Shown here piece by piece: positions 1-64,000 of a stretch of DNA of 64,000 nt. Every line of letters begins with the position of its first letter. Within the stretch, counting starts at the first letter, position 1. The DNA is taken from assembly GCA_958418815.1 (NCBI GenBank), contig CATZGB010000015.1, forward strand, positions 113 to 64,112, written 5' to 3'. This stretch comes from an uncultured Bacteroidales bacterium (lineage in GTDB: Bacteria; Bacteroidota; Bacteroidia; Bacteroidales; Muribaculaceae). A program made the translations under genes and the position numbers. The notes below the pieces were generated by a model that saw nothing but the letters and a program-made list of their open reading frames with translations, was not told where the DNA came from and did not search any database.

Positions 1-21
1 TGGACAATCTCCTAAAACAAC

Positions 22-58
22 AAAATCCAAACATCTGAATATCAGATATTTGGATTTG
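22..58 (-). terminator. Extended hairpin plus T-rich tail downstream of tRNA-Lys
   Basis: Arms aaatccaaa (23-31) and tttggattt (49-57), with inner atctga/tcagat pairing. On the minus strand it is followed by ttgttgtttt. Confidence 0.55.
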
Positions 59-66
59 TTTTCAAG

Positions 67-139
67 TGATCCGCCTGGGGCTCGAACCCAGGACCCCAAC
101 ATTAAAAGTGTTGTGCTCTACCAGCTGAGCTAGCGAATC
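67..139 (-). tRNA. tRNA-Lys, anticodon UUU
   Basis: The reverse complement folds as a cloverleaf. Acceptor GATTCGC/GCGGATC has one G-U. D-arm is GCTCAGCTGGTAGAGC. Anticodon stem CAACA/TGTTG carries loop CTTTTAA. T-arm is CTGGGTTCGAGCCCCAG. Discriminator is A and no CCA is encoded. Confidence 0.9.
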
Positions 140-184
140 TCCTTGGGCTTGGGAGAGATAGTGTTGTTCCTCTCAAAAGCGATG

Positions 185-192
185 CAAAGGTA
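185..192 (-). promoter_or_regulatory. Bacteroidetes-type -7 box (TACCTTTG) for tRNA-Lys
   Basis: Plus-strand caaaggta is TACCTTTG on the minus strand, about 45 nt upstream of the tRNA 5' end. It matches the TAnnTTTG consensus. Confidence 0.5.
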
Positions 193-516
193 GGGATTTA
201 TTTTTAATTGGCCAAATTTTTTTGTGTGTTTTTCGGGGCAGTGAATGAAAATGGGCTCAAAAATGGGCATTGCAACAGTTGATTCTGCCATGTGTCCTTA
301 CTGAGACAGTAATAATGGCTACTGAGCATAGACGCAAAAAGAGAGGCTGCGCCGTAAACTTTAATTACGACACACCCCCGTTCAGTTTTTCCATATCAGC
401 CTGAGTTTAGACTGCAAATGTAACTACGGAATTTTTCCGGCTTTTTGTTGTGCGGCTCATTTTTTTCTGCGCCGCGCGTGATATGCAGACGTGTGTCACA
501 CAGGGGTGGCCTGGCC

Positions 517-1452
517 TTATGCCTGGTCTTGGCTGAGGCTCGTGAGGACTGTCTCTGAAATCCGGGCCATGATGGCGGCGGCCTCTGTTTCGCTTCCCGC
601 GAAGTCGCGTATCATCACGGCAAGACAATAACTCCTGCCGTCAGGCAGGCTGATGTAAGCGACATCATTGAATGCCACCAGCTCGCCATTCTCGTTGCGG
701 TAACCGCTGCCGGTCTTATGGCCGAACACCACATCTTCGCGCCCGACGAATGGCGCGCCAAGCCGGTCCTGGCCCGTCGTCGCGGTGGTCAGCGCCTTCT
801 TGATTGCCTCCTGATGTGGGGTGGAGAGAAGCCTGGTGTTGAAGACCTGGCCGATGAGGAGGGCGGCCGAAAGCGGCGAACTGTGATTGAGGTAGCTCAG
901 TCGATGTTCATTCTTCATCTCCGACTCCGAGTAGCGGATTATGAAAGTGGTGTCGGCGGCTATTGATTTGACGTAAGTGTCGGTCTCGGCCGGAGACACA
1001 ATCCTGTCGAAAAGAATATTGCTCGCGTTGTTGTCGCTTGACACCAGGGCGTAATTGACAAGTTCGCCTGCGGAGATGGTGAAGTCGCTGTCGCCGTAGG
1101 TCTTTAGCATAGGACTCCATGTGGCCCGGTCAAGGTTGGCTGCGCGGATGACGAGCAGGCTGTCGAGCGTCGCTCCTTTGCGTTCGAGGGCATCAGCCAC
1201 GGCCAGGGCCTGGTGGAGCTTGAACACACTCATCATCGGGAATCTTGCCCCATTGTTTATGAGCACGGTGTCGTTGTCGCTTACAAACGCTATGCCGACG
1301 GTGCCTGGAGCCTCGTTGACGATATCCAGCAGTTGCGACTCCAGGGAGGCCCCGGTTTGGCCGGAGAGGCTGGTGCAGACAGTGTCCCTTGAACATCCTG
1401 CAAGTATTGCGACTGTAACCCCGAGAAGGGCCGCGGTGATGGTCTTTTTCAT
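517..1452 (-). CDS. bla: Class A (Bacteroidetes A2-like) beta-lactamase, lipoprotein-type signal
   Basis: All class A motifs are present: SVFK (SxxK), SDN and HKTGSG (KTG), plus an ESEMKNE omega-loop Glu. The N-terminus is MKKTITAALLGVTVAILAGC. Confidence 0.88.
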   Translation of the reverse strand: MKKTITAALLGVTVAILAGCSRDTVCTSLSGQTGASLESQLLDIVNEAPGTVGIAFVSDNDTVLINNGARFPMMSVFKLHQALAVADALERKGATLDSLLVIRAANLDRATWSPMLKTYGDSDFTISAGELVNYALVSSDNNASNILFDRIVSPAETDTYVKSIAADTTFIIRYSESEMKNEHRLSYLNHSSPLSAALLIGQVFNTRLLSTPHQEAIKKALTTATTGQDRLGAPFVGREDVVFGHKTGSGYRNENGELVAFNDVAYISLPDGRSYCLAVMIRDFAGSETEAAAIMARISETVLTSLSQDQA

Positions 1453-1475
1453 GATGTCTGATGCTGATTATGCCG

Positions 1476-1483
1476 CAAAGGTA
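1476..1483 (-). promoter_or_regulatory. -7 box TACCTTTG upstream of the beta-lactamase
   Basis: Plus-strand caaaggta lies about 24 nt upstream of the ATG at 1452. Confidence 0.5.
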
Positions 1484-1754
1484 GCAAAATAAAATGAAAA
1501 AGAGAGGGGGCTTCACAGCTGCCTCTCTCTCCATTCATCACATTATGCTTACAATTAAGTGCTATGTCACTCTTTTAGTTGCTGTTCCGCTGTTCAAGCG
1601 GGGTGCAATCTTGTTATCTCAAATGCTTGCTGTCTCTATTGTCTCGTTATCTATGTCTGCTTGTTTGATATTATAACGTCGATGGATATACGAGGGTTGA
1701 GATGTTTGTGATTAATATCGTTTAATTAACAATCGTTAGCGGGGGCTTGCCTTG

Positions 1755-2330
1755 TCAGAATCGTCCCTCCACTATGGGCCAGTCGATGATGTCCCAGAGC
1801 TTTTCCAGGGCATCCTTGCGGCGGTTCTGGTAGTCGAGGTAATAGGCATGTTCCCATACGTCGAAAGTCAGGATAGGGGTGAGGCCCTGTGTCATCGGGT
1901 TCCCGGCGTTGGACTCCTGGGTGATGAAAAGCTTGCCGTCATTGTCGCGCGACAGCCATACCCAGCCGGAACCGAAGAGCTTGACTCCGGCATCGACAAA
2001 CTCCTTCTTGAAGTTGTCAAACGACCCGAACTGCTTGTCGATGGCCTCGCGGAGTTCCCCTTCAGGCTCGCCCCCGCCGTCGGGAGAGAAGGAGAAGAAG
2101 TAGAAGATATGGTTCCATGCCTGCGACGCGTTGTTGAACAGCGCGCCTTTCGAGTCACGGATGATTTCCTCCAGTGGGAGTTCCTCAAACTCGGTGCCCT
2201 CGATGAGAGCGTTGAGATTGTCGATATAGGTCTTTTCGTGCTTTCCGTAGTGGAAATCCACTGTACGGCGCGAGATTGCAGGCTCCAGAGCGTCGTTGGC
2301 GTAGGGGAGCTGGGGCTGGGTGTATTTCAT
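1755..2330 (-). CDS. sod: Fe/Mn superoxide dismutase
   Basis: Carries LPYANDALEP, DFHYGKH and the DVWEHAYYLDYQNRR signature. Length is 191 aa. Confidence 0.95.
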   Translation of the reverse strand: MKYTQPQLPYANDALEPAISRRTVDFHYGKHEKTYIDNLNALIEGTEFEELPLEEIIRDSKGALFNNASQAWNHIFYFFSFSPDGGGEPEGELREAIDKQFGSFDNFKKEFVDAGVKLFGSGWVWLSRDNDGKLFITQESNAGNPMTQGLTPILTFDVWEHAYYLDYQNRRKDALEKLWDIIDWPIVEGRF

Positions 2331-2410
2331 ATCTGACGATAATTGTTAGGTTAGTAACTGGATTAGTTGGATTCAATGCTACTAATCTAACATCGTCGGG
2401 CGGCAAATGT

Positions 2411-4432
2411 TCAGTCGCGTTTTCTGCGGCGCAGCCTGCGGGCTATCGAGCGGTGTCGGTCAGCCTCATCATTGTCGCCCATCTCCTCGTTGAGCGATGC
2501 CAGGCGGTCATGCAGCGGTGCCGACCCCGGGTTGGCTTCCTCGGCGGCCAGGAGGTAATTGAGCGCCTTGTAGCGCTCTTCGTCTGGATTGTCTGACTGC
2601 GAGGCGATAAGACAGTGGAGCTTGCCGATGGCAAACAGCGCGTCGAAATCCTTGGGATGCTCCTTGAGGATTTCACCGAAACATTCGGCCGCGCTCATAT
2701 GGTCGCCGCCATCCATGGCCGCTTCCCCTTTGAGCCGTAGGGCCTCGGTGAATCCCGGTGAGATTTTCAGCGCCTTGTCGAAATTGGCGATGGCCGCCCC
2801 GTAGTTCTCGTCGGAAAGGCAGTCAAGCCCCATCGAGACATATTCACGTGCAAGTTCCAGAAACCTCATCTCGGCCTCTTTGAGCTTCTCCTCCAGCATT
2901 GATATGCGATCACCCGCTTTGCCCAGACGGTAGAGCTTCTGCTTCACGAGATGGTTCACCGCCGGGTTGCGCAGTTCGTCGCGGGCATAAAGCCCTTCGG
3001 TGAATGAGTCGACCGCTCCGGCGAAGTCACCGGAGTCGAATGCTTTCGCGGCCCGGTGGAAACAGTCGTCGGCCCTGGCCGCCGTCATTGCCGCCGCGAA
3101 AATCGCTGGATTGTTGAAGAATCCGCTGAACGACCGTATGGCCGGATTGACGAAGAAGTCATATGGATTGACCTTGGTCAGGAGGGTCAGACCCTCCAGC
3201 GACTGGCATCTTGACAGGGCCACATAGGCCTGGCCCGCGGCGAAAGCTCCACCCCGCATGTCTATTATGACGCGGGGAAATGTGAGACCCTGGCTCTTGT
3301 GGATGGTCAATGCCCAGGCCAGCCGGAGGGGATACTGCGTGTATGTGCCCAGCACCTCCTCCTCGATTTTCCGGGTCTCCTTGTCATAGCGGTAGCTGAC
3401 ATTCTCCCATACCTCGCGGGTGATTATATGGGTCTGTCCGTTTTCAAGCGCCACCTCGAGGGTGTTGTCAGAGATTGAATGTATCTTCCCGATGGTGCCG
3501 TTGACCCAGTGCTTCTCGGGGGCGTTTCTTACAAACACCACCTGCGCGCCCACTTTCAGCTCAAGCACGAGCGGTACCGGCAGGGAATTCTCCGGGAATT
3601 TGTCCCTGACCTCGCCATGGAATGTGTGGAGCTTTCTGCGGAGCTTTCCGAGCCGTGAAGTGTTTATCGCGTCGACCGTGTCGCGCTTGGGGGCGAGGGT
3701 CATGGTGAACTCTTTCTGCCGCTCGGCGGTCGCCGCTTCCGGGTCGACACGCTCGTTGAGGCGCGATATGTCATCAGCCGATATTGTCCCGAGCCTCATA
3801 CGGTCGAGCATGCCGATGAACATGCTGTCTGACTGGCGGTAGACCTTCCTCAGCTCGATAGGCACGAGGGCAAACTCCCTGAACACGCGTGCCGAGAAGA
3901 AATATAGGTTGGGGTAGAGGTCGCGGAAGATGTCGCGCATGTCTGATGTCACCACCGGCTCAAGTTGGAAGATGTCGCCGACAAGCAGCAGCTGTTTTCC
4001 CCCGAACGGTTCGCGGAAACGTCCGGAATAAAGCCGCAGCACCTTGTCGACGAAGTCTATGATGTCAGCCCTGACCATGGATACCTCGTCGATCACTATC
4101 AGCTCAAGCTCGCGTATCAGCTTCTGTTGCTCTGCGGTGTGCTTCAGGCGTTGTCTCAGGTTGCGTGTCTGCAGCTCGGGGTCATCAGGCAGGAGCGGTT
4201 TGAATGGCAGGTGGAAAAAAGAGTGGAGCGTAACGCCGCCGGCGTTGACTGCGGCGATGCCCGTGGGTGCCAGCACCACAGTGCGTTTACGGGTGTTCTC
4301 AACTATATGACGCAGGAAAGTTGATTTCCCGGTTCCGGCCTTCCCGGTCATGAAGACCGACTGGCGGGTATAGGAAATCAACTTCCAGATATCCTGAAAT
4401 TCAGGATTGTCAAGGTCTATGGTCTGCGACAA
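2411..4432 (-). CDS. Pif1/RecD-family ATP-dependent DNA helicase with C-terminal TPR-like extension
   Basis: Walker A is GKAGTGKST, the DExx-like motif is VIDEVSM, and QLEPV and TIHKSQGLTF are helicase motifs. The last ~200 aa contain TPR-like repeats (YGAAIANFDKALKISPGFTEAL). Confidence 0.85.
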   Translation of the reverse strand: MSQTIDLDNPEFQDIWKLISYTRQSVFMTGKAGTGKSTFLRHIVENTRKRTVVLAPTGIAAVNAGGVTLHSFFHLPFKPLLPDDPELQTRNLRQRLKHTAEQQKLIRELELIVIDEVSMVRADIIDFVDKVLRLYSGRFREPFGGKQLLLVGDIFQLEPVVTSDMRDIFRDLYPNLYFFSARVFREFALVPIELRKVYRQSDSMFIGMLDRMRLGTISADDISRLNERVDPEAATAERQKEFTMTLAPKRDTVDAINTSRLGKLRRKLHTFHGEVRDKFPENSLPVPLVLELKVGAQVVFVRNAPEKHWVNGTIGKIHSISDNTLEVALENGQTHIITREVWENVSYRYDKETRKIEEEVLGTYTQYPLRLAWALTIHKSQGLTFPRVIIDMRGGAFAAGQAYVALSRCQSLEGLTLLTKVNPYDFFVNPAIRSFSGFFNNPAIFAAAMTAARADDCFHRAAKAFDSGDFAGAVDSFTEGLYARDELRNPAVNHLVKQKLYRLGKAGDRISMLEEKLKEAEMRFLELAREYVSMGLDCLSDENYGAAIANFDKALKISPGFTEALRLKGEAAMDGGDHMSAAECFGEILKEHPKDFDALFAIGKLHCLIASQSDNPDEERYKALNYLLAAEEANPGSAPLHDRLASLNEEMGDNDEADRHRSIARRLRRRKRD

Positions 4433-4483
4433 TCTTAGATAATCCTTATGTTTTACATCTTGTAGCGGCCGGGAACCGGCTGA

Positions 4484-6181
4484 TCAGAAACGGTAGCCGA
4501 TGGTGGCCACGATTTGCGAGCTGTTGTCGGTCAGCTTTGCTGTCGGGGCCTGTGTCCAGACCAAGTCATAGTCGACAAAGGGGGTGAACGCATTGAACGT
4601 CGACGTGCGGTGCTTGTTGACATACGCCAGGTCGAAGTAGAATCCGTTGACCTTGTAGCCCAGGCCGCATGTGATGTAGCGCGTCGCGTTGTTGACATTG
4701 TATGACGGGTTCATACCGGCGGTCGAGACCTCCATGCCCGACTTGTTGAGGTCGGTGTTGGCGTTTTCAAGTTCTGTGCCAGAGGCGGTGGAGGTGTGGC
4801 TGTAGCCCGCGCGCAAAGAGAGCTGTGGGGTCAATCTGTACTCGGCACCCACCCTGATGGTGCTTGTGCCTTTATAATACCGGGCGATGTTGTCGTTGTT
4901 GAGCGTCATCGCGTCTCCTCCGCTGTATTTGAGCTTCATATCTCCATAAGCGTCATACTGGTAGTCGACGCTGAGTATCGCGCGTCCGCCGATGACACCG
5001 GCCACACCGGCCATTAGCTTCCATGGAGTGTTGAGGGCGAACTGGTAGTCATCCCAGGGGGTAGACTCCGAACCGCTGAACTTGTAGGAGGGGTTTGCTG
5101 TGGAAAAGTTGAAGGCGGTGACACCGTAGCTCGACGAGTTCAAAGTGTAATAGGTAGGCGTATGCACGGCCACACCGATTCTCAACTCGTTTATCGGCTT
5201 TATGATGGCTCCCACCTTGAAGTTGGCTCCTGTTCCTGAAATCTTCTTGAAAGAATACAGGTCGGAATGGTTGGCTGTGCCGAGTTGATATCCGGCAGGA
5301 TAATTCGGGACCAGCGCGCGATCGATTTGCTCGCTGTAACGGTATTCCTGTGTGTAATCGAGGTCGGTGATACCTACCCCTATGCCCCAGTAGACGAGAT
5401 TCATGATGCTTCCGCCGAGGGAGATGTTGTATTCATCGGCGTGTCCTGTCTCGCGTATCTGGAAGTCAGCCGCGCCGGTCGAGGCGGCCACCTTGTTGCC
5501 CTGGGCGTCGGTGCCGCCGTGCTGCCACAAGCCTCGATACTGGCTGTCCTCATATATCACGTTGCCGTCAGTATATGTCTCGGCATTGATCATGCCTGAG
5601 TTGTAAAAAAGGACGCTCATCCAGTCGGGCGCGTTGTAGTCGTAATTGTTGTAAGGATAGAGATCTTTGCCGTCAGCTCCTACAGCCCACAGCGAAGACG
5701 GGTCGACCCCGTTGGTGATAGCCGCTATGTAGTTTGACAGCGAAGTCTGCATACTGCCGAGCCCACCGGTGTAGGTGCGGTTGAAGCGGTACAGGCGGTT
5801 GTATGTGAATCCCCATGACACACTGTTGTCGCGGTTCTCGCCGAAAAGCATCGTGCCGACATATCCAGCACTGTTGAGGTTGGCGAGGGTGGAGCTCTGG
5901 GAGTTCACGCCGCCGTCCCATTGCGTCTTGTTGGAATTCAGGTCTATGCCGAGGGTGAGGCCGATGTCGCTGCCGCGATACATGCCGATGCCTGCCGGGT
6001 TCTGTCCCACGGCAGAGATGTCAGCCCCGAGGGCGGTGAAGGCCCCGGCCATTGACATGAATCGTGCAGAGCCGCGCAGTTCGGTCTGAGACAGCGCCAT
6101 GGCGTCAACCGGACTTTGGGCGAATGCCGCCGCTGCGGGGGCTAACGCGAGGGCAGATATGATTAGCTTTCTCATTTTCAA
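4484..6181 (-). CDS. Outer-membrane beta-barrel protein (FadL/OmpP1-like, family uncertain)
   Basis: It has a signal peptide (ALAPAAAAFAQ), alternating beta-strand-like composition throughout, and a C-terminal ...TIGYRF aromatic terminus typical of OM barrels. Confidence 0.6.
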   Translation of the reverse strand: MKMRKLIISALALAPAAAAFAQSPVDAMALSQTELRGSARFMSMAGAFTALGADISAVGQNPAGIGMYRGSDIGLTLGIDLNSNKTQWDGGVNSQSSTLANLNSAGYVGTMLFGENRDNSVSWGFTYNRLYRFNRTYTGGLGSMQTSLSNYIAAITNGVDPSSLWAVGADGKDLYPYNNYDYNAPDWMSVLFYNSGMINAETYTDGNVIYEDSQYRGLWQHGGTDAQGNKVAASTGAADFQIRETGHADEYNISLGGSIMNLVYWGIGVGITDLDYTQEYRYSEQIDRALVPNYPAGYQLGTANHSDLYSFKKISGTGANFKVGAIIKPINELRIGVAVHTPTYYTLNSSSYGVTAFNFSTANPSYKFSGSESTPWDDYQFALNTPWKLMAGVAGVIGGRAILSVDYQYDAYGDMKLKYSGGDAMTLNNDNIARYYKGTSTIRVGAEYRLTPQLSLRAGYSHTSTASGTELENANTDLNKSGMEVSTAGMNPSYNVNNATRYITCGLGYKVNGFYFDLAYVNKHRTSTFNAFTPFVDYDLVWTQAPTAKLTDNSSQIVATIGYRF

Positions 6182-6258
6182 TCGATGTTGGTCAAGTTTT
6201 AGGGGTTGTTGGGCTTATGCCGGAAGCCCTTTGGAGAGGGTAGGGAGTGGCGTGGCTG

Positions 6259-7524
6259 TCAGCGGCTGCGGTGTCCGCCTCCTCCTCCCGAACGTCCTCC
6301 GCCGGAATACCCGCCTGAACGGCTGCCTCCGGAGTAGCCGCCCGACGAGCGGTTGGAGTTGTAGCTTCCCGAACGGTTGGAGTTGTAGCTTCCCGAACGG
6401 TTGGAGTTGTAGCTGTTGGATGAGCCGTTTCTGGTCGACTGCGAGGCTCCGAAATTCCCCCGGTTGTAATTGCCGTTGGTGGTGCCTGGCTGTCTGGTGC
6501 TTCCTGAACCGTAACCTGTGGATGGCCTGTAGCCTGACGTGCCGGTGCCAAAATGAGAGTTGCGTCCGGCGCCGTTACCGCCATAATAGCCGCCGTTGGT
6601 TGAGCCTGCCGCAGCCGGCGGACGATACCCTGGACGTGTGGATGTGCCGGCGGAGGAGTGTCCGTAACGGCCCCCTGCTCCATAGTTGTAACTGGGTACG
6701 CGCGGACGGTGGGCCGCCGAAGGTGAGGGGCGGTAGTTGACGCTGCCCCAGTGTCCGGGGTAATATCCCGGATATCCCCATGCCCAGGAGGGGGAGGTCC
6801 ATCCCCATCCCCAGCTCCAGGAGGGATAGTAGTCCCATCCCCACCAGGGGTTGTACCAATAGTAGGGATTGCGCCAAGAGTAATAGGGCCATCCCCACGT
6901 GTTGTAGTAGCTGTAATACCCGTAGGGGTAACCGGGGCCGAAGTTGATGCTCAGGGCTGTCTGGGGACTGGCGTTGTAGCCTGCGTCATAGCCCGAGGAA
7001 TATCCGGCATTGTAAATGTCGGCGTATTGTTCCCCCAGGCTGGGGTCGATTGCCTGTGAGGCGAGCGCCTCTTTCGCCACCTGGGAGTCTCCGAAACGCG
7101 CAAGGTAGTCGGTGGCCGACATGGCCTCGAAGTCCTGGAGCGAAATCGAGTCGGGAGCCGCCGTCTGGAATGCGCCACGGCGGTTGTACTCGTCCACATC
7201 ACGGGTGGAGCCGCCGGAAGGCAGGTATGACCCTGCTGCCTGGAAGTCGCCGACACTGTCCCAGGGGACATATGCCGCCCCGTCGTAATAATACATTCCC
7301 GAAGCCGCCCCGGGCTGTGAGGTGGTGGCGGCCTTCGATGGCTTGGGCGCTACGGTCTTGGGCGCTTCTTTCTTCGCCTTTGACGCGTCGTAATACAGGT
7401 CATCGTCATAATATCCCTGGGCGGACGCCAGCATCACGGTGGCGCATAGCGCCGCCGGAAGAATCAGGGCCTTGGGCTGGAGCGACGAGAGTCTCCGCTC
7501 CAATATGGATTTGAGAGTTTTCAT
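6259..7524 (-). CDS. Secreted low-complexity Tyr/Trp/Gly/Asn/Arg-rich protein
   Basis: The internal start MKTLKS... (7524) is preferred because a signal-peptide-like ILPAALCATVMLASAQ follows. It has a W/Y/P block (WGWPYYSWRNPYYWYNPWWGWDYYPSWSWGWGW) and a GSYNSNRS x3 plus GGYSGG tail. It sits directly upstream of the OM barrel gene. Confidence 0.6.
   Translation of the reverse strand: MKTLKSILERRLSSLQPKALILPAALCATVMLASAQGYYDDDLYYDASKAKKEAPKTVAPKPSKAATTSQPGAASGMYYYDGAAYVPWDSVGDFQAAGSYLPSGGSTRDVDEYNRRGAFQTAAPDSISLQDFEAMSATDYLARFGDSQVAKEALASQAIDPSLGEQYADIYNAGYSSGYDAGYNASPQTALSINFGPGYPYGYYSYYNTWGWPYYSWRNPYYWYNPWWGWDYYPSWSWGWGWTSPSWAWGYPGYYPGHWGSVNYRPSPSAAHRPRVPSYNYGAGGRYGHSSAGTSTRPGYRPPAAAGSTNGGYYGGNGAGRNSHFGTGTSGYRPSTGYGSGSTRQPGTTNGNYNRGNFGASQSTRNGSSNSYNSNRSGSYNSNRSGSYNSNRSSGGYSGGSRSGGYSGGGRSGGGGGHRSR
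6350..6417. repeat. 24-nt tandem repeat (~2.8 copies) inside the low-complexity gene
   Basis: cggttggagttgtagcttcccgaa is repeated head to tail and encodes the SGSYNSNR repeats. Confidence 0.85.
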
Positions 7525-7708
7525 AACACGGGAGTCTGTTTCTTTGTGTTTAGACTCGGAAAAAACCGTTGAGTTTAATCCGTTACAATGCCTATTGTTC
7601 ACAAAGATACGCTTTTCTTGTGAAAGAGGCAAATTTTTGTCCCGAAGCGTTGATGCGAATGCCGGTGTGTGGCGTGTCCGGCCTCATCCTGGCATTGTGA
7701 GTAATCCT

Positions 7709-7751
7709 GAAAACAACAACCCGGAAGGGTCGATTTCTCTCATCTTCCGGG
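7709..7751 (-). terminator. Intrinsic terminator after the HdeD-like gene
   Basis: Stem cccggaag (7720-7727) pairs with cttccggg (7744-7751). On the minus strand it is followed by ttgttgttttc. Confidence 0.6.
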
Positions 7752-7801
7752 TCTGTGTCTTGCATTTTGGCTGGCCTGATGTCAGGGCTGCCGCGTTGGA
7801 T

Positions 7802-8356
7802 TCATTCCCTTGCCCTGGGCTTCATGTCGTATGAGGTCATCGCGATGGTGAATCCCCAGTAGATGAATGCGAGAGCCGACAGGAACGATACCATCATCAT
7901 GTCCTGTGCCCAGCCTGCCTCAAGGAAGAAGAAGCCGATGAGAAGGAGCAGGATACCGTTGATGAGATACATCCACCAGTAGCTGTGGGAGCGTGTCGAC
8001 ACCGAGGCGATGATTGAGGCCACGCCCCAGAAAATGAACACGATGGCGAGGAAATAGGGGAATACGATTTCTGACAATACGATTGAGCGGACAAGCAGGA
8101 AGCCGACAAACATGTCAATCACGCCTCCGCAAATCCACCATCCCCAGCCCCTTGGACGGTTGACCCCTGCGGCCACGCACAGCTGCACGATGCCGGCCAA
8201 AATCAATAGCCATCCGAAAATCTGAGAGGCCACGGCAAATCCGGCTGCGGGCCAGAACCAGTAGGCGAAACCGCCGAGTACGAGGAGTATACCCACGATG
8301 AGGACAATCCACCAGTATTTGGTCTGTCCCCAAAAGTTTAATGATAAGGCTTTCAT
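7802..8356 (-). CDS. HdeD/DUF308-like integral membrane protein
   Basis: About 6 TM segments, with W-rich repeats such as WWIVLIVGILLVLGGFAYWFWP typical of DUF308. Confidence 0.55.
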   Translation of the reverse strand: MKALSLNFWGQTKYWWIVLIVGILLVLGGFAYWFWPAAGFAVASQIFGWLLILAGIVQLCVAAGVNRPRGWGWWICGGVIDMFVGFLLVRSIVLSEIVFPYFLAIVFIFWGVASIIASVSTRSHSYWWMYLINGILLLLIGFFFLEAGWAQDMMMVSFLSALAFIYWGFTIAMTSYDMKPRARE

Positions 8357-8485
8357 AATATTTGGTTTTTGAAACAGTTGTTGGCTTGATTGTTTTGTGA
8401 TATTATAACAATGGTTAATCTGAAATGGTTGGTGGTTTCCGCCGAAATTTGTAATTTTGCATTGTCCTTTCAGTTAAGGATATGC

Positions 8486-11026
8486 GGTATGGGGCGCAGT
8501 CGCGCTTCCCCGCTTGGAAAACAGACAAAACTTATTTCCCCATTGATATATCCCGATTCTTTTGAACACAAGACCGGATTCAACGCCGTCAGAACCCGGA
8601 TTTCTGAACTGTGCGCATCCTCGGCAGGCCGTAAGGAGGTCGAGGATATGGCGTTCATGACAGACTTCACGGCCATCTCCCGGGCACTTGGTGCCGTGGA
8701 CGAGATGGTCAGCGCCGTGTCGGCCGAGGGGGGCTTCTCGCTTGGGGCTGTGCCTGATCTTGCTGCACCTATGGCCCGGGCGCGTGCCGAGGGGGCTTTC
8801 CTCTCCGCCGAAGAGTTCCTGCTTGTCTCCAGGTCATTGGCCACCGCCGCTGAGGTGGCGCGTTTTTTTGCTGCCGGGCCAGCCTATGAGGAGGATGACG
8901 CGACCGAGGCAAATGTCGCCTATCCGTTGCTGCGCGAACAGGCCTCCTCTCTTGACCCGCTGCCGTTGTTGGCCAGGGAGATAGACAAGGTCATAGACCC
9001 CTATGGCAACGTGCGCGACAACGCTTCGCCCGAACTCGCGCGGATACGCTCGGAGCTGTCGCGCATCTCAGGCACTGCAAACGCGATACTGCGTCGTGTG
9101 ATGGCCCGCGCGGTGGAGGAGGGGCTGCTTGAGTCAGACGCCGCGCCGTCGGTGCGCGACGGCCGTCTTGTGATTCCGGTGCCGCCGATGAACAAGCGGC
9201 GCATACAGGGTATAGTCCATGACCAGTCGGCTTCGGGAAAGACTTATTTCATCGAACCTGCCGAGGTGGTTGAGGTCAACAACCGCCAGCGCCAGCTGCA
9301 GCTTGAGGAGCAACGCGAGATTGCCAGGATACTGATTCAACTGACAGCCTCGTTGCGGCCGTTCATGGCGGAAATCCTGGAGAACACCCGCAGGCTCGGC
9401 TGGTTTGACTTCGTGCTGGCCAAGGCGCGTTATGCGGGGGAGACCGGCGGCATGATGCCCCGCCTCTCTGCCGGGCAGGAACTTGAATGGTACCACGCCG
9501 TCCACCCGGTGTTGCTGCTCTCGTTGCGGTCGAAAGGGAAGGAGGTGGTGCCGCTTGACATCCGCCTTACCCCTGCCGAGCGCATCCTGGTGATTTCCGG
9601 CCCGAATGCCGGTGGAAAGTCGGTGTGTCTCAAGACTGTGGGCATTATCCAGTATATGACCCAGGCTGGTGTGCTGCCCCCGCTTTACGAGAACTCCAGG
9701 ATGGGGATATTCGATGACATTTTCATCGACATAGGCGATGACCAGTCGATTCTCGACGACCTGTCGACCTACTCCTCGCATCTACGCAACATGAAGCTGT
9801 TCCTGAAAAACGGACGTGTGGGCTCGTTGATGCTGATAGATGAGTTTGGTGCCGGCACAGAGCCGCAGATTGGCGGGGCGATGGCACAGGCGATTCTCGG
9901 TTCGCTCAACCGCCTCGGGGTGTGGGGAGTGGTCACCACCCATTTCCAGAATCTCAAGCTTTTCGCCCGCGACACTGAGGGGCTCGTCAATGGTTCGATG
10001 CTTTATGACAGGCAGCAGCTGCGCCCGCTCTTCAGGCTCGCCATAGGTTCGCCTGGAAGCTCGTTCGCCCTTGAAATCGCCCGCACCGCCGGGTTACCCA
10101 AGGAGGTGATTGACAATGCCCGCGAGATTGCAGGGTCAGACTATGTCAATCTCGACAAATACTTGCTCGACATCGCCCGCGACAGGCGCTATTGGGAAAA
10201 CAAGAGGCTCGACATCAAGCGCAAGGAGAAACAGCTCGACCAGACCCTCGCCCATTACGAGGAGGATGCCGAGACTCTGAGGGCGCGGCGCAAGGAGATT
10301 ATCGCCGAGGCCCGCGAGGAGGCCCGGCGGATTCTCGACTCCTCCAACGCCTCGGTGGAGCGCGCCATCCGCGAGATTCGTGAGGCCCAGGCCGACAAGG
10401 AGCGCACTCGCCTGGCGCGTGAGAAGCTCGCCCAGGAGAAGCAGGAACTGACAGACAGGCTCTCCGACGGCAGGGACGACTCGGAAAACAAGTTGCTGAA
10501 AAAGGCCCCGCGTCCCAAAAAAGCGGGTACCCATCCCAAGGAGCCACGCAAGGCCGAAGAGCCGCTCAAGCCGGGCGATTTCGTGAAGCTCGACGGGGGC
10601 GGGACGGTAGGTACTGTCATCGAAATAGCCGGGAACAATGCCGTGTGCTCATTCGGCATGCTGAAGACCACCGTCAAGGTGCAGCGCCTGAGCCGTACCA
10701 TGGGCAAACCCTCGTCAGGAGCCAAGTCCTCATCGTTCCTCAGCCGCTCTACGACCGACTCCCTCAGGGAGCGGCAGCTGTCGTTCAGGCCGGAAATCGA
10801 TGTCAGGGGGATGAGGGCTGATGAAGCCCTCCAGGCGGTGACTTATTTCATTGACGACGCGATACAGTTTCAGCAGTCGCCTGTCAGGATTCTGCACGGC
10901 ACCGGCACAGGCGCTTTGCGCCAGGCCCTGCGCCGTTATCTCGACACAGTCCCCGGGGTTGTCTCATATTCCGACGAGGATGTGCGTTTCGGCGGGGCCG
11001 GGATTACGGTGGTCAACCTGCGTTGA
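8486..11026 (+). CDS. mutS2: Endonuclease MutS2 (MutS ATPase plus C-terminal Smr domain)
   Basis: Walker A is GPNAGGKS, then LIDEFGAGTEP, a long coiled-coil region, and an Smr end (DVRGMRADEAL...ILHGTGTGALR). The start is uncertain. The ATG at 8486 is reported, but the in-frame TTG at 8543 would give MIYPDSFEHK, the usual MutS2 N-terminus. Confidence 0.9.
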   Translation, partial: GMGRSRASPLGKQTKLISPLIYPDSFEHKTGFNAVRTRISELCASSAGRKEVEDMAFMTDFTAISRALGAVDEMVSAVSAEGGFSLGAVPDLAAPMARARAEGAFLSAEEFLLVSRSLATAAEVARFFAAGPAYEEDDATEANVAYPLLREQASSLDPLPLLAREIDKVIDPYGNVRDNASPELARIRSELSRISGTANAILRRVMARAVEEGLLESDAAPSVRDGRLVIPVPPMNKRRIQGIVHDQSASGKTYFIEPAEVVEVNNRQRQLQLEEQREIARILIQLTASLRPFMAEILENTRRLGWFDFVLAKARYAGETGGMMPRLSAGQELEWYHAVHPVLLLSLRSKGKEVVPLDIRLTPAERILVISGPNAGGKSVCLKTVGIIQYMTQAGVLPPLYENSRMGIFDDIFIDIGDDQSILDDLSTYSSHLRNMKLFLKNGRVGSLMLIDEFGAGTEPQIGGAMAQAILGSLNRLGVWGVVTTHFQNLKLFARDTEGLVNGSMLYDRQQLRPLFRLAIGSPGSSFALEIARTAGLPKEVIDNAREIAGSDYVNLDKYLLDIARDRRYWENKRLDIKRKEKQLDQTLAHYEEDAETLRARRKEIIAEAREEARRILDSSNASVERAIREIREAQADKERTRLAREKLAQEKQELTDRLSDGRDDSENKLLKKAPRPKKAGTHPKEPRKAEEPLKPGDFVKLDGGGTVGTVIEIAGNNAVCSFGMLKTTVKVQRLSRTMGKPSSGAKSSSFLSRSTTDSLRERQLSFRPEIDVRGMRADEALQAVTYFIDDAIQFQQSPVRILHGTGTGALRQALRRYLDTVPGVVSYSDEDVRFGGAGITVVNLR

Positions 11027-11049
11027 TTTTCTAAGAGATATTAAGAGAT

Positions 11050-11556
11050 ATGCTGGAGATTGTGACTACCCGTTTTGGGAAAATGGCCATAGGTGTATGT
11101 CAAGGACAGGTACGCCTGTGTGACTGGGTCGGGTCGCGGCGCTTTCCCGGCCACTTGGCCGCATCGCGAAAGGCATTCCCCGGAATTGACACGGTTTGTG
11201 AGGCCGATGTGGAGCTTGTCTCGTCGGTAGCGGGATGGATTGACCGCTACCTTGACGGGGAGCATGAGGGCATGCCGTTTGACATCGCTCCGGTCGGCAC
11301 TCCGTTCCAGAAGAGCGTGTGGGCCGTTATCGCCGGAATCCCGTATGGAGGCACACTCTCATACTCCGCCCTTGCCTCGGCCATAGGGAATCCTCACGCG
11401 GTAAGGGCCGTGGCCTCGGCCTGCGCCTCTAATCCTGTCTCGCTCCTTGTGCCGTGCCACCGGGTGGTGGGCTCGGATGGCTCCCTCTCGGGATACGCCG
11501 GCGGCGTGGATGCCAAAGCCTCCCTCCTGGCTATGGAGCGCCTGTCCTCGGATTAA
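11050..11556 (+). CDS. ogt: Methylated-DNA--protein-cysteine methyltransferase
   Basis: Active-site motif PCHRVVGSDGSLSGYAGG, with the upstream FQKSVW...IPYG helix. Confidence 0.9.
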   Translation: MLEIVTTRFGKMAIGVCQGQVRLCDWVGSRRFPGHLAASRKAFPGIDTVCEADVELVSSVAGWIDRYLDGEHEGMPFDIAPVGTPFQKSVWAVIAGIPYGGTLSYSALASAIGNPHAVRAVASACASNPVSLLVPCHRVVGSDGSLSGYAGGVDAKASLLAMERLSSD

Positions 11557-11669
11557 CCGGAGATAGGGGAGTGGAGCCGTCTGGGCCGCCGTGATGCCGG
11601 TAGGGACATTTGGAAAGAGGGTCGTGGAAGTTTTTCGGGGTAATGTTGGGAAAACCGGGATAAATTTCG

Positions 11670-11677
11670 TAAATTTG
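11670..11677 (+). promoter_or_regulatory. -7 box TAAATTTG upstream of dnaN
   Basis: TAnnTTTG match about 50 nt upstream of the ATG at 11728. Confidence 0.45.
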
Positions 11678-11727
11678 CGTGTTAAACCATAGCTAACGAT
11701 ATTTTCCTAAAATATACAAGACCGACA

Positions 11728-12882
11728 ATGAAGTTCACTGTATCCAGCCGGGCCTTGTACTCGACTCTCTCGGGAGTCAGCAAGACCATCAATTCCAAAA
11801 ACACCCTGACGGTTCTCGACAATTTCCTCCTGGAAGTTGACGCCGAGAAGGAGTTGCTGACCGTGACGGCCTCCGACTCCGAGAACACTCTGGTCGCCCG
11901 TCTGGCTATAGGCCAGGCCGATGAGAGCGGCAGGTTTCTGGCCAATGCCAAGCGTCTCTGTGACATCGGGAAGGAGCTTCCGGCTGTCGATGTCGAGATT
12001 TCAGTCGACCTCGACTCCCTGGCGATGCAGATTGACTTCCCGGGCGGCAAATTCGACCTGGTGGCCCTCGACGCCAACCAGTACCCGGTGAGCAGCGACC
12101 CTCTCTCGGAGATTTCCGCCGCTGACGGCGATGTCCCCGCTGAATTGCTTCTCCCATCGTCGATGCTGATGTCAGGAATCGAGAACACCATTTTCGCGGT
12201 GGCGACCGACCAGATACGTCCCCAGCTGATGGGTATCCTCTGGGATGTGAAGCCCGACGGCATCATATTCGTGGCCACCGACACCCGCAAGCTTGTCAAA
12301 TATGAAAACAAGTCGGCGGCCCCCGGCATAGAGCGCCGTCTTATCCTGCCCCTCAAGCCGGCAGTGCTGCTCAAGCAGCTTCTTGCCAAAGAGGAGGATG
12401 TGAAGGTGGTGCTGACCGACAAGTCCGCCACGTTCACCACCGAGAAACTTACCCTGTCGTGCCGCCTCATAAAGGGCAATTTCCCCCCGTATGAGCGCGT
12501 CATCCCGGCTGACAACCCCTATGTGGCCACATTCGACCGCGAGTCGATTCTCACCGCAGTGCGCCGTGTCAGCGTGTGCGCCGATCCCGCCCATGGGCTG
12601 ATGAAGCTCCGGTTCACCCACGGCCTGCTTGAAATAAAGGTGGACGACACGAGCCACTCCACTTTCGCCGTCGAGAAGGTGCCATGCGACTACACCGGGC
12701 GTGACATCGTCATAGGATTCTCCGCCGGATATCTCATCGAGATATTCAACACCCTCCCGACCGAGAACATTCTGATGAAGCTCGCCGACCCCTCGCGTCC
12801 CGGAGTCTTCGTGCCCGAAGAGAACGCCGAGAACACCGACCTGGTCATCATCCTCATGCCGATGACCGTCCAGGATTTCTGA
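11728..12882 (+). CDS. dnaN: DNA polymerase III beta sliding clamp
   Basis: 384 aa. The N-terminus MKFTVSSRALYSTLSGVSKTI..., three-domain length and the end ...LMPMTV are typical of DnaN. Confidence 0.93.
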   Translation: MKFTVSSRALYSTLSGVSKTINSKNTLTVLDNFLLEVDAEKELLTVTASDSENTLVARLAIGQADESGRFLANAKRLCDIGKELPAVDVEISVDLDSLAMQIDFPGGKFDLVALDANQYPVSSDPLSEISAADGDVPAELLLPSSMLMSGIENTIFAVATDQIRPQLMGILWDVKPDGIIFVATDTRKLVKYENKSAAPGIERRLILPLKPAVLLKQLLAKEEDVKVVLTDKSATFTTEKLTLSCRLIKGNFPPYERVIPADNPYVATFDRESILTAVRRVSVCADPAHGLMKLRFTHGLLEIKVDDTSHSTFAVEKVPCDYTGRDIVIGFSAGYLIEIFNTLPTENILMKLADPSRPGVFVPEENAENTDLVIILMPMTVQDF

Positions 12883-12961
12883 CAATCCGATTGATCACAA
12901 CTCAAACTCATACCGCGCGCCTGACTCCGCAAAACGTCTCGGGCGCGTGTGGTCTAAGATA

Positions 12962-13729
12962 ATGAAACTGAAACTCGAAAGACCGGTGATGTTCTTCGAC
13001 CTGGAGACAACCGGTACCGACATCCTGCGCGACAGGATTGTCGAGATCTCAATGATAAAAGTGATGCCCGACGGGTCAGACGTGCAGCGTACCGTCAGGG
13101 TCAACCCGGGGTGTCCTATCCCGGCCGAGGCGACCGCCATCCACCATATAACCGACGAGGATGTCGCCGACAAGCCTTCTTTCAGGGAAATAGCGCAGAT
13201 GCTCGCCGACAGTTTCGCGGGCTGTGACCTGGCTGGTTTCAACTCCAACCGTTTCGACATACCGCTGCTGGCAGAGGAGTTTGCCCGCGTCGGCATTGAC
13301 TTCGACTTCGCGTCGGCCCGGTTCATCGATGTGCAGACCATCTTCCACAAGAAGGAGCAGCGCACCCTCTCGGCTGCCTACCGTTTTTATTGCAGCAAGG
13401 AGCTTGAAGACGCCCACTCGGCCAACGCCGACACACGCGCCACATATGAGGTGCTGATGGCCCAGCTCGACCGTTACTCCGACCTCCCCAACGATGTCGC
13501 GTTGCTGTCTGACTATTCGGCCCAGAACAAGAATGTCGACCTGATGGGCCGTCTGATATATGACGACCAGCGCCGGGAGGTGATAAATTTCGGCAAATAC
13601 AAGGGACAGCTCGCGGCCGATGTGCTGCGTCGCGATCCCGGCTATTTCAGCTGGATACAGCAGGGCGATTTCCCCTCCAACACCAAACGCGCTTTCATGG
13701 CCATAAAACTCCGCGCCCAGAAACACTGA
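12962..13729 (+). CDS. DEDD 3'-5' exonuclease (Pol III epsilon-like)
   Basis: Exo I motif FFDLETTG, Exo II GFNSNRFDIPLL and Exo III HSANADT. An alternative GTG start lies at 12947. Confidence 0.85.
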   Translation: MKLKLERPVMFFDLETTGTDILRDRIVEISMIKVMPDGSDVQRTVRVNPGCPIPAEATAIHHITDEDVADKPSFREIAQMLADSFAGCDLAGFNSNRFDIPLLAEEFARVGIDFDFASARFIDVQTIFHKKEQRTLSAAYRFYCSKELEDAHSANADTRATYEVLMAQLDRYSDLPNDVALLSDYSAQNKNVDLMGRLIYDDQRREVINFGKYKGQLAADVLRRDPGYFSWIQQGDFPSNTKRAFMAIKLRAQKH

Positions 13730-13741
13730 TTCACGCCAGAA

Positions 13742-14962
13742 ATGAAAAAGCATCTTGAAGGAAAACATATCGTTCTCGGCATAACAGGGGGCATCGCCGC
13801 CTACAAGTCGGCCATCCTCCTGCGTCTGCTGGTCAAGGCCGGAGCCGAAGTGCAGGTGGTGATGACTCCGTCGGCAAAGGAGTTCATCACTCCTGTGACG
13901 CTGTCGGCCCTGAGCGGAAAACCGGTGGTGAGCGAGTTCTTCACCGCCAACAGCGGCGAATGGCACAGCCATATCGACCTCGGACTGTGGGCTGACGCCA
14001 TGGTGATTGCTCCTGCCACCGCCTGCACCATCGGAAAGATGGCCAACGGTGTGGCCGACAACATGCTTGTCACCACCTACCTCTCGTCAAAGGCAAAGGT
14101 GTTCGTGGCCCCCGCGATGGATCTCGATATGATGGCCCATCCCTCCACCACAGAGAACCTGCGCCGTCTGCGAGACTACGGCAATATCATAATCGAACCC
14201 GCCGAGGGGGAGCTTGCCTCCCACCTTGTGGGAAAGGGACGTATGGAGGAGCCTGAGAAAATCGTCGAGGTGCTGGCCTCATATTTCAGGGACAAGGAAC
14301 TGACATCCCCCCTGGCCGGGAAAAAGGTGCTGGTGACCGCCGGGCCCACACGCGAGAAGATAGACCCCGTGAGGTACATATCAAATTACTCCACAGGCAA
14401 GATGGCCTATGCGGTCGCCGATGAGCTTGCCTCGCGTGGAGCCGAAGTAACAGTGGTCTCCGGGCCTGTGACAGTCAAGGCCGCCGAGCCTTCCGTCAAG
14501 GTGGTCGAGGTGGAGTCGGGCCGCGAGATGGCCGATGCTTGTCTCGGGCTGTTCCCCGCGTCTGACATCGCAGTGATGTGTGCGGCGGTCGCTGATTACA
14601 CCGTTGAGAACCCCTCCGCGACAAAGCTGAAACGCGAGGGCAACCTCCCCCCCGAAATCAAGCTGGTGAAGAATCCCGACATAGCCTGTCTGCTCGGGGG
14701 GATGAAGAAACCGGGCCAGATGCTGGTCGGTTTCGCCCTTGAGACCGACAATGAGGCATGCAATGCCCTCGACAAGATGCGGCGCAAAAATCTTGATATG
14801 ATTGTGCTGAACTCGCTCCGCGACAATGGTGCCGGGTTTGCCACCGACACCAACAAGGTGACGGTCTTTACCCGTGGCGAAGAATCGCCGGCTGAGTTTC
14901 CCCTCAAGTCAAAGCGTGAAGTGGCCGCCGACCTGGCCGACATGATGGAGGCCCGCGTCTGA
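13742..14962 (+). CDS. coaBC: Bifunctional phosphopantothenoylcysteine decarboxylase / phosphopantothenate-cysteine ligase
   Basis: N-terminal flavoprotein motif ILGITGGIAAYK, then PAMDLDM, with the C-terminal CoaB half (VTAGPTREKIDPVRYISNYSTGKM). Confidence 0.93.
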   Translation: MKKHLEGKHIVLGITGGIAAYKSAILLRLLVKAGAEVQVVMTPSAKEFITPVTLSALSGKPVVSEFFTANSGEWHSHIDLGLWADAMVIAPATACTIGKMANGVADNMLVTTYLSSKAKVFVAPAMDLDMMAHPSTTENLRRLRDYGNIIIEPAEGELASHLVGKGRMEEPEKIVEVLASYFRDKELTSPLAGKKVLVTAGPTREKIDPVRYISNYSTGKMAYAVADELASRGAEVTVVSGPVTVKAAEPSVKVVEVESGREMADACLGLFPASDIAVMCAAVADYTVENPSATKLKREGNLPPEIKLVKNPDIACLLGGMKKPGQMLVGFALETDNEACNALDKMRRKNLDMIVLNSLRDNGAGFATDTNKVTVFTRGEESPAEFPLKSKREVAADLADMMEARV

Positions 14963-15043
14963 CTCCCGCTTAGTGTCATCTATATCCTCTCCGCAGGGGC
15001 GTTTCTCCCCTCCGGGCCATACTCTTTCCAGAACAATCCTCAG

Positions 15044-16012
15044 ATGAGACATCATTTTTCAAAACATAATCCGTCTGACCGACACGCCTCGCGTGGCATC
15101 CTGCCGTTGGCCGTGTGGCTGATTGTGGTATTGTCGGCGGTCTGCCCGATGGCCCGCGCCCAGGAGCTGAACTGCCAGGTGGAGTTCAACACCGACCAGG
15201 TGCAGACCACCAACAAGAGTGTCTTCGAGACATTGAAAGAGGCGGTCACGGAGTATATGAATGAAAATCATTTCACCAACCTGCAGTTTGCCACCAACGA
15301 GCGCATCGACTGCCGGATGTATTTCACCATAAAGGAGTACACCGACAACAAGATGGCGGGCGACCTGCAGGTGCAGGTCTCGCGGCCGGTCTACAACACC
15401 AGTTACACCACGACGCTGCTGAATTTCAAGGACAACAAAATCGAATTCGAGTATCAGGAGGGGGAGCCGCTGACATTCAGCCTCAACACTATGGAGAGCC
15501 AGCTGACAGCCATACTGAATTTCTACGCCTACCTGTTCATTGCCTTGGACAGCGACTCTTTCGCTCCCAACGGCGGCCAGCCGATGTTTGACCAGCTGGC
15601 GCAGATTGTGCAGATGGCCCAGTCGTCAGGCGAAAGCGGCTGGAAAGCGTTTGAGGACAAGCGCAACAGGTCGGCGGTGCTGTCGGCGTTCACCGACCCG
15701 TCGACATCGGTGCTGCGCCGTATGCTCTACGATTACCACCGTCTCGGGCTTGACGAGATGGCCCTTTCACCCGACAAGGGGAGAGCCAAAATCACCGATT
15801 CGCTCGATGGGCTGACAACGGTGATGGATGTCGACGGTATGTCAGTGGGCCTTTCGATGTTCAAGGATGCCAAGCTTGACGAGCTTGTCAACATCTACAC
15901 CAAAGCCTCCCAGACCGAGCGCGACAAGGTGGTAGAGATACTCACCCCGATTTATCCCACCGAGATGAAGCGGATAAACATGATCAAGGCCGGGACAAAC
16001 AAGGAACAGTAA
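15044..16012 (+). CDS. DUF4835-like protein (Bacteroidetes protein conserved between coaBC and recN; possibly T9SS-associated)
   Basis: It has a signal/TM segment, and its synteny between coaBC and recN is typical of Bacteroidales. The family assignment is from memory and was not searched. Confidence 0.55.
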   Translation: MRHHFSKHNPSDRHASRGILPLAVWLIVVLSAVCPMARAQELNCQVEFNTDQVQTTNKSVFETLKEAVTEYMNENHFTNLQFATNERIDCRMYFTIKEYTDNKMAGDLQVQVSRPVYNTSYTTTLLNFKDNKIEFEYQEGEPLTFSLNTMESQLTAILNFYAYLFIALDSDSFAPNGGQPMFDQLAQIVQMAQSSGESGWKAFEDKRNRSAVLSAFTDPSTSVLRRMLYDYHRLGLDEMALSPDKGRAKITDSLDGLTTVMDVDGMSVGLSMFKDAKLDELVNIYTKASQTERDKVVEILTPIYPTEMKRINMIKAGTNKEQ

Positions 16013-16027
16013 ACAAGTGACGCCACG

Positions 16028-17686
16028 ATGATAGAGAATCTCCACATATCAAACTACGCTCTGATCGACCGTGTCGACATTGCGTTTCATCCGGGTTTCA
16101 ACATCATAACCGGAGAGACCGGGGCCGGGAAGTCGATAATGCTCGGGGCGCTTTCGCTGCTGCTCGGCGGACGTGCCGACACCAAGGCTGTCCGCGACCC
16201 GAAGGTCAAGTCGGTCATCGAGGCCACTTTCTCGGTGAAAGGGTATGGCTCCCTTGAGGCTGTCTGCACAGACAACGACATCGACTGGGATGCCGACCAT
16301 ATAATATTGAGGCGCGAGATAGCCCCCGGGGGCCGTTCGCGTGCCTTTGTCAATGACACACCGGTGACGGTGGCTGTCCTCCAGGAGATTGCCCTGCAGC
16401 TTGTCGACATCCACTCCCAGCACCAGAATCTGCTGTTGGTCTCTCCCCCTTACCAGCTGAGGGTCATCGACTCTCTCGCCGGCAACGGCGAGCGGCTGAA
16501 GAAGTTCGCCGAGGTGTATGGACGTTACCGCCAGGCCGTGAAACATTACCAGCTGACACGCCGCAATATCGAGCAGGCCCGTGACGAGGAGGAATACCTG
16601 CGTTACCAGTACCAGCAACTGGCCGATGCCCGCCTGGAGGCTGGCGAGCAGGACACCCTTGAACGCGAACGTGAGGTGCTGATAAACATGGCCGACATCA
16701 AGGACTCGCTCCGGCGGCTGCTGGATGCCCTCGGCGATGGCGATGAGAATGTGGATTCCTTGCTCAAGACAGCATCGGATGAGGCTGACTCGCTGACCGA
16801 CCTGCTTGAGGGCACTGAGGGTATCACCGAAAGGCTGCAGGTGCTGAGGGTGGAATGCCAGGACATCTACCAGACATTCTCTGATGCAGACCGGCAGCTG
16901 TCGGCCGACCCCAGGGAGATAGAGGCCGTAGAGGAGCGTCTCAATGAGATTTACGACCTCGAACGCCGCCACAAGGTCGACTCCGTTGAGGCCCTGATTG
17001 AGATTCGCGACGGTATGGAGGAGAAGCTTCGCGGGATAGACCTCGGAGACCAGTCGCTCCACTCTCTCGCCTTGGCCGCCAAAAGGGCCAAGAAGGAGGC
17101 GCTCGATCTCGCTCGCGAGATTTCAGCCGTCAGGAAAGAGACCGCTGTGGAGTTCGCGAGGATTCTGCGTGAAAGGGCGTTGCCGCTTGGCATGAAGAAC
17201 CTCCAGGTGGAGGTGGCGGTGAAGGAGACCGAACTGACAGCCACCGGAATAGATTTCATCGAGTTCCTGTTTGCCTTCAACAAAAACCAGCAGCCGATGC
17301 CGGTTGGCAACACAGCCTCGGGGGGCGAGATTTCCCGTCTGATGCTCTCGATAAAGTCGATTGTGGCTGACAAGATGCAGCTGCCGTCAATCATCTTCGA
17401 TGAGGTCGACACAGGGGTGTCGGGCGATGTCGCCAACCGTATGGGTGAGATGATGCATGAGATTTCCCGCAACATACAGGTTATGGCCATCACCCATCTG
17501 CCGCAGGTGGCCGCCCAGGGCAACGCCCATTACAAGGTCTTCAAGGAGGACACTGACACATCCACTGTCACCCGTGTCAGGGAGCTGACCGATGACGAAC
17601 GCGTCGATGAATTGGCCGTGATGCTTTCTGGCTCGGCTGTCAACGATGCCGCCCGTGCCAATGCCCGCTCGTTGCTCGGCCTGTGA
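16028..17686 (+). CDS. recN: DNA repair protein RecN
   Basis: Walker A is GETGAGKS, followed by a long coiled-coil middle, the SMC signature SGGEISRLMLS and Walker B IIFDEVDTGVSG. Confidence 0.93.
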   Translation: MIENLHISNYALIDRVDIAFHPGFNIITGETGAGKSIMLGALSLLLGGRADTKAVRDPKVKSVIEATFSVKGYGSLEAVCTDNDIDWDADHIILRREIAPGGRSRAFVNDTPVTVAVLQEIALQLVDIHSQHQNLLLVSPPYQLRVIDSLAGNGERLKKFAEVYGRYRQAVKHYQLTRRNIEQARDEEEYLRYQYQQLADARLEAGEQDTLEREREVLINMADIKDSLRRLLDALGDGDENVDSLLKTASDEADSLTDLLEGTEGITERLQVLRVECQDIYQTFSDADRQLSADPREIEAVEERLNEIYDLERRHKVDSVEALIEIRDGMEEKLRGIDLGDQSLHSLALAAKRAKKEALDLAREISAVRKETAVEFARILRERALPLGMKNLQVEVAVKETELTATGIDFIEFLFAFNKNQQPMPVGNTASGGEISRLMLSIKSIVADKMQLPSIIFDEVDTGVSGDVANRMGEMMHEISRNIQVMAITHLPQVAAQGNAHYKVFKEDTDTSTVTRVRELTDDERVDELAVMLSGSAVNDAARANARSLLGL

Positions 17687-17728
17687 CAGCGGTTGCCAAA
17701 CCATCATAATGAGAAAAAACAAACAGCG

Positions 17729-18472
17729 ATGCTTGAAAAAAACGAATATATTTTCGGCCTGAGGGCCGTCATTGAGGCCATTGAGGCCGGTAAGGACATC
17801 GACAAGGTGCTTGTCAGGAAAGACCTGTCGGGAGAGCTGGCCAAGGAGTTCTTCGAGGTGGCGAGACGCTACGGGATAGTGTTGCAGAGGGTTCCGGCCG
17901 AACGCATCGACCGCGTGACGCGCAAGAACCACCAGGGGGTGCTGGCCATCCTTTCGGCTGTTACCTATCATTCACTTGACAACATTGTCCCGCAGCTTTA
18001 CGAGGAGGGGAAAATGCCGTTTGTCGTGCTGCTCGACGGGGTGACCGATGTGCGCAACTTCGGGGCCATAGCCCGCACATGCGAGTGTGCGGGTGTCGAC
18101 GCCATCGTGATTCCCGAAAGGGGAGGGGTCGGTGTCAACGGCGACGCCATGAAGACATCGGCCGGCGCGCTCAACTATCTCCCTGTCTGCCGCGAGAAAT
18201 CGATATTGTCGGCTGTGCGCTTCCTCAAAGACAACGGCTATCAGATTGTGGCCGCCACCGAGAAGGGTGCGCGCGACTACACGTCCGGTGATTACACTGG
18301 GCCTGTCGGGCTCGTGATGGGGGCTGAGGATATCGGCATATCTCCTGAAATCCTGCGTATATCCGACACCCTCGCCGCCATCCCGCAGAGGGGCAACATC
18401 GGGTCGCTGAATGTCTCTGTGGCCGCCGGTGTTATGATTTACGAGGTTGTCCGCCAGCGTATGGCCCATTGA
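17729..18472 (+). CDS. rlmB: 23S rRNA (guanosine-2'-O)-methyltransferase, SpoU/TrmH family
   Basis: IFGLRAVIEAI substrate-binding N-domain, then SpoU motifs (LDGVTDVRNFGAIARTCE, LVMGAEDIGIS, GSLNVSVAAG). The start is taken at MLEKNEY. Confidence 0.85.
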   Translation: MLEKNEYIFGLRAVIEAIEAGKDIDKVLVRKDLSGELAKEFFEVARRYGIVLQRVPAERIDRVTRKNHQGVLAILSAVTYHSLDNIVPQLYEEGKMPFVVLLDGVTDVRNFGAIARTCECAGVDAIVIPERGGVGVNGDAMKTSAGALNYLPVCREKSILSAVRFLKDNGYQIVAATEKGARDYTSGDYTGPVGLVMGAEDIGISPEILRISDTLAAIPQRGNIGSLNVSVAAGVMIYEVVRQRMAH

Positions 18473-18551
18473 CGGGTGCCTGCCCCCTGCTGTCATTATC
18501 GTTTCGCTATTTATTGATGTATTATCACTGATACAGGTCAGTTATTTTGCT

Positions 18552-19580
18552 ATGTGTAAAAAGTTTGTGATTGGCGCGTTGGCCGCATTTACGTCATTCT
18601 GCGCCTTTTCCGCCCCTGCCGATGGTGAGGCGGATGTCGAGAAGGTAGACCGTATTCCGAAAGTCCACGGAGTCTTTCTCGGTCGTTACGAAGGGGAGTG
18701 GCCCGATTACCGTCAGCGGTTCCAGGTGCGCCACGCTCGTGTGTCGCTGGAAGGTAAAATTCTGGAAGACCTTGATTACTACTTCCGTATGGATTTGTGT
18801 GACCGCGGGTCGATGAAGTTTCTTGATGCGTGGGCGAGATGGAAATTCGCCAGTGAGTTCGCTGTGCAGGCGGGCCGGTTCAGGGTGCCCTTCGGCGTGG
18901 ACGCGTTCCGTGGCCCCGGCGGCTACATATTCGCCAACCGCTCGTTCATGGCCAAGGATATGGCAAACGTGCGCCAGGTAGGTGTGCAGCTTGGCTATTA
19001 TCCCGAGTCCTTCCCCCTGACCCTGGAGGCCGGAGTGTTCAACTCCTCGGCAGGCGCCGACCAGGAGGTGTGGCAGAAAGACCTTGACTATGCTGCCAAA
19101 GCATCATACAGAATCGGTAATGTTACGCTCTCGGCCAGCTTCCTGTCGATGAAGCCGTCGGGCGTAAGGATGAACATCGTCGATGGGTCGGTGTCATGGA
19201 GGGTGTCACGCCTGTTGCTCGAAGGAGAGTACCAGCATCTTGACTATTGCGGCGACTCTTACAAGGATGTGAATGCCTGGCTGGCTTTTGCCTCGTATGG
19301 AATACCGGTCAAATGGAAGCCGTTCAACCTGTGGAGCTTCCACGGGAGATTTGACGCTATGACCGACCACTCGACCGGTGCCCCCGGCCCTGACGGTTAT
19401 CTTGTCACGGATGACGCGGCCCGCCGGCGTGTGACTGTCGGTACCTCATTGGCCTGCAATATCAACAAGGTGAAGGCCGAAATAATCCTTGACTACGAGA
19501 AATATTTCTTTGACTCGGGAGTCATCGCCCCTGTTGGGCAAAACAACAAGATTGTGGCTGAGCTGGTGCTGAAATTCTGA
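18552..19580 (+). CDS. Outer-membrane porin (phosphate-selective porin O/P-like)
   Basis: Signal peptide MCKKFVIGALAAFTSFCAFSAP, beta-strand periodicity and the C-terminal ...AELVLKF. Confidence 0.6.
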   Translation: MCKKFVIGALAAFTSFCAFSAPADGEADVEKVDRIPKVHGVFLGRYEGEWPDYRQRFQVRHARVSLEGKILEDLDYYFRMDLCDRGSMKFLDAWARWKFASEFAVQAGRFRVPFGVDAFRGPGGYIFANRSFMAKDMANVRQVGVQLGYYPESFPLTLEAGVFNSSAGADQEVWQKDLDYAAKASYRIGNVTLSASFLSMKPSGVRMNIVDGSVSWRVSRLLLEGEYQHLDYCGDSYKDVNAWLAFASYGIPVKWKPFNLWSFHGRFDAMTDHSTGAPGPDGYLVTDDAARRRVTVGTSLACNINKVKAEIILDYEKYFFDSGVIAPVGQNNKIVAELVLKF

Positions 19581-19605
19581 CAAAGCAGTGTGTCAGGGGT
19601 ACGTC

Positions 19606-21480
19606 CTACGGGATGTAGACCACCTGCATGCGGCAGTTGCGGCAGTCAAAATCGAGGCGGAACCGTTTCCCCTCGGATGTGAGATACAACGGAGAGGGGA
19701 GTTTGTTCCCCTCTTTGTTTTTAAGGCATGCCCCCATCTCGCGCCGCAGGCAATATCGTGTCTCCATGACCCGGGTCTCTCCGGCAGGTTTGTCGGTGGT
19801 TTCCATTGCTTTTGGGATGGAAGAGGTGGCCTGGCGCGACAGCGAGGCGTAAAAATCAGCCGCGATATGGTTGGCTATGTTGTCATGGCGCGACAGATGT
19901 TTGCCTTGCGGAAGCATCACGCCGGCAGATGGTCGGCCTGGCAATTCGCGCTTGTGTGTCGTCTGGCGGGCGATGTCGAGCATCTGCGCGCCGTTGCGTC
20001 TCAGCCGCCCAAGGGTCGAAGCCGGGATGAATGACTGGCCGCAGAGGTCTTTGACGGATGCCGCGTGGAAAATCGTGTCTCCAAGCTTCTCAAGTTCTTT
20101 CCGGCGGCGTTCCTCCTGCGGCGACCGTGCTTCCTGCCGCTCAGCTTCCTCGGCGACGGTCACTTCGAGTCCGGTCTCGTCGCGCAGAGAGAGCGTCACT
20201 TGATTACCGGTCCATTTCAGTTCCATGTCCACAGCGAGTTTCCGTGTGGCGGTCTTGCCTGCGAGCATATCGGCGCGCTCCTTATCGGCGTTGCGGTAGA
20301 GGATGGCTCCGGGAGGCACGGCTATTTCCCCGGCGGGGTAGAGACGGTCGCCGTCGACGCGGTTGAGGCGGAATCCTCTGAACTCACCGTCGCGGGTGTA
20401 GAATCCAAGCCCGTCGCCATTGTTAAGCGGCTTGTAAAGGGTGGCGGTGATGGCTTTGCCTCCTTGTGTGCGGCCGGTCACCTTGCCTACCTTTGTGCCG
20501 GTCCATTTCGGCGAGTCGAATGTGGCGAGCGAGCCGGCTGCCGGTGATGGGGTGGTGAGGAAATAATTTGTGAATCCACGGTTGAAACTGAGTGCAGGAT
20601 CAGGCGTGAATGTCAGCTCGGATTTTCCATATGATGCACGGCGGTAACGTTCGGGGTGCGCAGCAATGATGCTGTCGAGTTTCCGGCGGTATGCGCCGAC
20701 CACATTCTTGACATATGCCTCATCTTTCAGTCTCCCCTCGATTTTGAGCGAGGTGGCCCCGGCATCGAGCAGTGCCTCAAGATTGTCGAGGCGGTTCATG
20801 TCGCGCAGTGACAGCAGGTGTTTGCCTTTGACAAGGGTATTTCCAGCGTTGTCCTCAAGGTCGAACTTGAAACGGCACACCTGGCAGCATTCTCCTCGGT
20901 TGGCGCTGCGCCTGGTGATGGCGAGGCTTGCCTGGCAGGCGCCGCTGTAGCTGACACACAAAGCTCCGTGGACAAACACCTCGAGGTCTGTGTCGACCGC
21001 TTCACGGATACGGCGGATTTCATCCAAGGTGAGTTCGCGGGCAAGGACAAGACGGGTGAACCCGCATTGCGCGAGGAAGCGGGCTTTCTCAGGGTCGCGT
21101 GTGTCGCATTGGGTGGAGGCGTGGAGCGCAATGGGGGGCAATCCCTCCATCCTTGTCAGCGCGAGGTCCTGCACGATTACAGCGTCGACGTCGGCCCTCC
21201 ACAAGGCCCACATCAGTCTGCGTGCCTCTTCAAGCTCGTGGTCATAGATGATGGTGTTGACGGTCACATAGACCCGCGCCCCGAAACGGTGGGCGTGGCG
21301 GGCCACTGCGGCGATTTCATCCACCGGATTGCCGGCCTGGGCCCTCGCCCCGAATGAGGCGGCTCCCATATAGACCGCGTCTGCGCCATGGTCGATTGCG
21401 GCGATGGCTGTGGCCGCGTCGCGGGCCGGGGCGAGCAACTCGATTTCTGCTGGTTTAACTGCTGTCTTGGTGTCTGTCAT
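19606..21480 (-). CDS. U32-family peptidase-like protein (collagenase-like / RNA-hydroxylation-type family)
   Basis: N-terminal ELLAPARD...[15 protein letters not shown]-barrel motif and a Cys cluster (CVSYSGACQ...CCQVCR). The start is taken at MTDTKTA (21480). Confidence 0.85.
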
Positions 21481-21580
21481 TGCGGGTTCAAAATTACAAA
21501 AAAGCGGCAAGTCTGGCAATAAAAACGGCTTTTAAAGAAATTTGTGAAGAAATCGTGACCGCCGTAACCGACTTTATTGC

Positions 21581-21588
21581 TAATTTTG
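21581..21588 (+). promoter_or_regulatory. -7 box TAATTTTG upstream of pta
   Basis: TAnnTTTG match in the divergent intergenic region between the U32 gene and pta. Confidence 0.45.
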
Positions 21589-21671
21589 CAATGCGATTGC
21601 CATGCACGGGCGCTCTTTACCCGCGACGGGGCTTAAACTCTGATAACAACAGACTAACATACGTTTCATTT

Positions 21672-22673
21672 ATGAGTCTTTTTGCAAGATTGACTGCGAG
21701 GGCGAAAGACAACCTTCGCAAAATCGTGCTCCCTGAGGGAGACGAGACCAGGAATCTGACTGCCGCTGACCAGATTCTCGCCGACAATGTGGCGGAAATA
21801 ATCCTTCTGGGTGAACCCGAGGCTATCATGGCCAAGGCCGCCGAGCTTGGACTGAAAAACATCTCCAAGGCCACAATTGTGAATCCCGCCGACGAAGCTG
21901 TCATTGACAAATACGCTCCGCTGCTTTTCGAACTCAGGAAGAAGAAAGGGATGACAATGGAGGAGGCCCGCAAGAAGACCACCGACATTCTTTACCTTGG
22001 AGCCCTGCTTGTCAAGGCGGGAGATGCCGACGGCATGGTGTCCGGCGCTGTGCATTCCACCGGCGACGTCCTGCGCGCGGCTTTCCAGGTAATCAAGACC
22101 GCCCCCGGCATTGACACTGTCTCGGGTGCTTTCCTGATGCTTCTGCCTAAAGACTCCCCCTATGGCGAAAACGGCATACTGGTTTTTGCCGACTGCGCCG
22201 TCGTGCCTGATCCCGATGCGCGCCAGCTGGCCCAGATTGCTGTCAGCGCGGCTCAGACAGCCGAGCGTGTGGCCGGAATCGAGCCGCGTGTGGCCATTCT
22301 CTCCTTCTCAACCAAGGGAAGCGCCCGCCACGAACGTGTCGACAAAGTAATCGAGGCGACCCGCATCGCCCATGAGATGGCTCCCGACCTGAAGCTTGAC
22401 GGCGAGCTCCAGGCCGACGCGGCCATGGTGCCCTCGGTAGGTGCGTTGAAAGCCCCCGAAAGCCCCATCTCCGGAAAGGCCGACGTGCTGGTGTTCCCCT
22501 CCCTCGAGGTGGGCAACATCGCCTACAAGCTCGTGCAGCGTCTTGCCGGCGTGGAAGCCGTGGGCCCGCTTCTGCAGGGCCTCGCCGCCCCCGTGAGCGA
22601 CCTCTCCCGCGGATGCTCTGCCGAAGACATCTACAAGACAATCATCATGACAGCCAATCAATCCATAAAATAA
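21672..22673 (+). CDS. pta: Phosphate acetyltransferase
   Basis: [25 protein letters not shown]..., then [12 protein letters not shown], with the end ...[10 protein letters not shown]. The start is taken at the internal ATG at 21672. Confidence 0.93.
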
Positions 22674-22688
22674 AATCAAACGATACCA

Positions 22689-23894
22689 ATGAAGATACTC
22701 GTGCTCAACTGCGGAAGCAGTTCTGTGAAATACAAACTCATCGACACCGCCGACGAGGCTGTCCTCGCCGAGGGTGGTGTGGAGAAAATCGGTCTGCCCG
22801 ACGGATTCCTCAAATACCGTCTGGCCGATGGCTCCAAGGCCATCCGCGAGCTTGGGATGGTAGACCACAAGGGGGCTGTCAAGGCTGTCCTTGACATACT
22901 GACCGACCCCGAGCTGGGTTGCATTAAAAGCTATTCGGAAATCGACGCTGTCGGCCACAGGGTGGTCCATGGAGCCGAGAAATTCTCCCAAAGCGTGCTG
23001 CTTACCGACGAGGTGATACAGCAGGTCAAGGATTGCTATGACCTCGCTCCGCTGCATAACCCCGCCAATGTCACCGGTATCGAGGCTGTGGAGGAAATCC
23101 TTCCCGGGATCAAGCAGGTAGGCGTGTTCGACACCGCTTTCCACCAGACCATGCCCGCCAAGTCATTCATGTATGCCCTCCCTTACAAATATTACAAAGA
23201 GGACGGAGTGAGGCGTTATGGCTTCCACGGCACCAGCCACCGCTATGTCTCACAGCGCGTCTGCGAGATTCTCGGGGTGGACATCACCGATAAGAAAATC
23301 ATCACATGCCATGTCGGCAACGGTGGGTCGGTGACAGCTGTGCTGAACGGCAAGAGCGTTGACACCTCCATGGGACTGACCCCCACAGAGGGCCTGATGA
23401 TGGGCACACGCGTGGGCGACGTCGATCCCGGCGCGCTGGTCTTCCTTATGAAGAAACACAACCTCTCGGCCGACGACCTGCAGAAGCTGATCAACAAGGA
23501 GAGCGGCGTGATGGGCATAACCGAGCTTTCGTCAGACATGCGCGAAATCGAGTCTGCCGACAAGAACGGCGATGAGCGTGCCCACCTCGCGCTCGAGATG
23601 TATGAGCAGCGTATCATCAAATATGTAGGCGCGTATGCCGCCGAGATGGGCGGTGTCGACATCATCGTCTTCACCGGCGGTGTGGGTGAGAACCAGACCG
23701 GCGTGCGCAGCAATGTATGCCGTCCTCTCGCCTTCATGGGCGTCGAGATTGACGAGGAACTCAACGCGCGCACAAGAGGCACCGAGACTGTGATCTCCAC
23801 TCCCGGCTCGAAAGTGAAGGTGGTGGTCGTGCCAACCGACGAGGAGCTGATGATCGCCCGCGACACCGAGGCGATTGTGAACGCCTCCAAATAA
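22689..23894 (+). CDS. ackA: Acetate kinase
   Basis: MKILVLNCGSSSVKYKL, then HRVVHG, then GFHGTSHRYV and FTGGVGEN. Confidence 0.95.
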   Translation: MKILVLNCGSSSVKYKLIDTADEAVLAEGGVEKIGLPDGFLKYRLADGSKAIRELGMVDHKGAVKAVLDILTDPELGCIKSYSEIDAVGHRVVHGAEKFSQSVLLTDEVIQQVKDCYDLAPLHNPANVTGIEAVEEILPGIKQVGVFDTAFHQTMPAKSFMYALPYKYYKEDGVRRYGFHGTSHRYVSQRVCEILGVDITDKKIITCHVGNGGSVTAVLNGKSVDTSMGLTPTEGLMMGTRVGDVDPGALVFLMKKHNLSADDLQKLINKESGVMGITELSSDMREIESADKNGDERAHLALEMYEQRIIKYVGAYAAEMGGVDIIVFTGGVGENQTGVRSNVCRPLAFMGVEIDEELNARTRGTETVISTPGSKVKVVVVPTDEELMIARDTEAIVNASK

Positions 23895-23903
23895 ACGTCG
23901 CTT

Positions 23904-24800
23904 ATGCTCGATTTCATCACATGGAATGTCGATCCGGTTCTGTTTCATCTCGGTCCGCTGACAGTGAGATGGTACGGAATGATGTTCGTCATAGGCTTCA
24001 TCCTCGGCTACAAGATTGTCGAGAAGATGTTTCGCAGGGAGGGCGCTCCTGAAAGCTGGCTCGGCATATTGCTGATATATGTCATCGTCGCCACAATCGT
24101 CGGCGCGCGCCTGGGCCACGTGTTCTTTTACGCGTGGGATTACTACTCCCAGCATCCCATCGAAATACTCTACACCTGGGAGGGAGGGCTTGCCAGCCAT
24201 GGCGGCACCATCGGCCTGCTCATCGCTGTCATCCTGTTCTCGATATTCACCACGAAGCGCACGCCCTTCTGGACGTATGACCGCCTGGTCATCGCCATAG
24301 CCCTCGTCGGTGCGCTCATAAGGATCGGCAATCTGATGAACCATGAAATCTACGGTCATCCGACCGATTTGCCATGGGGATTCAGGTTTGTCACCAACCT
24401 CGGGCCTTGGATGGCAGGCATGCAGCCTCCGGTATATTCCCTCCCCTCGCATCCGACACAGATATATGAGGCGCTGTGTTACCTCGGGCTGTTCGGCCTG
24501 CTGATGTGGATGTACTGGAAGAAGAACGCCGGCGAGCGTCCCGGATTGATTTTCGGTGTGTTCTTCATCGTGCTTTTCGGCTCACGTTTCCTGATAGAGT
24601 TCATAAAGAATCCGCAGGAGGAGTTTGAGGTGGGGATGACGCTCAACATGGGCCAATGGCTGTCAGTCCCGTTCATACTCATGGGCATCGGCTTTGTCAT
24701 ATATTCCATGATGGCCCCGAAGCTGAAAATCAGTTATCCCGGCAAATTCGCCGAAGAGCTGGAGAACGCTAAAAACGGCGTGTCGAAAAAGAAAAACTGA
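23904..24800 (+). CDS. lgt: Prolipoprotein diacylglyceryl transferase
   Basis: LTVRWYGMMFVIGF, WEGGLASHGG and HPTQIYE motifs on a polytopic membrane protein. Confidence 0.92.
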   Translation: MLDFITWNVDPVLFHLGPLTVRWYGMMFVIGFILGYKIVEKMFRREGAPESWLGILLIYVIVATIVGARLGHVFFYAWDYYSQHPIEILYTWEGGLASHGGTIGLLIAVILFSIFTTKRTPFWTYDRLVIAIALVGALIRIGNLMNHEIYGHPTDLPWGFRFVTNLGPWMAGMQPPVYSLPSHPTQIYEALCYLGLFGLLMWMYWKKNAGERPGLIFGVFFIVLFGSRFLIEFIKNPQEEFEVGMTLNMGQWLSVPFILMGIGFVIYSMMAPKLKISYPGKFAEELENAKNGVSKKKN

Positions 24801-24858
24801 CCACACGCCACAAACGGATGTGCGCAATATCCGTCGCTATAGTCGATATACAAGAAAA

Positions 24859-24893
24859 ATGGTGTTCCTCTACTCAGGAATGCCATTTTTTTT
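24859..24893 (+). terminator. Intrinsic terminator after lgt
   Basis: Stem atggtgttcc / ggaatgccat (two G-U pairs) followed by T7. Confidence 0.65.
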
Positions 24894-24895
24894 CT

Positions 24896-24903
24896 TAACT
24901 TTG
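24896..24903 (+). promoter_or_regulatory. -7 box TAACTTTG
   Basis: TAnnTTTG match directly after the lgt terminator, upstream of the small membrane ORF. Confidence 0.45.
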
Positions 24904-24956
24904 TGTGGAATGAATTACGTCCCCCGATTGACGGCAATCACATAGCAATCAAACCG

Positions 24957-25271
24957 ATGATTAAACGAATAGACAAGTCAACAGAAAGGAAATTGTATTG
25001 GTTGTTCATACCGATGGCAGTGGTTTGCGTGTGGCTGATGGTCTACCTGTTTTCAGGAGCCAACCTTCTGCTTGATTGGTTCGGCATTGATATCGATGTG
25101 TTGACATGGTGCAAACCCGCCCTCATTGTCTCCCTGCTCATAGTCTTCTCGGGCTACTCCATAGCAGCCATACGGCAAAAATGCTGGGGAGAATTTGCAA
25201 TAAGCCTGGTAATGCTCCTGGTGGTTCTCCTCAACATGGGGAATATCTTTGTCGACCTGCTTATGCCATAA
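24957..25271 (+). CDS. Small hypothetical membrane protein (3 predicted TM segments)
   Basis: ORF from MIKRIDKST...; hydrophobic segments. I recognise no family. Host or phage origin is unclear. Confidence 0.45.
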   Translation: MIKRIDKSTERKLYWLFIPMAVVCVWLMVYLFSGANLLLDWFGIDIDVLTWCKPALIVSLLIVFSGYSIAAIRQKCWGEFAISLVMLLVVLLNMGNIFVDLLMP

Positions 25272-25330
25272 AGTCATCCCCTCGGCGATACCACCTCCGG
25301 CCTTCATTGGAACACAGTAATGAAAAAAAA

Positions 25331-25371
25331 GCCCGCAATCGTTTGGATTACAGGCTTTTCGTGTTTTTTTT
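25331..25371 (+). terminator. Hairpin flanked by A-run and T-run (bidirectional-type terminator)
   Basis: aaaaaaaa-gcccgcaatc gtttg gattacaggc-ttttcgtgtttttttt. The stem pairs at 8 of 10 positions. Confidence 0.5.
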
Positions 25372-25459
25372 GTCGGGGTGACTGGAGCAATCCGACCTTC
25401 GATGCAACATCCAAGGTGCTTTCCCGTTGGTGGTTCCTGGTTTGTAATTTGTGGCCGTG

Positions 25460-25825
25460 TTATTGTTTTGTAGCTTTTAATTCTGCTATGTTGGATTCCA
25501 GGAGCCTGATGTATCGCTCCTGATTGTCGATGATTGTCTTATAAAGTTTTTCGTTGCTTCCGATTGTAATGTTGGCAGTACCAAGAACTGCAGAGGCTGT
25601 GTTCTCTGAATTGTTTTTCACTATGGGAAATGCGCAGTCGAACACTTTGGAGATGGGTAGTCCACTGGCTTGGCATAGTTTTTCCAGAAGCGCTGCGTCT
25701 ATTGAGCTTTTGTGAAAAATAGAGGAGAGATAGTTATAGGTGATTCCCGCTGATAGGGCCACTTCTTTTTTCGTTAATCCGTTGGTTTCAATGTGCTTCT
25801 TTAGAAGCTGGCCAAAATTCTGCAT
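25460..25825 (-). CDS. XRE-family HTH repressor (CI-like)
   Basis: N-terminal HTH (LTKKEVALSAGITYNYLSSIF). It is divergent from a small Cro-like gene and lies in a locally AT-rich island. Confidence 0.8.
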   Translation of the reverse strand: MQNFGQLLKKHIETNGLTKKEVALSAGITYNYLSSIFHKSSIDAALLEKLCQASGLPISKVFDCAFPIVKNNSENTASAVLGTANITIGSNEKLYKTIIDNQERYIRLLESNIAELKATKQ

Positions 25826-25900
25826 AGTTTGAAATTGTTAATTATGCTTAAACCATCTGTGAATTATGTCTCAGATTGATTATGGTTTTGATTTTCTGTG

Positions 25901-25908
25901 TAACTTTG
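25901..25908 (+). promoter_or_regulatory. -7 box TAACTTTG, early rightward promoter
   Basis: TAnnTTTG match about 40 nt upstream of the Cro-like ATG, in the divergent control region 25826-25946. Confidence 0.5.
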
Positions 25909-25946
25909 CGACATAAAATTACCAAAAAAAGTCCAAATAATCAAGG

Positions 25947-26168
25947 ATGATGACAGCTAATCAGGTCTTTGTTCGACATATGGATGAACTAATGCGACAA
26001 AATCCAACAGAAACGCGAAAGATTATCCGGGCAATAAAGGATGCCTGTGATATTTCCACGCCTGTCTATTCAAATTGGCGCTGTGGAAGGACTCCGATAC
26101 GTAAACTCCAACAGCGCGAAATTACACGAATTCTTGGTGTTGATTTGTTTGAAGATGTCACAAATTGA
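25947..26168 (+). CDS. Small Cro-like DNA-binding protein
   Basis: 73 aa. Its position is divergent to the repressor, with an HTH-like ISTPVYSNWRCGRTPIRK. Confidence 0.6.
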   Translation: MMTANQVFVRHMDELMRQNPTETRKIIRAIKDACDISTPVYSNWRCGRTPIRKLQQREITRILGVDLFEDVTN

Positions 26169-26739
26169 AAATATTGGCACAAACAGGCCATCGTTTGATG
26201 TAGAGTTCTATGGCTACGAGGGCGAAATCTGGTATCGGCTTGAGGATGGCACAACCGCCAGGCTTCGTGAGTCAGATTCGGAATTGTTGTCAACCCTTCT
26301 GGATGTGATAGAGCGTTTTTTTCCCCAGGCCTATGCGGCATTGTGTGATGAATACCGGGCCTGCCGGCCAAATATGCCCTATTTTCGGTACCGTGCTGTC
26401 TGCCGTTTCCTGAAATGTAATTTTGCGGTGCTTGACAATTCTCCGGATTTCTCTGGAGGTATGTTCCGGAATTTCGAGTACATCTCCTGCCCGATGCGTG
26501 GGGAATGCCCTCACGAGTGCGTTATCTGCCGCCCGGCTTTCAACCACAGGCTTTCAGATGCTGAAATCAGGGTGATGTCGTTGTGGTGTGACGGGCTTAC
26601 AGAGCCAGACATTGCCTCGCGCCTTTGCCTGAGCCCTCACACGGTGCATAACCACATTCGCAATGCGTATGCTCGTGTGGGAGTTGTTTCAAAAGCCCAG
26701 TTCATACGGTATGCAACCGATCATTCCCTTTTCCGATGA
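26155..26739 (+). CDS. LuxR/GerE-type HTH regulator with Cys-rich segment
   Basis: C-terminal LSDAEIRVMSLWCDGLTEPDIASRLCLSPHTVHNHIRNAYARVGV, preceded by CPMRGECPHECVIC. The start is at MSQIENI and overlaps the upstream stop. Confidence 0.75.
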   Translation: MSQIENIGTNRPSFDVEFYGYEGEIWYRLEDGTTARLRESDSELLSTLLDVIERFFPQAYAALCDEYRACRPNMPYFRYRAVCRFLKCNFAVLDNSPDFSGGMFRNFEYISCPMRGECPHECVICRPAFNHRLSDAEIRVMSLWCDGLTEPDIASRLCLSPHTVHNHIRNAYARVGVVSKAQFIRYATDHSLFR

Positions 26740-29700
26740 GCGATTTCCAGAAATATGACAAGTTCCAGATTGAGGAGCTGAAACGTGATGCCGACATTCG
26801 TTTGTTCATCCCCGGCTGCGACGAGTCCAAGCGTGACCAGAAGATTGTCTGTCCGTTTTGTGGACAGAATAAATTCTCGGTAGTCCATAAGAACGGCAAA
26901 AACCTGGCAAAGTGCTTTGGGTGTGACGTGTCTTTCGCCAACGGTGTGGCTGCGGTGATGAAGCTCAATGGTATGGATTTTCTTCCGGCGGTTGAATATG
27001 TGGCCGAGAGGGCTAATTTCGTGCTTGTGCCACGCGACCAGAAGCGCCGTTCAAAGGTTGAGAAGCTCAAGGGTGGCAACCTCAAGTCGTTTTGTTCGCA
27101 GCAGCTCGAGGAGTCCGGCCTCACTATGGATGACATTGTCGCGCGGGTTTTGGATTCGCAAGGCCGCGAAGACTGGGTGGTGCCGTTTCGCAAAGGAGGT
27201 GTCGACGCGCCTTTTCAGCCCAACGACACCGATGATGAGATGCTGATTCATTATTACGGCCTTGACGGTCGCCCTAAGACGTATGTCCCCAGGGGCAATG
27301 GCGGCCGCCCCAAGCCGTATGTTCGTGTCAGGTGGTCGAACCCAGACCTGCATCCTGACAACGATGGCAAACCTACAAAATACAAGACCCCAGCCGGTGC
27401 CCCCTCCCAGGTCTACGTCCCGCAGTATATCCGGACAAAATATCAGGCCGGGGAACATCTTGAGACCCTTTTCATTCAGGAAGGGGAGAAAAAGGCGGAG
27501 AAAGCCTGCAAGCATGGAGTCCCGTCGATAGGCATTCAGGGCATCAACAATTTCGGCACAACCCAGGACGGGTTGCTGCAAGACATCCAATACCTGGTCA
27601 AGAAATGCTCCGTCCGCAATGTCGTGTTGCTCATGGACTCGGACTGGCAGGGACTTCACCGCAACATCATCACCGGTGATGACATCACCAAGCGTCCAAA
27701 CTCGTTCTGCAAGGCCGTCATCAAATTCAAGGTGTTCATCAACTCGTTGCACAACCGGGGGTATTCTGTCGATGTCTGGTGGGGCCACGTCAACGATAAC
27801 GAGGCCGGAGACAAGGGGGTGGACGACTTGCTGTGCAACACGTTGAAAGGCCGGGAGGGAGACCTGCTCAGCTCAATCGATGAGGCCATGCACTCCCACA
27901 ACGGGAAATCCTCCCTTGTCGACATACACAAGATAACCTCCATCAGCGACAAGCAGATCGAGGATTTCTGGCTGCTAAACGACGACCAGGCTTTTTATGA
28001 CCTGCATAAGGAGCGATTGGCTGATGTCGAGACGTTCAAGATTAAGAGGATCCGCTACAAGGTGGAGAACGGTCGCCTCGTGCAGGTGAACCGTTATTCC
28101 TCCGACATTGACATATGGAGCATAGAGACGGATTCCAAAGACAGGAAGAAAGTCGTGTTCAACGCCCTTGAGACTTTTGAGTTCCTCAAGGCCAATGGCT
28201 TCTTCCGCCTGCGCACCGTCAACTCAGACGGGACAGTGACCTTCGACTTCATCCGCATCGATGATGGAATAATCGAACGCACGTCGCCCATCGAGATCCG
28301 GGATTTTATCCGCGACTATATCGACAGCACCTGCCGCGAGTATATCGTCAAGAATTTCTTCCGGGAGAAGATGGATTCAATACTTGCTGACAAGAAGATG
28401 GAGAATCTCGCCCGTGTCGATAATGATTTCGATGATTTCAGGCCGGAGCTCCAGAGGTTGTATTACAACAACGGCACCGTGGAGATCACCTCCGGAGGAA
28501 TAGTGGCCGAGCAACCGATGTGCAACGTGTGGCGCACCAGGATTCTGCCTCGCAAGTTCCGGCGGGTGCCTGTCATCTCAGACATCAGCGTGGCCGATGG
28601 GGAATTCAGCGTCACTCTTACCGAAGCCGGCCGCCGCTGCGAGTTCCTGCAGTACCTCCTTAACACGTCAAACTCGTTTTATCCCCACGATGATCCCCGC
28701 GAGCTGACACAAGCCGAACATTCCGAGCTTATGCGTCATCTCGTGAACAAGATCACATCCATCGGATTCCTCCTTTGTGATTACAAGTTCCCCACGGAAT
28801 GCAAGGCGGTGGTGATCCAGGATCACCGAATGGCCGAGGTCGGCGCGAGCAATGGCGGTTCGGGCAAATCTATCCTGGGGACAGCCATCGGCAAGGTCGT
28901 GCCGCAGATTGTTTTCGACGGCAAGAAGGATGAGACCGGCCAGTTCTTTTTCGAGCGTGTGAGCCTTGCCACTCGCAACCTGTTCATTGATGACGTGCGC
29001 ACAAACTTCAACTTCGAGCGTCTGTTCCCGATGATCACCGGCGACATGATCATCGACAGGAAGAACATCGGGGCTTTGGAGATTCCTCTTGAGAAGTCCC
29101 CGAAGATTCTCATCACCACGAACCACGCCATCAACAAATCCGAGGAGGATGCCACCCGGCGGCGCATAATCTACATGGAGGTGTCGGAATGGTACAACCC
29201 TGAACACACGGTGATCGACGACTTCCACCATATGCTGTTCAACGACTGGGCGGCCGATGACCAATGGGTGTTGTTTGACAACCTGATGGCCGAATGCGTG
29301 ATGTATTACCTGCGCTCGTTCGAGCAGATGTGGCACCGCGAGGGGATGGGGGCCGTGCCGCCCCCGATGGATAACATCCGGCTGCGCTCCCTCCGGCAGG
29401 AGATGGGGGAGGCATTCTTCCAGTGGGCCGAAGAGTATTTTGACCCGTCGGGAACCAAGCTCAACGAGCGGGTGCCACGCAAGGAGATGTATTCCGCCTT
29501 CATCGACAATGTGGGCAACGGCGGCCACAGTGTCTCCCCGACCGGGTTCCGGCGCAAGCTGGAGGCATTCTGCAAGTTCAAGGGCTATGACCTTAACATC
29601 AAGAGCAAGGACAAGGCCGGACGCTCCTATGTCGACTGGAGGAAGAAACACAAGTCCGAGTCATTCCTCGGCGTTGCCGACAAGTCGGGCGGCGCTGAAT

Positions 29701-29750
29701 ACTTCACAGTGTTCTCTCCGCAGGAGGAGAACAACCTAAAACCTTTCTGA
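26736..29750 (+). CDS. Phage DNA primase / helicase fusion (CHC2 zinc finger, Toprim-like, P-loop NTPase)
   Basis: Zinc finger CPFCGQNKFSVVHKNGKNLAKCFGC. A central acidic LLMDSDWQG/DKGVDD region is Toprim-like. Walker A is GASNGGSGKS. Length is 1004 aa. Confidence 0.8.
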   Translation: MSDFQKYDKFQIEELKRDADIRLFIPGCDESKRDQKIVCPFCGQNKFSVVHKNGKNLAKCFGCDVSFANGVAAVMKLNGMDFLPAVEYVAERANFVLVPRDQKRRSKVEKLKGGNLKSFCSQQLEESGLTMDDIVARVLDSQGREDWVVPFRKGGVDAPFQPNDTDDEMLIHYYGLDGRPKTYVPRGNGGRPKPYVRVRWSNPDLHPDNDGKPTKYKTPAGAPSQVYVPQYIRTKYQAGEHLETLFIQEGEKKAEKACKHGVPSIGIQGINNFGTTQDGLLQDIQYLVKKCSVRNVVLLMDSDWQGLHRNIITGDDITKRPNSFCKAVIKFKVFINSLHNRGYSVDVWWGHVNDNEAGDKGVDDLLCNTLKGREGDLLSSIDEAMHSHNGKSSLVDIHKITSISDKQIEDFWLLNDDQAFYDLHKERLADVETFKIKRIRYKVENGRLVQVNRYSSDIDIWSIETDSKDRKKVVFNALETFEFLKANGFFRLRTVNSDGTVTFDFIRIDDGIIERTSPIEIRDFIRDYIDSTCREYIVKNFFREKMDSILADKKMENLARVDNDFDDFRPELQRLYYNNGTVEITSGGIVAEQPMCNVWRTRILPRKFRRVPVISDISVADGEFSVTLTEAGRRCEFLQYLLNTSNSFYPHDDPRELTQAEHSELMRHLVNKITSIGFLLCDYKFPTECKAVVIQDHRMAEVGASNGGSGKSILGTAIGKVVPQIVFDGKKDETGQFFFERVSLATRNLFIDDVRTNFNFERLFPMITGDMIIDRKNIGALEIPLEKSPKILITTNHAINKSEEDATRRRIIYMEVSEWYNPEHTVIDDFHHMLFNDWAADDQWVLFDNLMAECVMYYLRSFEQMWHREGMGAVPPPMDNIRLRSLRQEMGEAFFQWAEEYFDPSGTKLNERVPRKEMYSAFIDNVGNGGHSVSPTGFRRKLEAFCKFKGYDLNIKSKDKAGRSYVDWRKKHKSESFLGVADKSGGAEYFTVFSPQEENNLKPF

Positions 29751-29752
29751 GC

Positions 29753-30064
29753 ATGATAAATCCCGATATTGTTTTTGACGCTGTGTGCGCCGAGTCAGGG
29801 CTGACGAGGCGGCAGCTGCGGTCTGCATCCCGTCTCTACCGGATCGTGGCGGCCAGGATGCTGGTGATGCTTCTGCTGTACCGTGAAGGTTATCACGACA
29901 GCCGGATCGCATTCCTGCTCGACCGGGCGCGTTGCACTGTCACGCTGCAGCGACACCGCGCGATGGGCTACATCGCCACCGACAAGCTGTTTCTCAAACG
30001 TTACGAATCACTGAAACAAACCATCGAAGATGCAAAACGACAACCGTCCACGCAATCCCTATGA
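29753..30064 (+). CDS. Small HTH protein resembling DnaA domain IV
   Basis: RIVAARMLVMLLLYREGYHDSRIAFLLDRARCTVTLQRHR matches the DnaA C-terminal pattern (R..a..iamyL....s...Ig..f.rdHsTV). This is pattern recognition only. Confidence 0.5.
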   Translation: MINPDIVFDAVCAESGLTRRQLRSASRLYRIVAARMLVMLLLYREGYHDSRIAFLLDRARCTVTLQRHRAMGYIATDKLFLKRYESLKQTIEDAKRQPSTQSL

Positions 30065-30404
30065 ACACCTCCGTCACGAGGAATATCCCGACTCCGCGCC
30101 GGAAACCCAGTACTCGGCTTATTGTGTCAGCGACCATCCTGATGAGCAGGTCTCAATACTTTTGGCCGAGCCGGCCCCGGGCAGATGGGTGGGGGGGTAC
30201 TCGGTGTACTGGGCCAACAGGCGCCGCCACTCATTTCTGCAGCCATCCTTGACGAACGGATGGTTTGCGTCGCGCCGAGACGCGATACTCTTCTATCTCG
30301 GTTTCTTTTCGACATACCTGGCGTATTTCATCCCCCTTAACCAGGACGCGATCCGCAGGGCCATTGGCCGAAATTCGCAGACAAGCATAATTGACCTGTG
30401 CTGA
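30030..30404 (+). CDS. Hypothetical phage protein
   Basis: 124-aa ORF on the operon strand. No motif recognised. The start is uncertain. Confidence 0.45.
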   Translation: MQNDNRPRNPYEHLRHEEYPDSAPETQYSAYCVSDHPDEQVSILLAEPAPGRWVGGYSVYWANRRRHSFLQPSLTNGWFASRRDAILFYLGFFSTYLAYFIPLNQDAIRRAIGRNSQTSIIDLC

Positions 30405-30452
30405 CAACCATGCAATCAACCCAATTTGTAATCTATAAACTGTTTTCCCGAA

Positions 30453-30902
30453 ATGTTTGATTTTTCACGTATGAAATCCGCGTTTGGACGCAGAGCCTCC
30501 CGCGAGGAAAGAGATATCGAGGATGTCTCTTTTGAAGAGATCCGCAAAGATTCAACCAATGACGATGCTGCCAATGAAGCCAGGAGACGCGCTCGCGCTG
30601 ACGCTGTCCGTTCTGAAGCTCTGTCATTCCTTGAGCGCGTCACAGAGAAGATAACCCCGGGTTATATCGAGGGGCTGGCCATCATGTCATTGTTCATCGC
30701 TGGCGCAAAATGGTGTGACGGTCTTCCAGCCTCGGTTGTCGAATCTGAATCCGTTTTCCTGGGCCGGTTGTCTTCTGCCGTTGACTCGCATTTGCGTGAC
30801 GGCAATGCCGCCCCCAGTGTTAAGGCCTATCTTTTTCTCGGCCTCTGTTTCAGCACAGGGGCCACTTGGGCGCGAGAGCATCCGGAGACTCCGCCGGTCT
30901 GA
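30453..30902 (+). CDS. Hypothetical phage protein
   Basis: 149-aa ORF with GC3-rich codons, followed by a strong terminator. Confidence 0.55.
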   Translation: MFDFSRMKSAFGRRASREERDIEDVSFEEIRKDSTNDDAANEARRRARADAVRSEALSFLERVTEKITPGYIEGLAIMSLFIAGAKWCDGLPASVVESESVFLGRLSSAVDSHLRDGNAAPSVKAYLFLGLCFSTGATWAREHPETPPV

Positions 30903-30929
30903 CTTCGTTCAAGACATCAGGAACGGCCA

Positions 30930-30962
30930 CGCCCTCGCTCATCACGGCGGGGGCGTTTTTTT
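30930..30962 (+). terminator. Intrinsic terminator (motif reused at 55556)
   Basis: cgccctcgc..atcac..gcgggggcg followed by T7. It is nearly the same sequence as the terminator at 55556-55586. Confidence 0.7.
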
Positions 30963-30982
30963 GTGGAGTCGCGGAATTGTTG

Positions 30983-30990
30983 TATTTTTG
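30983..30990 (+). promoter_or_regulatory. -7 box TATTTTTG
   Basis: TAnnTTTG match about 30 nt upstream of the ATG at 31021. Confidence 0.45.
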
Positions 30991-31020
30991 CGACATAGGA
31001 AAATCCAGCAATCAACCATT

Positions 31021-31941
31021 ATGAAACCCTCGTTCCTGTTGTTTCACGCCGAGTGCGTGAATGAATGCCGCGATGCGGTCTGCCATCTGGTTCTGTGTCC
31101 TGTCGTCGACGGAGACCCGCGTGAGCCTGTCGAGTTCTTCTTTAACCCCGAGGCCCGGTTTGTTTTTGTGCAGTCGGGACTCTCCGCCGCCGATGTGGAG
31201 AAGTTCCCCCCGTTGCGGGACGGTTGGCCGGAGGTTGAGCGGTTGCTCGATGAGTTCGACATGCTCGTGAGCTCGGCTGACGGATATAGCGCGGAGGCCC
31301 TGTGCAATTCGTTGGCGAGGCTCGGCGTTGACGCGCGCCCGCGCCGGTACTGCAACGCCAAGTCTGTCTGCCGCCGCGCCATTGACGAGCTGTCTTACAG
31401 CCTTGATTATCTCAGTTGTTCTGTCCTTGGCCGGAAGGTGCCTCAAGGCGAGCCTGTGGAAATCGCCGTCGCTTGGCGGGATTTGCTCCTGGCCTCCCTT
31501 GACGGTGTCGATTGCTCGTCCTTTGACGAATACCTGGCGGCGGCCAAGATCATCCCCGGGCAGATTGCACGGGATGGGTTGCTGCGGCCAGTGGTGACGC
31601 GCGACTACGGGAAACGTAAAGCCCACCGGTTCGACCCGTCTCAGGTTCCTGTCGATGCCCGGCCTGACAATCCGTTGTTCGGGATGAATGTGGTGTTCAC
31701 CGGAACTCTTGAGGCAATGACCCGTGACATGGCCCGTGAGGCTGTCATCAAGGTTGGCGGCTTCGCCCCCTCTTCTTTGAACAACTCGACAGACTTTCTT
31801 GTGGTCGGCAACCAGGACCTGCGGGTTGTCGGGGAGAAAGGCTTGTCCGGCAAGATGAAGAAGGCCGCCGAGATGCGCTCGAAGGGCCTGCCGATAGAGG
31901 TTGTCAACGAGTTTGACTTCCTCGAGATGTTGGCGCAGTGA
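31021..31941 (+). CDS. BRCT-domain protein with DnaQ-like N-terminal half lacking canonical DEDD residues
   Basis: The C-terminus GMNVVFTGTLEAMTRDMAREAVIKVGG...DFLVVGN...KAAEMRSKGLPIEVVNEFDF is BRCT-like, as in LigA. The N-terminal layout resembles the epsilon exonuclease, but FHAEC replaces FDxET. Confidence 0.6.
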   Translation: MKPSFLLFHAECVNECRDAVCHLVLCPVVDGDPREPVEFFFNPEARFVFVQSGLSAADVEKFPPLRDGWPEVERLLDEFDMLVSSADGYSAEALCNSLARLGVDARPRRYCNAKSVCRRAIDELSYSLDYLSCSVLGRKVPQGEPVEIAVAWRDLLLASLDGVDCSSFDEYLAAAKIIPGQIARDGLLRPVVTRDYGKRKAHRFDPSQVPVDARPDNPLFGMNVVFTGTLEAMTRDMAREAVIKVGGFAPSSLNNSTDFLVVGNQDLRVVGEKGLSGKMKKAAEMRSKGLPIEVVNEFDFLEMLAQ

Positions 31942-31982
31942 GAGTGTCATATCGTGAAATTGCAATTAGAAAATGTTTACAT

Positions 31983-32495
31983 ATGAAGAAGATTAAGTTT
32001 GCTATGTTGTTTTGCTCAATGGCACTGTTGTTGCTGGTGTCAGGCTGTGCAAAACCTATGTTTCTCCAACAAATGTACTACGTAGATTACTACTCTGGTG
32101 GTCTGTATGGAAAGGTGTTTATCACTGAATCTCCAAGCGTGTCGTTTGATTATGAACCTCTTGGCTCAATTGTTGTATCCGAAGAATCTGGTTATGTGTC
32201 CAAGAATAAAGACACTTTCAAGGTTCACAAACTAAAGGGGGATGATGTCTATTCGGGCAACCTCCCTTGGAGCAAGGAAGAGCAGGAAGCCGCAAACCTC
32301 AGCAACATTTACCGAGGAGCTGACTATGAATCCGCGTTACAGGCGGCTTCGACAAAAGCCATTGAAATGGGTGGTGATGCCATTATCGGGCTTAAAATAA
32401 AGTCGTGGGGGTATAGGATTCAACTAAACGGGAATAAGCATAAGGACGTTGCGAAGCTCATAATCGTTTCCGGAATGGTTGTGAAACGAAAATAG
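31983..32495 (+). CDS. Lipoprotein, possibly YbjQ/DUF74-like (moron)
   Basis: Lipobox LLLVSGC. ALQAASTKAIEMGGDAIIGLKI resembles the YbjQ family. It is markedly AT-richer than its neighbours. Confidence 0.55.
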   Translation: MKKIKFAMLFCSMALLLLVSGCAKPMFLQQMYYVDYYSGGLYGKVFITESPSVSFDYEPLGSIVVSEESGYVSKNKDTFKVHKLKGDDVYSGNLPWSKEEQEAANLSNIYRGADYESALQAASTKAIEMGGDAIIGLKIKSWGYRIQLNGNKHKDVAKLIIVSGMVVKRK

Positions 32496-32577
32496 CCTGA
32501 TTTGCTGACGATTTGCTGACGAGATTCTGACTAATCATTTTTTTGAGATTTTCTTTGGCAGAATGAATGCTGTGTTG

Positions 32578-32585
32578 TAACTTTG
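32578..32585 (+). promoter_or_regulatory. -7 box TAACTTTG, unit 1 of cassette copy 1
   Basis: TAnnTTTG match. The predicted 5' end coincides with the first helix strand at 32590. Confidence 0.55.
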
Positions 32586-32589
32586 CAGT

Positions 32590-32762
32590 GCTACAACCAA
32601 GGTGATTAGTTCACCCCGCACGAGCGCGGTAAATGCTCGACATATTTTGCGGGCTTTTTTTATGCCCGGACATACCAGCCATATGCGGCTGTCACCGATA
32701 TCATTTGACGTGCTCTTAGGAGTGAACGACTTTGGTTGTAGCAACGGTGACAGCCGTTTTTT
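32590..32762 (+). ncRNA. Structured ~173-nt leader/ncRNA, unit 1 (unassigned family)
   Basis: Helix A is 32590-32600 with 32732-42. Helix B is 32686-97 with 32745-56 (12 bp, perfect), followed by T6. A U-loop hairpin lies at 32650-32668. Both helices covary with copy 2. Confidence 0.6.
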
Positions 32763-32786
32763 ATTAATAGCTACAATCAAAGTCGT

Positions 32787-32884
32787 ATGAGAACAACCAA
32801 CACCATCGCCCTGAGCCAGGGCGCGTCGGCCCGCATTCTGCCGGGCGCGGTCTCCACAAAAATCCGCGCAATCGCTTGCGGATT
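32787..32884 (+). other. Truncated duplicate of the first 24 codons of the 2-TM ORF plus hairpin
   Basis: ATG plus [21 protein letters not shown] is identical in sequence to 33127-33198. It then diverges into hairpin aatccgc/gcggatt (32861-32884). Confidence 0.6.
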
Positions 32885-32897
32885 CAAAAAATCTGCT

Positions 32898-32905
32898 TAC
32901 CTTTG
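32898..32905 (+). promoter_or_regulatory. -7 box TACCTTTG, unit 2 of cassette copy 1
   Basis: TAnnTTTG match. The helix strand starts 8 nt downstream. Confidence 0.55.
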
Positions 32906-32910
32906 CAGCG

Positions 32911-33078
32911 TCTTCCATTTGAAACAGGCGACAGCGTCGCCGTCAGCCAGCCAAGCCGTCGGCCTTTTTTGTGGCCGTAGGTCTGTGGCCTACAATATTG
33001 GTTCCGTCCCGTGTGGAGCGTTAATGCGCCCACTGCCTGTTTCAAGGTGGAATGCAACGGGGAGCGGAACCTTTTTTT
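32911..33078 (+). ncRNA. Structured ~168-nt leader/ncRNA, unit 2 (unassigned family)
   Basis: Helix A is 32913-29 with 33035-52. Helix B is 33000-12 with 33057-71, followed by T7. A U-loop hairpin lies at 32960-32977. The architecture matches unit 1. Confidence 0.6.
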
Positions 33079-33126
33079 GTTTCTTCCCTGGGCAAGTTAA
33101 TATAGTTTCATTTAAAGCATTCCGAA

Positions 33127-33384
33127 ATGAAAACAACCAACACCATCGCCCTGAGTCAGGGCGCGCCGGCCCGCATTCTGCCGGGCGCGGTCTCCACAAC
33201 CATCATCCCGGCCCTCCGCGCCATCAGCGTGGCCGCCTCTGTCATCCTCGCGCCGGTGGCCTACCTGCAATGCGCCGCCGGGACTCCGTCGCTGCCCGTG
33301 ATACTGGGCGCGTCGGCCAGCCTGCTGGCGGCGGCATTCCTCCGCCCCTCGTCAACCTCAAGCCGGAAAGGAGGTGACAGATGA
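33127..33384 (+). CDS. Small membrane protein, two predicted TM helices, basic C-terminus (holin-like or type-I-toxin-like features)
   Basis: 85 codons with strong GC3 periodicity. A paralog at 56172-56429 shows 76 of 85 identical residues. An AGGAGG lies near its 3' end, just before the next ATG. Confidence 0.6.
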   Translation: MKTTNTIALSQGAPARILPGAVSTTIIPALRAISVAASVILAPVAYLQCAAGTPSLPVILGASASLLAAAFLRPSSTSSRKGGDR

Positions 33385-33575
33385 GCTTCCGTTTTGAGAA
33401 GAAGGTCGCCATCACCCGGGAGGTGATGGGCGCGCACGTCGTGGAGTTGAAGATTGATGGCTACAGCTCGGGGTTCATCGTCGTGGACGAGCCTCAAGAC
33501 CTGTGTCTGCTCCGTGACAAGCTCGACGAGTACATCAACGAACATGGAATCAAAGAGCCTGAGACCTATGAGTAA
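33381..33575 (+). CDS. Small soluble protein, translationally coupled (ATGA overlap)
   Basis: 64 aa. The paralog at 56426-56629 shares the core GFIVVD.P.DL.LLRD...EYI...GIK. AGGAGGTGA precedes the ATG. Confidence 0.6.
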   Translation: MSFRFEKKVAITREVMGAHVVELKIDGYSSGFIVVDEPQDLCLLRDKLDEYINEHGIKEPETYE

Positions 33576-33912
33576 GCGCAAGTCTATCATTTACAAGCAG
33601 AAAGCAGCCGGGGTTTCCCCCCCCGAATTTTCCTCCGGCCTTTCAGGAGGCCCAGCCGGGCACGATGACCTGAATGTGCCATCGGCATTGAACGTGCTGG
33701 ATGACTGGCTTGCCCGTTTCGAGCCAGCTGTCTCGGTCGATGACGGCCAGGTGGAGCTCCGCACCACGGTCGACATCATCAACGACCTCTCTTCGATGTG
33801 TGACCTTGACATCCGGGGCGTTGTGGCCCATATGACACGAAAAGGCTATCGTTCTTACCACGACTCAGATGGAGTCCACGGATGGATGCTCAAGCGTGTC
33901 GACAGACGTTAG
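33568..33912 (+). CDS. Hypothetical phage protein
   Basis: 114-aa ORF starting at MSKRKSIIYKQK, overlapping the upstream stop. It has no paralog in cassette copy 2. Confidence 0.5.
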   Translation: MSKRKSIIYKQKAAGVSPPEFSSGLSGGPAGHDDLNVPSALNVLDDWLARFEPAVSVDDGQVELRTTVDIINDLSSMCDLDIRGVVAHMTRKGYRSYHDSDGVHGWMLKRVDRR

Positions 33913-33944
33913 ATTCTTCTGCGATCCATCACCATATATGGATG

Positions 33945-33976
33945 GCGGCCCTGTCCGGGAGGATGGGGCCGCTTTT
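33945..33976 (+). terminator. Intrinsic terminator
   Basis: Stem gcggccc / gggccgc followed by tttt. Confidence 0.55.
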
Positions 33977-33997
33977 CGTCATGGGTGGTTGACGTTC

Positions 33998-34184
33998 GGG
34001 ATTTTTCATGCGGAGCGCAGCGGAGGATGAAAAACATCCCGGGGAGGTATTTTTCAAAACCCTCGCAGCCTGGAAGCCCTGGGGATTTCCCCCGCGCCCC
34101 CGCAAGAGAGGGATGGAGACAGGTGCGGCGGTGCGCGGCACGATGGCACGGGTGGCCAGGTCGCGGTCTGAGGGGGCGCGGGGG
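33998..34184. other. GC-rich ORF-poor structured segment
   Basis: A hairpin spans 33998-34040 (gggatttttcat / atgaaaaacatccc). A perfect 13-bp long-range pairing joins cccccgcgccccc (34089-34101) and gggggcgcggggg (34172-34184). Confidence 0.5.
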
Positions 34185-34296
34185 CGCACCAATATGGCCT
34201 GCAAGACAGCCGGGATGCATACACATCTTACCCGGTAAACAGGCTTTTTGGTGAAAATCGGCAGTTGTTTTTATTTTTTTCATTCATATTGATTTG

Positions 34297-34426
34297 AAAA
34301 AAGAGGTGCAAAAGTACAAAAAAGAGGTTTGTGTTTGTAAACCAGCTGTTTGCAAATGCACCATTTGCGCACTTTTCGCGCACTATTCGGTTTTCGTACA
34401 GTACGAAACCGGGCACGTACAGTACG
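34297..34426. repeat. AT-rich segment with two pairs of 11-nt direct repeats, each spaced 21 nt (iteron/operator-like)
   Basis: aaaaaagaggt occurs at 34297 and 34318. cgtacagtacg occurs at 34395 and 34416. Confidence 0.6.
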
Positions 34427-34602
34427 GTTTTTGAAAAAGTACTATTTTTTGAGACTGTAATGGGTTGTGTCGCAATGTGTTGCGCGTGGGCGCACCAAAG
34501 CACCATAAAAACCCCGCACTCTTTTCTATATCGTGTGAAAAAACACACACGCGTTTCAAAAGGAAGTTGCAAACATTGTTTCTGCTTTTTCCCCGGATTT
34601 TC

Positions 34603-34610
34603 TAACTTTG
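34603..34610 (+). promoter_or_regulatory. -7 box TAACTTTG
   Basis: TAnnTTTG match 21 nt upstream of the ATG at 34631. Confidence 0.5.
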
Positions 34611-34630
34611 TGTCTGAATTCCTTTTGTTT

Positions 34631-35101
34631 ATGTTAATCTACATCAGTCTTAGCGACTATCTGGCGCAGTGGTTTGTCAATGATCAGGGCGGCAACAACC
34701 CGGTGAAGCTGAGGAAAGGGTCTGTTGAGTCGGGAATACTGGAGGTTTTCCTCCAGGCTCCTCCGGAAGGATATGTGCCAGACCTGCCGGGGGACGGTCG
34801 ACTGGCCATCGAGCTGCCAAACTTCCGCCACAAGGACACCAGATGCTGTTACCATCTGCCGGAGAAAGCGAGGGAGGCGCTGGCCGACTGCATACGCACG
34901 AGGTTCGACTTGTGCATGTGGGACTCACTCCACCGTTTCTCCAACATCCTCCGCAGGCAGGATCATCTGATTTATGCCTTCATGGAACAGCATGGCATAG
35001 AAATCAACGAGGCTAATTTCTGCGCCATCCAGAAACGTTACCAGCGCAAGCGCGACATATACAAACGCGCGCTGCGCCGCAAAAAAAGTTCATTGAAATA
35101 A
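34631..35101 (+). CDS. Hypothetical phage protein (basic C-terminus)
   Basis: 156-aa ORF from MLIYISLSDYLAQWF..., with the tail KRYQRKRDIYKRALRRKKSS. No family recognised. Confidence 0.55.
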   Translation: MLIYISLSDYLAQWFVNDQGGNNPVKLRKGSVESGILEVFLQAPPEGYVPDLPGDGRLAIELPNFRHKDTRCCYHLPEKAREALADCIRTRFDLCMWDSLHRFSNILRRQDHLIYAFMEQHGIEINEANFCAIQKRYQRKRDIYKRALRRKKSSLK

Positions 35102-35173
35102 ACCCGACTTCAAGGGGCGTTTTTCGGCGTTGTCCGATTTGTCCTCCCCCCTTGGAGTCTAATTTGAGTCGAT

Positions 35174-35611
35174 ATGGATTCTCCAACACAGATATTGCCG
35201 GGTGTCAAGTCCATCGGATGGCTTGACTGCCGGCATCTGCACCGCTCGACCGGCCTGCTCTTCAAATGCTTCGGAGAGCTTGTCGCGGTGAGCACCACGG
35301 TTCACCGGATTGGGTGGTTTGCCGATGCCTCCTGCCGGTGTGATGCCTCCAGCGACGGAGGCAAGCGCTCCGAGAAGGCCACGCTCGTCTTCTCCACGGA
35401 CGAGGCGTTGCCAGATGGTGTGCCTCTCGGTTTCGTGGTGGAGGCTCCGGATGGCGCGATGTTCCTCATAGGGTCGTGCGAACCGCCGTTGCCGGTGGTG
35501 TCGGTTACCCGCACAACCGGCTCTGCCAATGGCGGACGGGCCGGGTTCAGTTATGAAATCACCCATCTGGCGTTGCAGGCGATGCTGCCCTGTCTCGCCT
35601 TGATGGATTGA
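35174..35611 (+). CDS. Hypothetical phage protein
   Basis: 145 aa with a GC3-rich frame. The overlapping minus-strand ORF 35159-35710 looks like an antisense shadow. Confidence 0.5.
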   Translation: MDSPTQILPGVKSIGWLDCRHLHRSTGLLFKCFGELVAVSTTVHRIGWFADASCRCDASSDGGKRSEKATLVFSTDEALPDGVPLGFVVEAPDGAMFLIGSCEPPLPVVSVTRTTGSANGGRAGFSYEITHLALQAMLPCLALMD

Positions 35612-35784
35612 CCGTTTTTTTGAGAGTTTAGTAAGATTATATGGTAAGACAGCCTGTCGCGGACTTGCGACATAAATCCGCGACATCGCTGATTGGTTGA
35701 TTTTTTGCATGGATTTATTGAACTATTTTGTGTGATTGATTCTCCGAGAGGAGAGGGATTGCTTCCAACTACAGTTTGTTCTGG

Positions 35785-35818
35785 AGACCGCCTGCGCGTG
35801 AGCGTGGACGGTCTTTTT
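35785..35818 (+). terminator. Intrinsic terminator
   Basis: Stem agaccg.. / ..cggtct followed by T5. Confidence 0.55.
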
Positions 35819-35890
35819 CGTCACTATGGCAGAAGGCTGCGACCGTTCCTGGTCTGTCACTCAGTCTTTTCGGCGACTTGTGGGGAGACG

Positions 35891-35898
35891 TAAATTTG
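35891..35898 (+). promoter_or_regulatory. -7 box TAAATTTG upstream of head genes
   Basis: TAnnTTTG match 22 nt upstream of the ATG at 35920. Confidence 0.5.
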
Positions 35899-35919
35899 TG
35901 TCGCTAATACGGGTTTTCA

Positions 35920-36966
35920 ATGTCAAAAACAAATTATCATCTCAGGCTCAAAGGTTATGTTGGCGGTGGGGATTTCCGCCTCTCCAAAGTCGAAGAAACG
36001 CTGGACAAGATGGATGGCCGCCATGTGGATGTGCTGATTGACTCCACCGGCGGCTCACTGGCCACCGGGCTTTCCGTCTCGGCGGCTTTCCGCAACCATG
36101 GGGATGTCACAGTCCATTTCGTGGGGCTGAACGCCTCGGCGGCGACAATCGCCTCGCTCGGGGCCAAACGCGTGACCATCGACGCGGGCGCGATGTACCT
36201 CGTGCATAAATGCTCGATGGGGTTCTTCAAGTGGGACTCGATGAACGCCGACGATTTCTCCAGGATGATCGAGGAATGCGAGAAGGCCAAGGAGGATCTT
36301 GACAAGCTCGACCTTAACTGCGCCGGCTTGTACGCGCGAAGGTGCAAGCGCAAGACCGAGGATCTGCTCGAGCTTATGAAGCGGGGTGGATGGCTCACCC
36401 CGCAGGAGGCTCTCGACTGGGGATTTGTCGACGAGATCACCTTCTATGAGGAGGATGCCGCCGCCGAGCTCACCGAGTCTGTGGCCTCTGCGCTCGCCGT
36501 GGCCGGATTGCCTTTGCCCGACATGCCTGTGGCGCAGTCAGGATGGCAACGCCAGTTGTCAGGCTTGCTGTCTTCGATCGCGTCGGTGTTCAACAGCAAC
36601 TCATCACCTATCATCAACAATGCTATGGATAAGACCTACAAATTCATCTGCGCGGCCCTGGGGCTCCAGGCAATCGCTTTCTCCGGCGACAAGGCCTCGC
36701 TTTCGGAGGAGCAGTTCTCCAAGATCGAGGATTGCCTCAAGAAGGCCGACGACACGCGGGCCGCGCTTGAGGCCCAGGTGGCCGAGCTGACCGCGAGCTC
36801 CGGCTCCAAGGATGCTGAAATCGCTGAGCTCAAAGCCAAACTCGACTCAAAGCCTGCCGAGTCGTCTCAGCAGGTCACTGAGACCTCCAAGGAGGATCAG
36901 GCCCCGGCTGATGACTTCTTGCAGGTGGGCGCTTCGGCCAAAAGTCTCTACGACATGCTCCCCTGA
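35920..36966 (+). CDS. ClpP-type prohead serine protease fused to coiled-coil scaffold-like C-terminus
   Basis: VLIDSTGGSLATG...VGLNASAATIASLGAKR...MYLVHK follows the ClpP Ser/His layout. The C-terminal half is Ala/Glu/Lys-rich coiled coil. Confidence 0.8.
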   Translation: MSKTNYHLRLKGYVGGGDFRLSKVEETLDKMDGRHVDVLIDSTGGSLATGLSVSAAFRNHGDVTVHFVGLNASAATIASLGAKRVTIDAGAMYLVHKCSMGFFKWDSMNADDFSRMIEECEKAKEDLDKLDLNCAGLYARRCKRKTEDLLELMKRGGWLTPQEALDWGFVDEITFYEEDAAAELTESVASALAVAGLPLPDMPVAQSGWQRQLSGLLSSIASVFNSNSSPIINNAMDKTYKFICAALGLQAIAFSGDKASLSEEQFSKIEDCLKKADDTRAALEAQVAELTASSGSKDAEIAELKAKLDSKPAESSQQVTETSKEDQAPADDFLQVGASAKSLYDMLP

Positions 36967-37000
36967 CCTTTTTCCAAAACCTTTAACTTAATCTTTTTTT

Positions 37001-37990
37001 ATGGGTAAATTGGTTTTTACCGAGCAGGATTTCCAGAAAGCGGCCATAACGTTCCGCAAGGAGCTCCTGCGCCTGCCTGTCATAGGCATCCAGGACACGC
37101 TCAAGTATATGACTGCCCGTCCCGGGGTCACATACGCCGAGCAGGTGGGTTCCACTTCTGTCAATGTGGAAGTGGCCCCTTACAAGCCCGGTCGAAAGAC
37201 TGACGCTAACCTTGACCTGGTAATCCGCACGCTCCACACGTATTTCGGGTCGGTCAACGCCGATTTCGAGCCTAACGCGGCCATCCAGACTCTTCTCGGC
37301 CATCGTGCCTCCATGGCGATGGATGATGCCCAGAAGTCCACGCCGACCGCGCGCGAGGTGCTCGGGCTGGTGGCCAAGAGCGTCTCCGAGTCGCTCAACA
37401 GGGCGATCTGGTCGGCCAAACGTGACGCGAACGGTAACAGGACTGCCGACCTGTTTGACGGTTTCGACACTATCACGCAGACTGAGATCGCCGCAGGGGC
37501 CATCGCCGCCTCCGAGAAGAATTATCTCAAGCTTGACAGGAAAATCACGGCGGCCAACGCTGTGGATGTGTTCAAGGAGATTCTGTTCTCGCTTGACCCA
37601 TCGCTCCGCAGCGAGCAGTGCTTCCTCTATTGCGATTACGCCACGGCCGACGCTTACAACGAGGGTTATCTGCTGACCCACGCGGGCATCGTATACAATG
37701 ACCGCTACAACCAGGTGGCCGTGGAAGGTTCCAACAACAAGCTGATCATAGTGCCTCTTGCTTCCAAGGATGGCTCGCGGTTCATCCATGTCTCTCCGAA
37801 ACGCAACATGCTCGTGGGATTCGACCAGCAGAGCGACCTCGAGTCGGTGAAGGTCAAGGAGTACGAGCCTGACATCCTTACATTCATGATGCGCCTCTTC
37901 TTCGGCACACAGTTCGAGAGCATCGACCGCCGCAGGCTGTTCGTGGCCGAGCTTGCCGACGAGGCCGGAGAAGGGCAGGTGGGTGGCTGA
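37001..37990 (+). CDS. Major capsid protein (by position after the protease; HK97-like size)
   Basis: 329 aa, immediately downstream of the prohead protease/scaffold. No motif-level proof. Confidence 0.6.
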   Translation: MGKLVFTEQDFQKAAITFRKELLRLPVIGIQDTLKYMTARPGVTYAEQVGSTSVNVEVAPYKPGRKTDANLDLVIRTLHTYFGSVNADFEPNAAIQTLLGHRASMAMDDAQKSTPTAREVLGLVAKSVSESLNRAIWSAKRDANGNRTADLFDGFDTITQTEIAAGAIAASEKNYLKLDRKITAANAVDVFKEILFSLDPSLRSEQCFLYCDYATADAYNEGYLLTHAGIVYNDRYNQVAVEGSNNKLIIVPLASKDGSRFIHVSPKRNMLVGFDQQSDLESVKVKEYEPDILTFMMRLFFGTQFESIDRRRLFVAELADEAGEGQVGG

Positions 37991-38020
37991 TATGTCTGAC
38001 CTGTTAACATCGATATCCAT

Positions 38021-38608
38021 ATGACAAAAAAATGCACTTCGATACAGAAGTCTCTCGGTTGGTGCCAGGGCACTCCGGAGCTTCCCGGCGTTAAACGCCG
38101 TGTGTTCTTCCTCGCGTCAAATTTCATCCTGAAATACCCTCAGTTGCCCCGCGATGAGCTGGGCCGTGTCACTTCCGCCGTGCTTGAAGGGTCATTTGTC
38201 CTGGCCGCGGATGCCAAGTTCAAATACATCGACATCCTTCCTGACAAGTCGCAGCTCACGTCCGAGGCCCAGGGCGAGCTGCCGTCGCAGACCCAGCTCA
38301 ACAAGCTGGTGGCCGTGCATCCCGGTGTGGGCCAGGAGGCTTCCGCCGCAGCCGCTTACATCAACAACACCAACAATGTCTTCATTGTCGAGGACATGAA
38401 AGGCAATTTCAGGGTGCTTGGCAATGACAAGTGGGACACCAAGGCGACGGTGGCGCAGGATCTTGGCCAAGGGGCCACCGGCACCACGTCGACCACCATA
38501 AATGTCGAGGTCACGGACGAAGTCCCTGCCCCGTTCTATGTCGGTGTGATCGAGACCGAGGACGGAGACATTGACTGTTCCGGCAATGGTGACGCGGAGG
38601 AAGGCTGA
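38021..38608 (+). CDS. Hypothetical virion-associated protein
   Basis: 195-aa ORF after the capsid gene, with an acidic C-terminus. Function unknown. Confidence 0.5.
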   Translation: MTKKCTSIQKSLGWCQGTPELPGVKRRVFFLASNFILKYPQLPRDELGRVTSAVLEGSFVLAADAKFKYIDILPDKSQLTSEAQGELPSQTQLNKLVAVHPGVGQEASAAAAYINNTNNVFIVEDMKGNFRVLGNDKWDTKATVAQDLGQGATGTTSTTINVEVTDEVPAPFYVGVIETEDGDIDCSGNGDAEEG

Positions 38609-38699
38609 TCCTGACCTGCTGGATCGGTTCGCTTTTTCATTTTCCATATGACATGACCGGGGCCGGTTCTCCGGCTCCGGTCTGTTTTTCTGATATGTT

Positions 38700-39317
38700 A
38701 TGGATCATAAATTCACTGAGCAAATAAAAGCATGGCTCGACACTCCGGACAATGAACGCGATTATGGGCTGGGGGCTGTTTACCTGCTCAAGCTGTCGGG
38801 CAACCAGATTCTGTACCGTACTCTGATGGTGAATCCCGCCGGTAAAAAGGAGCACATCGAGTACCAGTTGCAGAAGTATTATAATTTCCGCGTCAGGGAA
38901 CTCACCCACGACCAGGTGGCGGAGATGTCGGCGCAGGCCGAACGGATCGTGGCGAAAAACATACCGCTCGCGGCCAATGCCGACAAGGCACGGAAAGGCA
39001 AACGTCCCGATCACGACTCGCTGCCGGCGGAGATAGTCGCGCGCTACGAGGAGAACCTTTCAATCCTCCATCGTATGCGCGAGGTGCATATGAGATTGCG
39101 CAATCTCTCCCTGGACAACGCGACCTGTCCGGATTCTGAGCGTTATCCGTTCGTGCGGGAAATAATCGAGCTTGACAAGCGGTTGCATGACAACTGGTCG
39201 GCATATGACGGCTACATCCCGGAGCCTGTGGCTGACGGGGCGCAGCCGTCTGGAAGCGCTTCCGCCAGGACTTCACGGAAATCGACCCGCAAGACGGCGA
39301 AATCCTCCGCCGGATGA
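38700..39317 (+). CDS. Hypothetical phage protein
   Basis: 205-aa ORF with a basic tail. No family recognised. Confidence 0.5.
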   Translation: MDHKFTEQIKAWLDTPDNERDYGLGAVYLLKLSGNQILYRTLMVNPAGKKEHIEYQLQKYYNFRVRELTHDQVAEMSAQAERIVAKNIPLAANADKARKGKRPDHDSLPAEIVARYEENLSILHRMREVHMRLRNLSLDNATCPDSERYPFVREIIELDKRLHDNWSAYDGYIPEPVADGAQPSGSASARTSRKSTRKTAKSSAG

Positions 39318-39835
39318 GACGTGGCCTTTCGGTGTCAGACTGCCTCCGTCCTTTGGCGGAGGCTCCTTGCCAGGCTTATCTGAGCGACATCCTGCAGGTG
39401 GCGGATCTGTTGGAGTGGATTCTCGGGCAGACCGGGCCTGCCGAGGTCTGGCTGACATCTTTCTCCATCTCGGAAGAGTTTCTGCGCAGGATTTTCCATA
39501 TCTCAAGATCCGGACTGGTCTCGCGTTTAACCCTCGTGCTTGACCACAAGGCCACAAACAAGACGCTTGGCCTGTGGGCGTTCCTTTCCCAGGTGGTGGA
39601 GAACACTTACCTGGCCGACAACCACAGCAAGCTCCTTCTGGTCCGGGGGGCAAACGGTGATGTCGTGTCGGTCGTCACATCCCAGGACCTTACAAGGGGT
39701 AACCGCCACGAGTCTGCGTTTGTCTCTACTGACCCGGATGTTTTTTCCTCCCTGTCTGGCCAGGTGAGGGATTTGATTGACAACCATTCTGTTGCCCTCC
39801 ATGAATTATTCAGAAACCGAATTGAGGAAAATTGA
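39314..39835 (+). CDS. Possible PLD/Nuc-like (HxK) nuclease-fold protein
   Basis: NHSKLLLVRGANGDVVSVVTSQDLTRGN resembles one HxK(x)n...S.N PLD motif. This is a weak call from a single motif. Confidence 0.4.
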   Translation: MRRGLSVSDCLRPLAEAPCQAYLSDILQVADLLEWILGQTGPAEVWLTSFSISEEFLRRIFHISRSGLVSRLTLVLDHKATNKTLGLWAFLSQVVENTYLADNHSKLLLVRGANGDVVSVVTSQDLTRGNRHESAFVSTDPDVFSSLSGQVRDLIDNHSVALHELFRNRIEEN

Positions 39836-40076
39836 GGAGTATGCCTCGATATATATGAAGATCTCGGACATCGCCGTGCTTGTCGATGTCCCGGCTGATG
39901 AGCTGCGTTCTGACATCGCCGACCGCTCGACTGATGTCTCAAGGGCTTACCGCCGTGGCAAGGCCGGCTCGAAGGTAAAGCTCCACTCCCAGGAGATGAT
40001 GCTCGCGCAGGTGGGCTCTCCGCTCGCCCTTGAGAATGCCAGGGTTAATCTGCTTGACATGGAGGACGATGAGTAA
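39801..40076 (+). CDS. Small HTH protein, candidate terminase small subunit
   Basis: 91 aa. It lies just upstream of the terminase region, with an acidic C-terminus. Confidence 0.45.
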   Translation: MNYSETELRKIEEYASIYMKISDIAVLVDVPADELRSDIADRSTDVSRAYRRGKAGSKVKLHSQEMMLAQVGSPLALENARVNLLDMEDDE

Positions 40077-40710
40077 TATTTCCACAATTGACCTTTGTCG
40101 GGAATGCCTGTTTGACCCTGAGGCGGATGTCGTCGCCAGGTATGGCCGGGGCGCTGCAGACCGTGTCATGCGCGCCCGGGCGATGTACAATTGGCGTATG
40201 GCGAACCCGGCGGCCACCGACCGGCAGTTTGTCAGTGAGTTCAACTCCCGTTTCCCCATGGGCAAGAATGCTGCCCGGGAGTATCTCAAGGTGGTTGACA
40301 CGTTGTTGCCGGCCTTGTCTGACCAAAGCCGTGATTTTTGCAGGTGGAGGACAAACGAGATGCTGCTCGAGGCATACCAGATGGCGAAGGCCCGGAAGGA
40401 CGCGAAGACGATGGAGCGGGCCGCGACTTCGCTTGGCCGTCTTAACCGCATAGATGAGACCGAGCAGGCCAGGGTTCCTTACCATCTTCTGATGGTGCAG
40501 CCGTTTGTGCCGACTTTCGACCCGTCTGTGCTTGGGATAACTCCAGTCCCAGGTATCGAGGAGAAGATAGACCGGCTGTTGGCCAAATACACCTCGGAGC
40601 TTGTCGACATCGAGGATGTCGATTTCGAGGAGGCGGACCTGGAGGAGGACGAACTTTTTGCTCCTTATGAAGAATCAGACGAAGACTCAGAGGCCGCTGG
40701 TATATTTTAA
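40069..40710 (+). CDS. Hypothetical protein upstream of TerL (alternative small-terminase candidate)
   Basis: 213 aa with an acidic tail, overlapping the TerL start. Confidence 0.45.
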   Translation: MSNISTIDLCRECLFDPEADVVARYGRGAADRVMRARAMYNWRMANPAATDRQFVSEFNSRFPMGKNAAREYLKVVDTLLPALSDQSRDFCRWRTNEMLLEAYQMAKARKDAKTMERAATSLGRLNRIDETEQARVPYHLLMVQPFVPTFDPSVLGITPVPGIEEKIDRLLAKYTSELVDIEDVDFEEADLEEDELFAPYEESDEDSEAAGIF

Positions 40711-42328
40711 CCGTCCGCAGCATCTCGCGCAACTTGTCGGGGCGAACACCACAGTCATTGTTGCCGGACGCCGCACGGGGAAGACCGACTCCATCGGCGC
40801 TCCTTTCGTGTTGCGCAACATGCAGCGTATGCCAGGCAGTTCTGGAGGAATTGTCGTGCCCACGTTCAAGCACGGACTGACCAACACGATCCCGGGCCTG
40901 TTGGCTGCCTGGGGCCGTTGGGGGTACATCGAGGGTGTGCATTATGTGGTTGGCAAAAAGCCTCCGCCTGGTTTTGCCAAGCCTGTCACACAGCCTCGGC
41001 AGTGGGAGAATGTGATAGCTTTCCACAACGGGTCGGTGGCGATTCTCATCTCCCAGGATCGTGCTGGTTCCTCAAACGGTCTCACTCTGTCGTGGCTTCT
41101 CATCGACGAGGCCAAATTCATAAACTTCGAGAAGCTGAAAGAGGAGACGTTCCCTGCAAATGGTGGGATAAAGTCTCATTTCGGCCGTCACTCGTGCAAT
41201 CATTCGGTTATGATTCTCAGTGACATGCCTCAGACCAAGAAAGGTTCCTGGTTTCTGCACTACCGGGAAAAGATGGATGCTGAGCTGATTGGGGCCATCG
41301 AGGGGACGGTTTACGAGATATGGCGTGTCAAGGAACGTGTGAGGAGCCTGCGTCGCGACAAACAGCCGATTCCGGCCTATCTCAAGACTCGCTTGCGCTC
41401 TCTTGACAGGAAACTCAACAGGATGCGTTCGGTGGCGGTGTATTACAAGGAATATTCCACGATCGAGAATCTGCAGCTGCTTGGCGAAAATTACATAAAA
41501 CAGATGAAACGAGACCTTACGCCTCTGACTTTCATGACCTCCATCCTCTGCCGGCGCGTAGGCATCGCGAAAGATGGTTTTTATTCCTCGATGCGGGAAC
41601 GGCACAAGTATGATGCCAATGACAACAGCTTCCTCGATTCGCTTGGCCTTGATGCCGGGGTGCGTCATCCTGATGTGGTGGAGATGATGTCTGCCATGGC
41701 TGATTCCGACATAAATCCCGATGAGCCTATCTGCATCGGGATGGACTACAACGCCAACATCAACTGGATCGTGGCGGGACAGCCGAAAGGCCGCAGGCTG
41801 AATGTGGTGAAATCATTCTATGTGAAGTTCGACCGCAAACTCCCTGCGCTTGTCGATGACTTCTGCGTCTATTACGCGTCGCACAGGAACAAGACCGTGG
41901 TGTTCTATTATGACTCCACAGCCCTTGGCTCGAACTACGCTGTCAACGAGCAGGATTTCCGTTGGGTGGTGGTGGATGAGTTCGAGCGTCACGGGTGGCG
42001 GGTGGAAGAGGTGTATCTCGGCAATCCTATGCACCACCACGAGAAGCATCTTCTGATAAACGGCGGGTTCGCCGGCAAACAACGCCTGATGCCATTCTTC
42101 AACCGCTCGAACAATGAGGATCTGATTCTTGCAATCCAGGCCGCCGGAGTGAGTGTGGGGCGTAACGGCTTCCGCAAGGACAAGGCGGGGGAGAAGCTCG
42201 CCGAGAGTGAGGAGGACTTGCTTGAACACCGTACCGACGGCACAGACGCTTTCGACACGCTGTATATCGGATGCGAGAAATTCCCCTACCGGGATTCCTA
42301 TGAGGGTTCTGCCGGAGGAGTGGTCTGA
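40667..42328 (+). CDS. Terminase large subunit
   Basis: Walker A is VAGRRTGKT, Walker B-like is SWLLIDEA, and a C-terminal nuclease-like region has DGTDAFD. Length is 553 aa. Confidence 0.75.
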   Translation: MKNQTKTQRPLVYFNRPQHLAQLVGANTTVIVAGRRTGKTDSIGAPFVLRNMQRMPGSSGGIVVPTFKHGLTNTIPGLLAAWGRWGYIEGVHYVVGKKPPPGFAKPVTQPRQWENVIAFHNGSVAILISQDRAGSSNGLTLSWLLIDEAKFINFEKLKEETFPANGGIKSHFGRHSCNHSVMILSDMPQTKKGSWFLHYREKMDAELIGAIEGTVYEIWRVKERVRSLRRDKQPIPAYLKTRLRSLDRKLNRMRSVAVYYKEYSTIENLQLLGENYIKQMKRDLTPLTFMTSILCRRVGIAKDGFYSSMRERHKYDANDNSFLDSLGLDAGVRHPDVVEMMSAMADSDINPDEPICIGMDYNANINWIVAGQPKGRRLNVVKSFYVKFDRKLPALVDDFCVYYASHRNKTVVFYYDSTALGSNYAVNEQDFRWVVVDEFERHGWRVEEVYLGNPMHHHEKHLLINGGFAGKQRLMPFFNRSNNEDLILAIQAAGVSVGRNGFRKDKAGEKLAESEEDLLEHRTDGTDAFDTLYIGCEKFPYRDSYEGSAGGVV

Positions 42329-42374
42329 CCCGGATGTCTTTTGGCCGGTCTTGAGCTGCCTGTATCTTTGCGTC

Positions 42375-43475
42375 ATGGCTCACGAAATCAAATACCGTCC
42401 TGTTGGGATGGTCTTCACATCATCTTTGCCCGACGTTCCGGTGGATGTCGATGGGGATTATGTCTACGTGCGTCTTTCTCACCGGTTGTCGGGTACTCTG
42501 TTTTATGAACGTCTGTATCCTTATGATGGACGGGTGACGTTGTGTGACCTGCGGTCGCTTGTCGAGGAGGATATGCGCGCCCGGAATGCCGTGACCGATG
42601 TCTTTCTGCTTGAGGTGTCATCCAGTGATGACGGAGACAATTATGACTCGGTGCAGCTTTCCGTCTTGTTCTGCGACAGGTTTGTGGCAGCTGGAAATCT
42701 GGAGTCGTTCGCCGACGGGAATTTCCTGACCACTCTTGGAGTGAGGCGCGTCGCCCCGGGATCCTCTTTCCCGCTGGCGATGCTCTGCGTCGGTGGAAAT
42801 GTGCCGGAGGTCAGGATTTCTTCCAGGTTTCGCAGCTCCGGCGATGGTGTGGTGCGTGCTTGTTCATTCCCGTTGCGCCCGGCTGAGCAGTCGTCGGGAG
42901 ATGTGTGCCTGTCGGTGGATCTCGACCTGGCCTCGATAGCATCGGCGGTTTCCGGGCTTTCCGGCTTTGCGGATGTCGACCTGCTCGGTTTCACCGTGTC
43001 GTGTGGCCAACGTTCTCTTGACGTGTTTGTTGACAAGGCCCTTTCCAGGGGGAAATCTTTCATCTTCCGCAACTGCTTCAATGTCCCCGAGCTTTTCCAG
43101 TCGAGGATGGTCACACTGGAGAAGTCTGAGGTCTCCCGCCCTGTTGCGGTGCTGTCTTCCAAGTCCAGCTTCTATGACCATACGGTGGTGAAGACTTACG
43201 AGTCTGAGACCGACAACCTCGGTTATTCCGAGGCTGTGTGGGCCGACCAGTTCCTTTGCTCGAGGGATGTGTCTGTTCTGATCCCGGAATCCGGCGGAGG
43301 CGGACTGCTCCTGAAACCGGTGCTTGTGACCTCTTTCACCAGCGATGTCTCTGACGGGGACTCGTCGCTTAATTCGGTGAAGTTCTCTTGGCGTTTCGAT
43401 GACAACCGCCCGGCGGTGTTGCTATCCGTGTCTCCGGGCGTGTTCACTTTTCAATTCGATCCAGTATTCTGCTGA
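42375..43475 (+). CDS. Hypothetical phage protein
   Basis: 366-aa ORF. The start could alternatively be at 42300. Confidence 0.5.
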   Translation: MAHEIKYRPVGMVFTSSLPDVPVDVDGDYVYVRLSHRLSGTLFYERLYPYDGRVTLCDLRSLVEEDMRARNAVTDVFLLEVSSSDDGDNYDSVQLSVLFCDRFVAAGNLESFADGNFLTTLGVRRVAPGSSFPLAMLCVGGNVPEVRISSRFRSSGDGVVRACSFPLRPAEQSSGDVCLSVDLDLASIASAVSGLSGFADVDLLGFTVSCGQRSLDVFVDKALSRGKSFIFRNCFNVPELFQSRMVTLEKSEVSRPVAVLSSKSSFYDHTVVKTYESETDNLGYSEAVWADQFLCSRDVSVLIPESGGGGLLLKPVLVTSFTSDVSDGDSSLNSVKFSWRFDDNRPAVLLSVSPGVFTFQFDPVFC

Positions 43476-43708
43476 TGGCTTCTTCAATCCATATATCCCA
43501 AGCCCGCGCGATTCTAAATTCAGGAAAGCCTGTCGATATGTCGGTGTGGAAATCCGATGGCTCGGTCATGGAGCTGCATAATGTGGTGTCGTTGCGTTAC
43601 TCATTCAGCGGCGGCTGGCGGAATGTGAGGCTTGCGGCTTCTGGGCAGACGCGCCGAATCCGGGACTGCTGCATCTTCCGGTTGAATGACCTCGAGGTTT
43701 ATCTTTGA
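43475..43708 (+). CDS. Hypothetical small phage protein
   Basis: 77 aa, with a TGATG stop/start overlap with the upstream gene. Confidence 0.45.
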   Translation: MASSIHISQARAILNSGKPVDMSVWKSDGSVMELHNVVSLRYSFSGGWRNVRLAASGQTRRIRDCCIFRLNDLEVYL

Positions 43709-43726
43709 CTTTATCATAAATGCCTT

Positions 43727-45043
43727 ATGACAGATGACTTATCACTCAATATTTGTTCCGTGGAGTCTCTCCCCGGTTTCGATGCCAATGCCGCGTTCAC
43801 GGTCGGTTCCTCGACTGTGTTCCGGGAAGACACCGACATAGTGCCGACGAAGCTCTCGGATTCGTTGTCGTACATTCCATGGGGTGGGGACAACTTGATG
43901 CCTTTCGACATCATCGACCTTATCGAGCGCGATGAGACAATGACCACCTGTCAGGTGTTCAACGCCGAGGTCTGTTATGGGGCCGGGCTGACTTTTGTGA
44001 CGGACAATGCGCCGGAGCAGGTTGCCGGCCAAGTGGAGGATTTCCTGATTGACAACGACATCCCGTCTTACTTCCTGGGGCTTTGTCAGGACTTGAAATA
44101 CTTCGCTTTTGCTGTCTCTGTGATCATCCTGAATGAGGCGGGCACACGCGTCACGCGTCTCTTGCGCAAGGAGGCTTGCTACTGCCGGTTTGCGCCGGCT
44201 GACCGTTCCGGGCGTTTTACCCGGCTGCTTTATGCCAACTGGCGTGAGTCGGTGGCTCCCGGCGATGTCGAGGTTATAGACATTCTTGACTCTCGCTCCC
44301 CGTGGTCTGACTTGCAGGAGCGTCTCAAGAAGCCAGGAAAAAAACGCAAGTTTGCGATTGTCACACGGGTTCCGACGGTGGATCACACTTATTATCCTAT
44401 CCCGTATTATGCCTCGTTGTTCAAGGGCAAGTGGTACGACATAAAGCAGCTTATCGGTGTGGCAAAGGAGGCCAAGCTCAAAAACTCCGCGCCAATCAAG
44501 TACCATATCGAGATTGGCTCGAAGTATTATGACCGTATTTTCCAGGCTGAGGGCATCACTGACCGTCATAAGCGACAGGAACGTGTTGTCAAGGAAAAAC
44601 AGCAGATCCTTGATTTCCTCACAGGCGCGGAGAACAGCGGCAAGGTCTGGTTTTCCACATATTATGTCACTCCTGACGGCAAGGAGCAGCACGACGTGGT
44701 CATCCACAAGATAGAGAGCGACAAGGAGGGCGGAGACTGGCAGACGGACATCCAGGAGGCCATCAACATGATCTGTTTCACGATGCGGGTGCATAGCAAC
44801 CTGGTAGGGTCTGTGCCGGGAAAAGCCCAGGCCAACAACAGCGGGAGTGACAAACGTGAGCTGTACACGATTGCTCAGGCCCTGCAGAAACCATATCACG
44901 ATTTGCTCTTCCTTGCGCCTCGGCTGGTGGTGCGCCTGAATGGATGGCGTGGAGTCAAAGTCCAGGTGCCTTTCATTCAGCTTACGACGCTTGACAAGCA
45001 TTCTGACGCTAAAACTGTTACGACTGATGGAGCTTCTGATTAA
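43727..45043 (+). CDS. Portal protein (probable)
   Basis: 438 aa, close to TerL. Size and composition are portal-like. Not verified by search. Confidence 0.55.
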   Translation: MTDDLSLNICSVESLPGFDANAAFTVGSSTVFREDTDIVPTKLSDSLSYIPWGGDNLMPFDIIDLIERDETMTTCQVFNAEVCYGAGLTFVTDNAPEQVAGQVEDFLIDNDIPSYFLGLCQDLKYFAFAVSVIILNEAGTRVTRLLRKEACYCRFAPADRSGRFTRLLYANWRESVAPGDVEVIDILDSRSPWSDLQERLKKPGKKRKFAIVTRVPTVDHTYYPIPYYASLFKGKWYDIKQLIGVAKEAKLKNSAPIKYHIEIGSKYYDRIFQAEGITDRHKRQERVVKEKQQILDFLTGAENSGKVWFSTYYVTPDGKEQHDVVIHKIESDKEGGDWQTDIQEAINMICFTMRVHSNLVGSVPGKAQANNSGSDKRELYTIAQALQKPYHDLLFLAPRLVVRLNGWRGVKVQVPFIQLTTLDKHSDAKTVTTDGASD

Positions 45044-45836
45044 CGGGCCCGCTGCGTTGCGCGGGTTCCTCCCCAATGTGCTGAGGGAGGTCAAGGGAGA
45101 AGTCCCTTTGTATGACAAGCTGGTGCCGTTCCTTGAACTCGCCCAGAAATGGCTTTGCGCCCATTTTCTGCCGGCGAAGCTTGTTTGGTGTTGCGGGACT
45201 CTTGCTGGCCACGCGGTGGCGGTGGAGGCATACCGTCTCGCGGTTCCTCAGCTCGACATTGTCCTTACTCCAAACGGCTTCGCGACTGTCGGTAGCCAGA
45301 ACCTTGTGCCGGCATCCAAGATGCGGACTGACCGACTTGTCGACGGGTTGCTCCGGGAACGTGATGCCGCGCTGGCCTTGCTGCTTCGTGAGCTTCCGTC
45401 TGTGCCCGGTTGGCTGGAATCTCCGCAGGGCCGGTGGTTTTCCGCCACATTCTTCCCGTTCCTTGATGATGTGCTGTGTCCCGAGGTGTTCTCCGGAAGC
45501 TGGAAGAAATATCTCGAGCTTCGTCCTCGTGTGGAATCTGTCGAGTCTGAGGTCGCCGAAAGGTGGTTGTCTCCTGAGCTTTTGGCCGACCTCCGGGTTA
45601 AGCACGTGGCCGGAGTGCTGTCTCCGGTTGAGTTTTCCCTGGTCTCGAGGCTGCGTCCAGTGATTGTCTCCGCGCTTGATGGCACGGATCTCGATGTCGC
45701 GCGCCTTGACTCTTTGGTGGATTTCGTGCGCAAACGTCCATCCGACTTCCCGTTGTGGGTGGACTCGGAGACCGCCCAGTTGTTCAGACCTCCGGTGTTC
45801 CGCAATGAGAAGGACAGTCGCGGTTATTTCTTCTGA
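45027..45836 (+). CDS. Hypothetical head-morphogenesis protein
   Basis: 269-aa ORF overlapping the portal stop. Confidence 0.5.
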   Translation: MELLINGPAALRGFLPNVLREVKGEVPLYDKLVPFLELAQKWLCAHFLPAKLVWCCGTLAGHAVAVEAYRLAVPQLDIVLTPNGFATVGSQNLVPASKMRTDRLVDGLLRERDAALALLLRELPSVPGWLESPQGRWFSATFFPFLDDVLCPEVFSGSWKKYLELRPRVESVESEVAERWLSPELLADLRVKHVAGVLSPVEFSLVSRLRPVIVSALDGTDLDVARLDSLVDFVRKRPSDFPLWVDSETAQLFRPPVFRNEKDSRGYFF

Positions 45837-45840
45837 TGTC

Positions 45841-46581
45841 ATGGAGACGATTGTGCTTGACTTCCGAATCCCGACCGGATGGGAGGCTTTGTCTGACAGG
45901 CAGCTCCGTATGGTTTTCTCAATGTTGGCGGGTCAGTTCTCATCGGAGGAAATCAAATTGTTGTGCTTGTTGAGATGGAACAATGTGAATGTTGCCGCGA
46001 GGGATGGAGACTGTGTGCTGTTGAAGTCCCGGAGGAGTATCTTCCGGGTTGAAGTGTTGGCGTTAGCCGATATATTGCATGCCTTGGATTGGATGGACTC
46101 TTTCCCTGATGTGCCGGTGAGGTTGTCGAGAATCGGGTGGCGCAAGGCCCTGCCGGGGGATTTCGAGGAAGTGCCATTCGGGTCTTTCATTATGGCTGAC
46201 AACCTATACCAAGGTTATCTGGCCACACGGGATGAAGCGTTGCTGGATGATATGGCGGAGGTGCTGTATGGTGGGCGCGTCTCGCTTGGCCCAGCAGAGC
46301 GAGTGTCGGTCTTTTATTGGTTCGCGTCGCTCAAAGGCTTTTTCGCCCGGCGTTTCAGTGATTTCTACCAGTTGGCTGGGGATGATGGCGGCAATCTACT
46401 GGGTGCTTCGCCCGCGTCAGTGGAGGATGCCATGAATGCGCAGATCCGGGCGCTGACGAAAGGGGATATCTCCAAGGAAAAAGAGATTTTGTCGCTTGAC
46501 ACCTGGCGGGCTCTTGCAGAGCTTAACGCGCAGGCCCGCGAATATAAATACATCAATTCAAAATATGGGAAAAATTCTTAA
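45841..46581 (+). CDS. Hypothetical phage protein
   Basis: 246-aa ORF. Confidence 0.5.
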   Translation: METIVLDFRIPTGWEALSDRQLRMVFSMLAGQFSSEEIKLLCLLRWNNVNVAARDGDCVLLKSRRSIFRVEVLALADILHALDWMDSFPDVPVRLSRIGWRKALPGDFEEVPFGSFIMADNLYQGYLATRDEALLDDMAEVLYGGRVSLGPAERVSVFYWFASLKGFFARRFSDFYQLAGDDGGNLLGASPASVEDAMNAQIRALTKGDISKEKEILSLDTWRALAELNAQAREYKYINSKYGKNS

Positions 46582-47065
46582 GGGTACATGGAACGCTGCT
46601 GCGTTTTTCGAGCGTCTGACCGCCAAGAACCGTCTTGCCCGTGGCAATGGGTTCCGTTTCTGTCGTGTGTCGGGGCTTGAGGGGTTCGAGGAAGCGTTGG
46701 CCCAGGCCCAGGATGCCGTCGCGTTTGTTTGTGTCAGTGATGTCGCCGACGGTTATATGGAGCTTAACAATTCACCGCGTACTCGCCGTGTCAAGACTGT
46801 TTTCCTCGCGATGCGGCATGCGGCGGAGGATATGGACGCGAGGGAGGAGTGCATGGATGTCATGCGGGAGCTTTTCCGCCAGTTCGCCTCGGTGCTTGTC
46901 CGGGAAAAGGTGAAGCTGCAGCAGGATTGCATTTATCTCGACCCCAGGATCTCTTTCAATGAGGTCGACAGGTATTTCTTCTCGGGCTGCGCATGCGCTT
47001 ATTTCCAGGTCGCGGTCGATTGTTTCACCGATCTTGGCTTCGACCCCGATGAATGGATCCAGTGA
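46565..47065 (+). CDS. Hypothetical phage protein (connector-region)
   Basis: 166-aa ORF with overlapping starts and stops, as is typical of head-tail joining genes. Confidence 0.5.
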   Translation: MGKILKGTWNAAAFFERLTAKNRLARGNGFRFCRVSGLEGFEEALAQAQDAVAFVCVSDVADGYMELNNSPRTRRVKTVFLAMRHAAEDMDAREECMDVMRELFRQFASVLVREKVKLQQDCIYLDPRISFNEVDRYFFSGCACAYFQVAVDCFTDLGFDPDEWIQ

Positions 47066-47474
47066 CAAGGCCCTGAATGAGCGTCGGAGGTATGTCAATT
47101 CTTTCAATGCCACGATGGTCAAGATCTGGCTTGAGCAAATCGCGGCGCTCGGGGTGGTGGACACGGGGGCTTTGTACCGCTCTGTCGTCGCCTTGGGGGT
47201 GAGGTCGGATGGTAGGTTTACTGAGGTCAGTTTTGCCCACAGGTTCAAGATGTACGGTTTGTTTGTGGACTTCGGTGTCGGGTCGAACACGCCGTTGGGA
47301 AATCCCGGGGACATCGGGCGCGACAATCCACGTGTCAGGCGCAGGTGGTTCTCGAGGAAATATTATGCCTCGATGATGAACATCCGGGAGTTTTATGCCG
47401 AGAATCTCGGGCGGGACATGGCGGACACCGTCTCCAATGCCTTGTCGCGCAATCTGGCAATGAGGTTCGCCTGA
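47049..47474 (+). CDS. Hypothetical phage protein (HK97 gp10-like position)
   Basis: 141-aa ORF. The call rests on position only. Confidence 0.45.
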   Translation: MNGSSDKALNERRRYVNSFNATMVKIWLEQIAALGVVDTGALYRSVVALGVRSDGRFTEVSFAHRFKMYGLFVDFGVGSNTPLGNPGDIGRDNPRVRRRWFSRKYYASMMNIREFYAENLGRDMADTVSNALSRNLAMRFA

Positions 47475-47534
47475 TGCGTCTTTTCCAGGCCAGGGGCTGT
47501 GCCGTAATTTTGTCTTACTCTAATCTTTCTACTT

Positions 47535-49028
47535 ATGGCTAAAGATGTTGCTACGCTGGGGCGGCTCATCACCGATTTCCGGCAAATCCGATCCAAGGAC
47601 TCGGTTTCTCCGGAGTCGCTCGGGTTTCTGCTCCAGTCTATTCTTGACACTATCGATGAGATTGCGTTGCGGCGTGTCGAGTCTGCTGATGCAGCTGTCT
47701 CTGAGCTGGAGTCCAAATTCGCGTCATTGGTGCAACGGTTCGATACTCTGTTGGGCAATAACGCCTCCGAGGCCATCGACAATTTCAATGAGGTCTTGGC
47801 TTTTCTGTCGGGCCTCAAGGACAATGAGCGGTTGGCTTCAACCCTGAATTACCTCCATTCGCGTGTCGCCCAGAATTCTGAAGGCATCACGCGCATTGAC
47901 AAGGAACGTGCTGATGAGCGCAAGGAGGCATCGTCTGTCCTGATGGTCTCCTCTGCCGAATTTGAAGCTGGGGAGGATGCCGTGACGATGTTTATGGGGA
48001 TGGTCAACCTCTTGGGAGAGGCGCGTTTCGCAGACACACATGCGGAGCTTCCGGTGGCATATGGGCCTGTGGCCGGCCAGGGGGCTGTCAGGCCCCAGCC
48101 GGGGCAGGCGGGCATCATCACCGGGGATGATTACAGGCGTTTCGACAGCGCGGCGGAGTTCGCCTCGGGGCTGGCGGACGAGACTGCCATCCGGGACATC
48201 GGCTTCACGGCCTCGGAGGAACAGGTGAGCTTCACGCGTCCCAAGTACCGGCTCAACGGGGGCAACCCGTGGGTTGACGGGGATGGAAACCCGGAGGCTG
48301 TGCCGGTCAATGGCCTGTGGCCTTTCCCGATGGCCTCCGGGACTCAGGCGGGGGCGATCACCGCCGCGCAGGCGCGGGCCATCGCTGACTCGCCCGAGCT
48401 TGCTTTCCGCGAGCTGTGGAGGTCGGCAGGCTGCTCTGTCGACGAGGCGGCGGAGTCGTCGGAGATGTATGTCTGCAACGGGCTTGGGATGTCGTGCGCC
48501 GAGGCCCGGGCGGTCTACGCCGCCGGGGTGATGACAAACGCGGACGGTGTGCCGTTTTATCATTACAAGAATATCCGCACCCATCTCCCGGGCAACATCA
48601 ACTTTGGTGTGATAACCGGAGTCCGCACGTTCCAGAACTCGCAGGTGGAGGTGGTGAGGCTGAACCTGCTGAACCCGGGAAGCTGTTGCTTCAACACTTG
48701 CCTCAAGCTAAGGTCTATAACCGTGTACAGCCAAGGTTCCAGCGGCGGCGACGCATTCATGGGGTGTCCCGCCTTGGAGACATTGACTTTTTACGGGGAG
48801 GTTACCCCGGGGAAAAGCTTTGACGTGTCTCAAAGCCCCAAGATTTCCCTGGTCTCGTGGCAGGGCATCATCAGCAAGGCGCGGGCAGGCTCGGCGGCCA
48901 TGACCATCACCGTCCACCCCGATGTCTACGCCAAGATGACCGACACGGATTCTTTGACGGCTGACTTCCGTTGGCTGGAGCTTCCTGTGCTGGCTGCGGA
49001 GAAAAACATAACATTCACGACAAAATGA
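47535..49028 (+). CDS. Structural protein with C-terminal leucine-rich-repeat-like (BspA-type) region
   Basis: 497 aa. The N-terminus is coiled coil. The C-terminal FQNSQVEVVRLNLLNPGSCCFNTCLKLRSITVY...FMGCPALETLTFYG resembles BspA-like LRRs. Confidence 0.5.
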   Translation: MAKDVATLGRLITDFRQIRSKDSVSPESLGFLLQSILDTIDEIALRRVESADAAVSELESKFASLVQRFDTLLGNNASEAIDNFNEVLAFLSGLKDNERLASTLNYLHSRVAQNSEGITRIDKERADERKEASSVLMVSSAEFEAGEDAVTMFMGMVNLLGEARFADTHAELPVAYGPVAGQGAVRPQPGQAGIITGDDYRRFDSAAEFASGLADETAIRDIGFTASEEQVSFTRPKYRLNGGNPWVDGDGNPEAVPVNGLWPFPMASGTQAGAITAAQARAIADSPELAFRELWRSAGCSVDEAAESSEMYVCNGLGMSCAEARAVYAAGVMTNADGVPFYHYKNIRTHLPGNINFGVITGVRTFQNSQVEVVRLNLLNPGSCCFNTCLKLRSITVYSQGSSGGDAFMGCPALETLTFYGEVTPGKSFDVSQSPKISLVSWQGIISKARAGSAAMTITVHPDVYAKMTDTDSLTADFRWLELPVLAAEKNITFTTK

Positions 49029-49034
49029 TGACAT

Positions 49035-49400
49035 ATGGAAAAGATGGAACAGCTTAACGGGATGGTGGAGCTTGTGGCGGGGCCAGATATGTGGCTCCAC
49101 CTGAAAGGGACTGACACCTATGTGAGGCGCGTGCCGGTGCTGGCCGCCCGGGTGGGGGAGTGGGAGGAGGTTGACTCGGCCCCGGCCTACACCAAGGGGG
49201 ATTATGACCGGGAGGTGGAGCGGCTGATTGCCGAGCGTTACACCACCGGCCAGGAGATACAGTTTGCCCGCGAGAAGGAGGAGGCGGGGGAGAAGTACAC
49301 CGAGTACCTGGCCTATGTCGAGGCCTGCAAGCTCAGGGCCGTCGAGAACCTGACGGGGTATGACAACAACGACGATTCATCTCAAACCACACGACTATGA
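49035..49400 (+). CDS. Hypothetical phage protein
   Basis: 121-aa ORF. Confidence 0.5.
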   Translation: MEKMEQLNGMVELVAGPDMWLHLKGTDTYVRRVPVLAARVGEWEEVDSAPAYTKGDYDREVERLIAERYTTGQEIQFAREKEEAGEKYTEYLAYVEACKLRAVENLTGYDNNDDSSQTTRL

Positions 49401-49993
49401 CCAGCCAGGTTTTCTACAAGAACGATTTCACTTGCCCCATCCGGCTGCTCGACCGCGATGGCGCAGAGGTGGTTGTGGGTGACCGCGATTTCACCGCGGT
49501 CTTCCACACCGGATTACGAAAGCGGCCCCCGGCTCCCGGACAGCCGGGATCGCGATACACGGCCTCCCGCGTCGGTGGCCGGCTGGAGAACTGCACTGTC
49601 GGCGACGACGGGCGCATAACGGCGGTGTTCGACAACCACGGACTCCCGCCAGGCCCCCTCCATTGTGAGCTTGCCGTGCTGACGCCCGATGACCAGTTTC
49701 CCGACGGCAACCGCCGCGCCGTGTTCCGGGGTTACCTCGGCGTGATGCTCTCGGTCAATCCGGGCGACACCGGCGAGGCTGATTGCACACTCCATCTCAA
49801 ATACGCCCAAGGGGTGGTCGATGTCTTGGGCCACATCGAGCTTGTCAGCGACAGGGCCGTCTACCGCGTCCCGGTGACCGGTGAGGCCGCGACCCGCGAG
49901 GAGCTGCCCGCCCTGTCATACGGGTATGGTTATTACGGCTATGGCAATTATGGGTCAAATCAACCGATAGGTCTTGGTGTATGGGACGACTGA
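49397..49993 (+). CDS. Hypothetical phage protein
   Basis: 198-aa ORF with an ATGA overlap with the upstream gene. Confidence 0.5.
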   Translation: MTSQVFYKNDFTCPIRLLDRDGAEVVVGDRDFTAVFHTGLRKRPPAPGQPGSRYTASRVGGRLENCTVGDDGRITAVFDNHGLPPGPLHCELAVLTPDDQFPDGNRRAVFRGYLGVMLSVNPGDTGEADCTLHLKYAQGVVDVLGHIELVSDRAVYRVPVTGEAATREELPALSYGYGYYGYGNYGSNQPIGLGVWDD

Positions 49994-50839
49994 GGCTGAT
50001 GCATTCGTTCAGTTGTCGCCCGATGGCGATAGACTGTTACGGGGTCGACCGGCTCTCCAAGCTTGTCGGAGGGGTGTGGTTCTCGGCCCTGTCTGTGGCT
50101 TACGCCCTGCGCAGCGGGGCTGACATCGTGCTGCACACCGACACCCTCGGGGCGGCCCTTCTGGGCCACCTGCCGTATTCCGAGATTCATCTGACGCTCG
50201 ACTCGATGCCTGATGACATCCATCCCCGTTTCTGGGCCGCCGGCAAGATATTCGCGTTGCAGGCCGAGGAGCCTGGCACGGTGCATATCGACGGCGACGT
50301 GTTCATCAAACGCGCGTCCCTGGTGGATGACATCGCGGCTCCCGGGTGGGACTTCATCGCCCAGAGCGTCGAGGACGAGTCCTCCAGGCATTGCTACGAG
50401 ATGGAGGTTCCGGTGTTCGCCCCTGATGCCGGGGCTTGCCATTCGCGGGGGGTTCCACTTCGAGACTTACGGGGCCTACAACACCGGGGTTATTGGGTTC
50501 CGCGACCGCGCGCTGCGGGATGAGTTCTGCTCCACATATGTCACGCTTGCGAAGCATTTCAGCAGGTTGTCGCGCCGCATGCTCGACGAGAATCCCGTGC
50601 AGACCCCGGACATAATGCTGGAGCAGCGTTTCGTCATGCAGCTCTGCGCCCGCCACGGCAGCCGGGTCAAGCTGGTGCTTCCCCACTATGGCCTTTGGGG
50701 CGACACCGCCGCCGCGATAGGCTACCAGCACATAGTCACCGCCGCGAAATACAACCTTGTGGGGAAAGTCAAGGAGACCCTTGCCAAGGTGTCCCCGGAA
50801 ATCCACCAATCAACATTGAAGCTATGCCAGAATCTTTGA
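49981..50839 (+). pseudogene. Gene split by a +1 frame change at a G6 tract (glycosyltransferase-like hints)
   Basis: Frame A (49981-50523) and frame B (to 50839) both look coding and join at gggggg (50447-50452). Removing one G gives ...ACHSRGFHFETYGAYNTGVIGF... as one ~285-aa ORF. Confidence 0.6.
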
Positions 50840-51996
50840 GACAAATAATCATCCCTGCCGCCGACGGCTCGCGGAACGTGTTGTCGCTGCTCACCGTCGA
50901 AGACCTCCGGGAGCCGCTGGCGAAACTCTCCGCCATCGCGGAGTTTTACGACATTCTGATGTCAGGAGGGCCCAAGGCCCTCGCTGAACATATCATCCGC
51001 TATGCGGTTTCTCTCCCGGCGGGTAATTATGACCCAATGCTCCATGTGGCCGAACACCTGTGTCCTGGCATCCTCGCCAGTCTCTACGAGGCATATGGCG
51101 GCTTGACGGCACGGGAGATAGCCGACCATTTTCCAGATGTGGTGGCCATTGTTGCCCCCGCAGATGCTTGTTTCGTGGAGAAGTATAGCGGGGAGTACGG
51201 GGCCGGAGGCGTGTATTTCGCTTCAAATGGACTTCTCCTGGATTCCTGTATGTCCAAAGCTGCACGTTACCACTTCCCTCAGCCAAGATGTGTGGATTCC
51301 ATCCGTTATTGGAATTTCTCGACATGTCCCAGTCTCGAGATTTCCGAGGTGGATCATGCCTCACTTGACAAGGAAGCCATTCCGTACCTGCCCCCAAAAT
51401 CCATATCCGGTTTGACAAACCTGAGGGCATGCAGTTCGTTGAGACTCATCGATGGCTCTGGCAGAAGCAGGCTGGAGCGGGTTGAAGGATATGGATGTGA
51501 AATAGAAGACCGTCCATCATCCTCGGCCGCCTTCCGTTATGCGTTCCAAGACTGGGCTTCCTCAGGAAATCCTGACAATGAGGTGGATTTGTTGTCGCTT
51601 CCCGCCGAGTGGCAAACCGGTGGCTTGGATATAGATTGTATGTGTGCCGGACTGAGGAATGTCCGGACGTTCCCATTTTTGTCAGTTAACGGTTGCGCGG
51701 GAGCGTACTTGTTCCAGCGGAATCCTGACCGCCCACCTTATGAGACAGGCCCGTCACGCCGATGTGTTGTCGTCGGTATTGGCTCGTATGGCGCTGCCTC
51801 ATCTCCGCAGACCGACCTGTCAGGCCTTGTCGGCTGGACCTTGGCAGACATGAATATGTCGCTGAACAACACCGCGTCCAAGGCAGCCGTGTCGGGCTGG
51901 CGCATACTGCTGAGCAAGGACTGCTACTCGCGGCTGTCCTCGACGATGCTCGCGTCGCTCACGCGCAAGGGCTTCACGGTTGTCAACGCCGGATGA
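50824..51996 (+). CDS. Hypothetical phage protein
   Basis: 390-aa ORF from MPESLRQIII. Confidence 0.5.
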   Translation: MPESLRQIIIPAADGSRNVLSLLTVEDLREPLAKLSAIAEFYDILMSGGPKALAEHIIRYAVSLPAGNYDPMLHVAEHLCPGILASLYEAYGGLTAREIADHFPDVVAIVAPADACFVEKYSGEYGAGGVYFASNGLLLDSCMSKAARYHFPQPRCVDSIRYWNFSTCPSLEISEVDHASLDKEAIPYLPPKSISGLTNLRACSSLRLIDGSGRSRLERVEGYGCEIEDRPSSSAAFRYAFQDWASSGNPDNEVDLLSLPAEWQTGGLDIDCMCAGLRNVRTFPFLSVNGCAGAYLFQRNPDRPPYETGPSRRCVVVGIGSYGAASSPQTDLSGLVGWTLADMNMSLNNTASKAAVSGWRILLSKDCYSRLSSTMLASLTRKGFTVVNAG

Positions 51997-52043
51997 CGGC
52001 CCGGGCCGCTGTTTTTTGTGTAACCATCAAAACCATTTCATCA

Positions 52044-52334
52044 ATGAAAGAGACAGAATACTCAGTTAGGATGCTTGTCCCCGAGGAGGGGCACCTGCTC
52101 ACCCAGTCATCCCCCGACATCGCGATGGCGCGCCGCGTGGTGGCCGAGGAGGTCGCCCTGGCCTCCGGGGAGTCGCCCGACGACTGGAAAGAAATCACAG
52201 TCGAGGAGGGGGAGGCCCTGCGCCGCGAGATATTCGCCGCGACCCAGGAAGAGTTCATGCAGGCCCAGGCCGAGGCGGAAGCCCAGGCCGCCGGCGCGGT
52301 GGAACCTGGAAACACCGGGGAATGGAACTCCTGA
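52044..52334 (+). CDS. Hypothetical small acidic protein
   Basis: 96-aa ORF. Confidence 0.45.
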   Translation: MKETEYSVRMLVPEEGHLLTQSSPDIAMARRVVAEEVALASGESPDDWKEITVEEGEALRREIFAATQEEFMQAQAEAEAQAAGAVEPGNTGEWNS

Positions 52335-52894
52335 ACGGCATGACGGCGCTGCTGGTCGGGCTGCTGGGCTGCGGCAGCGTCACGGGCATAGTGGCGTATG
52401 TGCTGCACCGGGCCGCCGAGAAGCGTATAAGGATGGCTGAGGCGCGGGTGCGGGAGGCTGAGGCGCGTCTTGCCGAGGCGAATGTGGAGAAGGCGCGCTG
52501 GGAGAGGTATGAACACCAGCTCGACCACGCGGCCAAGACCAATGAGAAGCTGCACAGTATGCTGGAGCGCGACGCGGAGGAGCTGCGTGACAAGACCGAC
52601 CGCATAAGGGAGCTGACCGACAAGATGCTGGTGTCAGAGGGGAAGCTGGATGACGCGAACCTCAGGATTGCCAGGCTCACTGAGCAGCGCGACACGGAGC
52701 GGCTGCTCAAGGAGCGTTACAAGGGGTGGCACTGCCGCTCGTCGGTCTGCCAGGAGGGGAGTCCCGACCCCAAGGGGAGGCGGCCTCCAAATCCTCGCAT
52801 CATCGGCAAGCGGTTCACGCTGCGCGACATCACCGAATCACAATCGAACGAACCGTCATCTGACGAACCATCACAAAACGACACTGACAAATGA
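52322..52894 (+). CDS. N-terminal TM plus coiled-coil protein (holin or i-spanin-like lysis accessory)
   Basis: TM segment ALLVGLLGCGSVTGIVAYVL, then a heptad-rich ~100 aa. It sits immediately upstream of the endolysin with an ATGA overlap. Confidence 0.5.
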   Translation: MELLNGMTALLVGLLGCGSVTGIVAYVLHRAAEKRIRMAEARVREAEARLAEANVEKARWERYEHQLDHAAKTNEKLHSMLERDAEELRDKTDRIRELTDKMLVSEGKLDDANLRIARLTEQRDTERLLKERYKGWHCRSSVCQEGSPDPKGRRPPNPRIIGKRFTLRDITESQSNEPSSDEPSQNDTDK

Positions 52895-53307
52895 GATTTT
52901 TCACAATCGAAGAGTTATGCAAGTCTGACACGGCCGCCCGTCGCGGCATCGACAACACACCCACGCCTGAGGCCGAGGCGAGCCTGCGGGCGCTTGTGGA
53001 AAACATTCTCGACCCGTTGCGCGCCCAGTGGGGCGGCCCGTTGACGGTGACCTCTGGTTACCGCTGCGTGGCCCTGAACAGGGCCGTGGGCGGGGCTGTC
53101 TCCTCCCAGCATATGAGGGGGGAGGCCGCCGACATAACCGCCGGCTCGCGCGAGGCGAACATGCGCCTGTTCAAGTTGATCCAGTCCATGAGGCTCCCCT
53201 TTGACCAGCTCATTTTCGAGAAAGGCAACAGGGCGGTCGGGCCTGACTGGGTGCATGTCTCATTCTGCGCCTCCCGTCGCCGCGGGCAGGTGCTTTACAT
53301 CTCCTGA
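52891..53307 (+). CDS. Endolysin, peptidase M15 (VanY/L-Ala-D-Glu peptidase type)
   Basis: SGYRC..LN, then SQHMRGEAADI (HxxxxxxD), then DWVHVS, the Zn-binding triad pattern. Confidence 0.85.
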   Translation: MRFFTIEELCKSDTAARRGIDNTPTPEAEASLRALVENILDPLRAQWGGPLTVTSGYRCVALNRAVGGAVSSQHMRGEAADITAGSREANMRLFKLIQSMRLPFDQLIFEKGNRAVGPDWVHVSFCASRRRGQVLYIS

Positions 53308-53310
53308 GCC

Positions 53311-53832
53311 ATGCGGGGCGCGCATCCATTGGCGGGGTTCTGGCTGTCGACGGCCCTGTCGTTGTTTGTCATCCTTTCGCTGGCCATGCTGCCCGCGTCG
53401 TGCCGGACTAAGAAGTCTGCCGCGTCGTCGGAGGCCTCCTGGTCTGAGACGCGCGGCTCGGGGGCGGTCACGGTTGTCTCCGGCTCGGTCGACTGGCGGC
53501 GGCTGCTGCTGTCGTGGGTGGCCGACTCCACGACGCTCCGGCTGAGAGCCGACAGCATCGTCACCCCCGGCGGGACGGTCATCCACAACCCCACCATCGA
53601 CACCTCCGCCTCGGGCCCCCGTCTCGACCTCGCGGGGGAGTCGGCCAGCTCAAAGGCCGACTCCATCCACGCCGAGGCCGCGGGCGAGAGCCTGTCATCC
53701 GTTTCTGCCGCCGAGGATTCCGCCACCGACTCCGTCGTTGTGGCCGAGCCTCCCGACTGGCGGATGTGGCTGCCGCTGGCGCTGGTGGTCGGCGCGGGGG
53801 CGGTCGGCATCTGGCTCTCCAGGCGGAAATAA
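53311..53832 (+). CDS. Unimolecular-spanin-like protein (N-terminal lipoprotein signal plus C-terminal TM)
   Basis: LSLAMLPASC is lipobox-like. The C-terminal WLPLALVVGAGAVGIWLSRRK is a TM segment. It lies directly after the endolysin. Confidence 0.55.
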   Translation: MRGAHPLAGFWLSTALSLFVILSLAMLPASCRTKKSAASSEASWSETRGSGAVTVVSGSVDWRRLLLSWVADSTTLRLRADSIVTPGGTVIHNPTIDTSASGPRLDLAGESASSKADSIHAEAAGESLSSVSAAEDSATDSVVVAEPPDWRMWLPLALVVGAGAVGIWLSRRK

Positions 53833-53835
53833 AGA

Positions 53836-53871
53836 ATGCCCCCGCAGGCCGTTACCGGTCTGCGGGGGCAT
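53836..53871. terminator. Perfect 12-bp hairpin between convergent genes
   Basis: atgcccccgcag / ctgcgggggcat. Confidence 0.7.
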
Positions 53872-53955
53872 CTGTCTTAAGAAATCAATGAGTTGCTTTA
53901 ATTGAGGTTTGTTGGATGATATGACTTATCCCGTTGAGAGAATCGGTTGAATGTG

Positions 53956-54372
53956 TCACACTGTTGCCAGCTCGTTGCCCAACGCGCGTAACGCGTCCTT
54001 GATCTGCGCGACCCGCAAGTCGCTCGGGTTCTTTATGCCGTAGATGTATTTCGACAATAGGCTCTTGTTTATCCCGATGTTACGCGCTATCTCCGACACG
54101 TTTAGTTGTGGGAACCGCTTGAAAATGGCTGCCACCTCGTTTGTCGCGTCTGGCTCTGTTGTATCATAAAAGCTTGAGATGTGGATGTCCTCGTCTATGG
54201 CTTTCCATCTCAATGCCTCCCCTCCCATCTCGATGGTGTACTCCTCGCGTTGCGCGGCCGAGGCCTCTTTCAGTATCGGGAAAGCCTCGAGGGGACGGCT
54301 GTGAATCTCGTCAGCGTCGGTGCGGATGTAAATGCGGTCTGGCGTGAACCATACATTGGCTATTCTTTCCAT
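53956..54372 (-). CDS. DUF2442-like protein with C-terminal HTH (putative antitoxin)
   Basis: WFTPDRIYIRTDADE...GGEALRWKAIDEDIHISSF follows the DUF2442 pattern. The C-terminal NVSEIARNIGINKSLLSKYIYG is an HTH. Confidence 0.65.
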   Translation of the reverse strand: MERIANVWFTPDRIYIRTDADEIHSRPLEAFPILKEASAAQREEYTIEMGGEALRWKAIDEDIHISSFYDTTEPDATNEVAAIFKRFPQLNVSEIARNIGINKSLLSKYIYGIKNPSDLRVAQIKDALRALGNELATV

Positions 54373-54375
54373 AAT

Positions 54376-54609
54376 TCATTTGCAATATTCGTTCCACATT
54401 TCCATTATCTCGTCATGGTATTTTTCCACAAGGTCTAACGCGGTGGAAATCTCTTTAGGCTTCAATCCGGAGTTGGACATCACCTTTATCTCCGGCTCGA
54501 CCTGTATCTTCGCCGACGCGTCGCCTTTTACGACATGTAAATGCACCGGGAGATGGTCGCCGGAAAAGAAGTAGCCGCGAAGTCCTAATATCTCAAATAC
54601 TGTTGGCAT
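54376..54609 (-). CDS. DUF4160-like protein (putative toxin partner)
   Basis: YFFSGDHLPVHLHVVKGDASAKI matches the DUF4160 pattern. It is adjacent to a DUF2442 gene. Confidence 0.65.
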   Translation of the reverse strand: MPTVFEILGLRGYFFSGDHLPVHLHVVKGDASAKIQVEPEIKVMSNSGLKPKEISTALDLVEKYHDEIMEMWNEYCK

Positions 54610-54633
54610 GATTTCGTGGTTTTGTTTGCATCA

Positions 54634-54641
54634 CAAAGATA
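54634..54641 (-). promoter_or_regulatory. -7 box TATCTTTG for the DUF4160/DUF2442 operon
   Basis: Plus-strand caaagata lies about 25 nt upstream of the ATG at 54609. Confidence 0.5.
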
Positions 54642-54709
54642 GGGATAAATTTTTATCCCCGCAAGAAAATCACGATTTTTTTCAGATTTGTTTGCCGGTT
54701 CCGGAATTG

Positions 54710-54752
54710 TCCCAATCTTTTCCAATCTCGTCAACATTGGAAAAGATTGGGA
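54710..54752. repeat. Perfect 17-bp inverted repeat with 9-nt loop
   Basis: tcccaatcttttccaat ... attggaaaagattggga, between the two divergent TA modules. Confidence 0.85.
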
Positions 54753-54802
54753 TGCCGCGGCTCCGCCGGGACGCTTTTAACAATTATTCTTACCGAAAAT
54801 TT

Positions 54803-54831
54803 TGCTAAATAAAAATTTAGCATTATCTTTG
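54803..54831 (+). promoter_or_regulatory. hicAB promoter: palindromic operator plus -7 box TATCTTTG
   Basis: The palindrome tgctaaat-aaaa-atttagca (54803-54822) abuts TATCTTTG (54824-54831). The ATG is at 54856. Confidence 0.55.
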
Positions 54832-54855
54832 TGGTGTAAATCAAATCAGCGAACA

Positions 54856-55044
54856 ATGAAATACAAAGAACTCCACAAGTTGCTAAGTAAGGCCGGATGT
54901 TACGACACAGGCCGACAACGAAGCGGACATCCTCTGTGGTTCTCACCGATTACCGGCAAATACTTCAGAACAAGTAATCACGGTTCGGAGGAAGTCAAGA
55001 CCGGCACTCTCAAATCAATCCTTCGAGATGCCGGAGTAAAATAA
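54856..55044 (+). CDS. hicA: HicA-family mRNA interferase toxin
   Basis: 62 aa: MKYKELHKLLSKAGC...GHPLWF...HGSEEVKTGTLKSILRDAGV. Confidence 0.85.
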   Translation: MKYKELHKLLSKAGCYDTGRQRSGHPLWFSPITGKYFRTSNHGSEEVKTGTLKSILRDAGVK

Positions 55045-55117
55045 GGGAAGGGGCAAAAGCCCCTCCCTTTACAACCGAATGGGAAGACATTTGTTAAAGA
55101 AATATATAGCATAAAAT

Positions 55118-55525
55118 ATGAGGACAGTACGTGTATTTATTGAACGCGGCAAAGATGGCACTTTCGGCGCCTATATGCCCGATGACAACAATCTCTCTTA
55201 TGGCATTATCGGCGATGGTGCGACTGCCGCTGCTGCCATTGAAGATTTTAAGGCTGAGTATGAAGATATGAAAGCCTTCTTCATGGAGGAAGGAAAGCAT
55301 TTTGAGGAAGTGAATTTTGCGTTCTCGTATGATTTGCCCTCATTCCTCGTCTACTATGCAGACCTTATCTCGTACAAAGGTCTTGCCAAGCTCACAGGCG
55401 TGTCTGCCGCTCAGCTCTCGCAGTATATCTCAGGCTATCGCACTCCGTCGCCCAAAACTACTGAGAAGATTCAGACTGCGCTTCACGCTTTCGGTAAAGA
55501 ATTAAGCCAGTTACAGCTTGTTTGA
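55118..55525 (+). CDS. hicB: HicB-family antitoxin with C-terminal HTH
   Basis: The N-terminus VFIERGKDGTFGAYMPD...GDGATAAAAIEDF is HicB/UPF0150-like. The C-terminal LAKLTGVSAAQLSQYISG is an HTH. Confidence 0.8.
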   Translation: MRTVRVFIERGKDGTFGAYMPDDNNLSYGIIGDGATAAAAIEDFKAEYEDMKAFFMEEGKHFEEVNFAFSYDLPSFLVYYADLISYKGLAKLTGVSAAQLSQYISGYRTPSPKTTEKIQTALHAFGKELSQLQLV

Positions 55526-55555
55526 TTTACACCTTAACATTGTTCGCACTGGCAG

Positions 55556-55586
55556 CACCCTCGCCATCACGGCGGGGGTGTTTTTT
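55556..55586 (+). terminator. Intrinsic terminator (same motif as 30930)
   Basis: caccctcgcc atcac ggcgggggtg followed by T6. Confidence 0.7.
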
Positions 55587-55611
55587 ATTTGCAGAATCCG
55601 TTTTTTGTGCT

Positions 55612-55619
55612 TACCTTTG
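55612..55619 (+). promoter_or_regulatory. -7 box TACCTTTG, unit 1 of cassette copy 2
   Basis: TAnnTTTG match. The helix strand begins at 55624. Confidence 0.55.
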
Positions 55620-55623
55620 CAAT

Positions 55624-55794
55624 GCGAAACTCATAATGGTCGGTCCATTCCGAGGAGCCACGGTTAAAGGCTCGACATTCTATCGGGCATTTTTTATGCC
55701 CTCACATACCAGCTACGGCTGTCATATCCAAATAACTTTTGCTCTTCGGAGCTGACTGTTATGAGTTTCGCGACGGGATATGGCAGCCGTTTTT
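55624..55794 (+). ncRNA. Structured ~171-nt leader/ncRNA, unit 1 of copy 2
   Basis: Helix A is 55624-36 with 55759-71. Helix B is 55716-29 with 55776-89 (one G-U), followed by a T-run. The U-loop hairpin cgggc-auuuuuuau-gccc is conserved. Confidence 0.6.
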
Positions 55795-55820
55795 CTGTCT
55801 AACGCGAAACTCATAACAGT

Positions 55821-55924
55821 ATGGAATCCAAAACAACCAACACCATCGCCCTGAGCCAGGGCGCGCCGGCCCGCATCCTGCCGGGCGCGGTCTCCACAAA
55901 AATCCGCGCAATCGCTTGCGGATT
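55821..55924 (+). other. Truncated duplicate of the 2-TM ORF 5' end plus hairpin (copy 2)
   Basis: Same ~70-nt element and same aatccgc/gcggatt hairpin (55901-55924) as at 32787-32884. Confidence 0.6.
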
Positions 55925-55937
55925 CAAAAAAACTGCT

Positions 55938-55945
55938 TACCTTTG
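55938..55945 (+). promoter_or_regulatory. -7 box TACCTTTG, unit 2 of cassette copy 2
   Basis: TAnnTTTG match. The helix strand begins at 55950. Confidence 0.55.
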
Positions 55946-55949
55946 CAGT

Positions 55950-56115
55950 GTTCACCATTTGATACAGGCGAGTCAATCGCCGAAGCTAATAGCCATCGGC
56001 CTTTTTTATGGCCGTAGGTTTGTCTATAACATTGGTTCCGTCCCGTGTGGAGCGTTAATGCGCCCACAGCCTGTATCAGGTGGTGAACAACGGGGAGCGG
56101 AACCTTTTCTGTTTT
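55950..56115 (+). ncRNA. Structured ~165-nt leader/ncRNA, unit 2 of copy 2
   Basis: Helix A is 55950-69 with 56069-88 (20 bp, two G-U). Helix B is 56034-46 with 56090-104, followed by a T-run. Confidence 0.6.
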
Positions 56116-56171
56116 CGCTCCAGAAGAGTAGTTCAACATCTTTCTTAGGTTTCATTTAATTGTTCACCGAA

Positions 56172-56429
56172 ATGAAAACAACCAACAGCATCGCCCTCCA
56201 ACAGGGCGCGTCAGCCCGCATCCTGCCGGGCGCGGTCTCCACAACCATCATCCCGGCCCTCCGCGTAATCAGCGTGGCCGCCTCTGCCATCCTCGCGCCG
56301 GTGGCCTACCTGCAATGCGTCGCCGGGACTCCGTCGCTGCCCGTGATACTGGGCGCGTCGGCCAGCCTGCTGGCGGCCGCATTCCTCCGCCCCTCGTCAA
56401 CCGTAAGCCGGAAAGGAGGTGAGGTATGA
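56172..56429 (+). CDS. Small two-TM membrane protein, paralog of 33127-33384
   Basis: 85 codons. By my manual alignment, 12 codons differ from copy 1 (3 synonymous, 9 non-synonymous). Confidence 0.6.
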   Translation: MKTTNSIALQQGASARILPGAVSTTIIPALRVISVAASAILAPVAYLQCVAGTPSLPVILGASASLLAAAFLRPSSTVSRKGGEV

Positions 56430-56629
56430 AACGTGACAGCAAGACAAGTATGGAAAAGAGGGTGGTGGTGACCCGTGGCCACAAGGGGGCGCGGGTGGTC
56501 GAATACCAGGTTGGTGAGTTCAGCGGGGGATTCATTGTCGTAGACGCTCCATCAGACCTCTACCTCCTGAGGGATGGAATCGAGGAGTACATCCTCGCCA
56601 ACGGCATCAAGCCCCCATCGGGGAAATGA
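56426..56629 (+). CDS. Small soluble protein, paralog of 33381-33575 (ATGA-coupled)
   Basis: 67 aa. Roughly half of the aligned residues are identical to copy 1. Confidence 0.6.
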   Translation: MKRDSKTSMEKRVVVTRGHKGARVVEYQVGEFSGGFIVVDAPSDLYLLRDGIEEYILANGIKPPSGK

Positions 56630-56661
56630 CGGGGCACTCATAGGTGCCAAGGTAATAAAGC

Positions 56662-56695
56662 AGCCGCCCGACGCTTTGCGCGCCGGGCGGCTTTG
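56662..56695 (+). terminator. Hairpin terminator-like element
   Basis: agccgcccg / cgggcggct (9 bp) followed by ttgtgt. Confidence 0.5.
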
Positions 56696-57136
56696 TGTGG
56701 AAGCTCCCGGGCGTTGTCCGGGAGCGCGCCTGAAACGGCTGTCAAACCAAAAGGGATTCAGGACGTGTGGTGGTCGTGGCATATTCCGCTTGGGTCGGAG
56801 GGGGTCCAGGAAGTCTCCCGGCTCAGGGCGGTGGGGGGTGCAGAGACGCAATAAGGGGGCGAAATCGCCCCCTTTACCCCCTCAATCCGCTCAGTGGCAG
56901 CGGATTGAATTTTTCAACTCAGGGAGATTGAAAAATTTTCTTGGGGATTGCCGTTAAAATGTCTTTAACGGCGGGCGGGAAATAGGAAGCAAGCCGCTTC
57001 AAACCAGCGCCTTGCCGGGAGTCCACGCCGAATTCCAAGGGCATTTGGAATCCGGCGGTTCTGGCCTGCGGGAGGTGTCTTTTCGGGCAAATGAAAATAT
57101 GATGAATTTTGGCCTTGAATCAAATATGGTTATAGT

Positions 57137-60100
57137 ATGGCCAATTATGAATCTTATGCGACTGTCGTTTTGTCCGTCAATGGAAAGAAAGCTAAAGAAA
57201 TGTTCCGCGAATTGGAAAAGGATGCGGAAAGGCTTGGACGTGAAATAGATAAGGCCGCAAGGGCGGGAGACAAGGCCACCATGAAGCAGTTCCAAAAGGA
57301 GCTTAACTCTACGAAGCGAATGATGGATCAGCTAAATGGCGCAGCGTATTCGGTGGAGAATGTCCTTCATCGATTGGATAAGGCCACCCCGAAAGAGTTG
57401 AACAGCGCGTTGCGCAGACTGAAAATGGATCTCAACGGACTTGAGAGAGGAACTTCGGCTTGGGATGCCCATATCGTGAAGATTCGAGCTGTCAAAGAAG
57501 AGATTCGCCGAGTCAATGACACTATGCGGACTCAGCAGGTTCTCACCTCTGGTTTGAAGGACAGTTTCGATCGGTTGAAGATTTCCTTGCTGGGAGTTGT
57601 CGGGGCTTTCTCTGGAATGTTTATGGCCGGGCGCAAGTCGGTGGACGCTTACGCCGAGATGGAACAGGAGGAGGCCAATGTCAGGAAATACACCGGGATG
57701 GCGGCCCGTGAGGTCGGGGCGCTAAACGAGGAGTTCAAGAAGATGGACACGCGCTCGTCCCGCGAGCAGCTCAACCAATACGCCCAGGAGGCAGGCCGCC
57801 TGGGAAAGCAGACCCAGGAGGATGTCCTGGGGTATGTGAAGGCGGCTGACAAGGTCAACGTGGCCCTCGATGACCTCGGAAAGGGAGCGACCCTGACGCT
57901 GTCGAAGCTGACGGGGATTTTCGGCGACGAGAAGCGTCTCGGCACCGAGAAGGCCCTGCTCTCGGTCGGCTCGGTCATCAACGAGCTGTCGCAGAACTGC
58001 TCGGCCTCGGCCCCGTACCTGGCCGAGTTCGCCTCGCGTGTCGGGGGTGTCGGCAAGCAGGCGAATATGACCGTCCAGCAGATCATGGGCTTCGCGGCGG
58101 TTCTCGACAGCAACAACCAGAAGGTTGAAGCGTCTGCGACTGCCTTGTCACAGGTGATCGTGCGCATATACCAGGAGCCGGCGAAGTACGCCAAGGTGGC
58201 CGGCCTGGATGTGAAGCGGTTCTCCAAGCTGGTGAAGGAGGACATGAACGCGGCCCTGCTCGAGTTCCTCACGGCGCTCAAGTCGGCGGGGAGGATGGAC
58301 ACCCTCTCACCGATGTTCAAGGACATGGGGGAGACGGGCGCGCGGGCCATAGCTGCATTGTCGACTCTGGCGGGACATGTCGGGGAGGTCAAGGCGCAGC
58401 AGGCCGAGGCTAACAAGGCTTTCGCCGAGGCCACGTCTATCGGCAATGAGTTCGACGTGCAGAACAATACCGTGATGGCCGGCCTCGAGAAGGCGCGCAA
58501 GCGTGTCAACGAGTATGCCGTGGAGCTTGGCGAGAAGCTCTGCCCGGTGATGAAGCTTTTCTATTCATCCTCGACGGTGGCCTTGAAGGTGCTTTCCGTC
58601 ATGGTCGATTATTTCCTCAAGAACAGGACGGGCATCACGATGGCCGCGGCGGCGGTGGCTGCATACTCCGTCGCGGTGCTGGCTGTTTCCGTGAGGGTCA
58701 AGGCCTACAACGCGCTGCTGCTGGTGGGCGCGAAGGCCCAGTCGGCGTGGTCGGTCGTGACTCGTCTGGGGGCTGTGGCCGCAGCCGCTTTCCGCAATTC
58801 GGTGGATTACCTGCGCAACGGCCTTGAGGTCACCTACACTATGCAGGAGCGGTGGAGCAAGGCCATGGCCGCGATGAACTGGAAGCTCTGGGCCGCCGGT
58901 GTGCTTGGGGTCGCTGCCGCCGTGGCTTACCTCTGCAAGGTGATGACAGATACTTTCTCGGTGAGCAAGCTGCTGTCTGATGTGAACAAGGAGGCAAACA
59001 AGACTATCGCCGAGCAGAAAGGGAAGATTGATGACCTCAGGCGGGCGATGAATGACCAGAACCTGTCATACGCCGAGCGCATAAAGGCCATCAAGGAGCT
59101 GGAGCGCATCATCCCCGGCTACCACGCATGGCTGACCCGCGAGGGTGAGATCATCAACGAGAACACCAAGGCGATCGACGACTATGTCGAGTCGCTCCGG
59201 AAGGCGGCCCGCGCGGAAGCGGCCAAGGCCAAGCTGGTCGAGCTGGAGAAGGAGAGGCTCGACATCGAGACAGACATGGAGGCTGACAAGGACTTCAACT
59301 ACGAGCGCGGGGCCTGGGCGATTCTCGGAGGCGCCGGCAACCCGGTGATGGCGGCGGCCCAGTACACCGCGCAGTCGGGTGTGGCCCGTGGTGTGAATGA
59401 GGCAAAGCTGCTCGGGATCCGGCGGAAGACGGAGGCCCTCGAGGGCCTTATCGCCGGGGAACGGGAGAAGGAGCTGGAGGATGACAAGGCCCGGCGCGAG
59501 GAGGAGAACGCGATGATGCTCAAAATCAACCGGGAGCTGTACGCGGGCAATGAGGAATACCGCAAGGAGGTCGACAAGTGGAAGGAGAAGCTTAAGCGTG
59601 ACCGCGAGACGATGTCGGAGGCGAAGGCCAACAAGGCATACAATGACGGCATCTTCGGCCTTAACCAGCGTTACTTCGGCACGACGGTTGAGACGGAGCC
59701 TGAGGCCGATTTCGGGAAAGGGTATGTGTCGACTGTGCAGGCCGCCAAGGAGGCAAAGAAGTCGGAGCTTGAGGCCAAGCGCGAGCTCGCCAAGGCCAAG
59801 GCCTCCTTCAAGGCTGCCATGGCGAAGGCAAAGGGTGACTGGGAGACCGGGGCGGCCGACAACGAGGTCGAGTACGCCCAGGGATTGAAGACTTACCAGG
59901 ATTTCCTCGATGAGAAGGAGAGGCTTGACCGGGAATACATAGATGCCCGAATCCGGATTTACGAGGGGCTTTACGAAGACGAGACCCCGCAAGCCCGGAA
60001 GCTGCTGCTGAATTATGACGAGACTTACCGCAAACTGCTCCTGGAAAGGGCGCAGGCAGAGCGAGCGGCCATGGAGAAACAGTCGGCGCAGTCTGTCAAG

Positions 60101-61723
60101 TCGCTGGAGAAGGAGTACAAGATGCGGCAGCGCGACCTGAAACGGCGCGTGACTGACTCCCGCGCCCTTGTGCAGGGACTGTTCCAGCTCAAGGTCACAT
60201 ACCTCAGGAAATACCGCGACACCTACAAGGAGTATTCCAAGGAGTGGGTGAAGTACAACGAGCAGCTCGAGGAGGAACTGCACGAGGATATGGTCAAACG
60301 TCAGAAGGAGCTTGCGGAATACCTTGAGCGGTACCGGGCCGGGAACGGCTCCGACGACTGGGAGGGGCAGGCGCAGCGGCGGCTCACATATGAGCTTGGC
60401 CTGATAAATGAACTGAATGACCAGCGAAAGCTCTCTGATGAGGAGTACTTCGAGGCTTTTGACAAGACTTACAACAAGTATCTCGACGGCATCGAGGCCG
60501 AGCGTGACAAGCGCGCGTCCAAGAATGCCTTGAAGAGTCTGGAGGTGGTGACCGGGATAAATCAGGATGGCACGGTGGAGACCAAAAGTGTTGACCTGCG
60601 TTCATCCGGCAGCAAGGCATACGACAAGCTCCACGGTGCTTATGAGGAGGCCAATGTGCAGATCAAGAAGCTGCGCCAGGATTTCGAGGCCGGGTCTCTC
60701 ACGTTGGAGCAGTTCCAGGAGGGGCTGTCTACCGCACGCAAGAACCTGCGGGAAGCGTTGAATGAGTTCCTTGAGCCTCTGGTCGGAAAGGATTTCTCCT
60801 CGATCGTGAACATGGGCGTGGCCGTCTGTGACGTGTTCCGCAACATGGCTGAGACCGGGCGGCTGAGCTGGGATGACATCGCCTCGGCGGCGGAGTCCTC
60901 GGTGGCGGCGATGACGGCCGCCCTACAGACTTACAGCCAGTTCGCGGCGGCGCAGTCAAAAATCGACATCGCCAACGCCGAGAAGAAGTATGACGCGATG
61001 CTCGAGGCGGCCGAGGGTAACTCCTACATGACCCGCAAGCTTGAGAAGGAGAAGGAGGCGGAACTTGAGAAGTTGAAGGCGAAGGCTGTCAATGAGGAGT
61101 TCAAGTTGAAGGTCGTGGAGGCTGTGGCGCAGACCGCGTCCAATGCGATTGCCGCTTATGGGGCGGGTCTCAAGTTCCCTTTCCCGGCCAACACTGTGAT
61201 GCCGGCGGTGCTTGCCGGGCTGGCCACGGCGAGCGGCTTGGTGCAGGTGGCGTTGATCAAGAAGCAGCAGCAGGCCGCTGCTGCCTCCGGGTATTCGGAG
61301 GGCGGTTTCACCCCGGCCGGCCCTAAAGACCGGGAGGTGGGCGTGGTTCACGCCGGGGAGTGGGTGGCCTCGCAGAAGCTCGTCAACAATCCCCGCGTCC
61401 GCCCGCTCCTGGAGGCTCTTGACCGCGCCCAGCGCGCCAACACCATCGGCTCCATCACCCAGGCCGATGTCTCCAGGTCGGTGGCGGCCCCGATGGTGCT
61501 GGCCGCCCAGCGCCAGGAGCCGGTGGTGGTCAACGTCCCTGCCCCGGCCCCGGCTCCGGAGCGCGGCGATTCGCGCGCCGCGGAGGTGCTGGGCCGCCTG
61601 GCCAGGAGGCTCGACGAGCCTTTCGTGACGGTCAACACCGTCACGGGCGACAAGGGCATGAAGAAGGCCCAGGATGATTACGACCGGCTTATGAGGAACA
61701 AGAGGCCAAAACTTCGTAAATGA
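57137..61723 (+). CDS. Tail tape measure protein
   Basis: 1528 aa with extensive coiled coil, central hydrophobic TM-like segments (AAAVAAYSVAVLAVSV...) and a Lys/Glu-rich repeat character. Confidence 0.85.
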   Translation: MANYESYATVVLSVNGKKAKEMFRELEKDAERLGREIDKAARAGDKATMKQFQKELNSTKRMMDQLNGAAYSVENVLHRLDKATPKELNSALRRLKMDLNGLERGTSAWDAHIVKIRAVKEEIRRVNDTMRTQQVLTSGLKDSFDRLKISLLGVVGAFSGMFMAGRKSVDAYAEMEQEEANVRKYTGMAAREVGALNEEFKKMDTRSSREQLNQYAQEAGRLGKQTQEDVLGYVKAADKVNVALDDLGKGATLTLSKLTGIFGDEKRLGTEKALLSVGSVINELSQNCSASAPYLAEFASRVGGVGKQANMTVQQIMGFAAVLDSNNQKVEASATALSQVIVRIYQEPAKYAKVAGLDVKRFSKLVKEDMNAALLEFLTALKSAGRMDTLSPMFKDMGETGARAIAALSTLAGHVGEVKAQQAEANKAFAEATSIGNEFDVQNNTVMAGLEKARKRVNEYAVELGEKLCPVMKLFYSSSTVALKVLSVMVDYFLKNRTGITMAAAAVAAYSVAVLAVSVRVKAYNALLLVGAKAQSAWSVVTRLGAVAAAAFRNSVDYLRNGLEVTYTMQERWSKAMAAMNWKLWAAGVLGVAAAVAYLCKVMTDTFSVSKLLSDVNKEANKTIAEQKGKIDDLRRAMNDQNLSYAERIKAIKELERIIPGYHAWLTREGEIINENTKAIDDYVESLRKAARAEAAKAKLVELEKERLDIETDMEADKDFNYERGAWAILGGAGNPVMAAAQYTAQSGVARGVNEAKLLGIRRKTEALEGLIAGEREKELEDDKARREEENAMMLKINRELYAGNEEYRKEVDKWKEKLKRDRETMSEAKANKAYNDGIFGLNQRYFGTTVETEPEADFGKGYVSTVQAAKEAKKSELEAKRELAKAKASFKAAMAKAKGDWETGAADNEVEYAQGLKTYQDFLDEKERLDREYIDARIRIYEGLYEDETPQARKLLLNYDETYRKLLLERAQAERAAMEKQSAQSVKSLEKEYKMRQRDLKRRVTDSRALVQGLFQLKVTYLRKYRDTYKEYSKEWVKYNEQLEEELHEDMVKRQKELAEYLERYRAGNGSDDWEGQAQRRLTYELGLINELNDQRKLSDEEYFEAFDKTYNKYLDGIEAERDKRASKNALKSLEVVTGINQDGTVETKSVDLRSSGSKAYDKLHGAYEEANVQIKKLRQDFEAGSLTLEQFQEGLSTARKNLREALNEFLEPLVGKDFSSIVNMGVAVCDVFRNMAETGRLSWDDIASAAESSVAAMTAALQTYSQFAAAQSKIDIANAEKKYDAMLEAAEGNSYMTRKLEKEKEAELEKLKAKAVNEEFKLKVVEAVAQTASNAIAAYGAGLKFPFPANTVMPAVLAGLATASGLVQVALIKKQQQAAAASGYSEGGFTPAGPKDREVGVVHAGEWVASQKLVNNPRVRPLLEALDRAQRANTIGSITQADVSRSVAAPMVLAAQRQEPVVVNVPAPAPAPERGDSRAAEVLGRLARRLDEPFVTVNTVTGDKGMKKAQDDYDRLMRNKRPKLRK

Positions 61724-61726
61724 TTC

Positions 61727-63697
61727 GTGATGGATGTTTTCGTGAATGGCAAGCCGGTGGCCTTGAAATCCGGCACATCTTTTGATTTCGTGGCCGAGAA
61801 CCGCCTGTTCTCCGGAAGCGACGGTTACTCGCTGGCTATAACGTTCCCCCTGCGGGGGTGTCCGGAGAACCTCGCGGTCTTCGGCAACATCCACCGTCCA
61901 GACGTGGCAGCCGGCAAGGTGGTGTTTGACTGCGAGGTGCGAGACGTGGCTTTCCACCGATTCGGGTCGCTGGCCGTGACCTCAATCTCTGAGACCGAGG
62001 TCGAGGCGCAGTTTCTCGAGGGGAGGTCTGAGCAGAACTTCTCGCAGACGTTCGACAACACCTATGTCGACGAGCTCGACCTGGGGCGCGCCAACAGCCT
62101 CGGCCAGGTCGTCGAGGGAGGGCACGACCCGGAGGATGACAGCTTCTCGTTCGGCTCGGGCGACTCGCTGCGCCCCGGGGGTGGCTCAGGGGCTGCCTCG
62201 GGCCTCTCCCCCGTGCAGGCCTGGACGAGGGGAGTGGCCGATTTGACCTGCGTGGCGCTCCCCTGGGTCAACGACACCAACGGCGCGCCGCAGAACTTCG
62301 CCGAGTGGGACGGACGGGATTACTCCTGGGCCGACGGCGTGGTCTCCCTCTCGTGGCAGCCTTACCTGATATTCATCGCCAGGAGGATTTGCGGCGCGGT
62401 GGGCTACACCTGCGACTTCCGCCCCTGGGAGGAGGATGAGTCAAAGGCATACCTGCTGGTGTGCAACGTCCTCCCGGCCATCCTGGGGCAGTTTGAGTTC
62501 TCGAAGGCGTTGCCCCACTGGACGGTGGCGGAGTTCTTCGAGCGTCTGGAGCTGCTGCTTGAGGGGGAATTCGACATCGACCACCGCGCGAGGTCGGTCA
62601 CGTTCAGTTTCTCGCGCGACGTGCTGGCCACCATCGAGGATGTGTGCCTCGAGGATGTCGTCGACCAGCACACGGTGGCCGTGCAGGTCGAGTCGCCAGA
62701 TTGCGACTATCTCTACGCCAAGAACCTCAAGTATTCCGACGGCGGCTACAAGCTGTGGAACTACTACTCGTGCGACTGGCTGATGGAGCGCGTGGCCCAC
62801 GTCCCGTCGGTTAATTCCGTGTGGCCTGCCGGGAAAATCGCGGCGACGGCCTACGACACACTCCAGCAGCTGCTCGATGACAACTGGAGGCTCAGGGAAT
62901 GGACTGGCGGGGCCGACCGGCAGTCAAACCGCCAGCGCCTTATGTACGCCGCCGACGTTGACATGTATTTCATATGCCGTCCGGTTTCAAAGGAGCTTGT
63001 CGATGACAAGGGCAGGTATTACAACCGTTACGCCTGTGTGCTGCAGCCGGTCAACATCTTCGGCGCGCGGATAATGGACGAGTCAGACGACGCGGAGGCT
63101 GAGGAGATTGATTTCATCCCGGCGCGTGTCGACTTCACGGAGCCGAAATACGGGTGGTGCCTGTTCGTCGACGTGGGCGACGGCTCTGTCGACTCCGGCG
63201 CGGACGTGGAGCTGCCGCCAAGCTCGTCATCCGACATGAAGTCGTATTTCGAGAACCTGTTCCAGCTCACTCAGTACCAGTATGTCCTCGAGAGGGGGGA
63301 GGTGGCGGCGGCCCAGTATTTCGACAAGATTTACATCGCCTACTGGGACGGGGCCCTCCAGATGGACGGCCTGCTGCCGTTCCCGTTCGTGGAGAATGTG
63401 GTGGTCGCCTCCGACTGGCGCTCTTATTACCTGCCCCGGTTCTCCCTCCGGCTCAACGACCGTAACGCGTTCAGCAAGGAGAAGGTCACGCGGATCAACC
63501 CGACCCAGAAGTTCACTTTCAGTTTCCTCGCCGGGTCGGCGGCCAACGCCTCCGGGCCAGTCAGGGGGATTCCGAATCCCCGCGCGATGTTCTTCATCAG
63601 GGGGAAGAAATATGTGTGCGCACAGATAACGGCGACGTTCACGGAGGACGGGATGTCGCAGCTGCTTAAGGGGGATTTCTACCGTGTGGCCGAGTAG
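61727..63697 (+). CDS. Tail protein downstream of tape measure (distal-tail/baseplate candidate)
   Basis: 656-aa ORF directly after the TMP. The call rests on position only. Confidence 0.5.
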   Translation: MMDVFVNGKPVALKSGTSFDFVAENRLFSGSDGYSLAITFPLRGCPENLAVFGNIHRPDVAAGKVVFDCEVRDVAFHRFGSLAVTSISETEVEAQFLEGRSEQNFSQTFDNTYVDELDLGRANSLGQVVEGGHDPEDDSFSFGSGDSLRPGGGSGAASGLSPVQAWTRGVADLTCVALPWVNDTNGAPQNFAEWDGRDYSWADGVVSLSWQPYLIFIARRICGAVGYTCDFRPWEEDESKAYLLVCNVLPAILGQFEFSKALPHWTVAEFFERLELLLEGEFDIDHRARSVTFSFSRDVLATIEDVCLEDVVDQHTVAVQVESPDCDYLYAKNLKYSDGGYKLWNYYSCDWLMERVAHVPSVNSVWPAGKIAATAYDTLQQLLDDNWRLREWTGGADRQSNRQRLMYAADVDMYFICRPVSKELVDDKGRYYNRYACVLQPVNIFGARIMDESDDAEAEEIDFIPARVDFTEPKYGWCLFVDVGDGSVDSGADVELPPSSSSDMKSYFENLFQLTQYQYVLERGEVAAAQYFDKIYIAYWDGALQMDGLLPFPFVENVVVASDWRSYYLPRFSLRLNDRNAFSKEKVTRINPTQKFTFSFLAGSAANASGPVRGIPNPRAMFFIRGKKYVCAQITATFTEDGMSQLLKGDFYRVAE

Positions 63698-63887
63698 ACG
63701 CGACATCTCAATCTTCTCCAATGTTGGCGAGATCTTTCGCTATCACCGCCCGGGCATCCGGCCATCCGACATGTTGCCGCGCCTCGGCCTTGACCCGGTG
63801 ACTTCCATCTGTGAGGCTTCCGACAATTTGCGGTCGGGAACGGCCTCGGCTGACTGGATGGATGCGCTCCTCCCTCCCTCACGATGA
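63684..63887 (+). CDS. Possible small ORF (GTG start) overlapping the end of the tail gene
   Basis: 67 codons with GC3-rich codons. There is no other support. Confidence 0.3.
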   Translation: MWPSRRDISIFSNVGEIFRYHRPGIRPSDMLPRLGLDPVTSICEASDNLRSGTASADWMDALLPPSR

Positions 63888-63958
63888 GAAATCCTGAAAA
63901 ATTGTCTTGTCCTCATATTTTTCCTGTCGGAAAATTTGGCAATTAATAGTAAAATTAC

Positions 63959-63966
63959 TATCTTTG
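63959..63966 (+). promoter_or_regulatory. -7 box TATCTTTG in AT-rich spacer
   Basis: TAnnTTTG match about 29 nt upstream of an ATG at 63995. Confidence 0.45.
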
Positions 63967-63994
63967 CAGTGTCCAATTAAAAGAGAACATTGAT

Positions 63995-64000
63995 ATGAAA
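63995..64000 (+). CDS. 5' end of an unidentified ORF truncated by the window edge
   Basis: ATGAAA follows a promoter-like box. Only two codons are visible. Confidence 0.25.

Follow-up and report, generated by a model that had tools for sequence, protein, structure and literature searches.

Covarying leader RNAs before late genes of a temperate Bacteroidales phage: a putative conformational switch

Architecture of the duplicated locus

What is encoded by a gap of about 0.55 kb that stands before two small ORFs in a 64,000-nt stretch of Bacteroidales DNA (hereafter the window; all features below lie on its forward strand)? The first-pass annotation had described this gap as free of any credible ORF and as composed of two promoter-to-U-run structured RNAs. 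Both points were borne out: the conserved stretches are invariant at all codon positions and covary as RNA helices, which ruled out a protein-coding reading, and all the listed elements of both units were found in place. One odd stop-free frame persists in the gap. The nearby lipoprotein gene is indeed AT-rich (43–45% GC versus 55–63% in the flanks). The most likely role of this locus is to turn late phage genes on or off; more specifically, we lean with moderate confidence towards two 5' leaders of late transcription units of a temperate Bacteroidales phage, acting in cis as an RNA conformational switch.

Unit 1 is a type-1 leader (32590–32762). Its promoter (32554–32585) consists of a −33 element TTTG (32554–57), a 20-nt spacer and the −7 box TAACTTTG (32578–85), and the RNA is predicted to begin at or beside the segment A5' (GCTACAACCAAGG, 32590–32602). 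A local hairpin, H0 (GGTGA ttagt TCACC, 32601–32615), overlaps the 3' end of A5'; an equivalent hairpin of different sequence was readable by eye, and was left untabulated, in the type-1 leaders inspected. Downstream are hairpin H1 (CGAGCGCGGTAAATGCTCG, 32621–32639, with the conserved GAGC..CGGTTAATGCTC), hairpin H2 with its U-rich loop (CGGGC TTTTTTTAT GCCCG, 32650–32668), which is common to both leader types and partially matches the covariance model R1, and B5' (cggctgtcaccg, 32686–32697), the 5' strand of a long-range terminator stem. The segment A3' (CTTTGGTTGTAGC, 32730–32742) is complementary to A5', gctacaaccaa (32590–600) matching ttggttgtagc (32732–42), and also to a third segment, A'' (GCTACAATCAAAG + TCGT, 32770–32786). 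The terminator 3' strand and U-tract, B3' plus T6 (32745–32762; cggtgacagccg at 32745–56 and T6 at 32757–62), lie between A3' and A''. The latter contains a direct copy of A5' (32770–82) and reaches an ATG at 32787, and its duplex with A3' (−28.7 kcal/mol) ends at position −1. A 13-mer of unit 1 helix A (A5':A3') occurs three times in the window versus 0.18 expected.

Unit 2 is a type-2 leader (32910–33078), with a promoter at 32875–32905 made up of a −33-like CTTG, a 19-nt spacer holding an imperfect palindrome and the −7 box TACCTTTG (32898–905). Its A5' (32910–32929, with ttccatttgaaacaggc at 32913–29) comprises the address GTCTTCC followed by ATTTGAAACAGGC, and this address is unlike the GCATTCC of A3' and A'' at two positions. 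Hairpin H1 (GGCGAC agc GTCGCC, 32927–32941) and helix A, at its inner end, share GGC. H1 is followed by H2 (CGGCC TTTTTTGT GGCCG, 32960–32977), by B5' (GGTTCCGTCCCGT, previously listed as ggttccgtcccgt; 33000–33012) and by hairpin H3 (GTGGAGCG TTAA TGCGCCCAC plus a nucleotide X, 33013–33034); nucleotide X, at 33034, tracks address position 5. A3' (GCCTGTTTCAAGGTGGAATGCA, 33035–33056, including gcctgtttcaaggtggaa at 33035–52) lies within the loop of stem B (B5':B3'), of which the 3' strand is B3' (ACGGGGAGCGGAACC with T7, 33057–33078; acggggagcggaacc at 33057–71 and T7 at 33072–78). B'' (GTTTCTTCCCTG, 33079–33090) can pair with B3', leaving the U-run as loop. A start-site hairpin (TTTCATTT / AAATGAAA, 33106–33132), 94% paired in the type-2 alignment, carries the AUG on its 3' strand, its loop containing A'' (33117–23).

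The 85-codon ORF that begins here (33127–33384) encodes two hydrophobic stretches and ends in the motif AAAGGAGG (33367–74); an ATGA overlap links it to a 64-codon ORF (33381–33575). No family could be assigned by Pfam or PHROGs to either small ORF or to their neighbors; for the 85-codon ORF, 32 homologs were found. A duplicated 5' fragment of the same ORF, 74 nt or about 24 codons in length, is located at 32787–32860. The first-pass annotation had treated the two units as equivalent, together feeding the mini-ORF. They are instead two paralogous leader types, since each is found alone before a full 85-codon ORF in the related phage contig IMGVR_UViG_3300045988_128205. The tandem layout in the window goes back to a duplication, which placed the 74-nt fragment of the ORF start amid the two units.

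A second cassette near 55.6 kb had been proposed, and it is a true copy of the first. Its type-1 unit (55612–55823) includes a −7 box (55612–19), A5' (55624–39), H2 (55684–701), B5' (55726–39), A3' (55756–71), B3' (55776–89) with T5, B'' (55795–99), A'' (55804–19) and an ATG at 55821. Its type-2 unit (55938–56183) scored 173.7 bits (E 5e-42) against the covariance model R1 and includes a −7 box (55938–45), A5' (55950–69), B5' (56034–46), A3' (56069–89), B3' (56090–104) with a U-rich run after it, A'' (56162–68) and an ATG at 56172. The copy-2 ORFs (56172–56629) are again an 85-codon ORF (56172–56429) and a partner, here of 67 codons (56426–56629). A copy-2 unit 13-mer has three exact occurrences and one single-mismatch site in the window versus 0.06 expected. 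A search of the 64-kb window for further copies of the type-1 addresses, be they targets in trans or a 3' fold-back partner, found none apart from a single-mismatch 13-mer at 32451–63.

Distribution and covariation of the leaders

The leaders occur in many gut Bacteroidales phages. A total of 131 type-2 cassettes were collected from 101 viral or genomic contigs, in addition to 23 type-1 leaders, with hosts that include Muribaculaceae, Barnesiella, Bacteroides and Phocaeicola. Type-2 members were retrieved with an exact pattern spanning H3 and B; this 25-nt core was present in 91 IMG/VR stretches and 18 stretches of Bacteroidales genomes. A triple-repeat script run on fetched loci recovered type-1 leaders far more effectively than an exact pattern for their H1–H2 region, which was too strict and returned only three viral stretches. 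Among GenBank phages, blastn identified one unannotated record, MT835542. All 56 distinct type-2 promoters carry a −33 TT(T)G, a 19–20 nt spacer and nAnnTTTG. Cassettes lie either between the replication block and the head genes or ahead of small ORFs and the tape-measure gene, and in several examples (by eye, uncounted) a compact conventional terminator was readable upstream of the cassette promoter. The cassette had been regarded as bound to the two-TM ORF; this did not hold, as one and the same leader stands before a wide range of first ORFs, where the head block or the tape-measure block begins. The first gene codes for a small membrane-type protein both here and in loci L007, L010 and L055, whereas in L003, L024, L036 and L084, for example, the leader is found before ORFs of 57–65 aa whose translations, inspected by eye, have no evident hydrophobic stretch.

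The prediction that the paired segments of homologs change together was confirmed and can be extended: A5', A3' and the third copy, A'', covary as three, with A'' directly before the AUG. Across homologs helix A is 97% paired, with compensatory changes at 12 of its 19 pairs, a result that none of 500 shuffles reached. Sliding the partner lowers the pairing to about 45%, and RNAalifold recovered the helix independently. Two conserved G.U pairs (in 32 and 33 of 35 sequences) would be C.A on the opposite strand. A'' matches the A5' address exactly in all but a few of the 63 leaders, and five pairs of A3':A'' show compensatory changes. For type 1, cognate A5':A3' duplexes average −24.8 kcal/mol versus −11.0 for non-cognate ones, and cognate A3':A'' duplexes −29.8 versus −14.2; the cognate segment was the best partner in 17 of 17 cases, and the A3':A'' helix stops at position −1 of the AUG. 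Even near-identical leaders (2–4 differences in 190 nt) can be 2 nt apart at all three address copies. The type-2 cassettes have 19 different addresses among them, and each type-1 leader has a nearly unique one. None of 33 within-contig cassette pairs has an address in common versus 3.4 expected (P about 0.03, the pairs not being independent). The three-way covariation, together with the fourth, local partner in type 1, provides clear evidence for alternative RNA folds.

Stem B pairs in all 23 type-1 leaders, in which its inner part exists as three variants (CACCG/CGGUG, AUAUCC/GGAUAU and UUUCCC/GGGAAA); a double compensatory change, CGGUUGCC/GGCAACCG, was also seen, and B'' covaries with B3'. 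The B5':B3' pairing amounts to 12–15 bp and −17 to −27 kcal/mol, and a U-rich tail was present in 20 of 23 type-1 and all 35 aligned type-2 leaders. The GC-rich stem is directly followed by a U-tract, as in intrinsic terminators; the loop, however, is not short and compact as in conventional ones, but measures about 45–50 nt and holds H3/Hx and A3'. Three type-1 members have a hairpin in place of the U-run, which speaks against termination as a universal outcome. H3 and B are invariant across the 35 type-2 leaders beyond what pairing requires, which is partly an artefact of retrieval because the exact pattern covers both. The first-pass annotation had denied the U-run helix any compact hairpin form, which is slightly too strong for unit 1, where a small, weak alternative hairpin (AACGGT/GCCGTT) followed by a T-run can form.

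A candidate three-state switch

The two helices are interleaved, as previously noted, with A3' inside the loop of stem B in both units. The first-pass annotation had concluded that they were either pseudoknotted or mutually exclusive and had overlooked A'', a third and decisive partner where translation begins; with A'' included, that question becomes one of a multi-state switch. In the mechanism that we favor, a host-type promoter would start the RNA at A5', and A3' would be located in the loop of the long-range GC-rich stem B5':B3', with the U-run directly after the stem. Because A3' has one partner at a time, three states are predicted. In state 1, A5':A3' would form a rigid helix of 13–21 bp that keeps stem B open, so that polymerase reads through, A'' and the AUG are free and the gene is on. 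State 2 would arise when A5' is unavailable: B5':B3' would form and transcription would stop at the U-run, giving an RNA of about 170 nt. In state 3, read-through RNA lacking A5':A3' would form A3':A'', with B3':B'' stacked inside, and the initiation region would be masked. Both transcription and translation would therefore hang on one decision, the capture of A3' by the 5' end. Three-way covariation, both helices, promoter, U-run and a place at the head of late gene blocks are all shown; antitermination by A and termination by B are inferred, and the start sites, 3' ends and read-through of the leaders are predicted. As candidate triggers, the 5' end might be sequestered or processed, a phage protein might bind the invariant hairpins H2 and H3, or the short RNA might act on nascent copies.

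The nested A and B states lie 0–17 kcal/mol apart, and the full-length minimum-energy folds contain A5':A3' in some members and A3':A'' in others. For unit 2 in the window, the two A5' mismatches suffice to bring the terminator fold to the energy minimum. Against the switch, simple nested energy models have the A state form first and be the more stable, so that the terminator would rarely form unless A5' were blocked. In type 1, moreover, A3':A'' exceeds A5':A3' in stability, and relaxation of read-through RNA into the masked state is conceivable; a kinetic argument is needed. A partial helix A, limited to the address, could also coexist with stem B as a pseudoknot, in which case A5' would stabilize the terminator rather than oppose it; the nested-fold energies, in which pseudoknots are not scored, cannot tell this arrangement from A/B exclusion. 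Finally, the fast evolution of the address is not explained by action in cis alone.

No published description of the element was found in the literature searched, core sequence included, nor any account of late-gene control in temperate Bacteroidales phages. The leader is a concrete, testable candidate for such control; it is also abundant and stands first in head and tail gene blocks. The three-way covariation makes the design of compensatory mutations straightforward, and the at least 19 type-2 addresses, with the nearly unique type-1 addresses, would be ready orthogonal riboregulators for the engineering of gut Bacteroides.

Known systems and competing explanations

The view that the architecture has no Rfam family was upheld: at gathering thresholds, a search of the whole window with Rfam 15, which includes C4 (RF01695, the C4 RNA of P1/P7, related to P4 CI) and IsrK (RF01394), returned only a tRNA-Lys at 67–139. 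At E ≤ 10 over 32400–33700 there were only sub-threshold chance matches, the best being SNORD15 (E 0.16). Pfam and PHROGs identified no reverse transcriptase, recombinase, Q-, N- or NusG-like protein or RNA-binding candidate among the 40 ORFs scanned; a retron is accordingly not indicated, as had been stated, since the adjacent reverse transcriptase gene is missing among these ORFs, which include the surroundings of both cassettes. When compared with riboswitches, the leaders do possess an expression platform, but the type-2 core (B5'–H3) is absent from type 1, only H2 being common to both, and a fast-changing closing helix is atypical.

In P1 and P7, heteroimmune relatives carry distinct specificity segments. 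It may be that the leader, once terminated or processed, is a trans-acting antisense immunity RNA like P4 CI, with the address as heteroimmunity determinant, an explanation that we hold only tentatively and consider unlikely. The A3' displayed in the stem B loop would pair with nascent A5', causing termination, and with A'', blocking translation; its targets would be the resident prophage and any incoming phage with the same address, much as P4 CI acts on seqA/seqC and as in P1/P7 c4. The P4 CI RNA is an antisense segment on the leader of the operon that it controls, flanked by seqA and seqC, and brings about premature termination and blocked expression (PMC4825925). The order A5'–A3'–A'' reproduces this layout, with the antisense segment on the operon's own leader between upstream and downstream complementary copies on one transcript. 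Also in favor are an address that diverges, at three sites together, much faster than the remaining leader, the 19 addresses among 131 type-2 cassettes with no within-contig pair alike, and a promoter resembling a strong host promoter, from which the short RNA could therefore be made in lysogens. Each short RNA, however, carries A5' as well, which would mask its own A3', and distinct addresses within a genome are equally expected in cis because several cassettes on one long transcript must not mispair. The Bacteroidales leader further differs from P4 CI and C4 in its lack of an Rfam match and in the phylum of its host. Its antisense segment is in the loop of an intrinsic terminator and its 5' copy is the start of the RNA; the cassettes number several per genome and occupy late loci, not immunity loci, and any processing or trans action here is hypothetical. 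The three-copy address might also constitute a programmable specificity code by which the short leader RNA, or a processed fragment of the terminator hairpin displaying A3', would act in trans to bring about early termination and a block of translation in late operons with the same address. We assign this a low probability as well; if true, it would amount to a rapidly diversifying RNA system for heteroimmunity and operon addressing with many orthogonal variants in Bacteroidales phages, and an address working in trans would be an RNA immunity code shaping prophage coexistence.

A second phage precedent is IsrK of Gifsy-1, where transcription from a single promoter yields both a short terminated RNA and a read-through mRNA; the latter can adopt two structures, one of them translationally inactive, and translation of its first small ORF is coupled to that of the following gene (PMC4825925). 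The leaders resemble it in their predicted short terminated and read-through RNAs, alternative structures and coupled small ORF. They differ in that the short IsrK RNA activates the long one in trans, whereas the geometry here argues for self-pairing or repression; there is no homology between the two.

In lambda, the arrangement PR'–6S RNA–tR' comprises a host-type promoter, an RNA of about 150–200 nt that runs to an intrinsic terminator, and then the late genes with a small membrane protein first. The same sequence of promoter, predicted short terminated RNA and late genes is seen in the Bacteroidales cassettes. A lambda-like explanation, in which a constitutive promoter makes a short terminated RNA until a Q- or N-like antiterminator acts and the pairings are secondary, seems to us decidedly unlikely. 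The antiterminator might bind the invariant H2 or H3 and render polymerase resistant to the terminator. The units do head late blocks, in the window and the three loci named above with a small membrane-type first gene; H2 (GGGC–U-rich loop–GCCC) is common to both types, and H3 and B are invariant in the 35 type-2 leaders, although the retrieval artefact described above accounts for part of this. Neither Pfam nor PHROGs picked up a Q-, N- or NusG-like protein in the window, although such proteins easily escape detection. The lambda late leader, moreover, needs no conserved RNA fold, as Q protein exerts control at the promoter, whereas the fold of the Bacteroidales leader itself covaries and reaches the start codon, a three-way covariation that this explanation leaves unaccounted for. 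An antiterminator of this kind can be compatible with the cis switch, as its trigger.

Three-way "coupled covariations," reported by Gultyaev et al. in 1997, are said to be the classic evidence for hok switching. Control of a hok-like type I toxin, in which a metastable 5' hairpin and an anti-start segment silence a toxic membrane protein or holin until processing, is a very unlikely explanation of the leaders. In hok mRNA, a 5' element pairs with a metastable local hairpin and then with an anti-ribosome-site segment that would otherwise mask the start (PMC9841398). Of these elements, tac, the metastable partner, ucb and the ribosome site correspond one to one to A5', H0, A3' and A''. The likeness lies in a 5'-terminal element with alternative partners, and the window's 85-codon first ORF is likewise small and hydrophobic. 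The same leader, however, precedes small ORFs without an evident hydrophobic stretch (by eye) and heads entire structural operons; here a terminator is built into the switch and whole late operons are downstream. Moreover, neither a Sok-like antisense gene and its promoter (looked for without a systematic scan) nor a 3' fold-back element was found at this locus, and the address 13-mers occur three times in the 64 kb.

Invertible promoters are common in Bacteroidales, and the direct repeats A5' and A'' do flank the leader with the inverted A3' between them. That these are DNA inversion or deletion sites which remove or flip the terminator segment by phase variation is scarcely credible, as the promoter lies outside the variable inverted repeat, no recombinase was present among the ORFs scanned near either cassette, and the repeats vary from member to member almost without exception, the reverse of what a recombinase site would show; this reading was ruled out by the G.U-type asymmetry of the partners, whose G.U-compatible differences preserve pairing in RNA at the expense of DNA identity.

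Genomic setting and cassette layout

The left 25 kb of the window (1-25900) is host DNA, with host genes up to lgt (23904-24800). These include a tRNA-Lys gene (66-139, minus strand), a class A beta-lactamase-like gene (517-1452), a PIF1-like helicase gene, mutS2, ogt, dnaN, coaBC, a recN-like gene, pta and ackA. The prophage seems to begin after lgt, and no integrase gene was found at this end of it in the window. In order, it carries an HTH_3 repressor-like gene (25460-25825, minus strand), a LuxR-type HTH gene, an ORF of 1004 aa that resembles a primase (Pfam matches to the CHC2 zinc finger, DUF3854 and DUF5906), an ORF whose C-terminus weakly matches BRCT, a lipoprotein gene and cassette 1 (unit 1, 32590-32762; unit 2, 32910-33078). 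Then come an ORF with a Clp-type protease domain and the ORFs behind it, an HTH gene, cassette 2 (about 55.6-56.6 kb) and a 1528-aa tape-measure protein. In other phages the cassette lies behind the replication block, or ahead of small ORFs and a coiled-coil ORF of 615-935 aa whose size and sequence suggest a tape-measure protein. A second AT-rich patch (34250-34700, GC about 0.40), between small ORFs and a 256-aa ORF without Pfam or PHROG match (34331-35101), may be another acquired insert.

A sequence check located all elements where the first-pass annotation had placed them. In each unit these are the -7 box, the U-loop hairpin and the two strands of helix A and of helix B; the T-runs (T6, T7) were also in place, as were two ORFs, one of 85 codons (33127-33384) and one of 64 codons overlapping it by ATGA (33381-33575). 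The upstream lipoprotein gene is indeed AT-rich (43-45% GC vs 55-63% in its surroundings), and the second cassette has the layout of the first. Neither unit matched an Rfam family: tRNA-Lys (67-139) was the only match in the whole window at gathering thresholds, and 32400-33700 yielded nothing credible at E<=10.

Positions 32787-32860 are a duplicate of the 74 nt with which the 85-codon ORF opens, and cassette 1 is therefore leader 1 plus an ORF fragment, then leader 2 plus the ORF. Several phages carry arrays of this kind, with n repeats of leader and N-terminal ORF fragment ahead of a leader with the full ORF (e.g. the homologous locus L007, at 4431, 4981 and 5422). The idea of tandem units feeding a mini-ORF stood as to the tandem arrangement and was revised as to joint feeding by two equal copies. 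In viral contig IMGVR_UViG_3300045988_128205, two copies of the ORF lie about 20 kb from each other, one behind a unit-2-type leader alone and the other behind a unit-1-type leader alone; unit 1 and unit 2 therefore belong to two paralogous types of leader, called type 1 and type 2, either of which suffices alone. The ORF fragment behind an upstream leader is stop-free through the entire next type-2 leader (window 32787-33377 and 55821-56159; L007 4660-5094 and 5095-5544), in about 48 of 63 leaders one frame (..SVPCGALMRPLPV..) is stop-free ahead of the core, and leader lengths differ mostly by multiples of 3; ribosomes that come from upstream might open up the leader that follows.

The first ORF differs between phages, and its last codons nearly always contain a AAAGGAGG motif directly ahead of the next start. 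This strong Shine-Dalgarno-like motif lies 5-7 nt ahead of the second ORF's ATG (window 33367-33374 and 56412-56419; L001, L002, L003 and L007), which is why first ORFs end in ..KGG... Bacteroidota generally lack Shine-Dalgarno pairing, so a strong motif of this kind is unusual there; its position suggests translational coupling.

The protein database holds 32 homologues of the 85-aa protein, the one named match being from a Muribaculaceae genome. The 25-nt type-2 core occurs in 91 IMG/VR stretches and 18 Bacteroidales genome stretches, including Muribaculaceae, Barnesiella/Porphyromonadaceae, Bacteroides timonensis, B. bouchesdurhonensis and Phocaeicola vulgatus. A triple-repeat script run on those loci recovered many type-1 leaders, plus type-2 variants with altered B and H3. 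Run on the window, the type-2 covariance model returned two full copies, just those expected (E 1e-39 and 5e-42); in the two type-1 units it matched only the shared H2 hairpin.

Leader anatomy and the third address copy

Type-2 promoters consist of -33 TT(T)G, a 19-20-nt spacer and nAnnTTTG (56/56 distinct promoters). The 5' segment, A5', opens with a variable address (about 7 nt) and continues with ATTTGnnnCAGGC; then come hairpin H1, hairpin H2 with its U-rich loop, B5' (GTTCCGTCCCGT), hairpin H3, A3', a 2-nt linker, B3' (ACGGGGAGCGGAAC) and the U-run. Behind the U-run lie B'', a pyrimidine-rich partner of B3', and a weak start-site hairpin (UUUCAUUU(U)/AAAAUGAAA) with the AUG in its stem and A'' in its loop. 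Type-1 leaders have a 13-17-nt A5' whose 3' end overlaps a local hairpin, H0, followed by H1, H2, optional inserted hairpins, B5', the tetraloop hairpin Hx, A3', B3' and the U-run; B'' (CUGCC or similar) lies between the U-run and A'', which extends to position -1 of the AUG.

A'' is a third copy of the 5' segment, after each U-run and just ahead of the next ATG, which the first-pass annotation had missed. It reads GCTACAATCAAAG in unit 1 (32770-82, four bases ahead of ATG 32787), GCGAAACTCATAACAG in copy-2 unit 1 (55804-19, ahead of ATG 55821), GCATTCC in unit 2 (33117-23, ahead of GAAATG) and GTTCACC in copy-2 unit 2 (56162-68). A3' could consequently pair with either A5' or A''. In the window the 13-nt A segment of unit 1 is present 3 times vs 0.18 expected, and that of the copy-2 unit 3 times exactly vs 0.06 expected.

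Three type-1 leaders (L049, L059 and L090) carry an inserted hairpin, UUCGUGUAUC..GAUACACGAGAA, in place of the U-run after B3' and retain B5':B3', B'' and A''; they may rely on a translational lock only. A single nucleotide, A or T, separates H3 from A3' (window 33034 and 56068; column 138 of alignment A2). It is always identical to address position 5, in 15 distinct addresses (6 A/A and 9 T/T), and tracks no other address position; a variant leader in L048 (3936) has G there. This nucleotide may form a base triple or a fourth alternative pairing within the terminator loop. Palindromes such as GGATT-N6-AATCC, AATCCGC..GCGGATT and CCGGTTCCGG lie in, just upstream of, or overlapping the -33 of cassette promoters (window 32861-32884 and about 54710-54725; L004, L006 and L028; L001 about 2745-2760), and may be operators through which a DNA-binding regulator controls initiation. 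Read by eye, compact conventional terminators (AAGCGGAAC..GTTCCGCTT + TTTGTTTT), with a stem resembling GCGGAAC of B3', precede several cassette promoters (e.g. L029, L035 and L073).

Covariation and folding energetics

The paired segments change together, as the first-pass annotation required. In a set of 35 non-redundant type-2 leaders, pairing in helix A stands at 97% and 12 of its 19 pairs have changed on both sides, values reached in 0/500 shuffles; sliding the partner by 1-3 columns lowers pairing to about 45%. Independently, RNAalifold finds helix A, both H2 and H3, and the B3':B'' hairpin. Helix A has two conserved G.U pairs (in 32/35 and 33/35 sequences) that on the opposite strand would read as C.A mismatches, so the plus-strand RNA is the selected molecule. 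Between unit 1 and copy-2 unit 1, all three A segments changed jointly (GCTACAACCAA-type to GCGAAACTCATAA-type), and stem B also differs (CACCG/CGGTG to ATATCC/GGATAT). Direct comparison showed the 5'-end address to equal the pre-AUG address in nearly all of 63 leaders, and A3':A'' pairing has five compensatory pairs.

For the 17 complete type-1 leaders, cognate A5':A3' duplexes averaged -24.8 kcal/mol vs -11.0 for non-cognate ones, the cognate being the best partner in 15/17; for A3':A'' the values were -29.8 and -14.2, with 17/17. Stem B is invariant in the type-2 set, which was retrieved by a pattern covering B and is hence uninformative either way. Type-1 stem B pairs in 23/23 leaders. Its inner part comes in three unrelated sequences, a double compensatory change occurs once (CGGUUGCC/GGCAACCG), and B'' tracks B3' (GGCAG/CUGCC, GGCAA/UUGCC, GACAG/CUGUC). 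Variant type-2 leaders show a compensatory change in H3 (GAGCG..UGCGC to GAGUG..UGCAC).

In energies computed without pseudoknots, the helix A fold beat the stem B fold by 4-17 kcal/mol in five of six short RNAs. The exception was unit 2 of the window, whose A5' is mismatched to A3' and A'' at two positions and whose minimum-energy structure is the terminator fold. Among full-length type-1 leaders the minimum alternates between A5':A3' and A3':A''; the latter is systematically the stronger duplex because A5' has G.U wobbles or a terminal mismatch. The full-length type-2 minimum combines helix A, the B3':B'' hairpin (U-run as loop) and the start-site hairpin. Since B5' is tied via H3 to the inner end of A and B3' exits its outer end, there seems to be no steric room for helix A at its full 21 bp together with stem B; alternatively, the address might pair with the B loop while B stays closed, in a partial pseudoknot.

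Proposed switch, related systems and address diversity

The leader RNA is real and widespread, and the evidence for alternative folds is unusually clear. We lean, with some reserve, towards the units being 5' leaders of late transcription units that act in cis as a multi-state RNA switch, with A3' shared among the states. While the 5' end is paired with A3', B would be unable to close and the start region would be free; were the 5' end unpaired from A3', B would close ahead of the U-run; and in RNA escaping termination without the 5' end:A3' pairing, free A3' would cover the start region. A trans-acting, P4-like immunity role is unlikely, and a protein antiterminator as main controller is more doubtful still; both could be additions to the cis switch instead of true alternatives.

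Among the closest known logics to that of the leader are the P4 CI RNA with its seqA and seqC, and IsrK, in which one promoter yields both a short RNA and a read-through mRNA capable of two folds (PMC4825925). In hok mRNA, a metastable local hairpin is the first partner of the 5' tac element and an anti-ribosome-site box the next (PMC9841398); the counterparts in the leader are A5', H0, A3' and A''. Membership in the P4 CI, IsrK or hok families is unsupported, there being no Rfam match and the host phylum being another. No published description of the leader was found in the paper library searched. Attenuators and self-targeting leader RNAs are known in kind; the architecture itself is not a known one, its distinctive features being the three-copy address, the antisense segment in the terminator loop, the second triple (B) and several orthogonal copies per phage.

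The address evolves fast: among leaders that are otherwise nearly alike (2-4 differences over 190 positions outside the address), all three sites read either GCATTCC or GACTTCC, a set of six coordinated changes. We counted 19 addresses among 131 type-2 cassettes on 101 contigs, 28 of which bear more than one cassette. An address was shared in 0/33 within-contig pairs vs 3.4 expected (P about 0.03, the contigs being related), which is suggestive of a within-contig address difference. Unit 2 of the window has a hybrid address, GTCTTCC in A5' (32910-32916) vs GCATTCC in A3' (33049-33055) and A'' (33117-33123), which predicts a terminator-biased fold and fits a recombination breakpoint within the leader. 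At 32451-32463, inside the end of the lipoprotein gene and 23 kb away from the copy-2 type-1 unit, GCGAAGCTCATAA matches the A5' address of that unit with one mismatch (chance expectation about 0.06).

Follow-up and report, generated by a model that had tools for sequence, protein, structure and literature searches.

The 64,000-nt stretch of DNA analysed here (the window) contains leader units of two kinds (types 1 and 2), in which one internal RNA strand (A-3') can pair in either of two ways: with the transcript 5' end (A-5') or with a copy of that 5' end beside a start codon (A-5''). This structural claim, first made in a preliminary description of the same DNA, was supported in homologous units, where both A-3' pairings covary across dozens of independent variants. 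The interpretation built on it, a switch in which A-3' chooses between the two partners, was partly supported. Each unit most likely represents a leader complete in itself, at the head of an operon of a temperate Bacteroidales phage, and the leaders form a widespread, uncatalogued RNA family of gut Bacteroidales phages.

Occurrence and genomic context of the leader units

Type 1 and type 2 were each present in at least 120 IMG/VR phage stretches, DNA core patterns being far more productive for the collection of homologues than protein-based locus searches, which gave few loci. Two to four units were found per genome, tandem copies included, and unit arrays comparable to those of the window occurred at loci L036, L022, L052, L078 and L137. 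No Rfam 15 family matched either type, and the known riboswitch aptamer models in Rfam did not match the leaders. A scan of the whole window at the Rfam gathering threshold returned a single tRNA and nothing else; permissive-threshold matches to SNORD15, CRISPR-DR34 and Pedo-repair were at chance level and were discarded. One record of an annotated phage collection matched (MT835542.1) and was without annotation, and a literature search found no specific description of a Bacteroides phage leader RNA of this kind.

In copy 1, the units are followed by ORF1 (33127-33384, plus strand), encoding a hydrophobic product of 85 amino acids that ends in ...RKGGDR. Its last codons read ggaaaggagg; ORF2 (33381-33575, plus strand) begins with an ATG that overlaps the ORF1 stop. 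The second copy of ORF1 (56172-56429) is followed by an ORF2 at 56426-56629, also on the plus strand. In homologues, ORF1 always has an AAGGAGG-like end that overlaps the next start; many of the products have 80-95 amino acids and hydrophobic C-terminal halves, and others are soluble, with 65 amino acids. Pfam and PHROG searches assigned no family to ORF1 or ORF2. Copy 1 is followed by genes for a head protease, terminase and portal and copy 2 by a tape measure gene, and structural genes follow the leader in most homologous loci. Leaders of this family, absent from Rfam, stand before structural genes in hundreds of phage contigs. Temperate Bacteroidales phages account for a dominant share of the gut virome of humans and mice, and to our knowledge almost nothing has been described on the timing of structural-gene expression in them.

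Pairing segments in the window

The type-1 units occupy 32586-32786 (copy 1) and 55620-55820 (copy 2) and, like all features below, lie on the plus strand. In copy 1, a Bacteroidota-type -7 promoter box (TAACTTTG, 32578-32585, pattern TAnnTTTG) is followed after 4 nt by A-5' (gctacaaccaagg, 32590-32602), the putative first bases of the transcript, which pairs with 32730-42 (one G.U) and covaries in homologues. The shared 3' strand, previously placed at 32730-42, extends over 32727-32743. Its core ctttggttgtagc (32730-42) complements gctacaatcaaag (32770-82), and the whole strand forms a 17-bp ungapped helix with A-5'' (32770-32786) and a 14-bp helix with the transcript 5' end. The last base of A-5'' is position -1 of the ATG at 32787, which opens a truncated copy of ORF1: its first 24 codons (32787-32858) lie between the tandem units, as seen when both copies were aligned to each other and to the full ORF.

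In copy 2, the -7 box (55612-19) and A-5' (gcgaaactcataatgg, 55624-39) together span 55612-55639, and A-3' (55755-55772) has two alternative 18-bp helices, one with A-5'' (55803-55820) and a G.U-containing one with the 5' end. The core ctgttatgagtttcgc (55756-71) complements gcgaaactcataacag (55804-19), and A-5'' again ends at -1 of its ATG (55821). The 13-nt type-1 boxes occur in three copies each in the 64-kb window and nowhere else in it, with 0.06-0.18 matches expected. An extra near-match (12/13) lies at 32451-63 and shows no covariation in L012; as the only candidate for a further trans target of these boxes in the window, it was set aside.

The type-2 units occupy 32906-33126 (copy 1) and 55946-56171 (copy 2). 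In copy 1, the -7 box (TACCTTTG, 32898-905) and A-5' (gtcttcc, 32910-16) span 32898-32916, and A-3' (ggaatgc, 33049-33055) complements A-5'' (gcattcc, 33117-23) ahead of the ATG at 33127. A weak hairpin around this start codon (tttcattt / aaatgaaa, 33105-33135) contains A-5'' in its loop, and such a hairpin is kept in most type-2 units, with -3 to -6 kcal/mol. Judged from its sequence, this unit looks like a recombinant, with a 5' part like that of L003 and the A-3'/A-5'' boxes of L017 (ggaatgc/gcattcc). In copy 2, the -7 box (55938-45) and A-5' (gttcacc, 55950-56) span 55938-55956; A-3' (ggtgaac, 56082-88) complements A-5'' (gttcacc, 56162-68), which together with the ATG at 56172 spans 56162-56174.

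All coordinates and sequences given earlier for these four pairs of A-3' and third segment were correct. The type-1 helices turned out longer than described (17 and 18 bp), and both reach -1 of the ATG. That the shared strand has both partners in every unit also holds, with the restriction that in the type-2 unit of copy 1 the upstream partner of 33049-55 is imperfect (6/7 including one wobble).

A predicted long-range terminator helix with a second downstream partner

A further helix, T, stands before a U-run in each unit. In the type-1 unit of copy 1, T-5' (32685-32698, core ggctgtcaccg) is complementary to T-3' (32745-56), which with the U-run (32757-62) spans 32745-32762. A simple local scan finds only a weak 6-bp stem here, the long-range partner being 32685-98, and T-5' covaries in comparison with copy 2 (ggctgtcatatcc / ggatatggcagcc), L012 and L016. 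In copy 2, T-5' (acggctgtcatatcc, 55715-55729) complements T-3' (55775-89) with one G.U; T-3', the U-run (55790-94) and a short T-5'' (ctgtc, 55795-99) together span 55775-55799. In the type-2 unit of copy 1, T-5' (ggttccgtcccg, 33000-33011) pairs with T-3' (33058-71), which is followed by a U-run (33072-78; together 33058-33078). The corresponding T-3' (56091-104), U-rich run (56105-15) and T-5'' (gttttcgctcc, 56111-21) of copy 2 lie, with A-3', within 56082-56121.

Among homologues, T-5':T-3' is a long-range helix that crosses helix A, with strands about 45-60 nt apart; it was 100% paired in 35 sequences, with four covarying pairs. A G+C-rich stem followed by a U-run, as in an intrinsic terminator, is present at the motif level by way of this long-range stem. 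On the evidence of pairing, the predicted terminator is a long-range helix and not a local hairpin. The layout proposed earlier, a promoter and a terminator before structural genes, likewise holds at the motif level (TAnnTTTG boxes, T helix and U-run).

T-3' also has a second partner, T-5'', just after the U-run. In the type-2 unit of copy 1, T-5'' (gtttcttccctg, 33079-33090) forms a duplex of -12.0 kcal/mol with T-3', and the family mean for T-3':T-5'' was -16.5 kcal/mol vs -8.8 kcal/mol for shuffled spacers. The type-1 T-5'' covaries as well, as read off the sequences of L012 (GGUAG/CUACC) and L016 (GGCAA/UUGCC). The downstream order, T-5'' then A-5'', mirrors that of A-5' and T-5'.

Three structural proposals were rejected. 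Mutual exclusion of helices A and T was a geometry-only argument, and a compact pseudoknot remains compatible with both; in nested models, the A fold lay about 10 kcal/mol below the T fold. An HDV-like ribozyme was considered because a 7-bp 5'-end helix is crossed by a second helix, and was dismissed in view of the lack of a model match, the extra helix A2 and the missing P4/J4-2. Pairing of the conserved GTTTCATTT element with helix A2 was discarded for lack of covariation with A2 variants.

Both A helices covary in homologous units

In type 2, A-3':A-5'' was paired at 7/7 positions in 86/90 distinct units, so that the third segment described earlier is real and kept in homologues; when the A-5'' boxes were randomly reassigned among units 2000 times, perfect matches averaged 9.0, with a maximum of 19. 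The closing helix A-5':A-3' was paired at 7/7 positions in 80/85 units and was supported by RNAalifold with many double changes. An eighth pair covaries with A-5'' only (A-U in 66/82, G-C in 4/4). Twenty recurring address classes were distinguished, with variation confined to five inner bases between invariant flanks. Spacing is also constrained: 4 nt separate the -7 box from A-5' in 89/94 units, and 3-4 nt separate A-5'' from the ATG. A-3' is internal, about 130-150 nt downstream of the 5' end and upstream of the ORF. In natural recombinants (L011 and the type-2 unit of copy 1), A-3':A-5'' stays matched and A-5' drifts. L022 is an exception, in which A-5' equals A-5'', yet A-3' mismatches both (5/7).

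In type 1, a private box of 12-23 nt was present in every one of about 33 clean units, with duplex energies of -26.1 kcal/mol for own vs -9.3 kcal/mol for non-own partners. The downstream helix ended between -4 and +6 relative to the ATG, with a mode of 0. Additionally, A-3':A-5'' was longer than A-5':A-3' in 25/33 units, the former being mostly Watson-Crick and the latter rich in G.U. Allowing G.U lengthened A-5':A-3' in 28/33 units, and allowing A.C did so in 4/33, a wobble pattern from which we conclude that pairing takes place in plus-strand RNA.

The same wobble pattern bears on whether the boxes might act as DNA, either as recombination sites or as leftovers of duplication (an invertible segment or a target-site duplication), or might even match by chance. 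A-5' and A-5'' are direct repeats with A-3' inverted, the loci often show tandem duplications and recombinants, and invertible promoters are common in Bacteroides. We nevertheless consider an origin of this kind extremely improbable. The asymmetry in wobble pairs depends on the strand, and T-5'' and A-5'' stand in a mirrored order that fits a nested hairpin rather than a tandem duplication; on these two observations, an invertible segment and a target-site duplication were rejected. Moreover, recombinase sites would be expected to be conserved, whereas the boxes are hypervariable, and no recombinase gene adjoins the units. Chance is excluded by the shuffles and by the match counts in the window.

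Predicted folds of terminated and read-through RNAs

In type 1, the minimum free energy (MFE) structures paired A-3' with A-5' for 27 of the 33 terminated RNAs and with A-5'' for 24 of the 33 read-through RNAs, and the read-through RNA of copy 1 likewise paired A-5'' with A-3'. The switch proposed earlier is thus consistent with the predicted refolding of type 1 but not with the type-2 predictions: a nested nearest-neighbour model kept A-5':A-3' in 46/46 cases and placed the A-3':A-5'' fold about 10 kcal/mol higher, which makes a simple thermodynamic switch doubtful there. The AUG itself was less paired in the modelled type-2 A-3':A-5'' fold. Any contribution of the pseudoknotted T helix to the upstream fold may make this fold the favoured one in type 1 as well.

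In the mechanism that we consider most likely, and to which we would give an even chance, the 3' strand alternates between two states: a small-RNA/terminator fold, and a local hairpin by which the start of ORF1 is occluded. The consensus Bacteroidota promoter would set the transcription start at the first G of the A box, and A-3', about 155-175 nt later, would pair back to these first bases and close a structured domain. T-5':T-3' and the U-run would act as an intrinsic terminator, and transcripts ending at the U-run would constitute a stable small RNA with a buried 5' end. On read-through, T-5'' would emerge right after the U-run, followed by A-5'' 0-4 nt before the AUG, and both could capture the same 3' strand in a long local hairpin covering the translation-initiation region of the small ORF1, the translation of which would be coupled to that of the next gene. 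The 3' strand would be a toggle because the terminated and read-through folds compete for it, and start-site occlusion would add a second lock behind the terminator, like the hok fold-back or the switching strand of a translational riboswitch. The lock might be reopened by a factor holding the upstream fold, by RNase cleavage of the duplex or by mass action. Promoter, pseudoknotted terminator and start-site lock would thereby be combined within about 230 nt. The mechanism leaves the translation of ORF1 itself unaccounted for.

The A-3':A-5'' duplex could also serve as a processing site, cut by a double-strand-specific or guide-dependent nuclease; candidates would be RNase III, RNase P acting on a 7-bp acceptor-like helix, or a leader ribozyme with A-3' as internal guide. 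The product would be an mRNA with a very short leader, and translation would be switched on, not off. Consistent with such cleavage, the type-1 downstream helix is long (17-23 bp), near-perfectly Watson-Crick and ends at the ATG, and the type-2 7-bp helix begins at a terminal G beside a coaxial helix, a geometry resembling RNase P substrates and the guide helices of some ribozymes; the core is also highly conserved and pseudoknotted. However, the type-2 duplex is short (8-9 bp), Rfam gave no match to a ribozyme, an RNase P substrate family or the C4/IsrK models, and each unit carries a promoter of its own, exactly 4 nt before the box, which makes a cut superfluous for generating the 5' end. 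We regard processing as improbable relative to the start-site lock.

The boxes change faster than their surroundings

Compared with the adjoining sequence, the boxes evolve about 10-40 times faster, all three copies in concert. Between L024 and L060, 6/21 box positions differed vs 9/986 in the flanks (Fisher 1.7e-7), and between L025 and L124, 6/21 vs 23/754 (Fisher 6e-5). Different addresses were also found among the units of one locus in L008, L052, L078 and the window. A switch acting only in cis offers no explanation for this fast change; by analogy with P4 CI, P1 C4 and IsrK, a fast-changing address hints at discrimination between RNAs in trans.

In the trans alternative, a constitutive, terminated small RNA would use A-3' to pair with A-5'' in cognate transcripts of its own or a related phage, possibly also with the nascent A-5' box, and would block ORF1 translation or promote termination. 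Specificity, resembling that of immunity, would reside in the hypervariable box, which would also keep the several units of a genome orthogonal. Such antisense action, which could coexist with the cis switch, is possible, and we hold it to be rather unlikely. In its favour, boxes outpace flanks in both locus pairs, and the type-2 variation is confined to five inner bases between invariant flanks, in 20 recurring classes. The type-2 target lies in a hairpin loop, a common presentation of antisense targets, and the type-1 target helix is longer than the self-helix and would permit strand displacement. Precedents exist in P4 CI with seqA/seqC, P1/P7 C4 with the target repeats that flank it, and the short and long IsrK isoforms (PMC4825925, PMC8198154). 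The differing addresses within one locus also agree with it, the within-genome pairs being too few for an orthogonality test. On the other side, the predicted small RNA has all of A-3' base-paired to its 5' end, so a free A-3' seed would need processing or an alternative fold. The 13-nt boxes have no further targets in the window besides the non-covarying near-match, and template switching between repeat arms could also give fast concerted change.

A broader form of this idea, which we advance tentatively and consider less probable than the cis lock, is that the box (5-7 nt in type 2, 12-23 nt in type 1) is a programmable address, the conserved pseudoknotted core a scaffold, and A-3' a guide to matching boxes on other RNAs. 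The scaffold might serve a phage or host protein or the RNA's own catalysis. If so, the leaders would represent an RNA-based, rapidly diversifying system in gut Bacteroidales phages for heteroimmunity, self/non-self control of late genes or guide-directed processing; we know of no such system described in Bacteroidota. Trans action of the small RNA, if true, would amount to RNA-based immunity or cross-talk between co-resident gut phages. The matched, fast-changing addresses also represent a natural set of orthogonal RNA-RNA pairs, which might be reused as regulators in Bacteroides.

Comparison with known leader RNAs

The P4 CI RNA (seqA, seqC) and the P1/P7 C4 RNA (immI, upstream of icd-ant) are small RNAs in phage operon leaders; as described in PMC4825925 and PMC8198154, a segment of the small RNA complements two direct repeats, the downstream one of which controls a small first ORF and the genes behind it. 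The present leaders share the promoter-proximal small RNA with a segment complementary to an upstream and a downstream direct repeat, the two repeats flanking the segment and the downstream one lying at the start of a small ORF. Specificity differs between the related phages P1 and P7. The leaders show no sequence or structure similarity to these RNAs (no Rfam match): with cmscan, the C4 and IsrK families had no match in window positions 32500-33200 (E<=5) or in L025, L142 and L022 (E<=1). The upstream repeat is here the very 5' end of the primary transcript, so no processing would be needed, and the RNA would end at its own long-range terminator. The hosts belong to the Bacteroidota, and the operon carries structural genes instead of anti-repressor or replication genes. 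The mature P1 and P4 RNAs are trans-acting and RNase P-processed, whereas trans action is here a candidate only.

For IsrK of Gifsy-1, PMC4825925 describes one promoter giving a terminated small RNA and a read-through mRNA. The mRNA is translationally inactive because its small-RNA part pairs with the region of a small ORF, the translation of which is coupled to that of the gene behind it. The pair of terminated and read-through RNAs predicted here is similar, including a small-RNA part that can pair with the region of a coupled small ORF. The short form of IsrK is a trans activator of the long form, whereas here the long form carries its own competitor, A-5'.

As in hok, the 5' end takes part in mutually exclusive long-range pairings that would decide the translation of a small ORF, in many cases with a hydrophobic product, and a weaker helix that forms first would give way to a later one. 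In hok mRNA, the 5' end pairs with the 3' end (tac-fbi), which has to be trimmed for activation. Unlike hok, the 5' end pairs here with the internal A-3', and the predicted terminator lies between the two partners of this shared strand. In translational ON riboswitches (e.g. the add adenine riboswitch), the 3' strand of P1 is the switching strand and alternatively pairs with the initiation region; the P1 5' strand and the initiation region are alike because both pair with it. The 3' strand of the closing helix can here pair with the start-codon region in the same way. Unlike riboswitches, the leaders match no known aptamer class, and each unit has its own promoter exactly at P1.

In Stx phage, a promoter and terminator before the late genes yield a short RNA, StxS (PMC7547250). 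The leaders resemble this and lambda PR'-tR' (6S RNA) in that the predicted terminator lies about 150-200 nt after the promoter and directly before late/structural genes. Unlike in the lambda Q system, no Q-like protein was found among neighbouring ORFs: Pfam scans of the ORFs at 26-32.5 kb gave no Q family and identified a LuxR-type HTH, a primase and a DnaA_C-like HTH; a non-homologous factor might take the place of Q. Also unlike lambda PR'-tR', the predicted terminated RNA has a highly conserved pseudoknotted fold, and units recur two to four times in a genome, also in tandem.

Organization of the prophage and its composite leader

The first ~24.8 kb of the window is host chromosome (dnaN, mutS2, coaBC, recN, pta-ackA and lgt), and prophage follows thereafter, with genes for a primase, head protease, terminase, portal, M15 lysin and tape measure. 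The boundary lies near 25 kb (about 24.9-25.5 kb), past lgt, and a minus-strand tRNA gene stands at the window start (67-139). A composite leader was found twice, at 32570-33130 and 55600-56175, with 85% identity between the copies. Each copy starts with a Bacteroidota-type -7 box, a type-1 RNA unit running to a U-run and a box at an ATG, and continues with the first 24 ORF codons, a second -7 box, a type-2 RNA unit running to a U-run and a box at the ATG of the full ORF1 (85 aa), which is overlapped by ORF2 (64-67 aa).

Protein searches with ORF1, whose homologues carry Muribaculaceae as source name, gave 19 loci. Because most of these have a single unit of either type before the ORF, the tandem arrangement of the window is composite. 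IMG/VR was then searched with the conserved core pattern of each type, which gave at least 120 stretches per type; the matches listed comprised about 90 distinct type-2 units and, after filtering, about 33 clean type-1 units. The ORFs behind the units are diverse (57-97 aa), so the 85-aa ORF is not obligatory. Behind them, most listed IMG/VR loci conserve a same-strand gene set, including 346-aa and 454-aa proteins, which from its position is taken to be structural.

Ahead of leader copy 2 come a lysis cassette (M15 peptidase, assigned by eye, 52891-53307; lipoprotein, 53311-53832) and, just after it, a pair of small minus-strand ORFs (53956-54609). A HicA-like ORF and its likely HicB partner (54802-55525; by eye from the sequences) follow, directly before the leader, and relatives of the 55118-55525 ORF also occur upstream of units in three related phage loci (L002, L005 and L019). 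In both L017 and L019, a convergent integrase gene at the opposite prophage end neighbours the ORF1-ORF2 cassette.

Matched box triples in the window and its relatives

The preliminary description held that in each unit a 3' strand (A-3') can pair either with a promoter-proximal box (A-5') or with a third box next to the start codon (A-5''). On re-reading the window, all its coordinates and sequences were correct. The type-1 pairing stands but had been reported too short, since the helices reach 17 and 18 bp, extending up to position -1 of the ATG. The third segment also recurs in the relatives, each ORF1-search locus having a matched triple of its own. The 13-nt boxes occur in three copies each, with no further exact match in the window (expected 0.06-0.18).

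The A-3' of copy 1 unit 2 matches A-5'' perfectly and its upstream partner imperfectly (ggaatgc versus gtcttcc). The 5' part of this unit resembles locus L003 and the A-3'/A-5'' boxes are those of L017, so it is probably a recombinant. Separately, GCGAAGCTCATAA (32451-32463), inside the 3'-terminal part of the gene that precedes copy 1, equals the copy-2 type-1 box at 12/13 positions, and the sole mismatch would make a G.U pair with A-3'. This near-match is probably due to chance, because the equivalent site in L012 mismatches the partner unit of that locus and covariation is thus missing.

Type-1 units

Each type-1 unit has a private box of 12-23 nt. The A-5':A-3' duplex averaged -27.6 kcal/mol with its own partner versus -11.9 with non-own partners, and the A-3':A-5'' duplex -26.1 versus -9.3 kcal/mol. 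The upstream helix gained length in 28/33 units when G.U was allowed and in 4 when A.C, which a minus-strand RNA or DNA repeat would tolerate, was allowed instead; selection therefore acts on the plus-strand RNA. DNA-level explanations of the boxes were rejected on this wobble pattern. The downstream helix is the longer one in 25/33 units, is mostly Watson-Crick and ends between -4 and +6 of the ATG, most commonly at 0.

Type-2 units

The type-2 box almost invariably lies 4 nt past TAnnTTTG and always begins with G, presumably the first transcribed base, going by Bacteroides promoters. A-3' matched A-5'' at 7/7 positions in 86/90 distinct units (shuffling boxes among units: mean 9.0, maximum 19) and A-5' in 80/85. 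Variation is confined to five inner positions (0.8-1.8 bits), giving 20 classes of box sequence, or address; the A-3' flanks (AGGT before, AACGGG after) are invariant, although they lay outside the search pattern. An eighth pair forms with the downstream partner only (A-U in 66/82, G-C in 4/4), the base before A-5' being unconstrained. Hence A-5'' is selected in its own right for pairing with A-3', beyond being a mere copy of A-5'.

RNAalifold recovered the closing helix (helix A with an adjoining 10-bp helix) with many double changes. Pairing in helix T (GGTTCCG..CCCG with CGGG..CGGAACC, followed by the U-run), which crosses helix A, is 100%, and four pairs covary. The start codon sits in a conserved but weak hairpin (UUUCAUUUU/AAAAUGAAA) that presents A-5'' in its loop. 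An unlikely further reading, processing by RNase III, RNase P or A-3'-guided self-cleavage, would fit both the 7-bp terminal helix in type-2 units and the long perfect type-1 duplex.

Pyrimidines predominate in the A-5' strand, and purines in A-3' together with its invariant AGGU flank (AGGUGGAGAUC, AGGUGGAAGAC). The address classes form a limited repertoire of roughly 20, which reappear in unrelated backgrounds. Both types have the same overall topology and share, in differing order, two hairpins whose loops are UUUUUUAU (CGGsC-UUUUUUAU-GsCCG) and GUUAA(A/U)G, suggesting that they may be distant relatives.

A second three-way pairing, and fold energetics

T-3', which forms the 3' side of the putative terminator helix, also has a second partner, T-5'', directly 3' of the U-run, as in L025 (ACGGGGAGCGGAAC-U7-GUUCCCUUCCCGU). 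In the window, 33058-71 pairs with 33079-90 in copy 1 unit 2 and 56091-104 with 56111-21 in copy 2 unit 2; the same double partnering was seen across 33058-33090 and 56091-56121 and in L025, L022, L026 and L033. The T-3':T-5'' duplex had a family mean of -16.5 versus -8.8 kcal/mol for shuffled spacers, and a deviant T-3', as in L033, is accompanied by matching T-5' and T-5''. Short type-1 equivalents, read from the sequences, covary as well (GGCAG/CUGCC, GGUAG/CUACC and GGCAA/UUGCC). Because the downstream copies run in mirrored order, T-5'' first and A-5'' second, the fold that competes with the upstream one would be a single long nested hairpin whose loop contains the U-run and whose base lies at the start codon.

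Minimum-energy folds of type 1 paired A-3' with A-5' in 27/33 terminated RNAs and with A-5'' in 24/33 read-through RNAs; within the window, copy 1 switched partner and copy 2 did not. For type 2, nested models, which are blind to the pseudoknot, favoured the closing helix by ~10 kcal/mol over the T-based fold in terminated RNA, kept A-5':A-3' in 46/46 read-through RNAs and placed the A-3':A-5'' fold ~10 kcal/mol lower in stability. By a geometric estimate, helices A and T may coexist. On these grounds, the proposed exchange of partners by A-3' is well supported by prediction in type 1 and weakly in type 2.

A three-way leader switch is the best-supported reading; the pairings, the strand under selection and the asymmetry are observed. 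From a putative start at the box, the 3' strand (A-3' and T-3') would pair first with the upstream strands, closing the domain and building a presumed terminator. After read-through by the polymerase, the downstream copies could capture the 3' strand and occlude the ORF1 start region, presumably lowering translation until the lock is released. Translation of ORF1 would in turn drive that of the genes behind, which is probable because its AAGGAGG-like end overlaps the next start.

Rapid change of the addresses

Leaders nearly identical elsewhere differ in their boxes, at the same positions across all three copies. Between loci L024 and L060, 6/21 box positions changed versus 9/986 others (Fisher, 1.7e-7), and between L025 and L124, 6/21 versus 23/754 (Fisher, 6e-5). 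One and the same address can turn up against widely differing backgrounds, as GCATTCC does in the window, L017, L021 and L033, and units of one locus differ in address except in L022, a recent duplication. Such a pattern is typical of specificity determinants in RNA-RNA recognition; for a helix purely structural in cis, faster change than in its surroundings would not be expected.

The main rival, in which the terminated RNA acts in trans on cognate boxes, accounts for the fast-changing address and can coexist with the switch, but requires A-3' to be freed from the RNA's own 5' end. Its logic is that of P4 CI with seqA/seqC, P1 C4 before icd-ant, and IsrK (PMC4825925, PMC8198154). We give an address-guided system acting in trans an appreciable, though minority, chance; if true, it would be new for Bacteroidota.

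No Rfam 15 family matched these leaders, and literature searches found no published description of them. The leader RNA is outside every catalogued family, whereas its control logic is known: flanking repeats from leader-encoded antisense RNAs, fold-back inhibition, the switching strand of riboswitches, and the promoter-proximal terminator before late genes. These leaders depart from those systems in four ways: the upstream partner would be the very first nucleotides of the transcript, the putative terminator is formed by a long-range helix that crosses the closing one, A-3' and T-3' each have a downstream partner in mirrored order, and a short, hypervariable address is kept matched at three sites.

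Features of ORF1 and its promoters

Bacteroidota mostly make no use of Shine-Dalgarno-like sequences, so the AAGGAGG-like sequence that ends ORF1 in all cases, overlapping the next start, was unexpected. Whatever its sequence, ORF1 ends in ...(K/E)GGxx (33366-33384 and 56411-56429; loci L021-L128), the codons of which form AAGGAGG a few bases before the stop that overlaps the next ATG.

In many promoters (L002, L003, L004, L008, L011, L013, L014 and L016), the stretch that separates the -7 box from the -33 TTTG includes a conserved TTTGyCGGTTCCGGAAtt element that contains the palindrome TTCCGGAA. This element, absent from the window's own four promoters, could be an operator.

Tandem arrays of two or three units with truncated N-terminal ORF1 pieces between them occur in the window (32787-32858 and 55821-55898), L036 (4660-5800), L022, L052, L078, L137 and L034/L082. 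In some, the truncated ORF remains open across the entire following unit, terminates within a conserved TTTCATTTTAA element or is fused in frame to the next ORF1. G+C-rich hairpins such as cgccctg-agc-cagggcg lie in the first ~70 nt of ORF1 (32799-32856, 33139-33196 and equivalents), and an xGCCTG...CAGGCx hairpin has the same place in seemingly unrelated ORF1 families (L027, L034 and L041), suggesting that it may belong to the regulatory RNA rather than be a protein motif. Finally, GGGCGCGTCGGCC occurs near both the N- and C-terminus of ORF1 (32817-32829 and 33307-33319), and L017 has a fusion ORF (997-1488) from an apparent recombination between two such sites.

What the first reader, a model, noticed from the sequence alone, without database searches (positions are those of the whole stretch)
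55612..56629. Cassette copy 2 supplies compensatory changes that support the predicted helices
The same four-part layout recurs 23 kb downstream, in front of the tape measure gene. In unit 1, helix A is entirely different in sequence (gcgaaactcataa 55624-36 with ttatgagtttcgc 55759-71, versus gctacaaccaa with ttggttgtagc in copy 1), yet both strands changed together. Helix B changed from ..tcaccg/cggtga.. to ..tcatatcc/ggatatgg.. with a matching partner change (55716-29 with 55776-89). In unit 2, helix A changed gaaaca/tgtttc to gataca/tgtatc and ttcca/tggaa to gttcacc/ggtgaac (55950-69 with 56069-88, 20 bp with two G-U). The single-stranded core is conserved (gctcgacat, the U-loop hairpin, acataccagc). 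Double substitutions that keep pairing in four separate helices are hard to explain except by selection on RNA (or ssDNA) structure.
Basis: seen in the sequence. Interest (0 to 1): 0.85.

Follow-up and report, generated by a model that had tools for sequence, protein, structure and literature searches.

The report
Switchable leader RNA of Bacteroidales phages
The paired helices are real and belong to a large, apparently undescribed family of about 170-base structured leader RNAs in gut Bacteroidales phages, each with its own promoter, a built-in terminator and a copy of its 5' end placed right at the start codon of the next gene, so it most likely works as a two-state switch for phage gene expression.

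Summary

- **One RNA class.** The two "units" are subfamilies of one class found in at least 120 and in 91 IMG/VR viral contigs. It also occurs in prophages of many Bacteroidales genomes.
- **No known family.** Nothing in Rfam 15 matches.
- **Shared anatomy.** A Bacteroidota-type promoter comes first. Helix A starts at the 5' end of the RNA. A hairpin with a conserved U-rich loop follows. Helix B plus a U-run forms an intrinsic terminator whose 5' arm lies inside helix A.
A second copy of the helix-A 5' arm (A'') ends 0-4 nt before the ATG of the first ORF and pairs with the helix-A 3' arm.
- **Covariation is very strong.** Of the cells, 94.9% are paired against 68% in shuffles, and 30 of 30 pairs show double changes. 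An alignment not fitted to structure gives the same answer.
- **Two balanced folds.** In read-through RNA the A5':A3' and A3':A'' folds are nearly isoenergetic.

Best reading: a bistable cis-acting leader that couples termination with start-site masking. It resembles P4 CI, P1 c4 and IsrK in logic but is not homologous to them. Its input signal is unknown.

The parts
55588..55619 (+). Copy 2, unit 1 promoter of Bacteroidota type (TTTG ... TAccTTTG)
   Evidence: The pattern TTTG-N17-23-TANNTTTG gives 8 matches in the window against 0.41 expected. Two of them sit directly upstream of the two unit-1 RNAs.
55623..55799 (+). Copy 2, unit 1 leader RNA. Helix A 5' arm is 55624-36. A local hairpin lies at about 55635-49. 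The U-loop hairpin is 55685-55701. Helix B 5' arm is 55716-29. A UUCG-type hairpin is 55741-52. Helix A 3' arm is 55759-71. Helix B 3' arm is 55776-89, followed by the U-run 55790-94.
   Evidence: Covariance model R1 scores it 160.9 bits, E = 1.9e-48. The arms are confirmed. The fold z-score is -7.3.
55804..55823 (+). A'' of unit 1: a second copy of the helix-A 5' arm (gcgaaactcataacagt) followed immediately by ATG. With 55803 it pairs over 18 bp (100% complementary) with 55755-55772.
   Evidence: Inverted repeat I2 and direct repeat D1. The same arrangement is found in 80 of 88 homologues, with A'' ending within -3 to +5 nt of the ATG.
55821..55899 (+). Duplicated start of the small hydrophobic ORF (about 25 codons, [22 protein letters not shown]). 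It runs into the promoter of unit 2.
   Evidence: Alignment A1 and repeat family D1. An analogous duplication of unit plus ORF start occurs in L007.
55938..55945 (+). Copy 2, unit 2 promoter, -7 element TAccTTTG
   Evidence: Read from the sequence. The same element precedes unit-2 homologues.
55950..56115 (+). Copy 2, unit 2 leader RNA. Helix A 5' arm is 55950-69. The U-loop hairpin is 55997-56014. Helix B 5' arm is 56034-46. A further hairpin is 56047-67. Helix A 3' arm is 56069-88. Helix B 3' arm is 56090-56104, followed by the U-run 56105-15.
   Evidence: Inverted repeat I1. The fold z-score is -6.4. Helix A covaries in alignment A5.
56163..56174 (+). A'' of unit 2: a 7-nt copy of the RNA's 5' end (gttcacc), then gaa, then ATG
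   Evidence: The code is found exactly in 52 of 57 unit-2 homologues, 3-4 nt before the ATG. The pairing A3':A'' is 91.8% against 66% in shuffles.
56172..56429 (+). First ORF of the cassette, an 85-aa hydrophobic protein. Its 3' end contains the strong Shine-Dalgarno sequence AGGAGGTGA of the next ORF.
   Evidence: ORF list. No Pfam or PHROG match for the copy-1 paralogue or this ORF. Shine-Dalgarno match.
56426..56629 (+). Second ORF, 67 aa. Its start overlaps the stop of the first ORF (ATGA).
   Evidence: ORF list. No family match.
56662..56692 (.). Hairpin of 13 bp that closes cassette copy 2, ahead of the tape-measure gene (57137-61723)
   Evidence: Terminator scan. Tape-measure assignment.
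32554..32585 (+). Copy 1, unit 1 promoter
32589..32766 (+). Copy 1, unit 1 leader RNA
   Evidence: Model R1 scores it 190.5 bits. Arms confirmed.
32770..32789 (+). Copy 1, unit 1 A'' (gctacaatcaaagtcgt) followed by ATG
   Evidence: Inverted repeat I1 and direct repeat D1
32910..33078 (+). Copy 1, unit 2 leader RNA
   Evidence: It is row win_c1u2 of alignment A5.
33117..33129 (+). Copy 1, unit 2 A'' (gcattcc) followed by ATG. It pairs perfectly with the helix-A 3' arm end ggaatgc, whereas the 5' arm (gtcttcc) has two mismatches.
   Evidence: and inverted repeat I4
33127..33575 (+). Copy 1 ORFs: the 85-aa hydrophobic ORF 33127-33384 and a 64-aa ORF 33381-33575. The second overlaps the start (33568) of the next ORF.

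Best explanation
Each 'unit' is a cis-acting, two-state leader RNA (riboregulator) at the head of a phage transcription unit.

**Steps read from the sequence**
- A Bacteroidota promoter starts the RNA exactly at the helix-A 5' arm (A5').
- The RNA folds into a multi-helix core closed by helix A (A5':A3').
- Immediately after A3' comes the 3' arm of helix B and a U-run. This is an intrinsic terminator whose 5' arm lies inside the core.
- Most transcripts are therefore expected to stop there as a short RNA of about 170 nt.

**The switch in read-through transcripts**
- Read-through transcripts carry a second copy of A5' (A'') abutting the start codon of the first ORF.
- A3' can pair either with A5' or with A''.
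- Pairing with A5' leaves the start region free, so translation is ON.
- Pairing with A'' buries the start region, so translation is OFF.
- This matters because Bacteroidota initiation normally relies on an unstructured start region and not on a Shine-Dalgarno sequence (my own knowledge, not checked here).

**Downstream genes**
- Downstream ORFs overlap stop-to-start and carry strong AGGAGGTGA sites, so they would follow the first ORF by translational coupling.

**Shown and inferred**
- Shown: the parts, their order, the three-way covariation, and the near-equal computed stability of the two folds.
- Inferred: that B terminates, that the A3':A'' fold blocks initiation, and that some input shifts the balance.
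- The input could be a protein, a small molecule, the short RNA itself or co-transcriptional kinetics. The conserved U-rich loop and core are the likely recognition surface.

**Likely biological role**
- The switch would keep accessory or regulatory operons silent in the lysogen and release them on a signal.
- In some phages these operons encode antirepressors. In this window they encode small membrane proteins.
For: - **Promoter and start.** The TTTG...TAnnTTTG motif sits 3-5 nt before A5' in 48 of the 54 unit-1 homologues in which the motif was found.
- **Structure, fitted alignment.** All 30 of 30 pairs show double changes and 94.9% of cells are paired, on 93 matches.
- **Structure, unfitted alignment.** MAFFT alignment A5 gives 96.2% for helix A and 91.8% for A3':A''.
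- **Alignment-free test.** Within a unit, the longest pairing A5':A3' has a median of 16 bp and A3':A'' 17 bp. Between units the median is 8 bp.
- **Position of A''.** It ends within -3 to +5 nt of the ATG in 80 of 88 unit-1 cases. It lies 3-4 nt before the ATG in 51 of 57 unit-2 cases.
- **Helix B.** It is followed by a U-run in every member. Its inner part changes by class with matching partners: TCACCG/CGGTGA, TCATATCC/GGATATGA, CCTTTCCC/GGGAAATGG, CCATCTCG/CGGGATGTG.
- **Bistability.** Over 86 instances the two read-through folds differ by +0.9 kcal/mol on average (sd 3.2).
- **Strand and molecule.** G-U pairs outnumber A-C by 159 to 31.
- **Downstream genes.** First ORFs are diverse and never carry the strong Shine-Dalgarno site, while the following ORFs do. 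Some first ORFs are Rha/KilAC and Bro-N/KilAC antirepressors.
- **Precedent.** IsrK of Gifsy-1 is a prophage RNA with a leaky terminator. Its read-through mRNA is translationally silent until refolded, and a small first ORF is coupled to the next gene (PMC4825925).
Against: - No expression or probing data were available. Termination at B, read-through and start-site masking are all inferred.
- In a nested energy model the short RNA prefers helix A over helix B by about 8 kcal/mol. B must then form kinetically or together with A as a pseudoknot, and neither could be modelled.
- No candidate input (ligand or protein) was identified.
- The unit-1 alignment used for pair counts was fitted to the model's structure.
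- Homologues were retrieved with sequence patterns that fix the U-loop hairpin and part of helix B. Conservation of those parts is therefore overstated.
- Cassette copy 2 is closed by its own hairpin.
Confidence: 0.6

Rival explanations
1. Trans-acting immunity-type RNA, as in P4 CI, P1/P7 c4 or IsrK. The short terminated RNA is the active product. It pairs in trans with read-through or superinfecting transcripts, either through A3' with A'' (repressing) or through A5' with A3' (activating). The variable helix-A sequence would then be a specificity code that separates phages, or units within one phage.
For: - The layout matches P4's seqA - CI(seqB) - seqC: an upstream copy, a complementary segment in the small RNA, and a downstream copy at the first translated region, as summarised in PMC4825925.
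- Some family members sit directly in front of antirepressor genes. That is the class of gene controlled by c4 in P1 (my own knowledge).
- The three-way part of helix A is as variable as or more variable than two-way parts, although it needs triple changes. There are 15 codes among 57 unit-2 sequences, with entropy of 1.0-1.7 bits per position.
- The four units in this window all carry different codes.
Against: - In the short RNA, A3' is buried in a 12-20 bp helix with A5'. It is not exposed in a loop as in c4 and CI.
- The cis copy of A5' makes a trans partner unnecessary.
- Different codes in tandem units are expected by chance. About 90% of random pairs differ, as computed from the code frequencies.
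- This reading is not exclusive of the cis switch.
Confidence: 0.25
2. Type I toxin-antitoxin module. The small hydrophobic ORF is a membrane toxin, and the upstream RNA is its antitoxin, pairing with the toxin's start region.
For: - In this window the first ORF is an 85-aa hydrophobic protein.
- Many first ORFs in the family are small and have a C-terminal membrane segment.
- The RNA is complementary to the start region.
Against: - First ORFs are very diverse. They include a soluble 65-aa family and 240-257-aa Rha/Bro antirepressors.
- The ORFs are longer than typical type I toxins.
- The RNA is on the same strand and upstream, with its own terminator, and the complementary segment is self-paired.
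Confidence: 0.05
3. A DNA-level feature, for example a small mobile insertion with a 13-17 bp target duplication (A5' and A''), a recombination site, or a single-stranded DNA structure.
For: - A5' and A'' are direct repeats exactly 180 nt apart in both cassettes.
- Without the unit, the promoter would abut a short 5' UTR and the ATG.
Against: - An insertion cannot explain an internal inverted copy (A3') that always matches the flanking repeats.
- G-U pairs are frequent and strand-specific (159 against 31).
- Six other helices covary.
- Promoter and terminator orientation fit an RNA.
Confidence: 0.03
4. Retron-like msr/msd RNA, which is also closed by variable inverted repeats.
For: It is a structured RNA of 150-190 nt closed by a long helix of variable sequence formed from its two ends.
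Against: - Among 86 first ORFs downstream, none is a reverse transcriptase.
- The large ORFs tested in the window include no RT.
- There is no Rfam retron match.
- The terminator and the start-codon copy have no place in a retron.
Confidence: 0.01

Closest known systems
Bacteriophage P4 immunity: CI RNA with seqA / seqB / seqC (as summarised in PMC4825925; details from my own knowledge)
   Same: - It is a leader-encoded small RNA on the same strand as its target.
- A segment of the RNA is complementary both to an upstream copy and to a downstream copy lying at the first translated region of the operon.
- It controls premature termination in the lysogen.
- The specificity sequence varies between related phages.
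   Different: - There is no detectable sequence or structure homology. The Rfam C4/CI-type models give no match.
- P4 CI is cut out of the leader and acts in trans with an exposed seqB. Here the complementary segment is paired in a long helix and followed by its own intrinsic terminator.
- The host phylum and promoter type differ.
IsrK-orf45-anrP locus of Salmonella prophage Gifsy-1 (PMC4825925)
   Same: - It is a prophage RNA with its own promoter and a leaky intrinsic terminator.
- Read-through gives an mRNA with two alternative folds, one of which is translationally silent.
- A small first ORF is translationally coupled to the next gene.
- That next gene, anrP, belongs to the cascade that switches on the antiterminator AntQ and leads to prophage induction.
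   Different: - In IsrK the short RNA activates the long form in trans. Here a cis copy of the competing strand exists, and the trans action is untested.
- The structures are unrelated.
- The present family has a conserved U-loop hairpin, and its terminator arm is embedded in the core.
Translational ON riboswitches in which the 3' strand of the closing helix P1 alternatively pairs with the start region (for example the Vibrio vulnificus add adenine riboswitch; my own knowledge)
   Same: - A closing helix of variable, covarying sequence surrounds a conserved core.
- Its 3' strand has an alternative partner at the translation start.
- A terminator is combined with start-site masking, as in dual-acting riboswitches.
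   Different: - No ligand is known, and no ligand-binding pocket can be inferred.
- The alternative partner is a near-exact copy of the 5' strand, 17 nt long.
- The element occurs in several copies per phage, in front of unrelated small ORFs, which is unlike a metabolite sensor.
Phage lambda PR' - 6S RNA - tR' and HK022 put RNAs (processive antitermination; my own knowledge)
   Same: - A constitutive promoter gives a short terminated leader RNA upstream of phage operons.
- There is more than one copy per genome.
   Different: - The lambda leader is not a conserved RNA structure, because Q acts at DNA.
- put RNAs are two stem-loops of about 65 nt that act on RNA polymerase and have no link to a start codon.

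Membership tests
Rfam C4 antisense RNA / P4 CI / IsrK families | A match to the curated covariance models (shared sequence and secondary structure) | tested here: not met
   cmscan of the whole window at gathering scores returns only a tRNA. cmscan of 55500-56700 with E up to 10 returns only noise, with none of these families.
Rfam C4 antisense RNA / P4 CI / IsrK families | The complementary segment of the small RNA has copies of its target both upstream and downstream on the same transcript | tested here: met
   Three-way complementarity of A5', A3' and A'' is seen in the window and in more than 130 homologues.
Rfam C4 antisense RNA / P4 CI / IsrK families | The short RNA acts in trans | not testable with these tools
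   This needs genetics or expression data.
Riboswitch | A conserved aptamer core closed by a covarying helix, plus an expression platform with mutually exclusive pairings | tested here: met
   Covariation is shown. The alternative pairing A3':A'' is shown. The two folds are near-isoenergetic.
Riboswitch | Direct binding of a small-molecule ligand | not testable with these tools
   No ligand candidate emerges. The downstream genes are diverse phage ORFs and not a metabolic pathway.
Intrinsic (Rho-independent) terminator | A G+C-rich stem immediately followed by a U-run | tested here: met
   Helix B of 12-15 bp is followed by UUUUU in both copies and in all homologues. The loop is unusually large, about 46 nt, and contains helix A's 3' arm.
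Type I toxin-antitoxin | A small hydrophobic toxin ORF as the constant partner of the RNA | tested here: not met
   First ORFs include soluble 65-aa proteins and 240-257-aa antirepressors.
Retron msr/msd | An adjacent reverse transcriptase gene | tested here: not met
   No RT occurs among the downstream ORFs of 86 instances or among the ORFs tested in the window.

The most novel reading that the evidence does not exclude
This is a new class of RNA regulator specific to Bacteroidales phages. Its hypervariable 5'-end 'code', repeated at the start codon, would act as an address, and its invariant U-loop and core would bind a still unknown signal: a phage or host protein, a small molecule, or the short RNA itself. 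If so, it is an RNA-based immunity and decision system for the most abundant temperate phages of the human gut, working by a three-strand exchange between the RNA's 5' end, an internal strand and the translation start.
Probability: 0.35. Interest if true: 0.85.

Novelty: new variant of a known kind. Interest (0 to 1): 0.74.

Why it matters
- **A gap in knowledge.** I know of no description of how temperate Bacteroidales phages regulate their genes, and four full-text searches found none.
- **Scale of the family.** It also occurs in prophages of Bacteroides, Prevotellaceae, Muribaculaceae, Porphyromonadaceae, Tannerellaceae and others, often in 2-4 copies per genome.
- **A regulatory principle.** It gives a concrete and testable principle for a phylum that normally does not use Shine-Dalgarno-led initiation.
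- **A candidate orphan switch.** Its structure is well supported by covariation, and its input is unknown.
- **A practical use.** The part is compact and modular, with a swappable 7-17 nt code. It could serve for engineering gene expression in gut Bacteroides.
- **An annotation use.** It can mark operon starts in uncultured gut phages.

Tried and rejected
- **Rfam.** Searches at gathering and at permissive thresholds gave no family.
- **GenBank phage records.** Only two unannotated faecal contigs matched.
- **First DNA pattern.** GCTCGACAT...ACATACCAGC proved too narrow.
- **RNAalifold on a MAFFT alignment of diverse unit-1 sequences.** It recovered only helix B, the U-loop hairpin and one local hairpin, because MAFFT shifted the register of helix A. 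I replaced it with a covariance model built from a clean 11-sequence seed.
- **Column-wise counting of helix B.** It is weakly informative. The retrieval pattern fixes its outer part and the inner part is aligned differently by class. An inner-part test gives a modest signal, 6.7 bp within units against 5.1 bp between units.
- **A possible small pseudoknot in the core.** CCGC:GCGG interleaved with GAGC:GCUC could not be confirmed column-wise.
- **Model R1 on unit 2.** It detects unit 2 only weakly (9.6 bits). The claim that units 1 and 2 are one class rests on shared architecture and the shared U-loop hairpin, not on a joint model.
- **Non-Bacteroidota pattern hits in genomes.** These were chance matches and did not score with the model.
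- **Literature searches.** None found a description of this RNA. It may be present as an anonymous candidate in large catalogues such as PMC10690425, which I could not check.
- **Protein families.** Searches gave nothing for the two cassette ORFs.
Full report
**1. The observation**

Cassette copy 2 lies at window 55588-56629 and copy 1 at 32554-33575. The repeat finder recovers them independently.

- Unit 1 helix A is 55624-41 with 55754-71.
- Unit 1 helix B is 55715-29 with 55776-90.
- Unit 2 helix A is 55949-69 with 56069-89.
- The corresponding arms of copy 1 have different sequences but the same complementarity.
- Both units fold far better than dinucleotide shuffles, with z = -7.3 and -6.4.

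- Helices A and B cross in the order A5' < B5' < A3' < B3'.
- Helix B is followed by a U-run, so it is an intrinsic terminator.
- A third copy of the helix-A 5' arm, here called A'', lies exactly 180 nt downstream of the first in both cassettes.
  - It directly abuts an ATG (55804-55820 then ATG 55821; 32770-32786 then ATG 32787).
  - It pairs with the helix-A 3' arm over 17-18 bp.
- Unit 2 has the same feature in short form. It is a 7-nt copy of the RNA's 5' end, 3 nt before the ATG of the 85-aa ORF (56163-69; 33117-23).

**2. It is a large family**

Nothing in Rfam 15 matches, either at gathering scores or with E up to 10.

- They found 91 contigs for unit 2.
- A scan of one genome per species found at least 118 stretches. 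Of the 80 loci I tested, the covariance model gave 67 matches.
- The hosts named are Bacteroides, Prevotellaceae, Muribaculaceae, Porphyromonadaceae, Tannerellaceae, Barnesiella, Dysgonomonas, Paludibacter and Rikenellaceae.
- A few matches come from contigs of MAGs labelled otherwise, which are probably mis-binned.
- Pattern hits in other phyla did not score and are chance matches.

The window itself is a Bacteroidales-type chromosome of about 57% G+C.

- Host genes occupy about 1-24 kb (beta-lactamase, PIF1 helicase, MutS2).
- A prophage follows from about 24-26 kb: primase, head protease, terminase, endolysin and tape measure.

**3. Anatomy shared by both subfamilies**

In order along the RNA:

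- a Bacteroidota promoter (TTTG ... TAnnTTTG), with 8 matches in the window against 0.41 expected, two of them upstream of the two unit-1 RNAs;
- A5', beginning 3-5 nt after the promoter, which is about the expected transcription start;
- a local hairpin;
- a GAGC:GCUC helix;
- a hairpin whose stem varies but whose loop (U6-7 A U) is the most conserved element, also present in unit-2 sequences retrieved with an unrelated pattern;
- the 5' arm of helix B (ACGGCUG...);
- a small UUCG-type hairpin;
- A3';
- a linker of 1-6 nt;
- the 3' arm of helix B and the U-run;
- a spacer, sometimes holding an extra hairpin;
- A'' and then ATG.

Short members lack the local hairpin and the GAGC:GCUC helix. 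They keep helix A, the U-loop hairpin, helix B and A''.

**4. Covariation**

- **Alignment-free test.**
  - On 88 distinct unit-1 instances, the longest pairing within an instance has a median of 16 bp for A5':A3' and 17 bp for A3':A''.
  - Arms taken from different instances give 8 bp.
- **Structure-fitted alignment.**
  - Covariance model R1 was built from a clean 11-sequence seed and aligned 93 matches.
  - On that alignment 94.9% of cells are paired, against 68.2% in shuffles and 36-43% with slid partners.
  - All 30 pairs show changes on both sides, and several helix-A pairs use all four Watson-Crick types.
  - This alignment is fitted to the structure.
- **Unfitted alignment.**
  - A plain MAFFT alignment of 21 unit-2 sequences gives 96.2% pairing for helix A, against 78% shuffled and 35-40% slid, with 11 pairs changed on both sides.
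  - The same alignment gives 91.8% for A3':A'', against 66% shuffled and 22-49% slid.
- **Unit-2 codes.**
  - Fifteen different 7-nt codes occur among 57 unit-2 sequences.
  - The 5' copy is exact in 56 and the start-codon copy in 52.
- **Helix B.**
  - Its outer part is invariant, partly because the retrieval pattern fixes it.
  - One pair alternates C-G 44 / U-A 25.
  - The inner part changes by class with matching partners.
- **Strand.**
  - G-U pairs outnumber A-C mismatches by 159 to 31.
  - Unit 2 keeps two conserved U-G pairs.
  - The structure therefore belongs to RNA of the + strand and not to DNA.

**5. What follows the RNA**

- A'' ends within -3 to +5 nt of the ATG in 80 of 88 unit-1 cases. 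It ends 3-4 nt before the ATG in 51 of 57 unit-2 cases.
- The first ORFs are diverse. They include:
  - small proteins with a C-terminal membrane segment;
  - a soluble 65-aa family;
  - in some phages, Rha+KilAC or Bro-N+KilAC antirepressors (Pfam).
- First ORFs typically end in K-K-G-G because their 3' end encodes the strong AGGAGGTGA site of the next ORF, which overlaps stop-to-start.
- In the window this strong site with an ATG occurs only three times. Two of the three are in the cassettes.
- The first ORF itself has no such site. Its start region is A''.
- Tandem units separated by a duplicated ORF start, as in this window, also occur with an unrelated ORF in locus L007.
- Copy 1 heads a run of ORFs leading to the head and packaging genes.
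- Copy 2 sits between an endolysin / HTH-antitoxin-like region and the tape-measure gene.
- Copy 2 is closed by its own 13-bp hairpin, so it looks like a self-contained module and not the tape-measure leader.

**6. Mechanism**

For 86 instances I folded the read-through RNA, from the start of A5' to ATG +18, with either A5':A3' or A3':A'' enforced.

- The two folds differ by +0.9 kcal/mol on average (sd 3.2).
- Either one is the unconstrained optimum in many cases.
- For the short RNA, a nested model prefers helix A over helix B by about 8 kcal/mol.
- Because A and B cross, they may coexist as a pseudoknot. The short A3'-B3' linker would allow the two helices to stack, with the RNA's 5' end abutting the 5' arm of B. 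That is my own geometric inference and could not be computed.

I therefore propose a bistable cis-acting leader.

- Most transcripts end at B.
- Read-through transcripts present the start region either free (A5':A3') or buried (A3':A'').
- Translation of the first ORF then drives the coupled downstream ORFs.
- The input that sets termination efficiency and the balance of folds is unknown. The invariant U-rich loop and core are the likely recognition surface.
- I hold this at about 0.6.

The main rival, at about 0.25 and not exclusive, is that the short RNA acts in trans as an immunity-type RNA.

**7. Comparison with what is known**

The logic is closest to P4 immunity and to IsrK of Gifsy-1.

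- In P4, CI RNA is complementary to seqA upstream and seqC downstream.
- In IsrK, a leaky terminator gives a silent read-through mRNA with alternative folds, and a small ORF is coupled to the next gene. Both are described in PMC4825925.
- The logic also resembles ON riboswitches whose P1 3' strand alternates with the start region.
- Membership in the C4/CI/IsrK RNA families fails the model test, so the resemblance is functional and not homology.
- Type I toxin-antitoxin, retron and DNA-element readings are rejected by the diversity of first ORFs, the absence of a reverse transcriptase, and the strand-specific G-U pairs together with the internal inverted copy.

**8. Novelty and verdict**

- Four full-text searches and a look into one catalogue paper found no description of this RNA.
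- It may exist as an unnamed candidate in large catalogues.
- I rate it a new variant of a known kind: a new, well-supported RNA family using a known type of alternative-pairing logic.
- Its unusual feature is a three-strand design, in which the RNA's own 5' end is duplicated at the start codon.

Noticed in passing
window 33369-33383 and 56414-56428; also loci L004, L006, L007, L008, L010: Genes that follow the first ORF of these cassettes are preceded by a near-perfect Shine-Dalgarno sequence (A/G)GGAGGTGA, with stop-start overlap. In the window this occurs only 3 times, 2 of them in the cassettes. To my knowledge Shine-Dalgarno use is rare in Bacteroidota, so these phage modules may rely on it for translational coupling or re-initiation.
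   Followed up: partly
window 55821-55899 and 32787-32865, compared with 56172-56250 and 33127-33205: The first 25 or so codons of the hydrophobic ORF are duplicated after unit 1 and run into the promoter of unit 2. In copy 2 this upstream reading frame stops at 56157-59, 12 nt before the real ATG. In copy 1 it is in another frame and runs to 33377. The duplicated segment contains two G+C-rich hairpins (gccctgagccagggc; gcgYcggcccgcatYctgccgggcgc).
   Followed up: partly
window 32910-32916, 33049-33055 and 33117-33123: In copy 1 unit 2, the 5' arm code (gtcttcc) has two mismatches to the 3' arm (ggaatgc), while the start-codon copy (gcattcc) is perfectly complementary. This unit may therefore be biased towards the masked fold.
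   Followed up: no
window 32603-32618 with 32729-32737; loci L006, L007, L109, L115: In the subclass of copy 1, the 5-6 nt right after the UUCG-type hairpin (for example GTGAAC) are complementary to the loop and 3' arm of the local hairpin that follows A5' (GTTCAC), and they change with it. This suggests a further alternative pairing that lengthens helix A. It was seen by eye on about 8 sequences and was not tested column-wise.
   Followed up: partly
window 54608-54808 and 55118-55525; locus L004 about 2500-3200: A small ORF and an HTH_3 protein lie just upstream of copy 2. A closely similar pair lies downstream of the leader cassette in L004, where the small protein looks HicA-like to me by eye. 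The cassettes seem to travel with such accessory modules.
   Followed up: partly
window 1-24000: The first 24 kb or so looks like host chromosome: tRNA-Lys at 66-139 (minus strand), a class A beta-lactamase-family ORF at 517-1452, a PIF1-type helicase with TPR repeats at 2411-4432, and MutS2/Smr at 8390-11026. A G+C dip at 24-26 kb may mark the prophage end.
   Followed up: partly
window 6331-6414: Three head-to-tail copies of a 24-nt unit (GGAGTTGTAGCTTCCCGAACGGTT) lie inside a minus-strand ORF region.
   Followed up: no
window 55907-55920 and 32867-32880: A small hairpin (aatccgcgcaatcgcttgcggatt) is flanked by A-runs on the + strand and T-runs on the minus strand, between the duplicated ORF start and the unit-2 promoter. 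It could terminate minus-strand transcription or insulate the two units.
   Followed up: no
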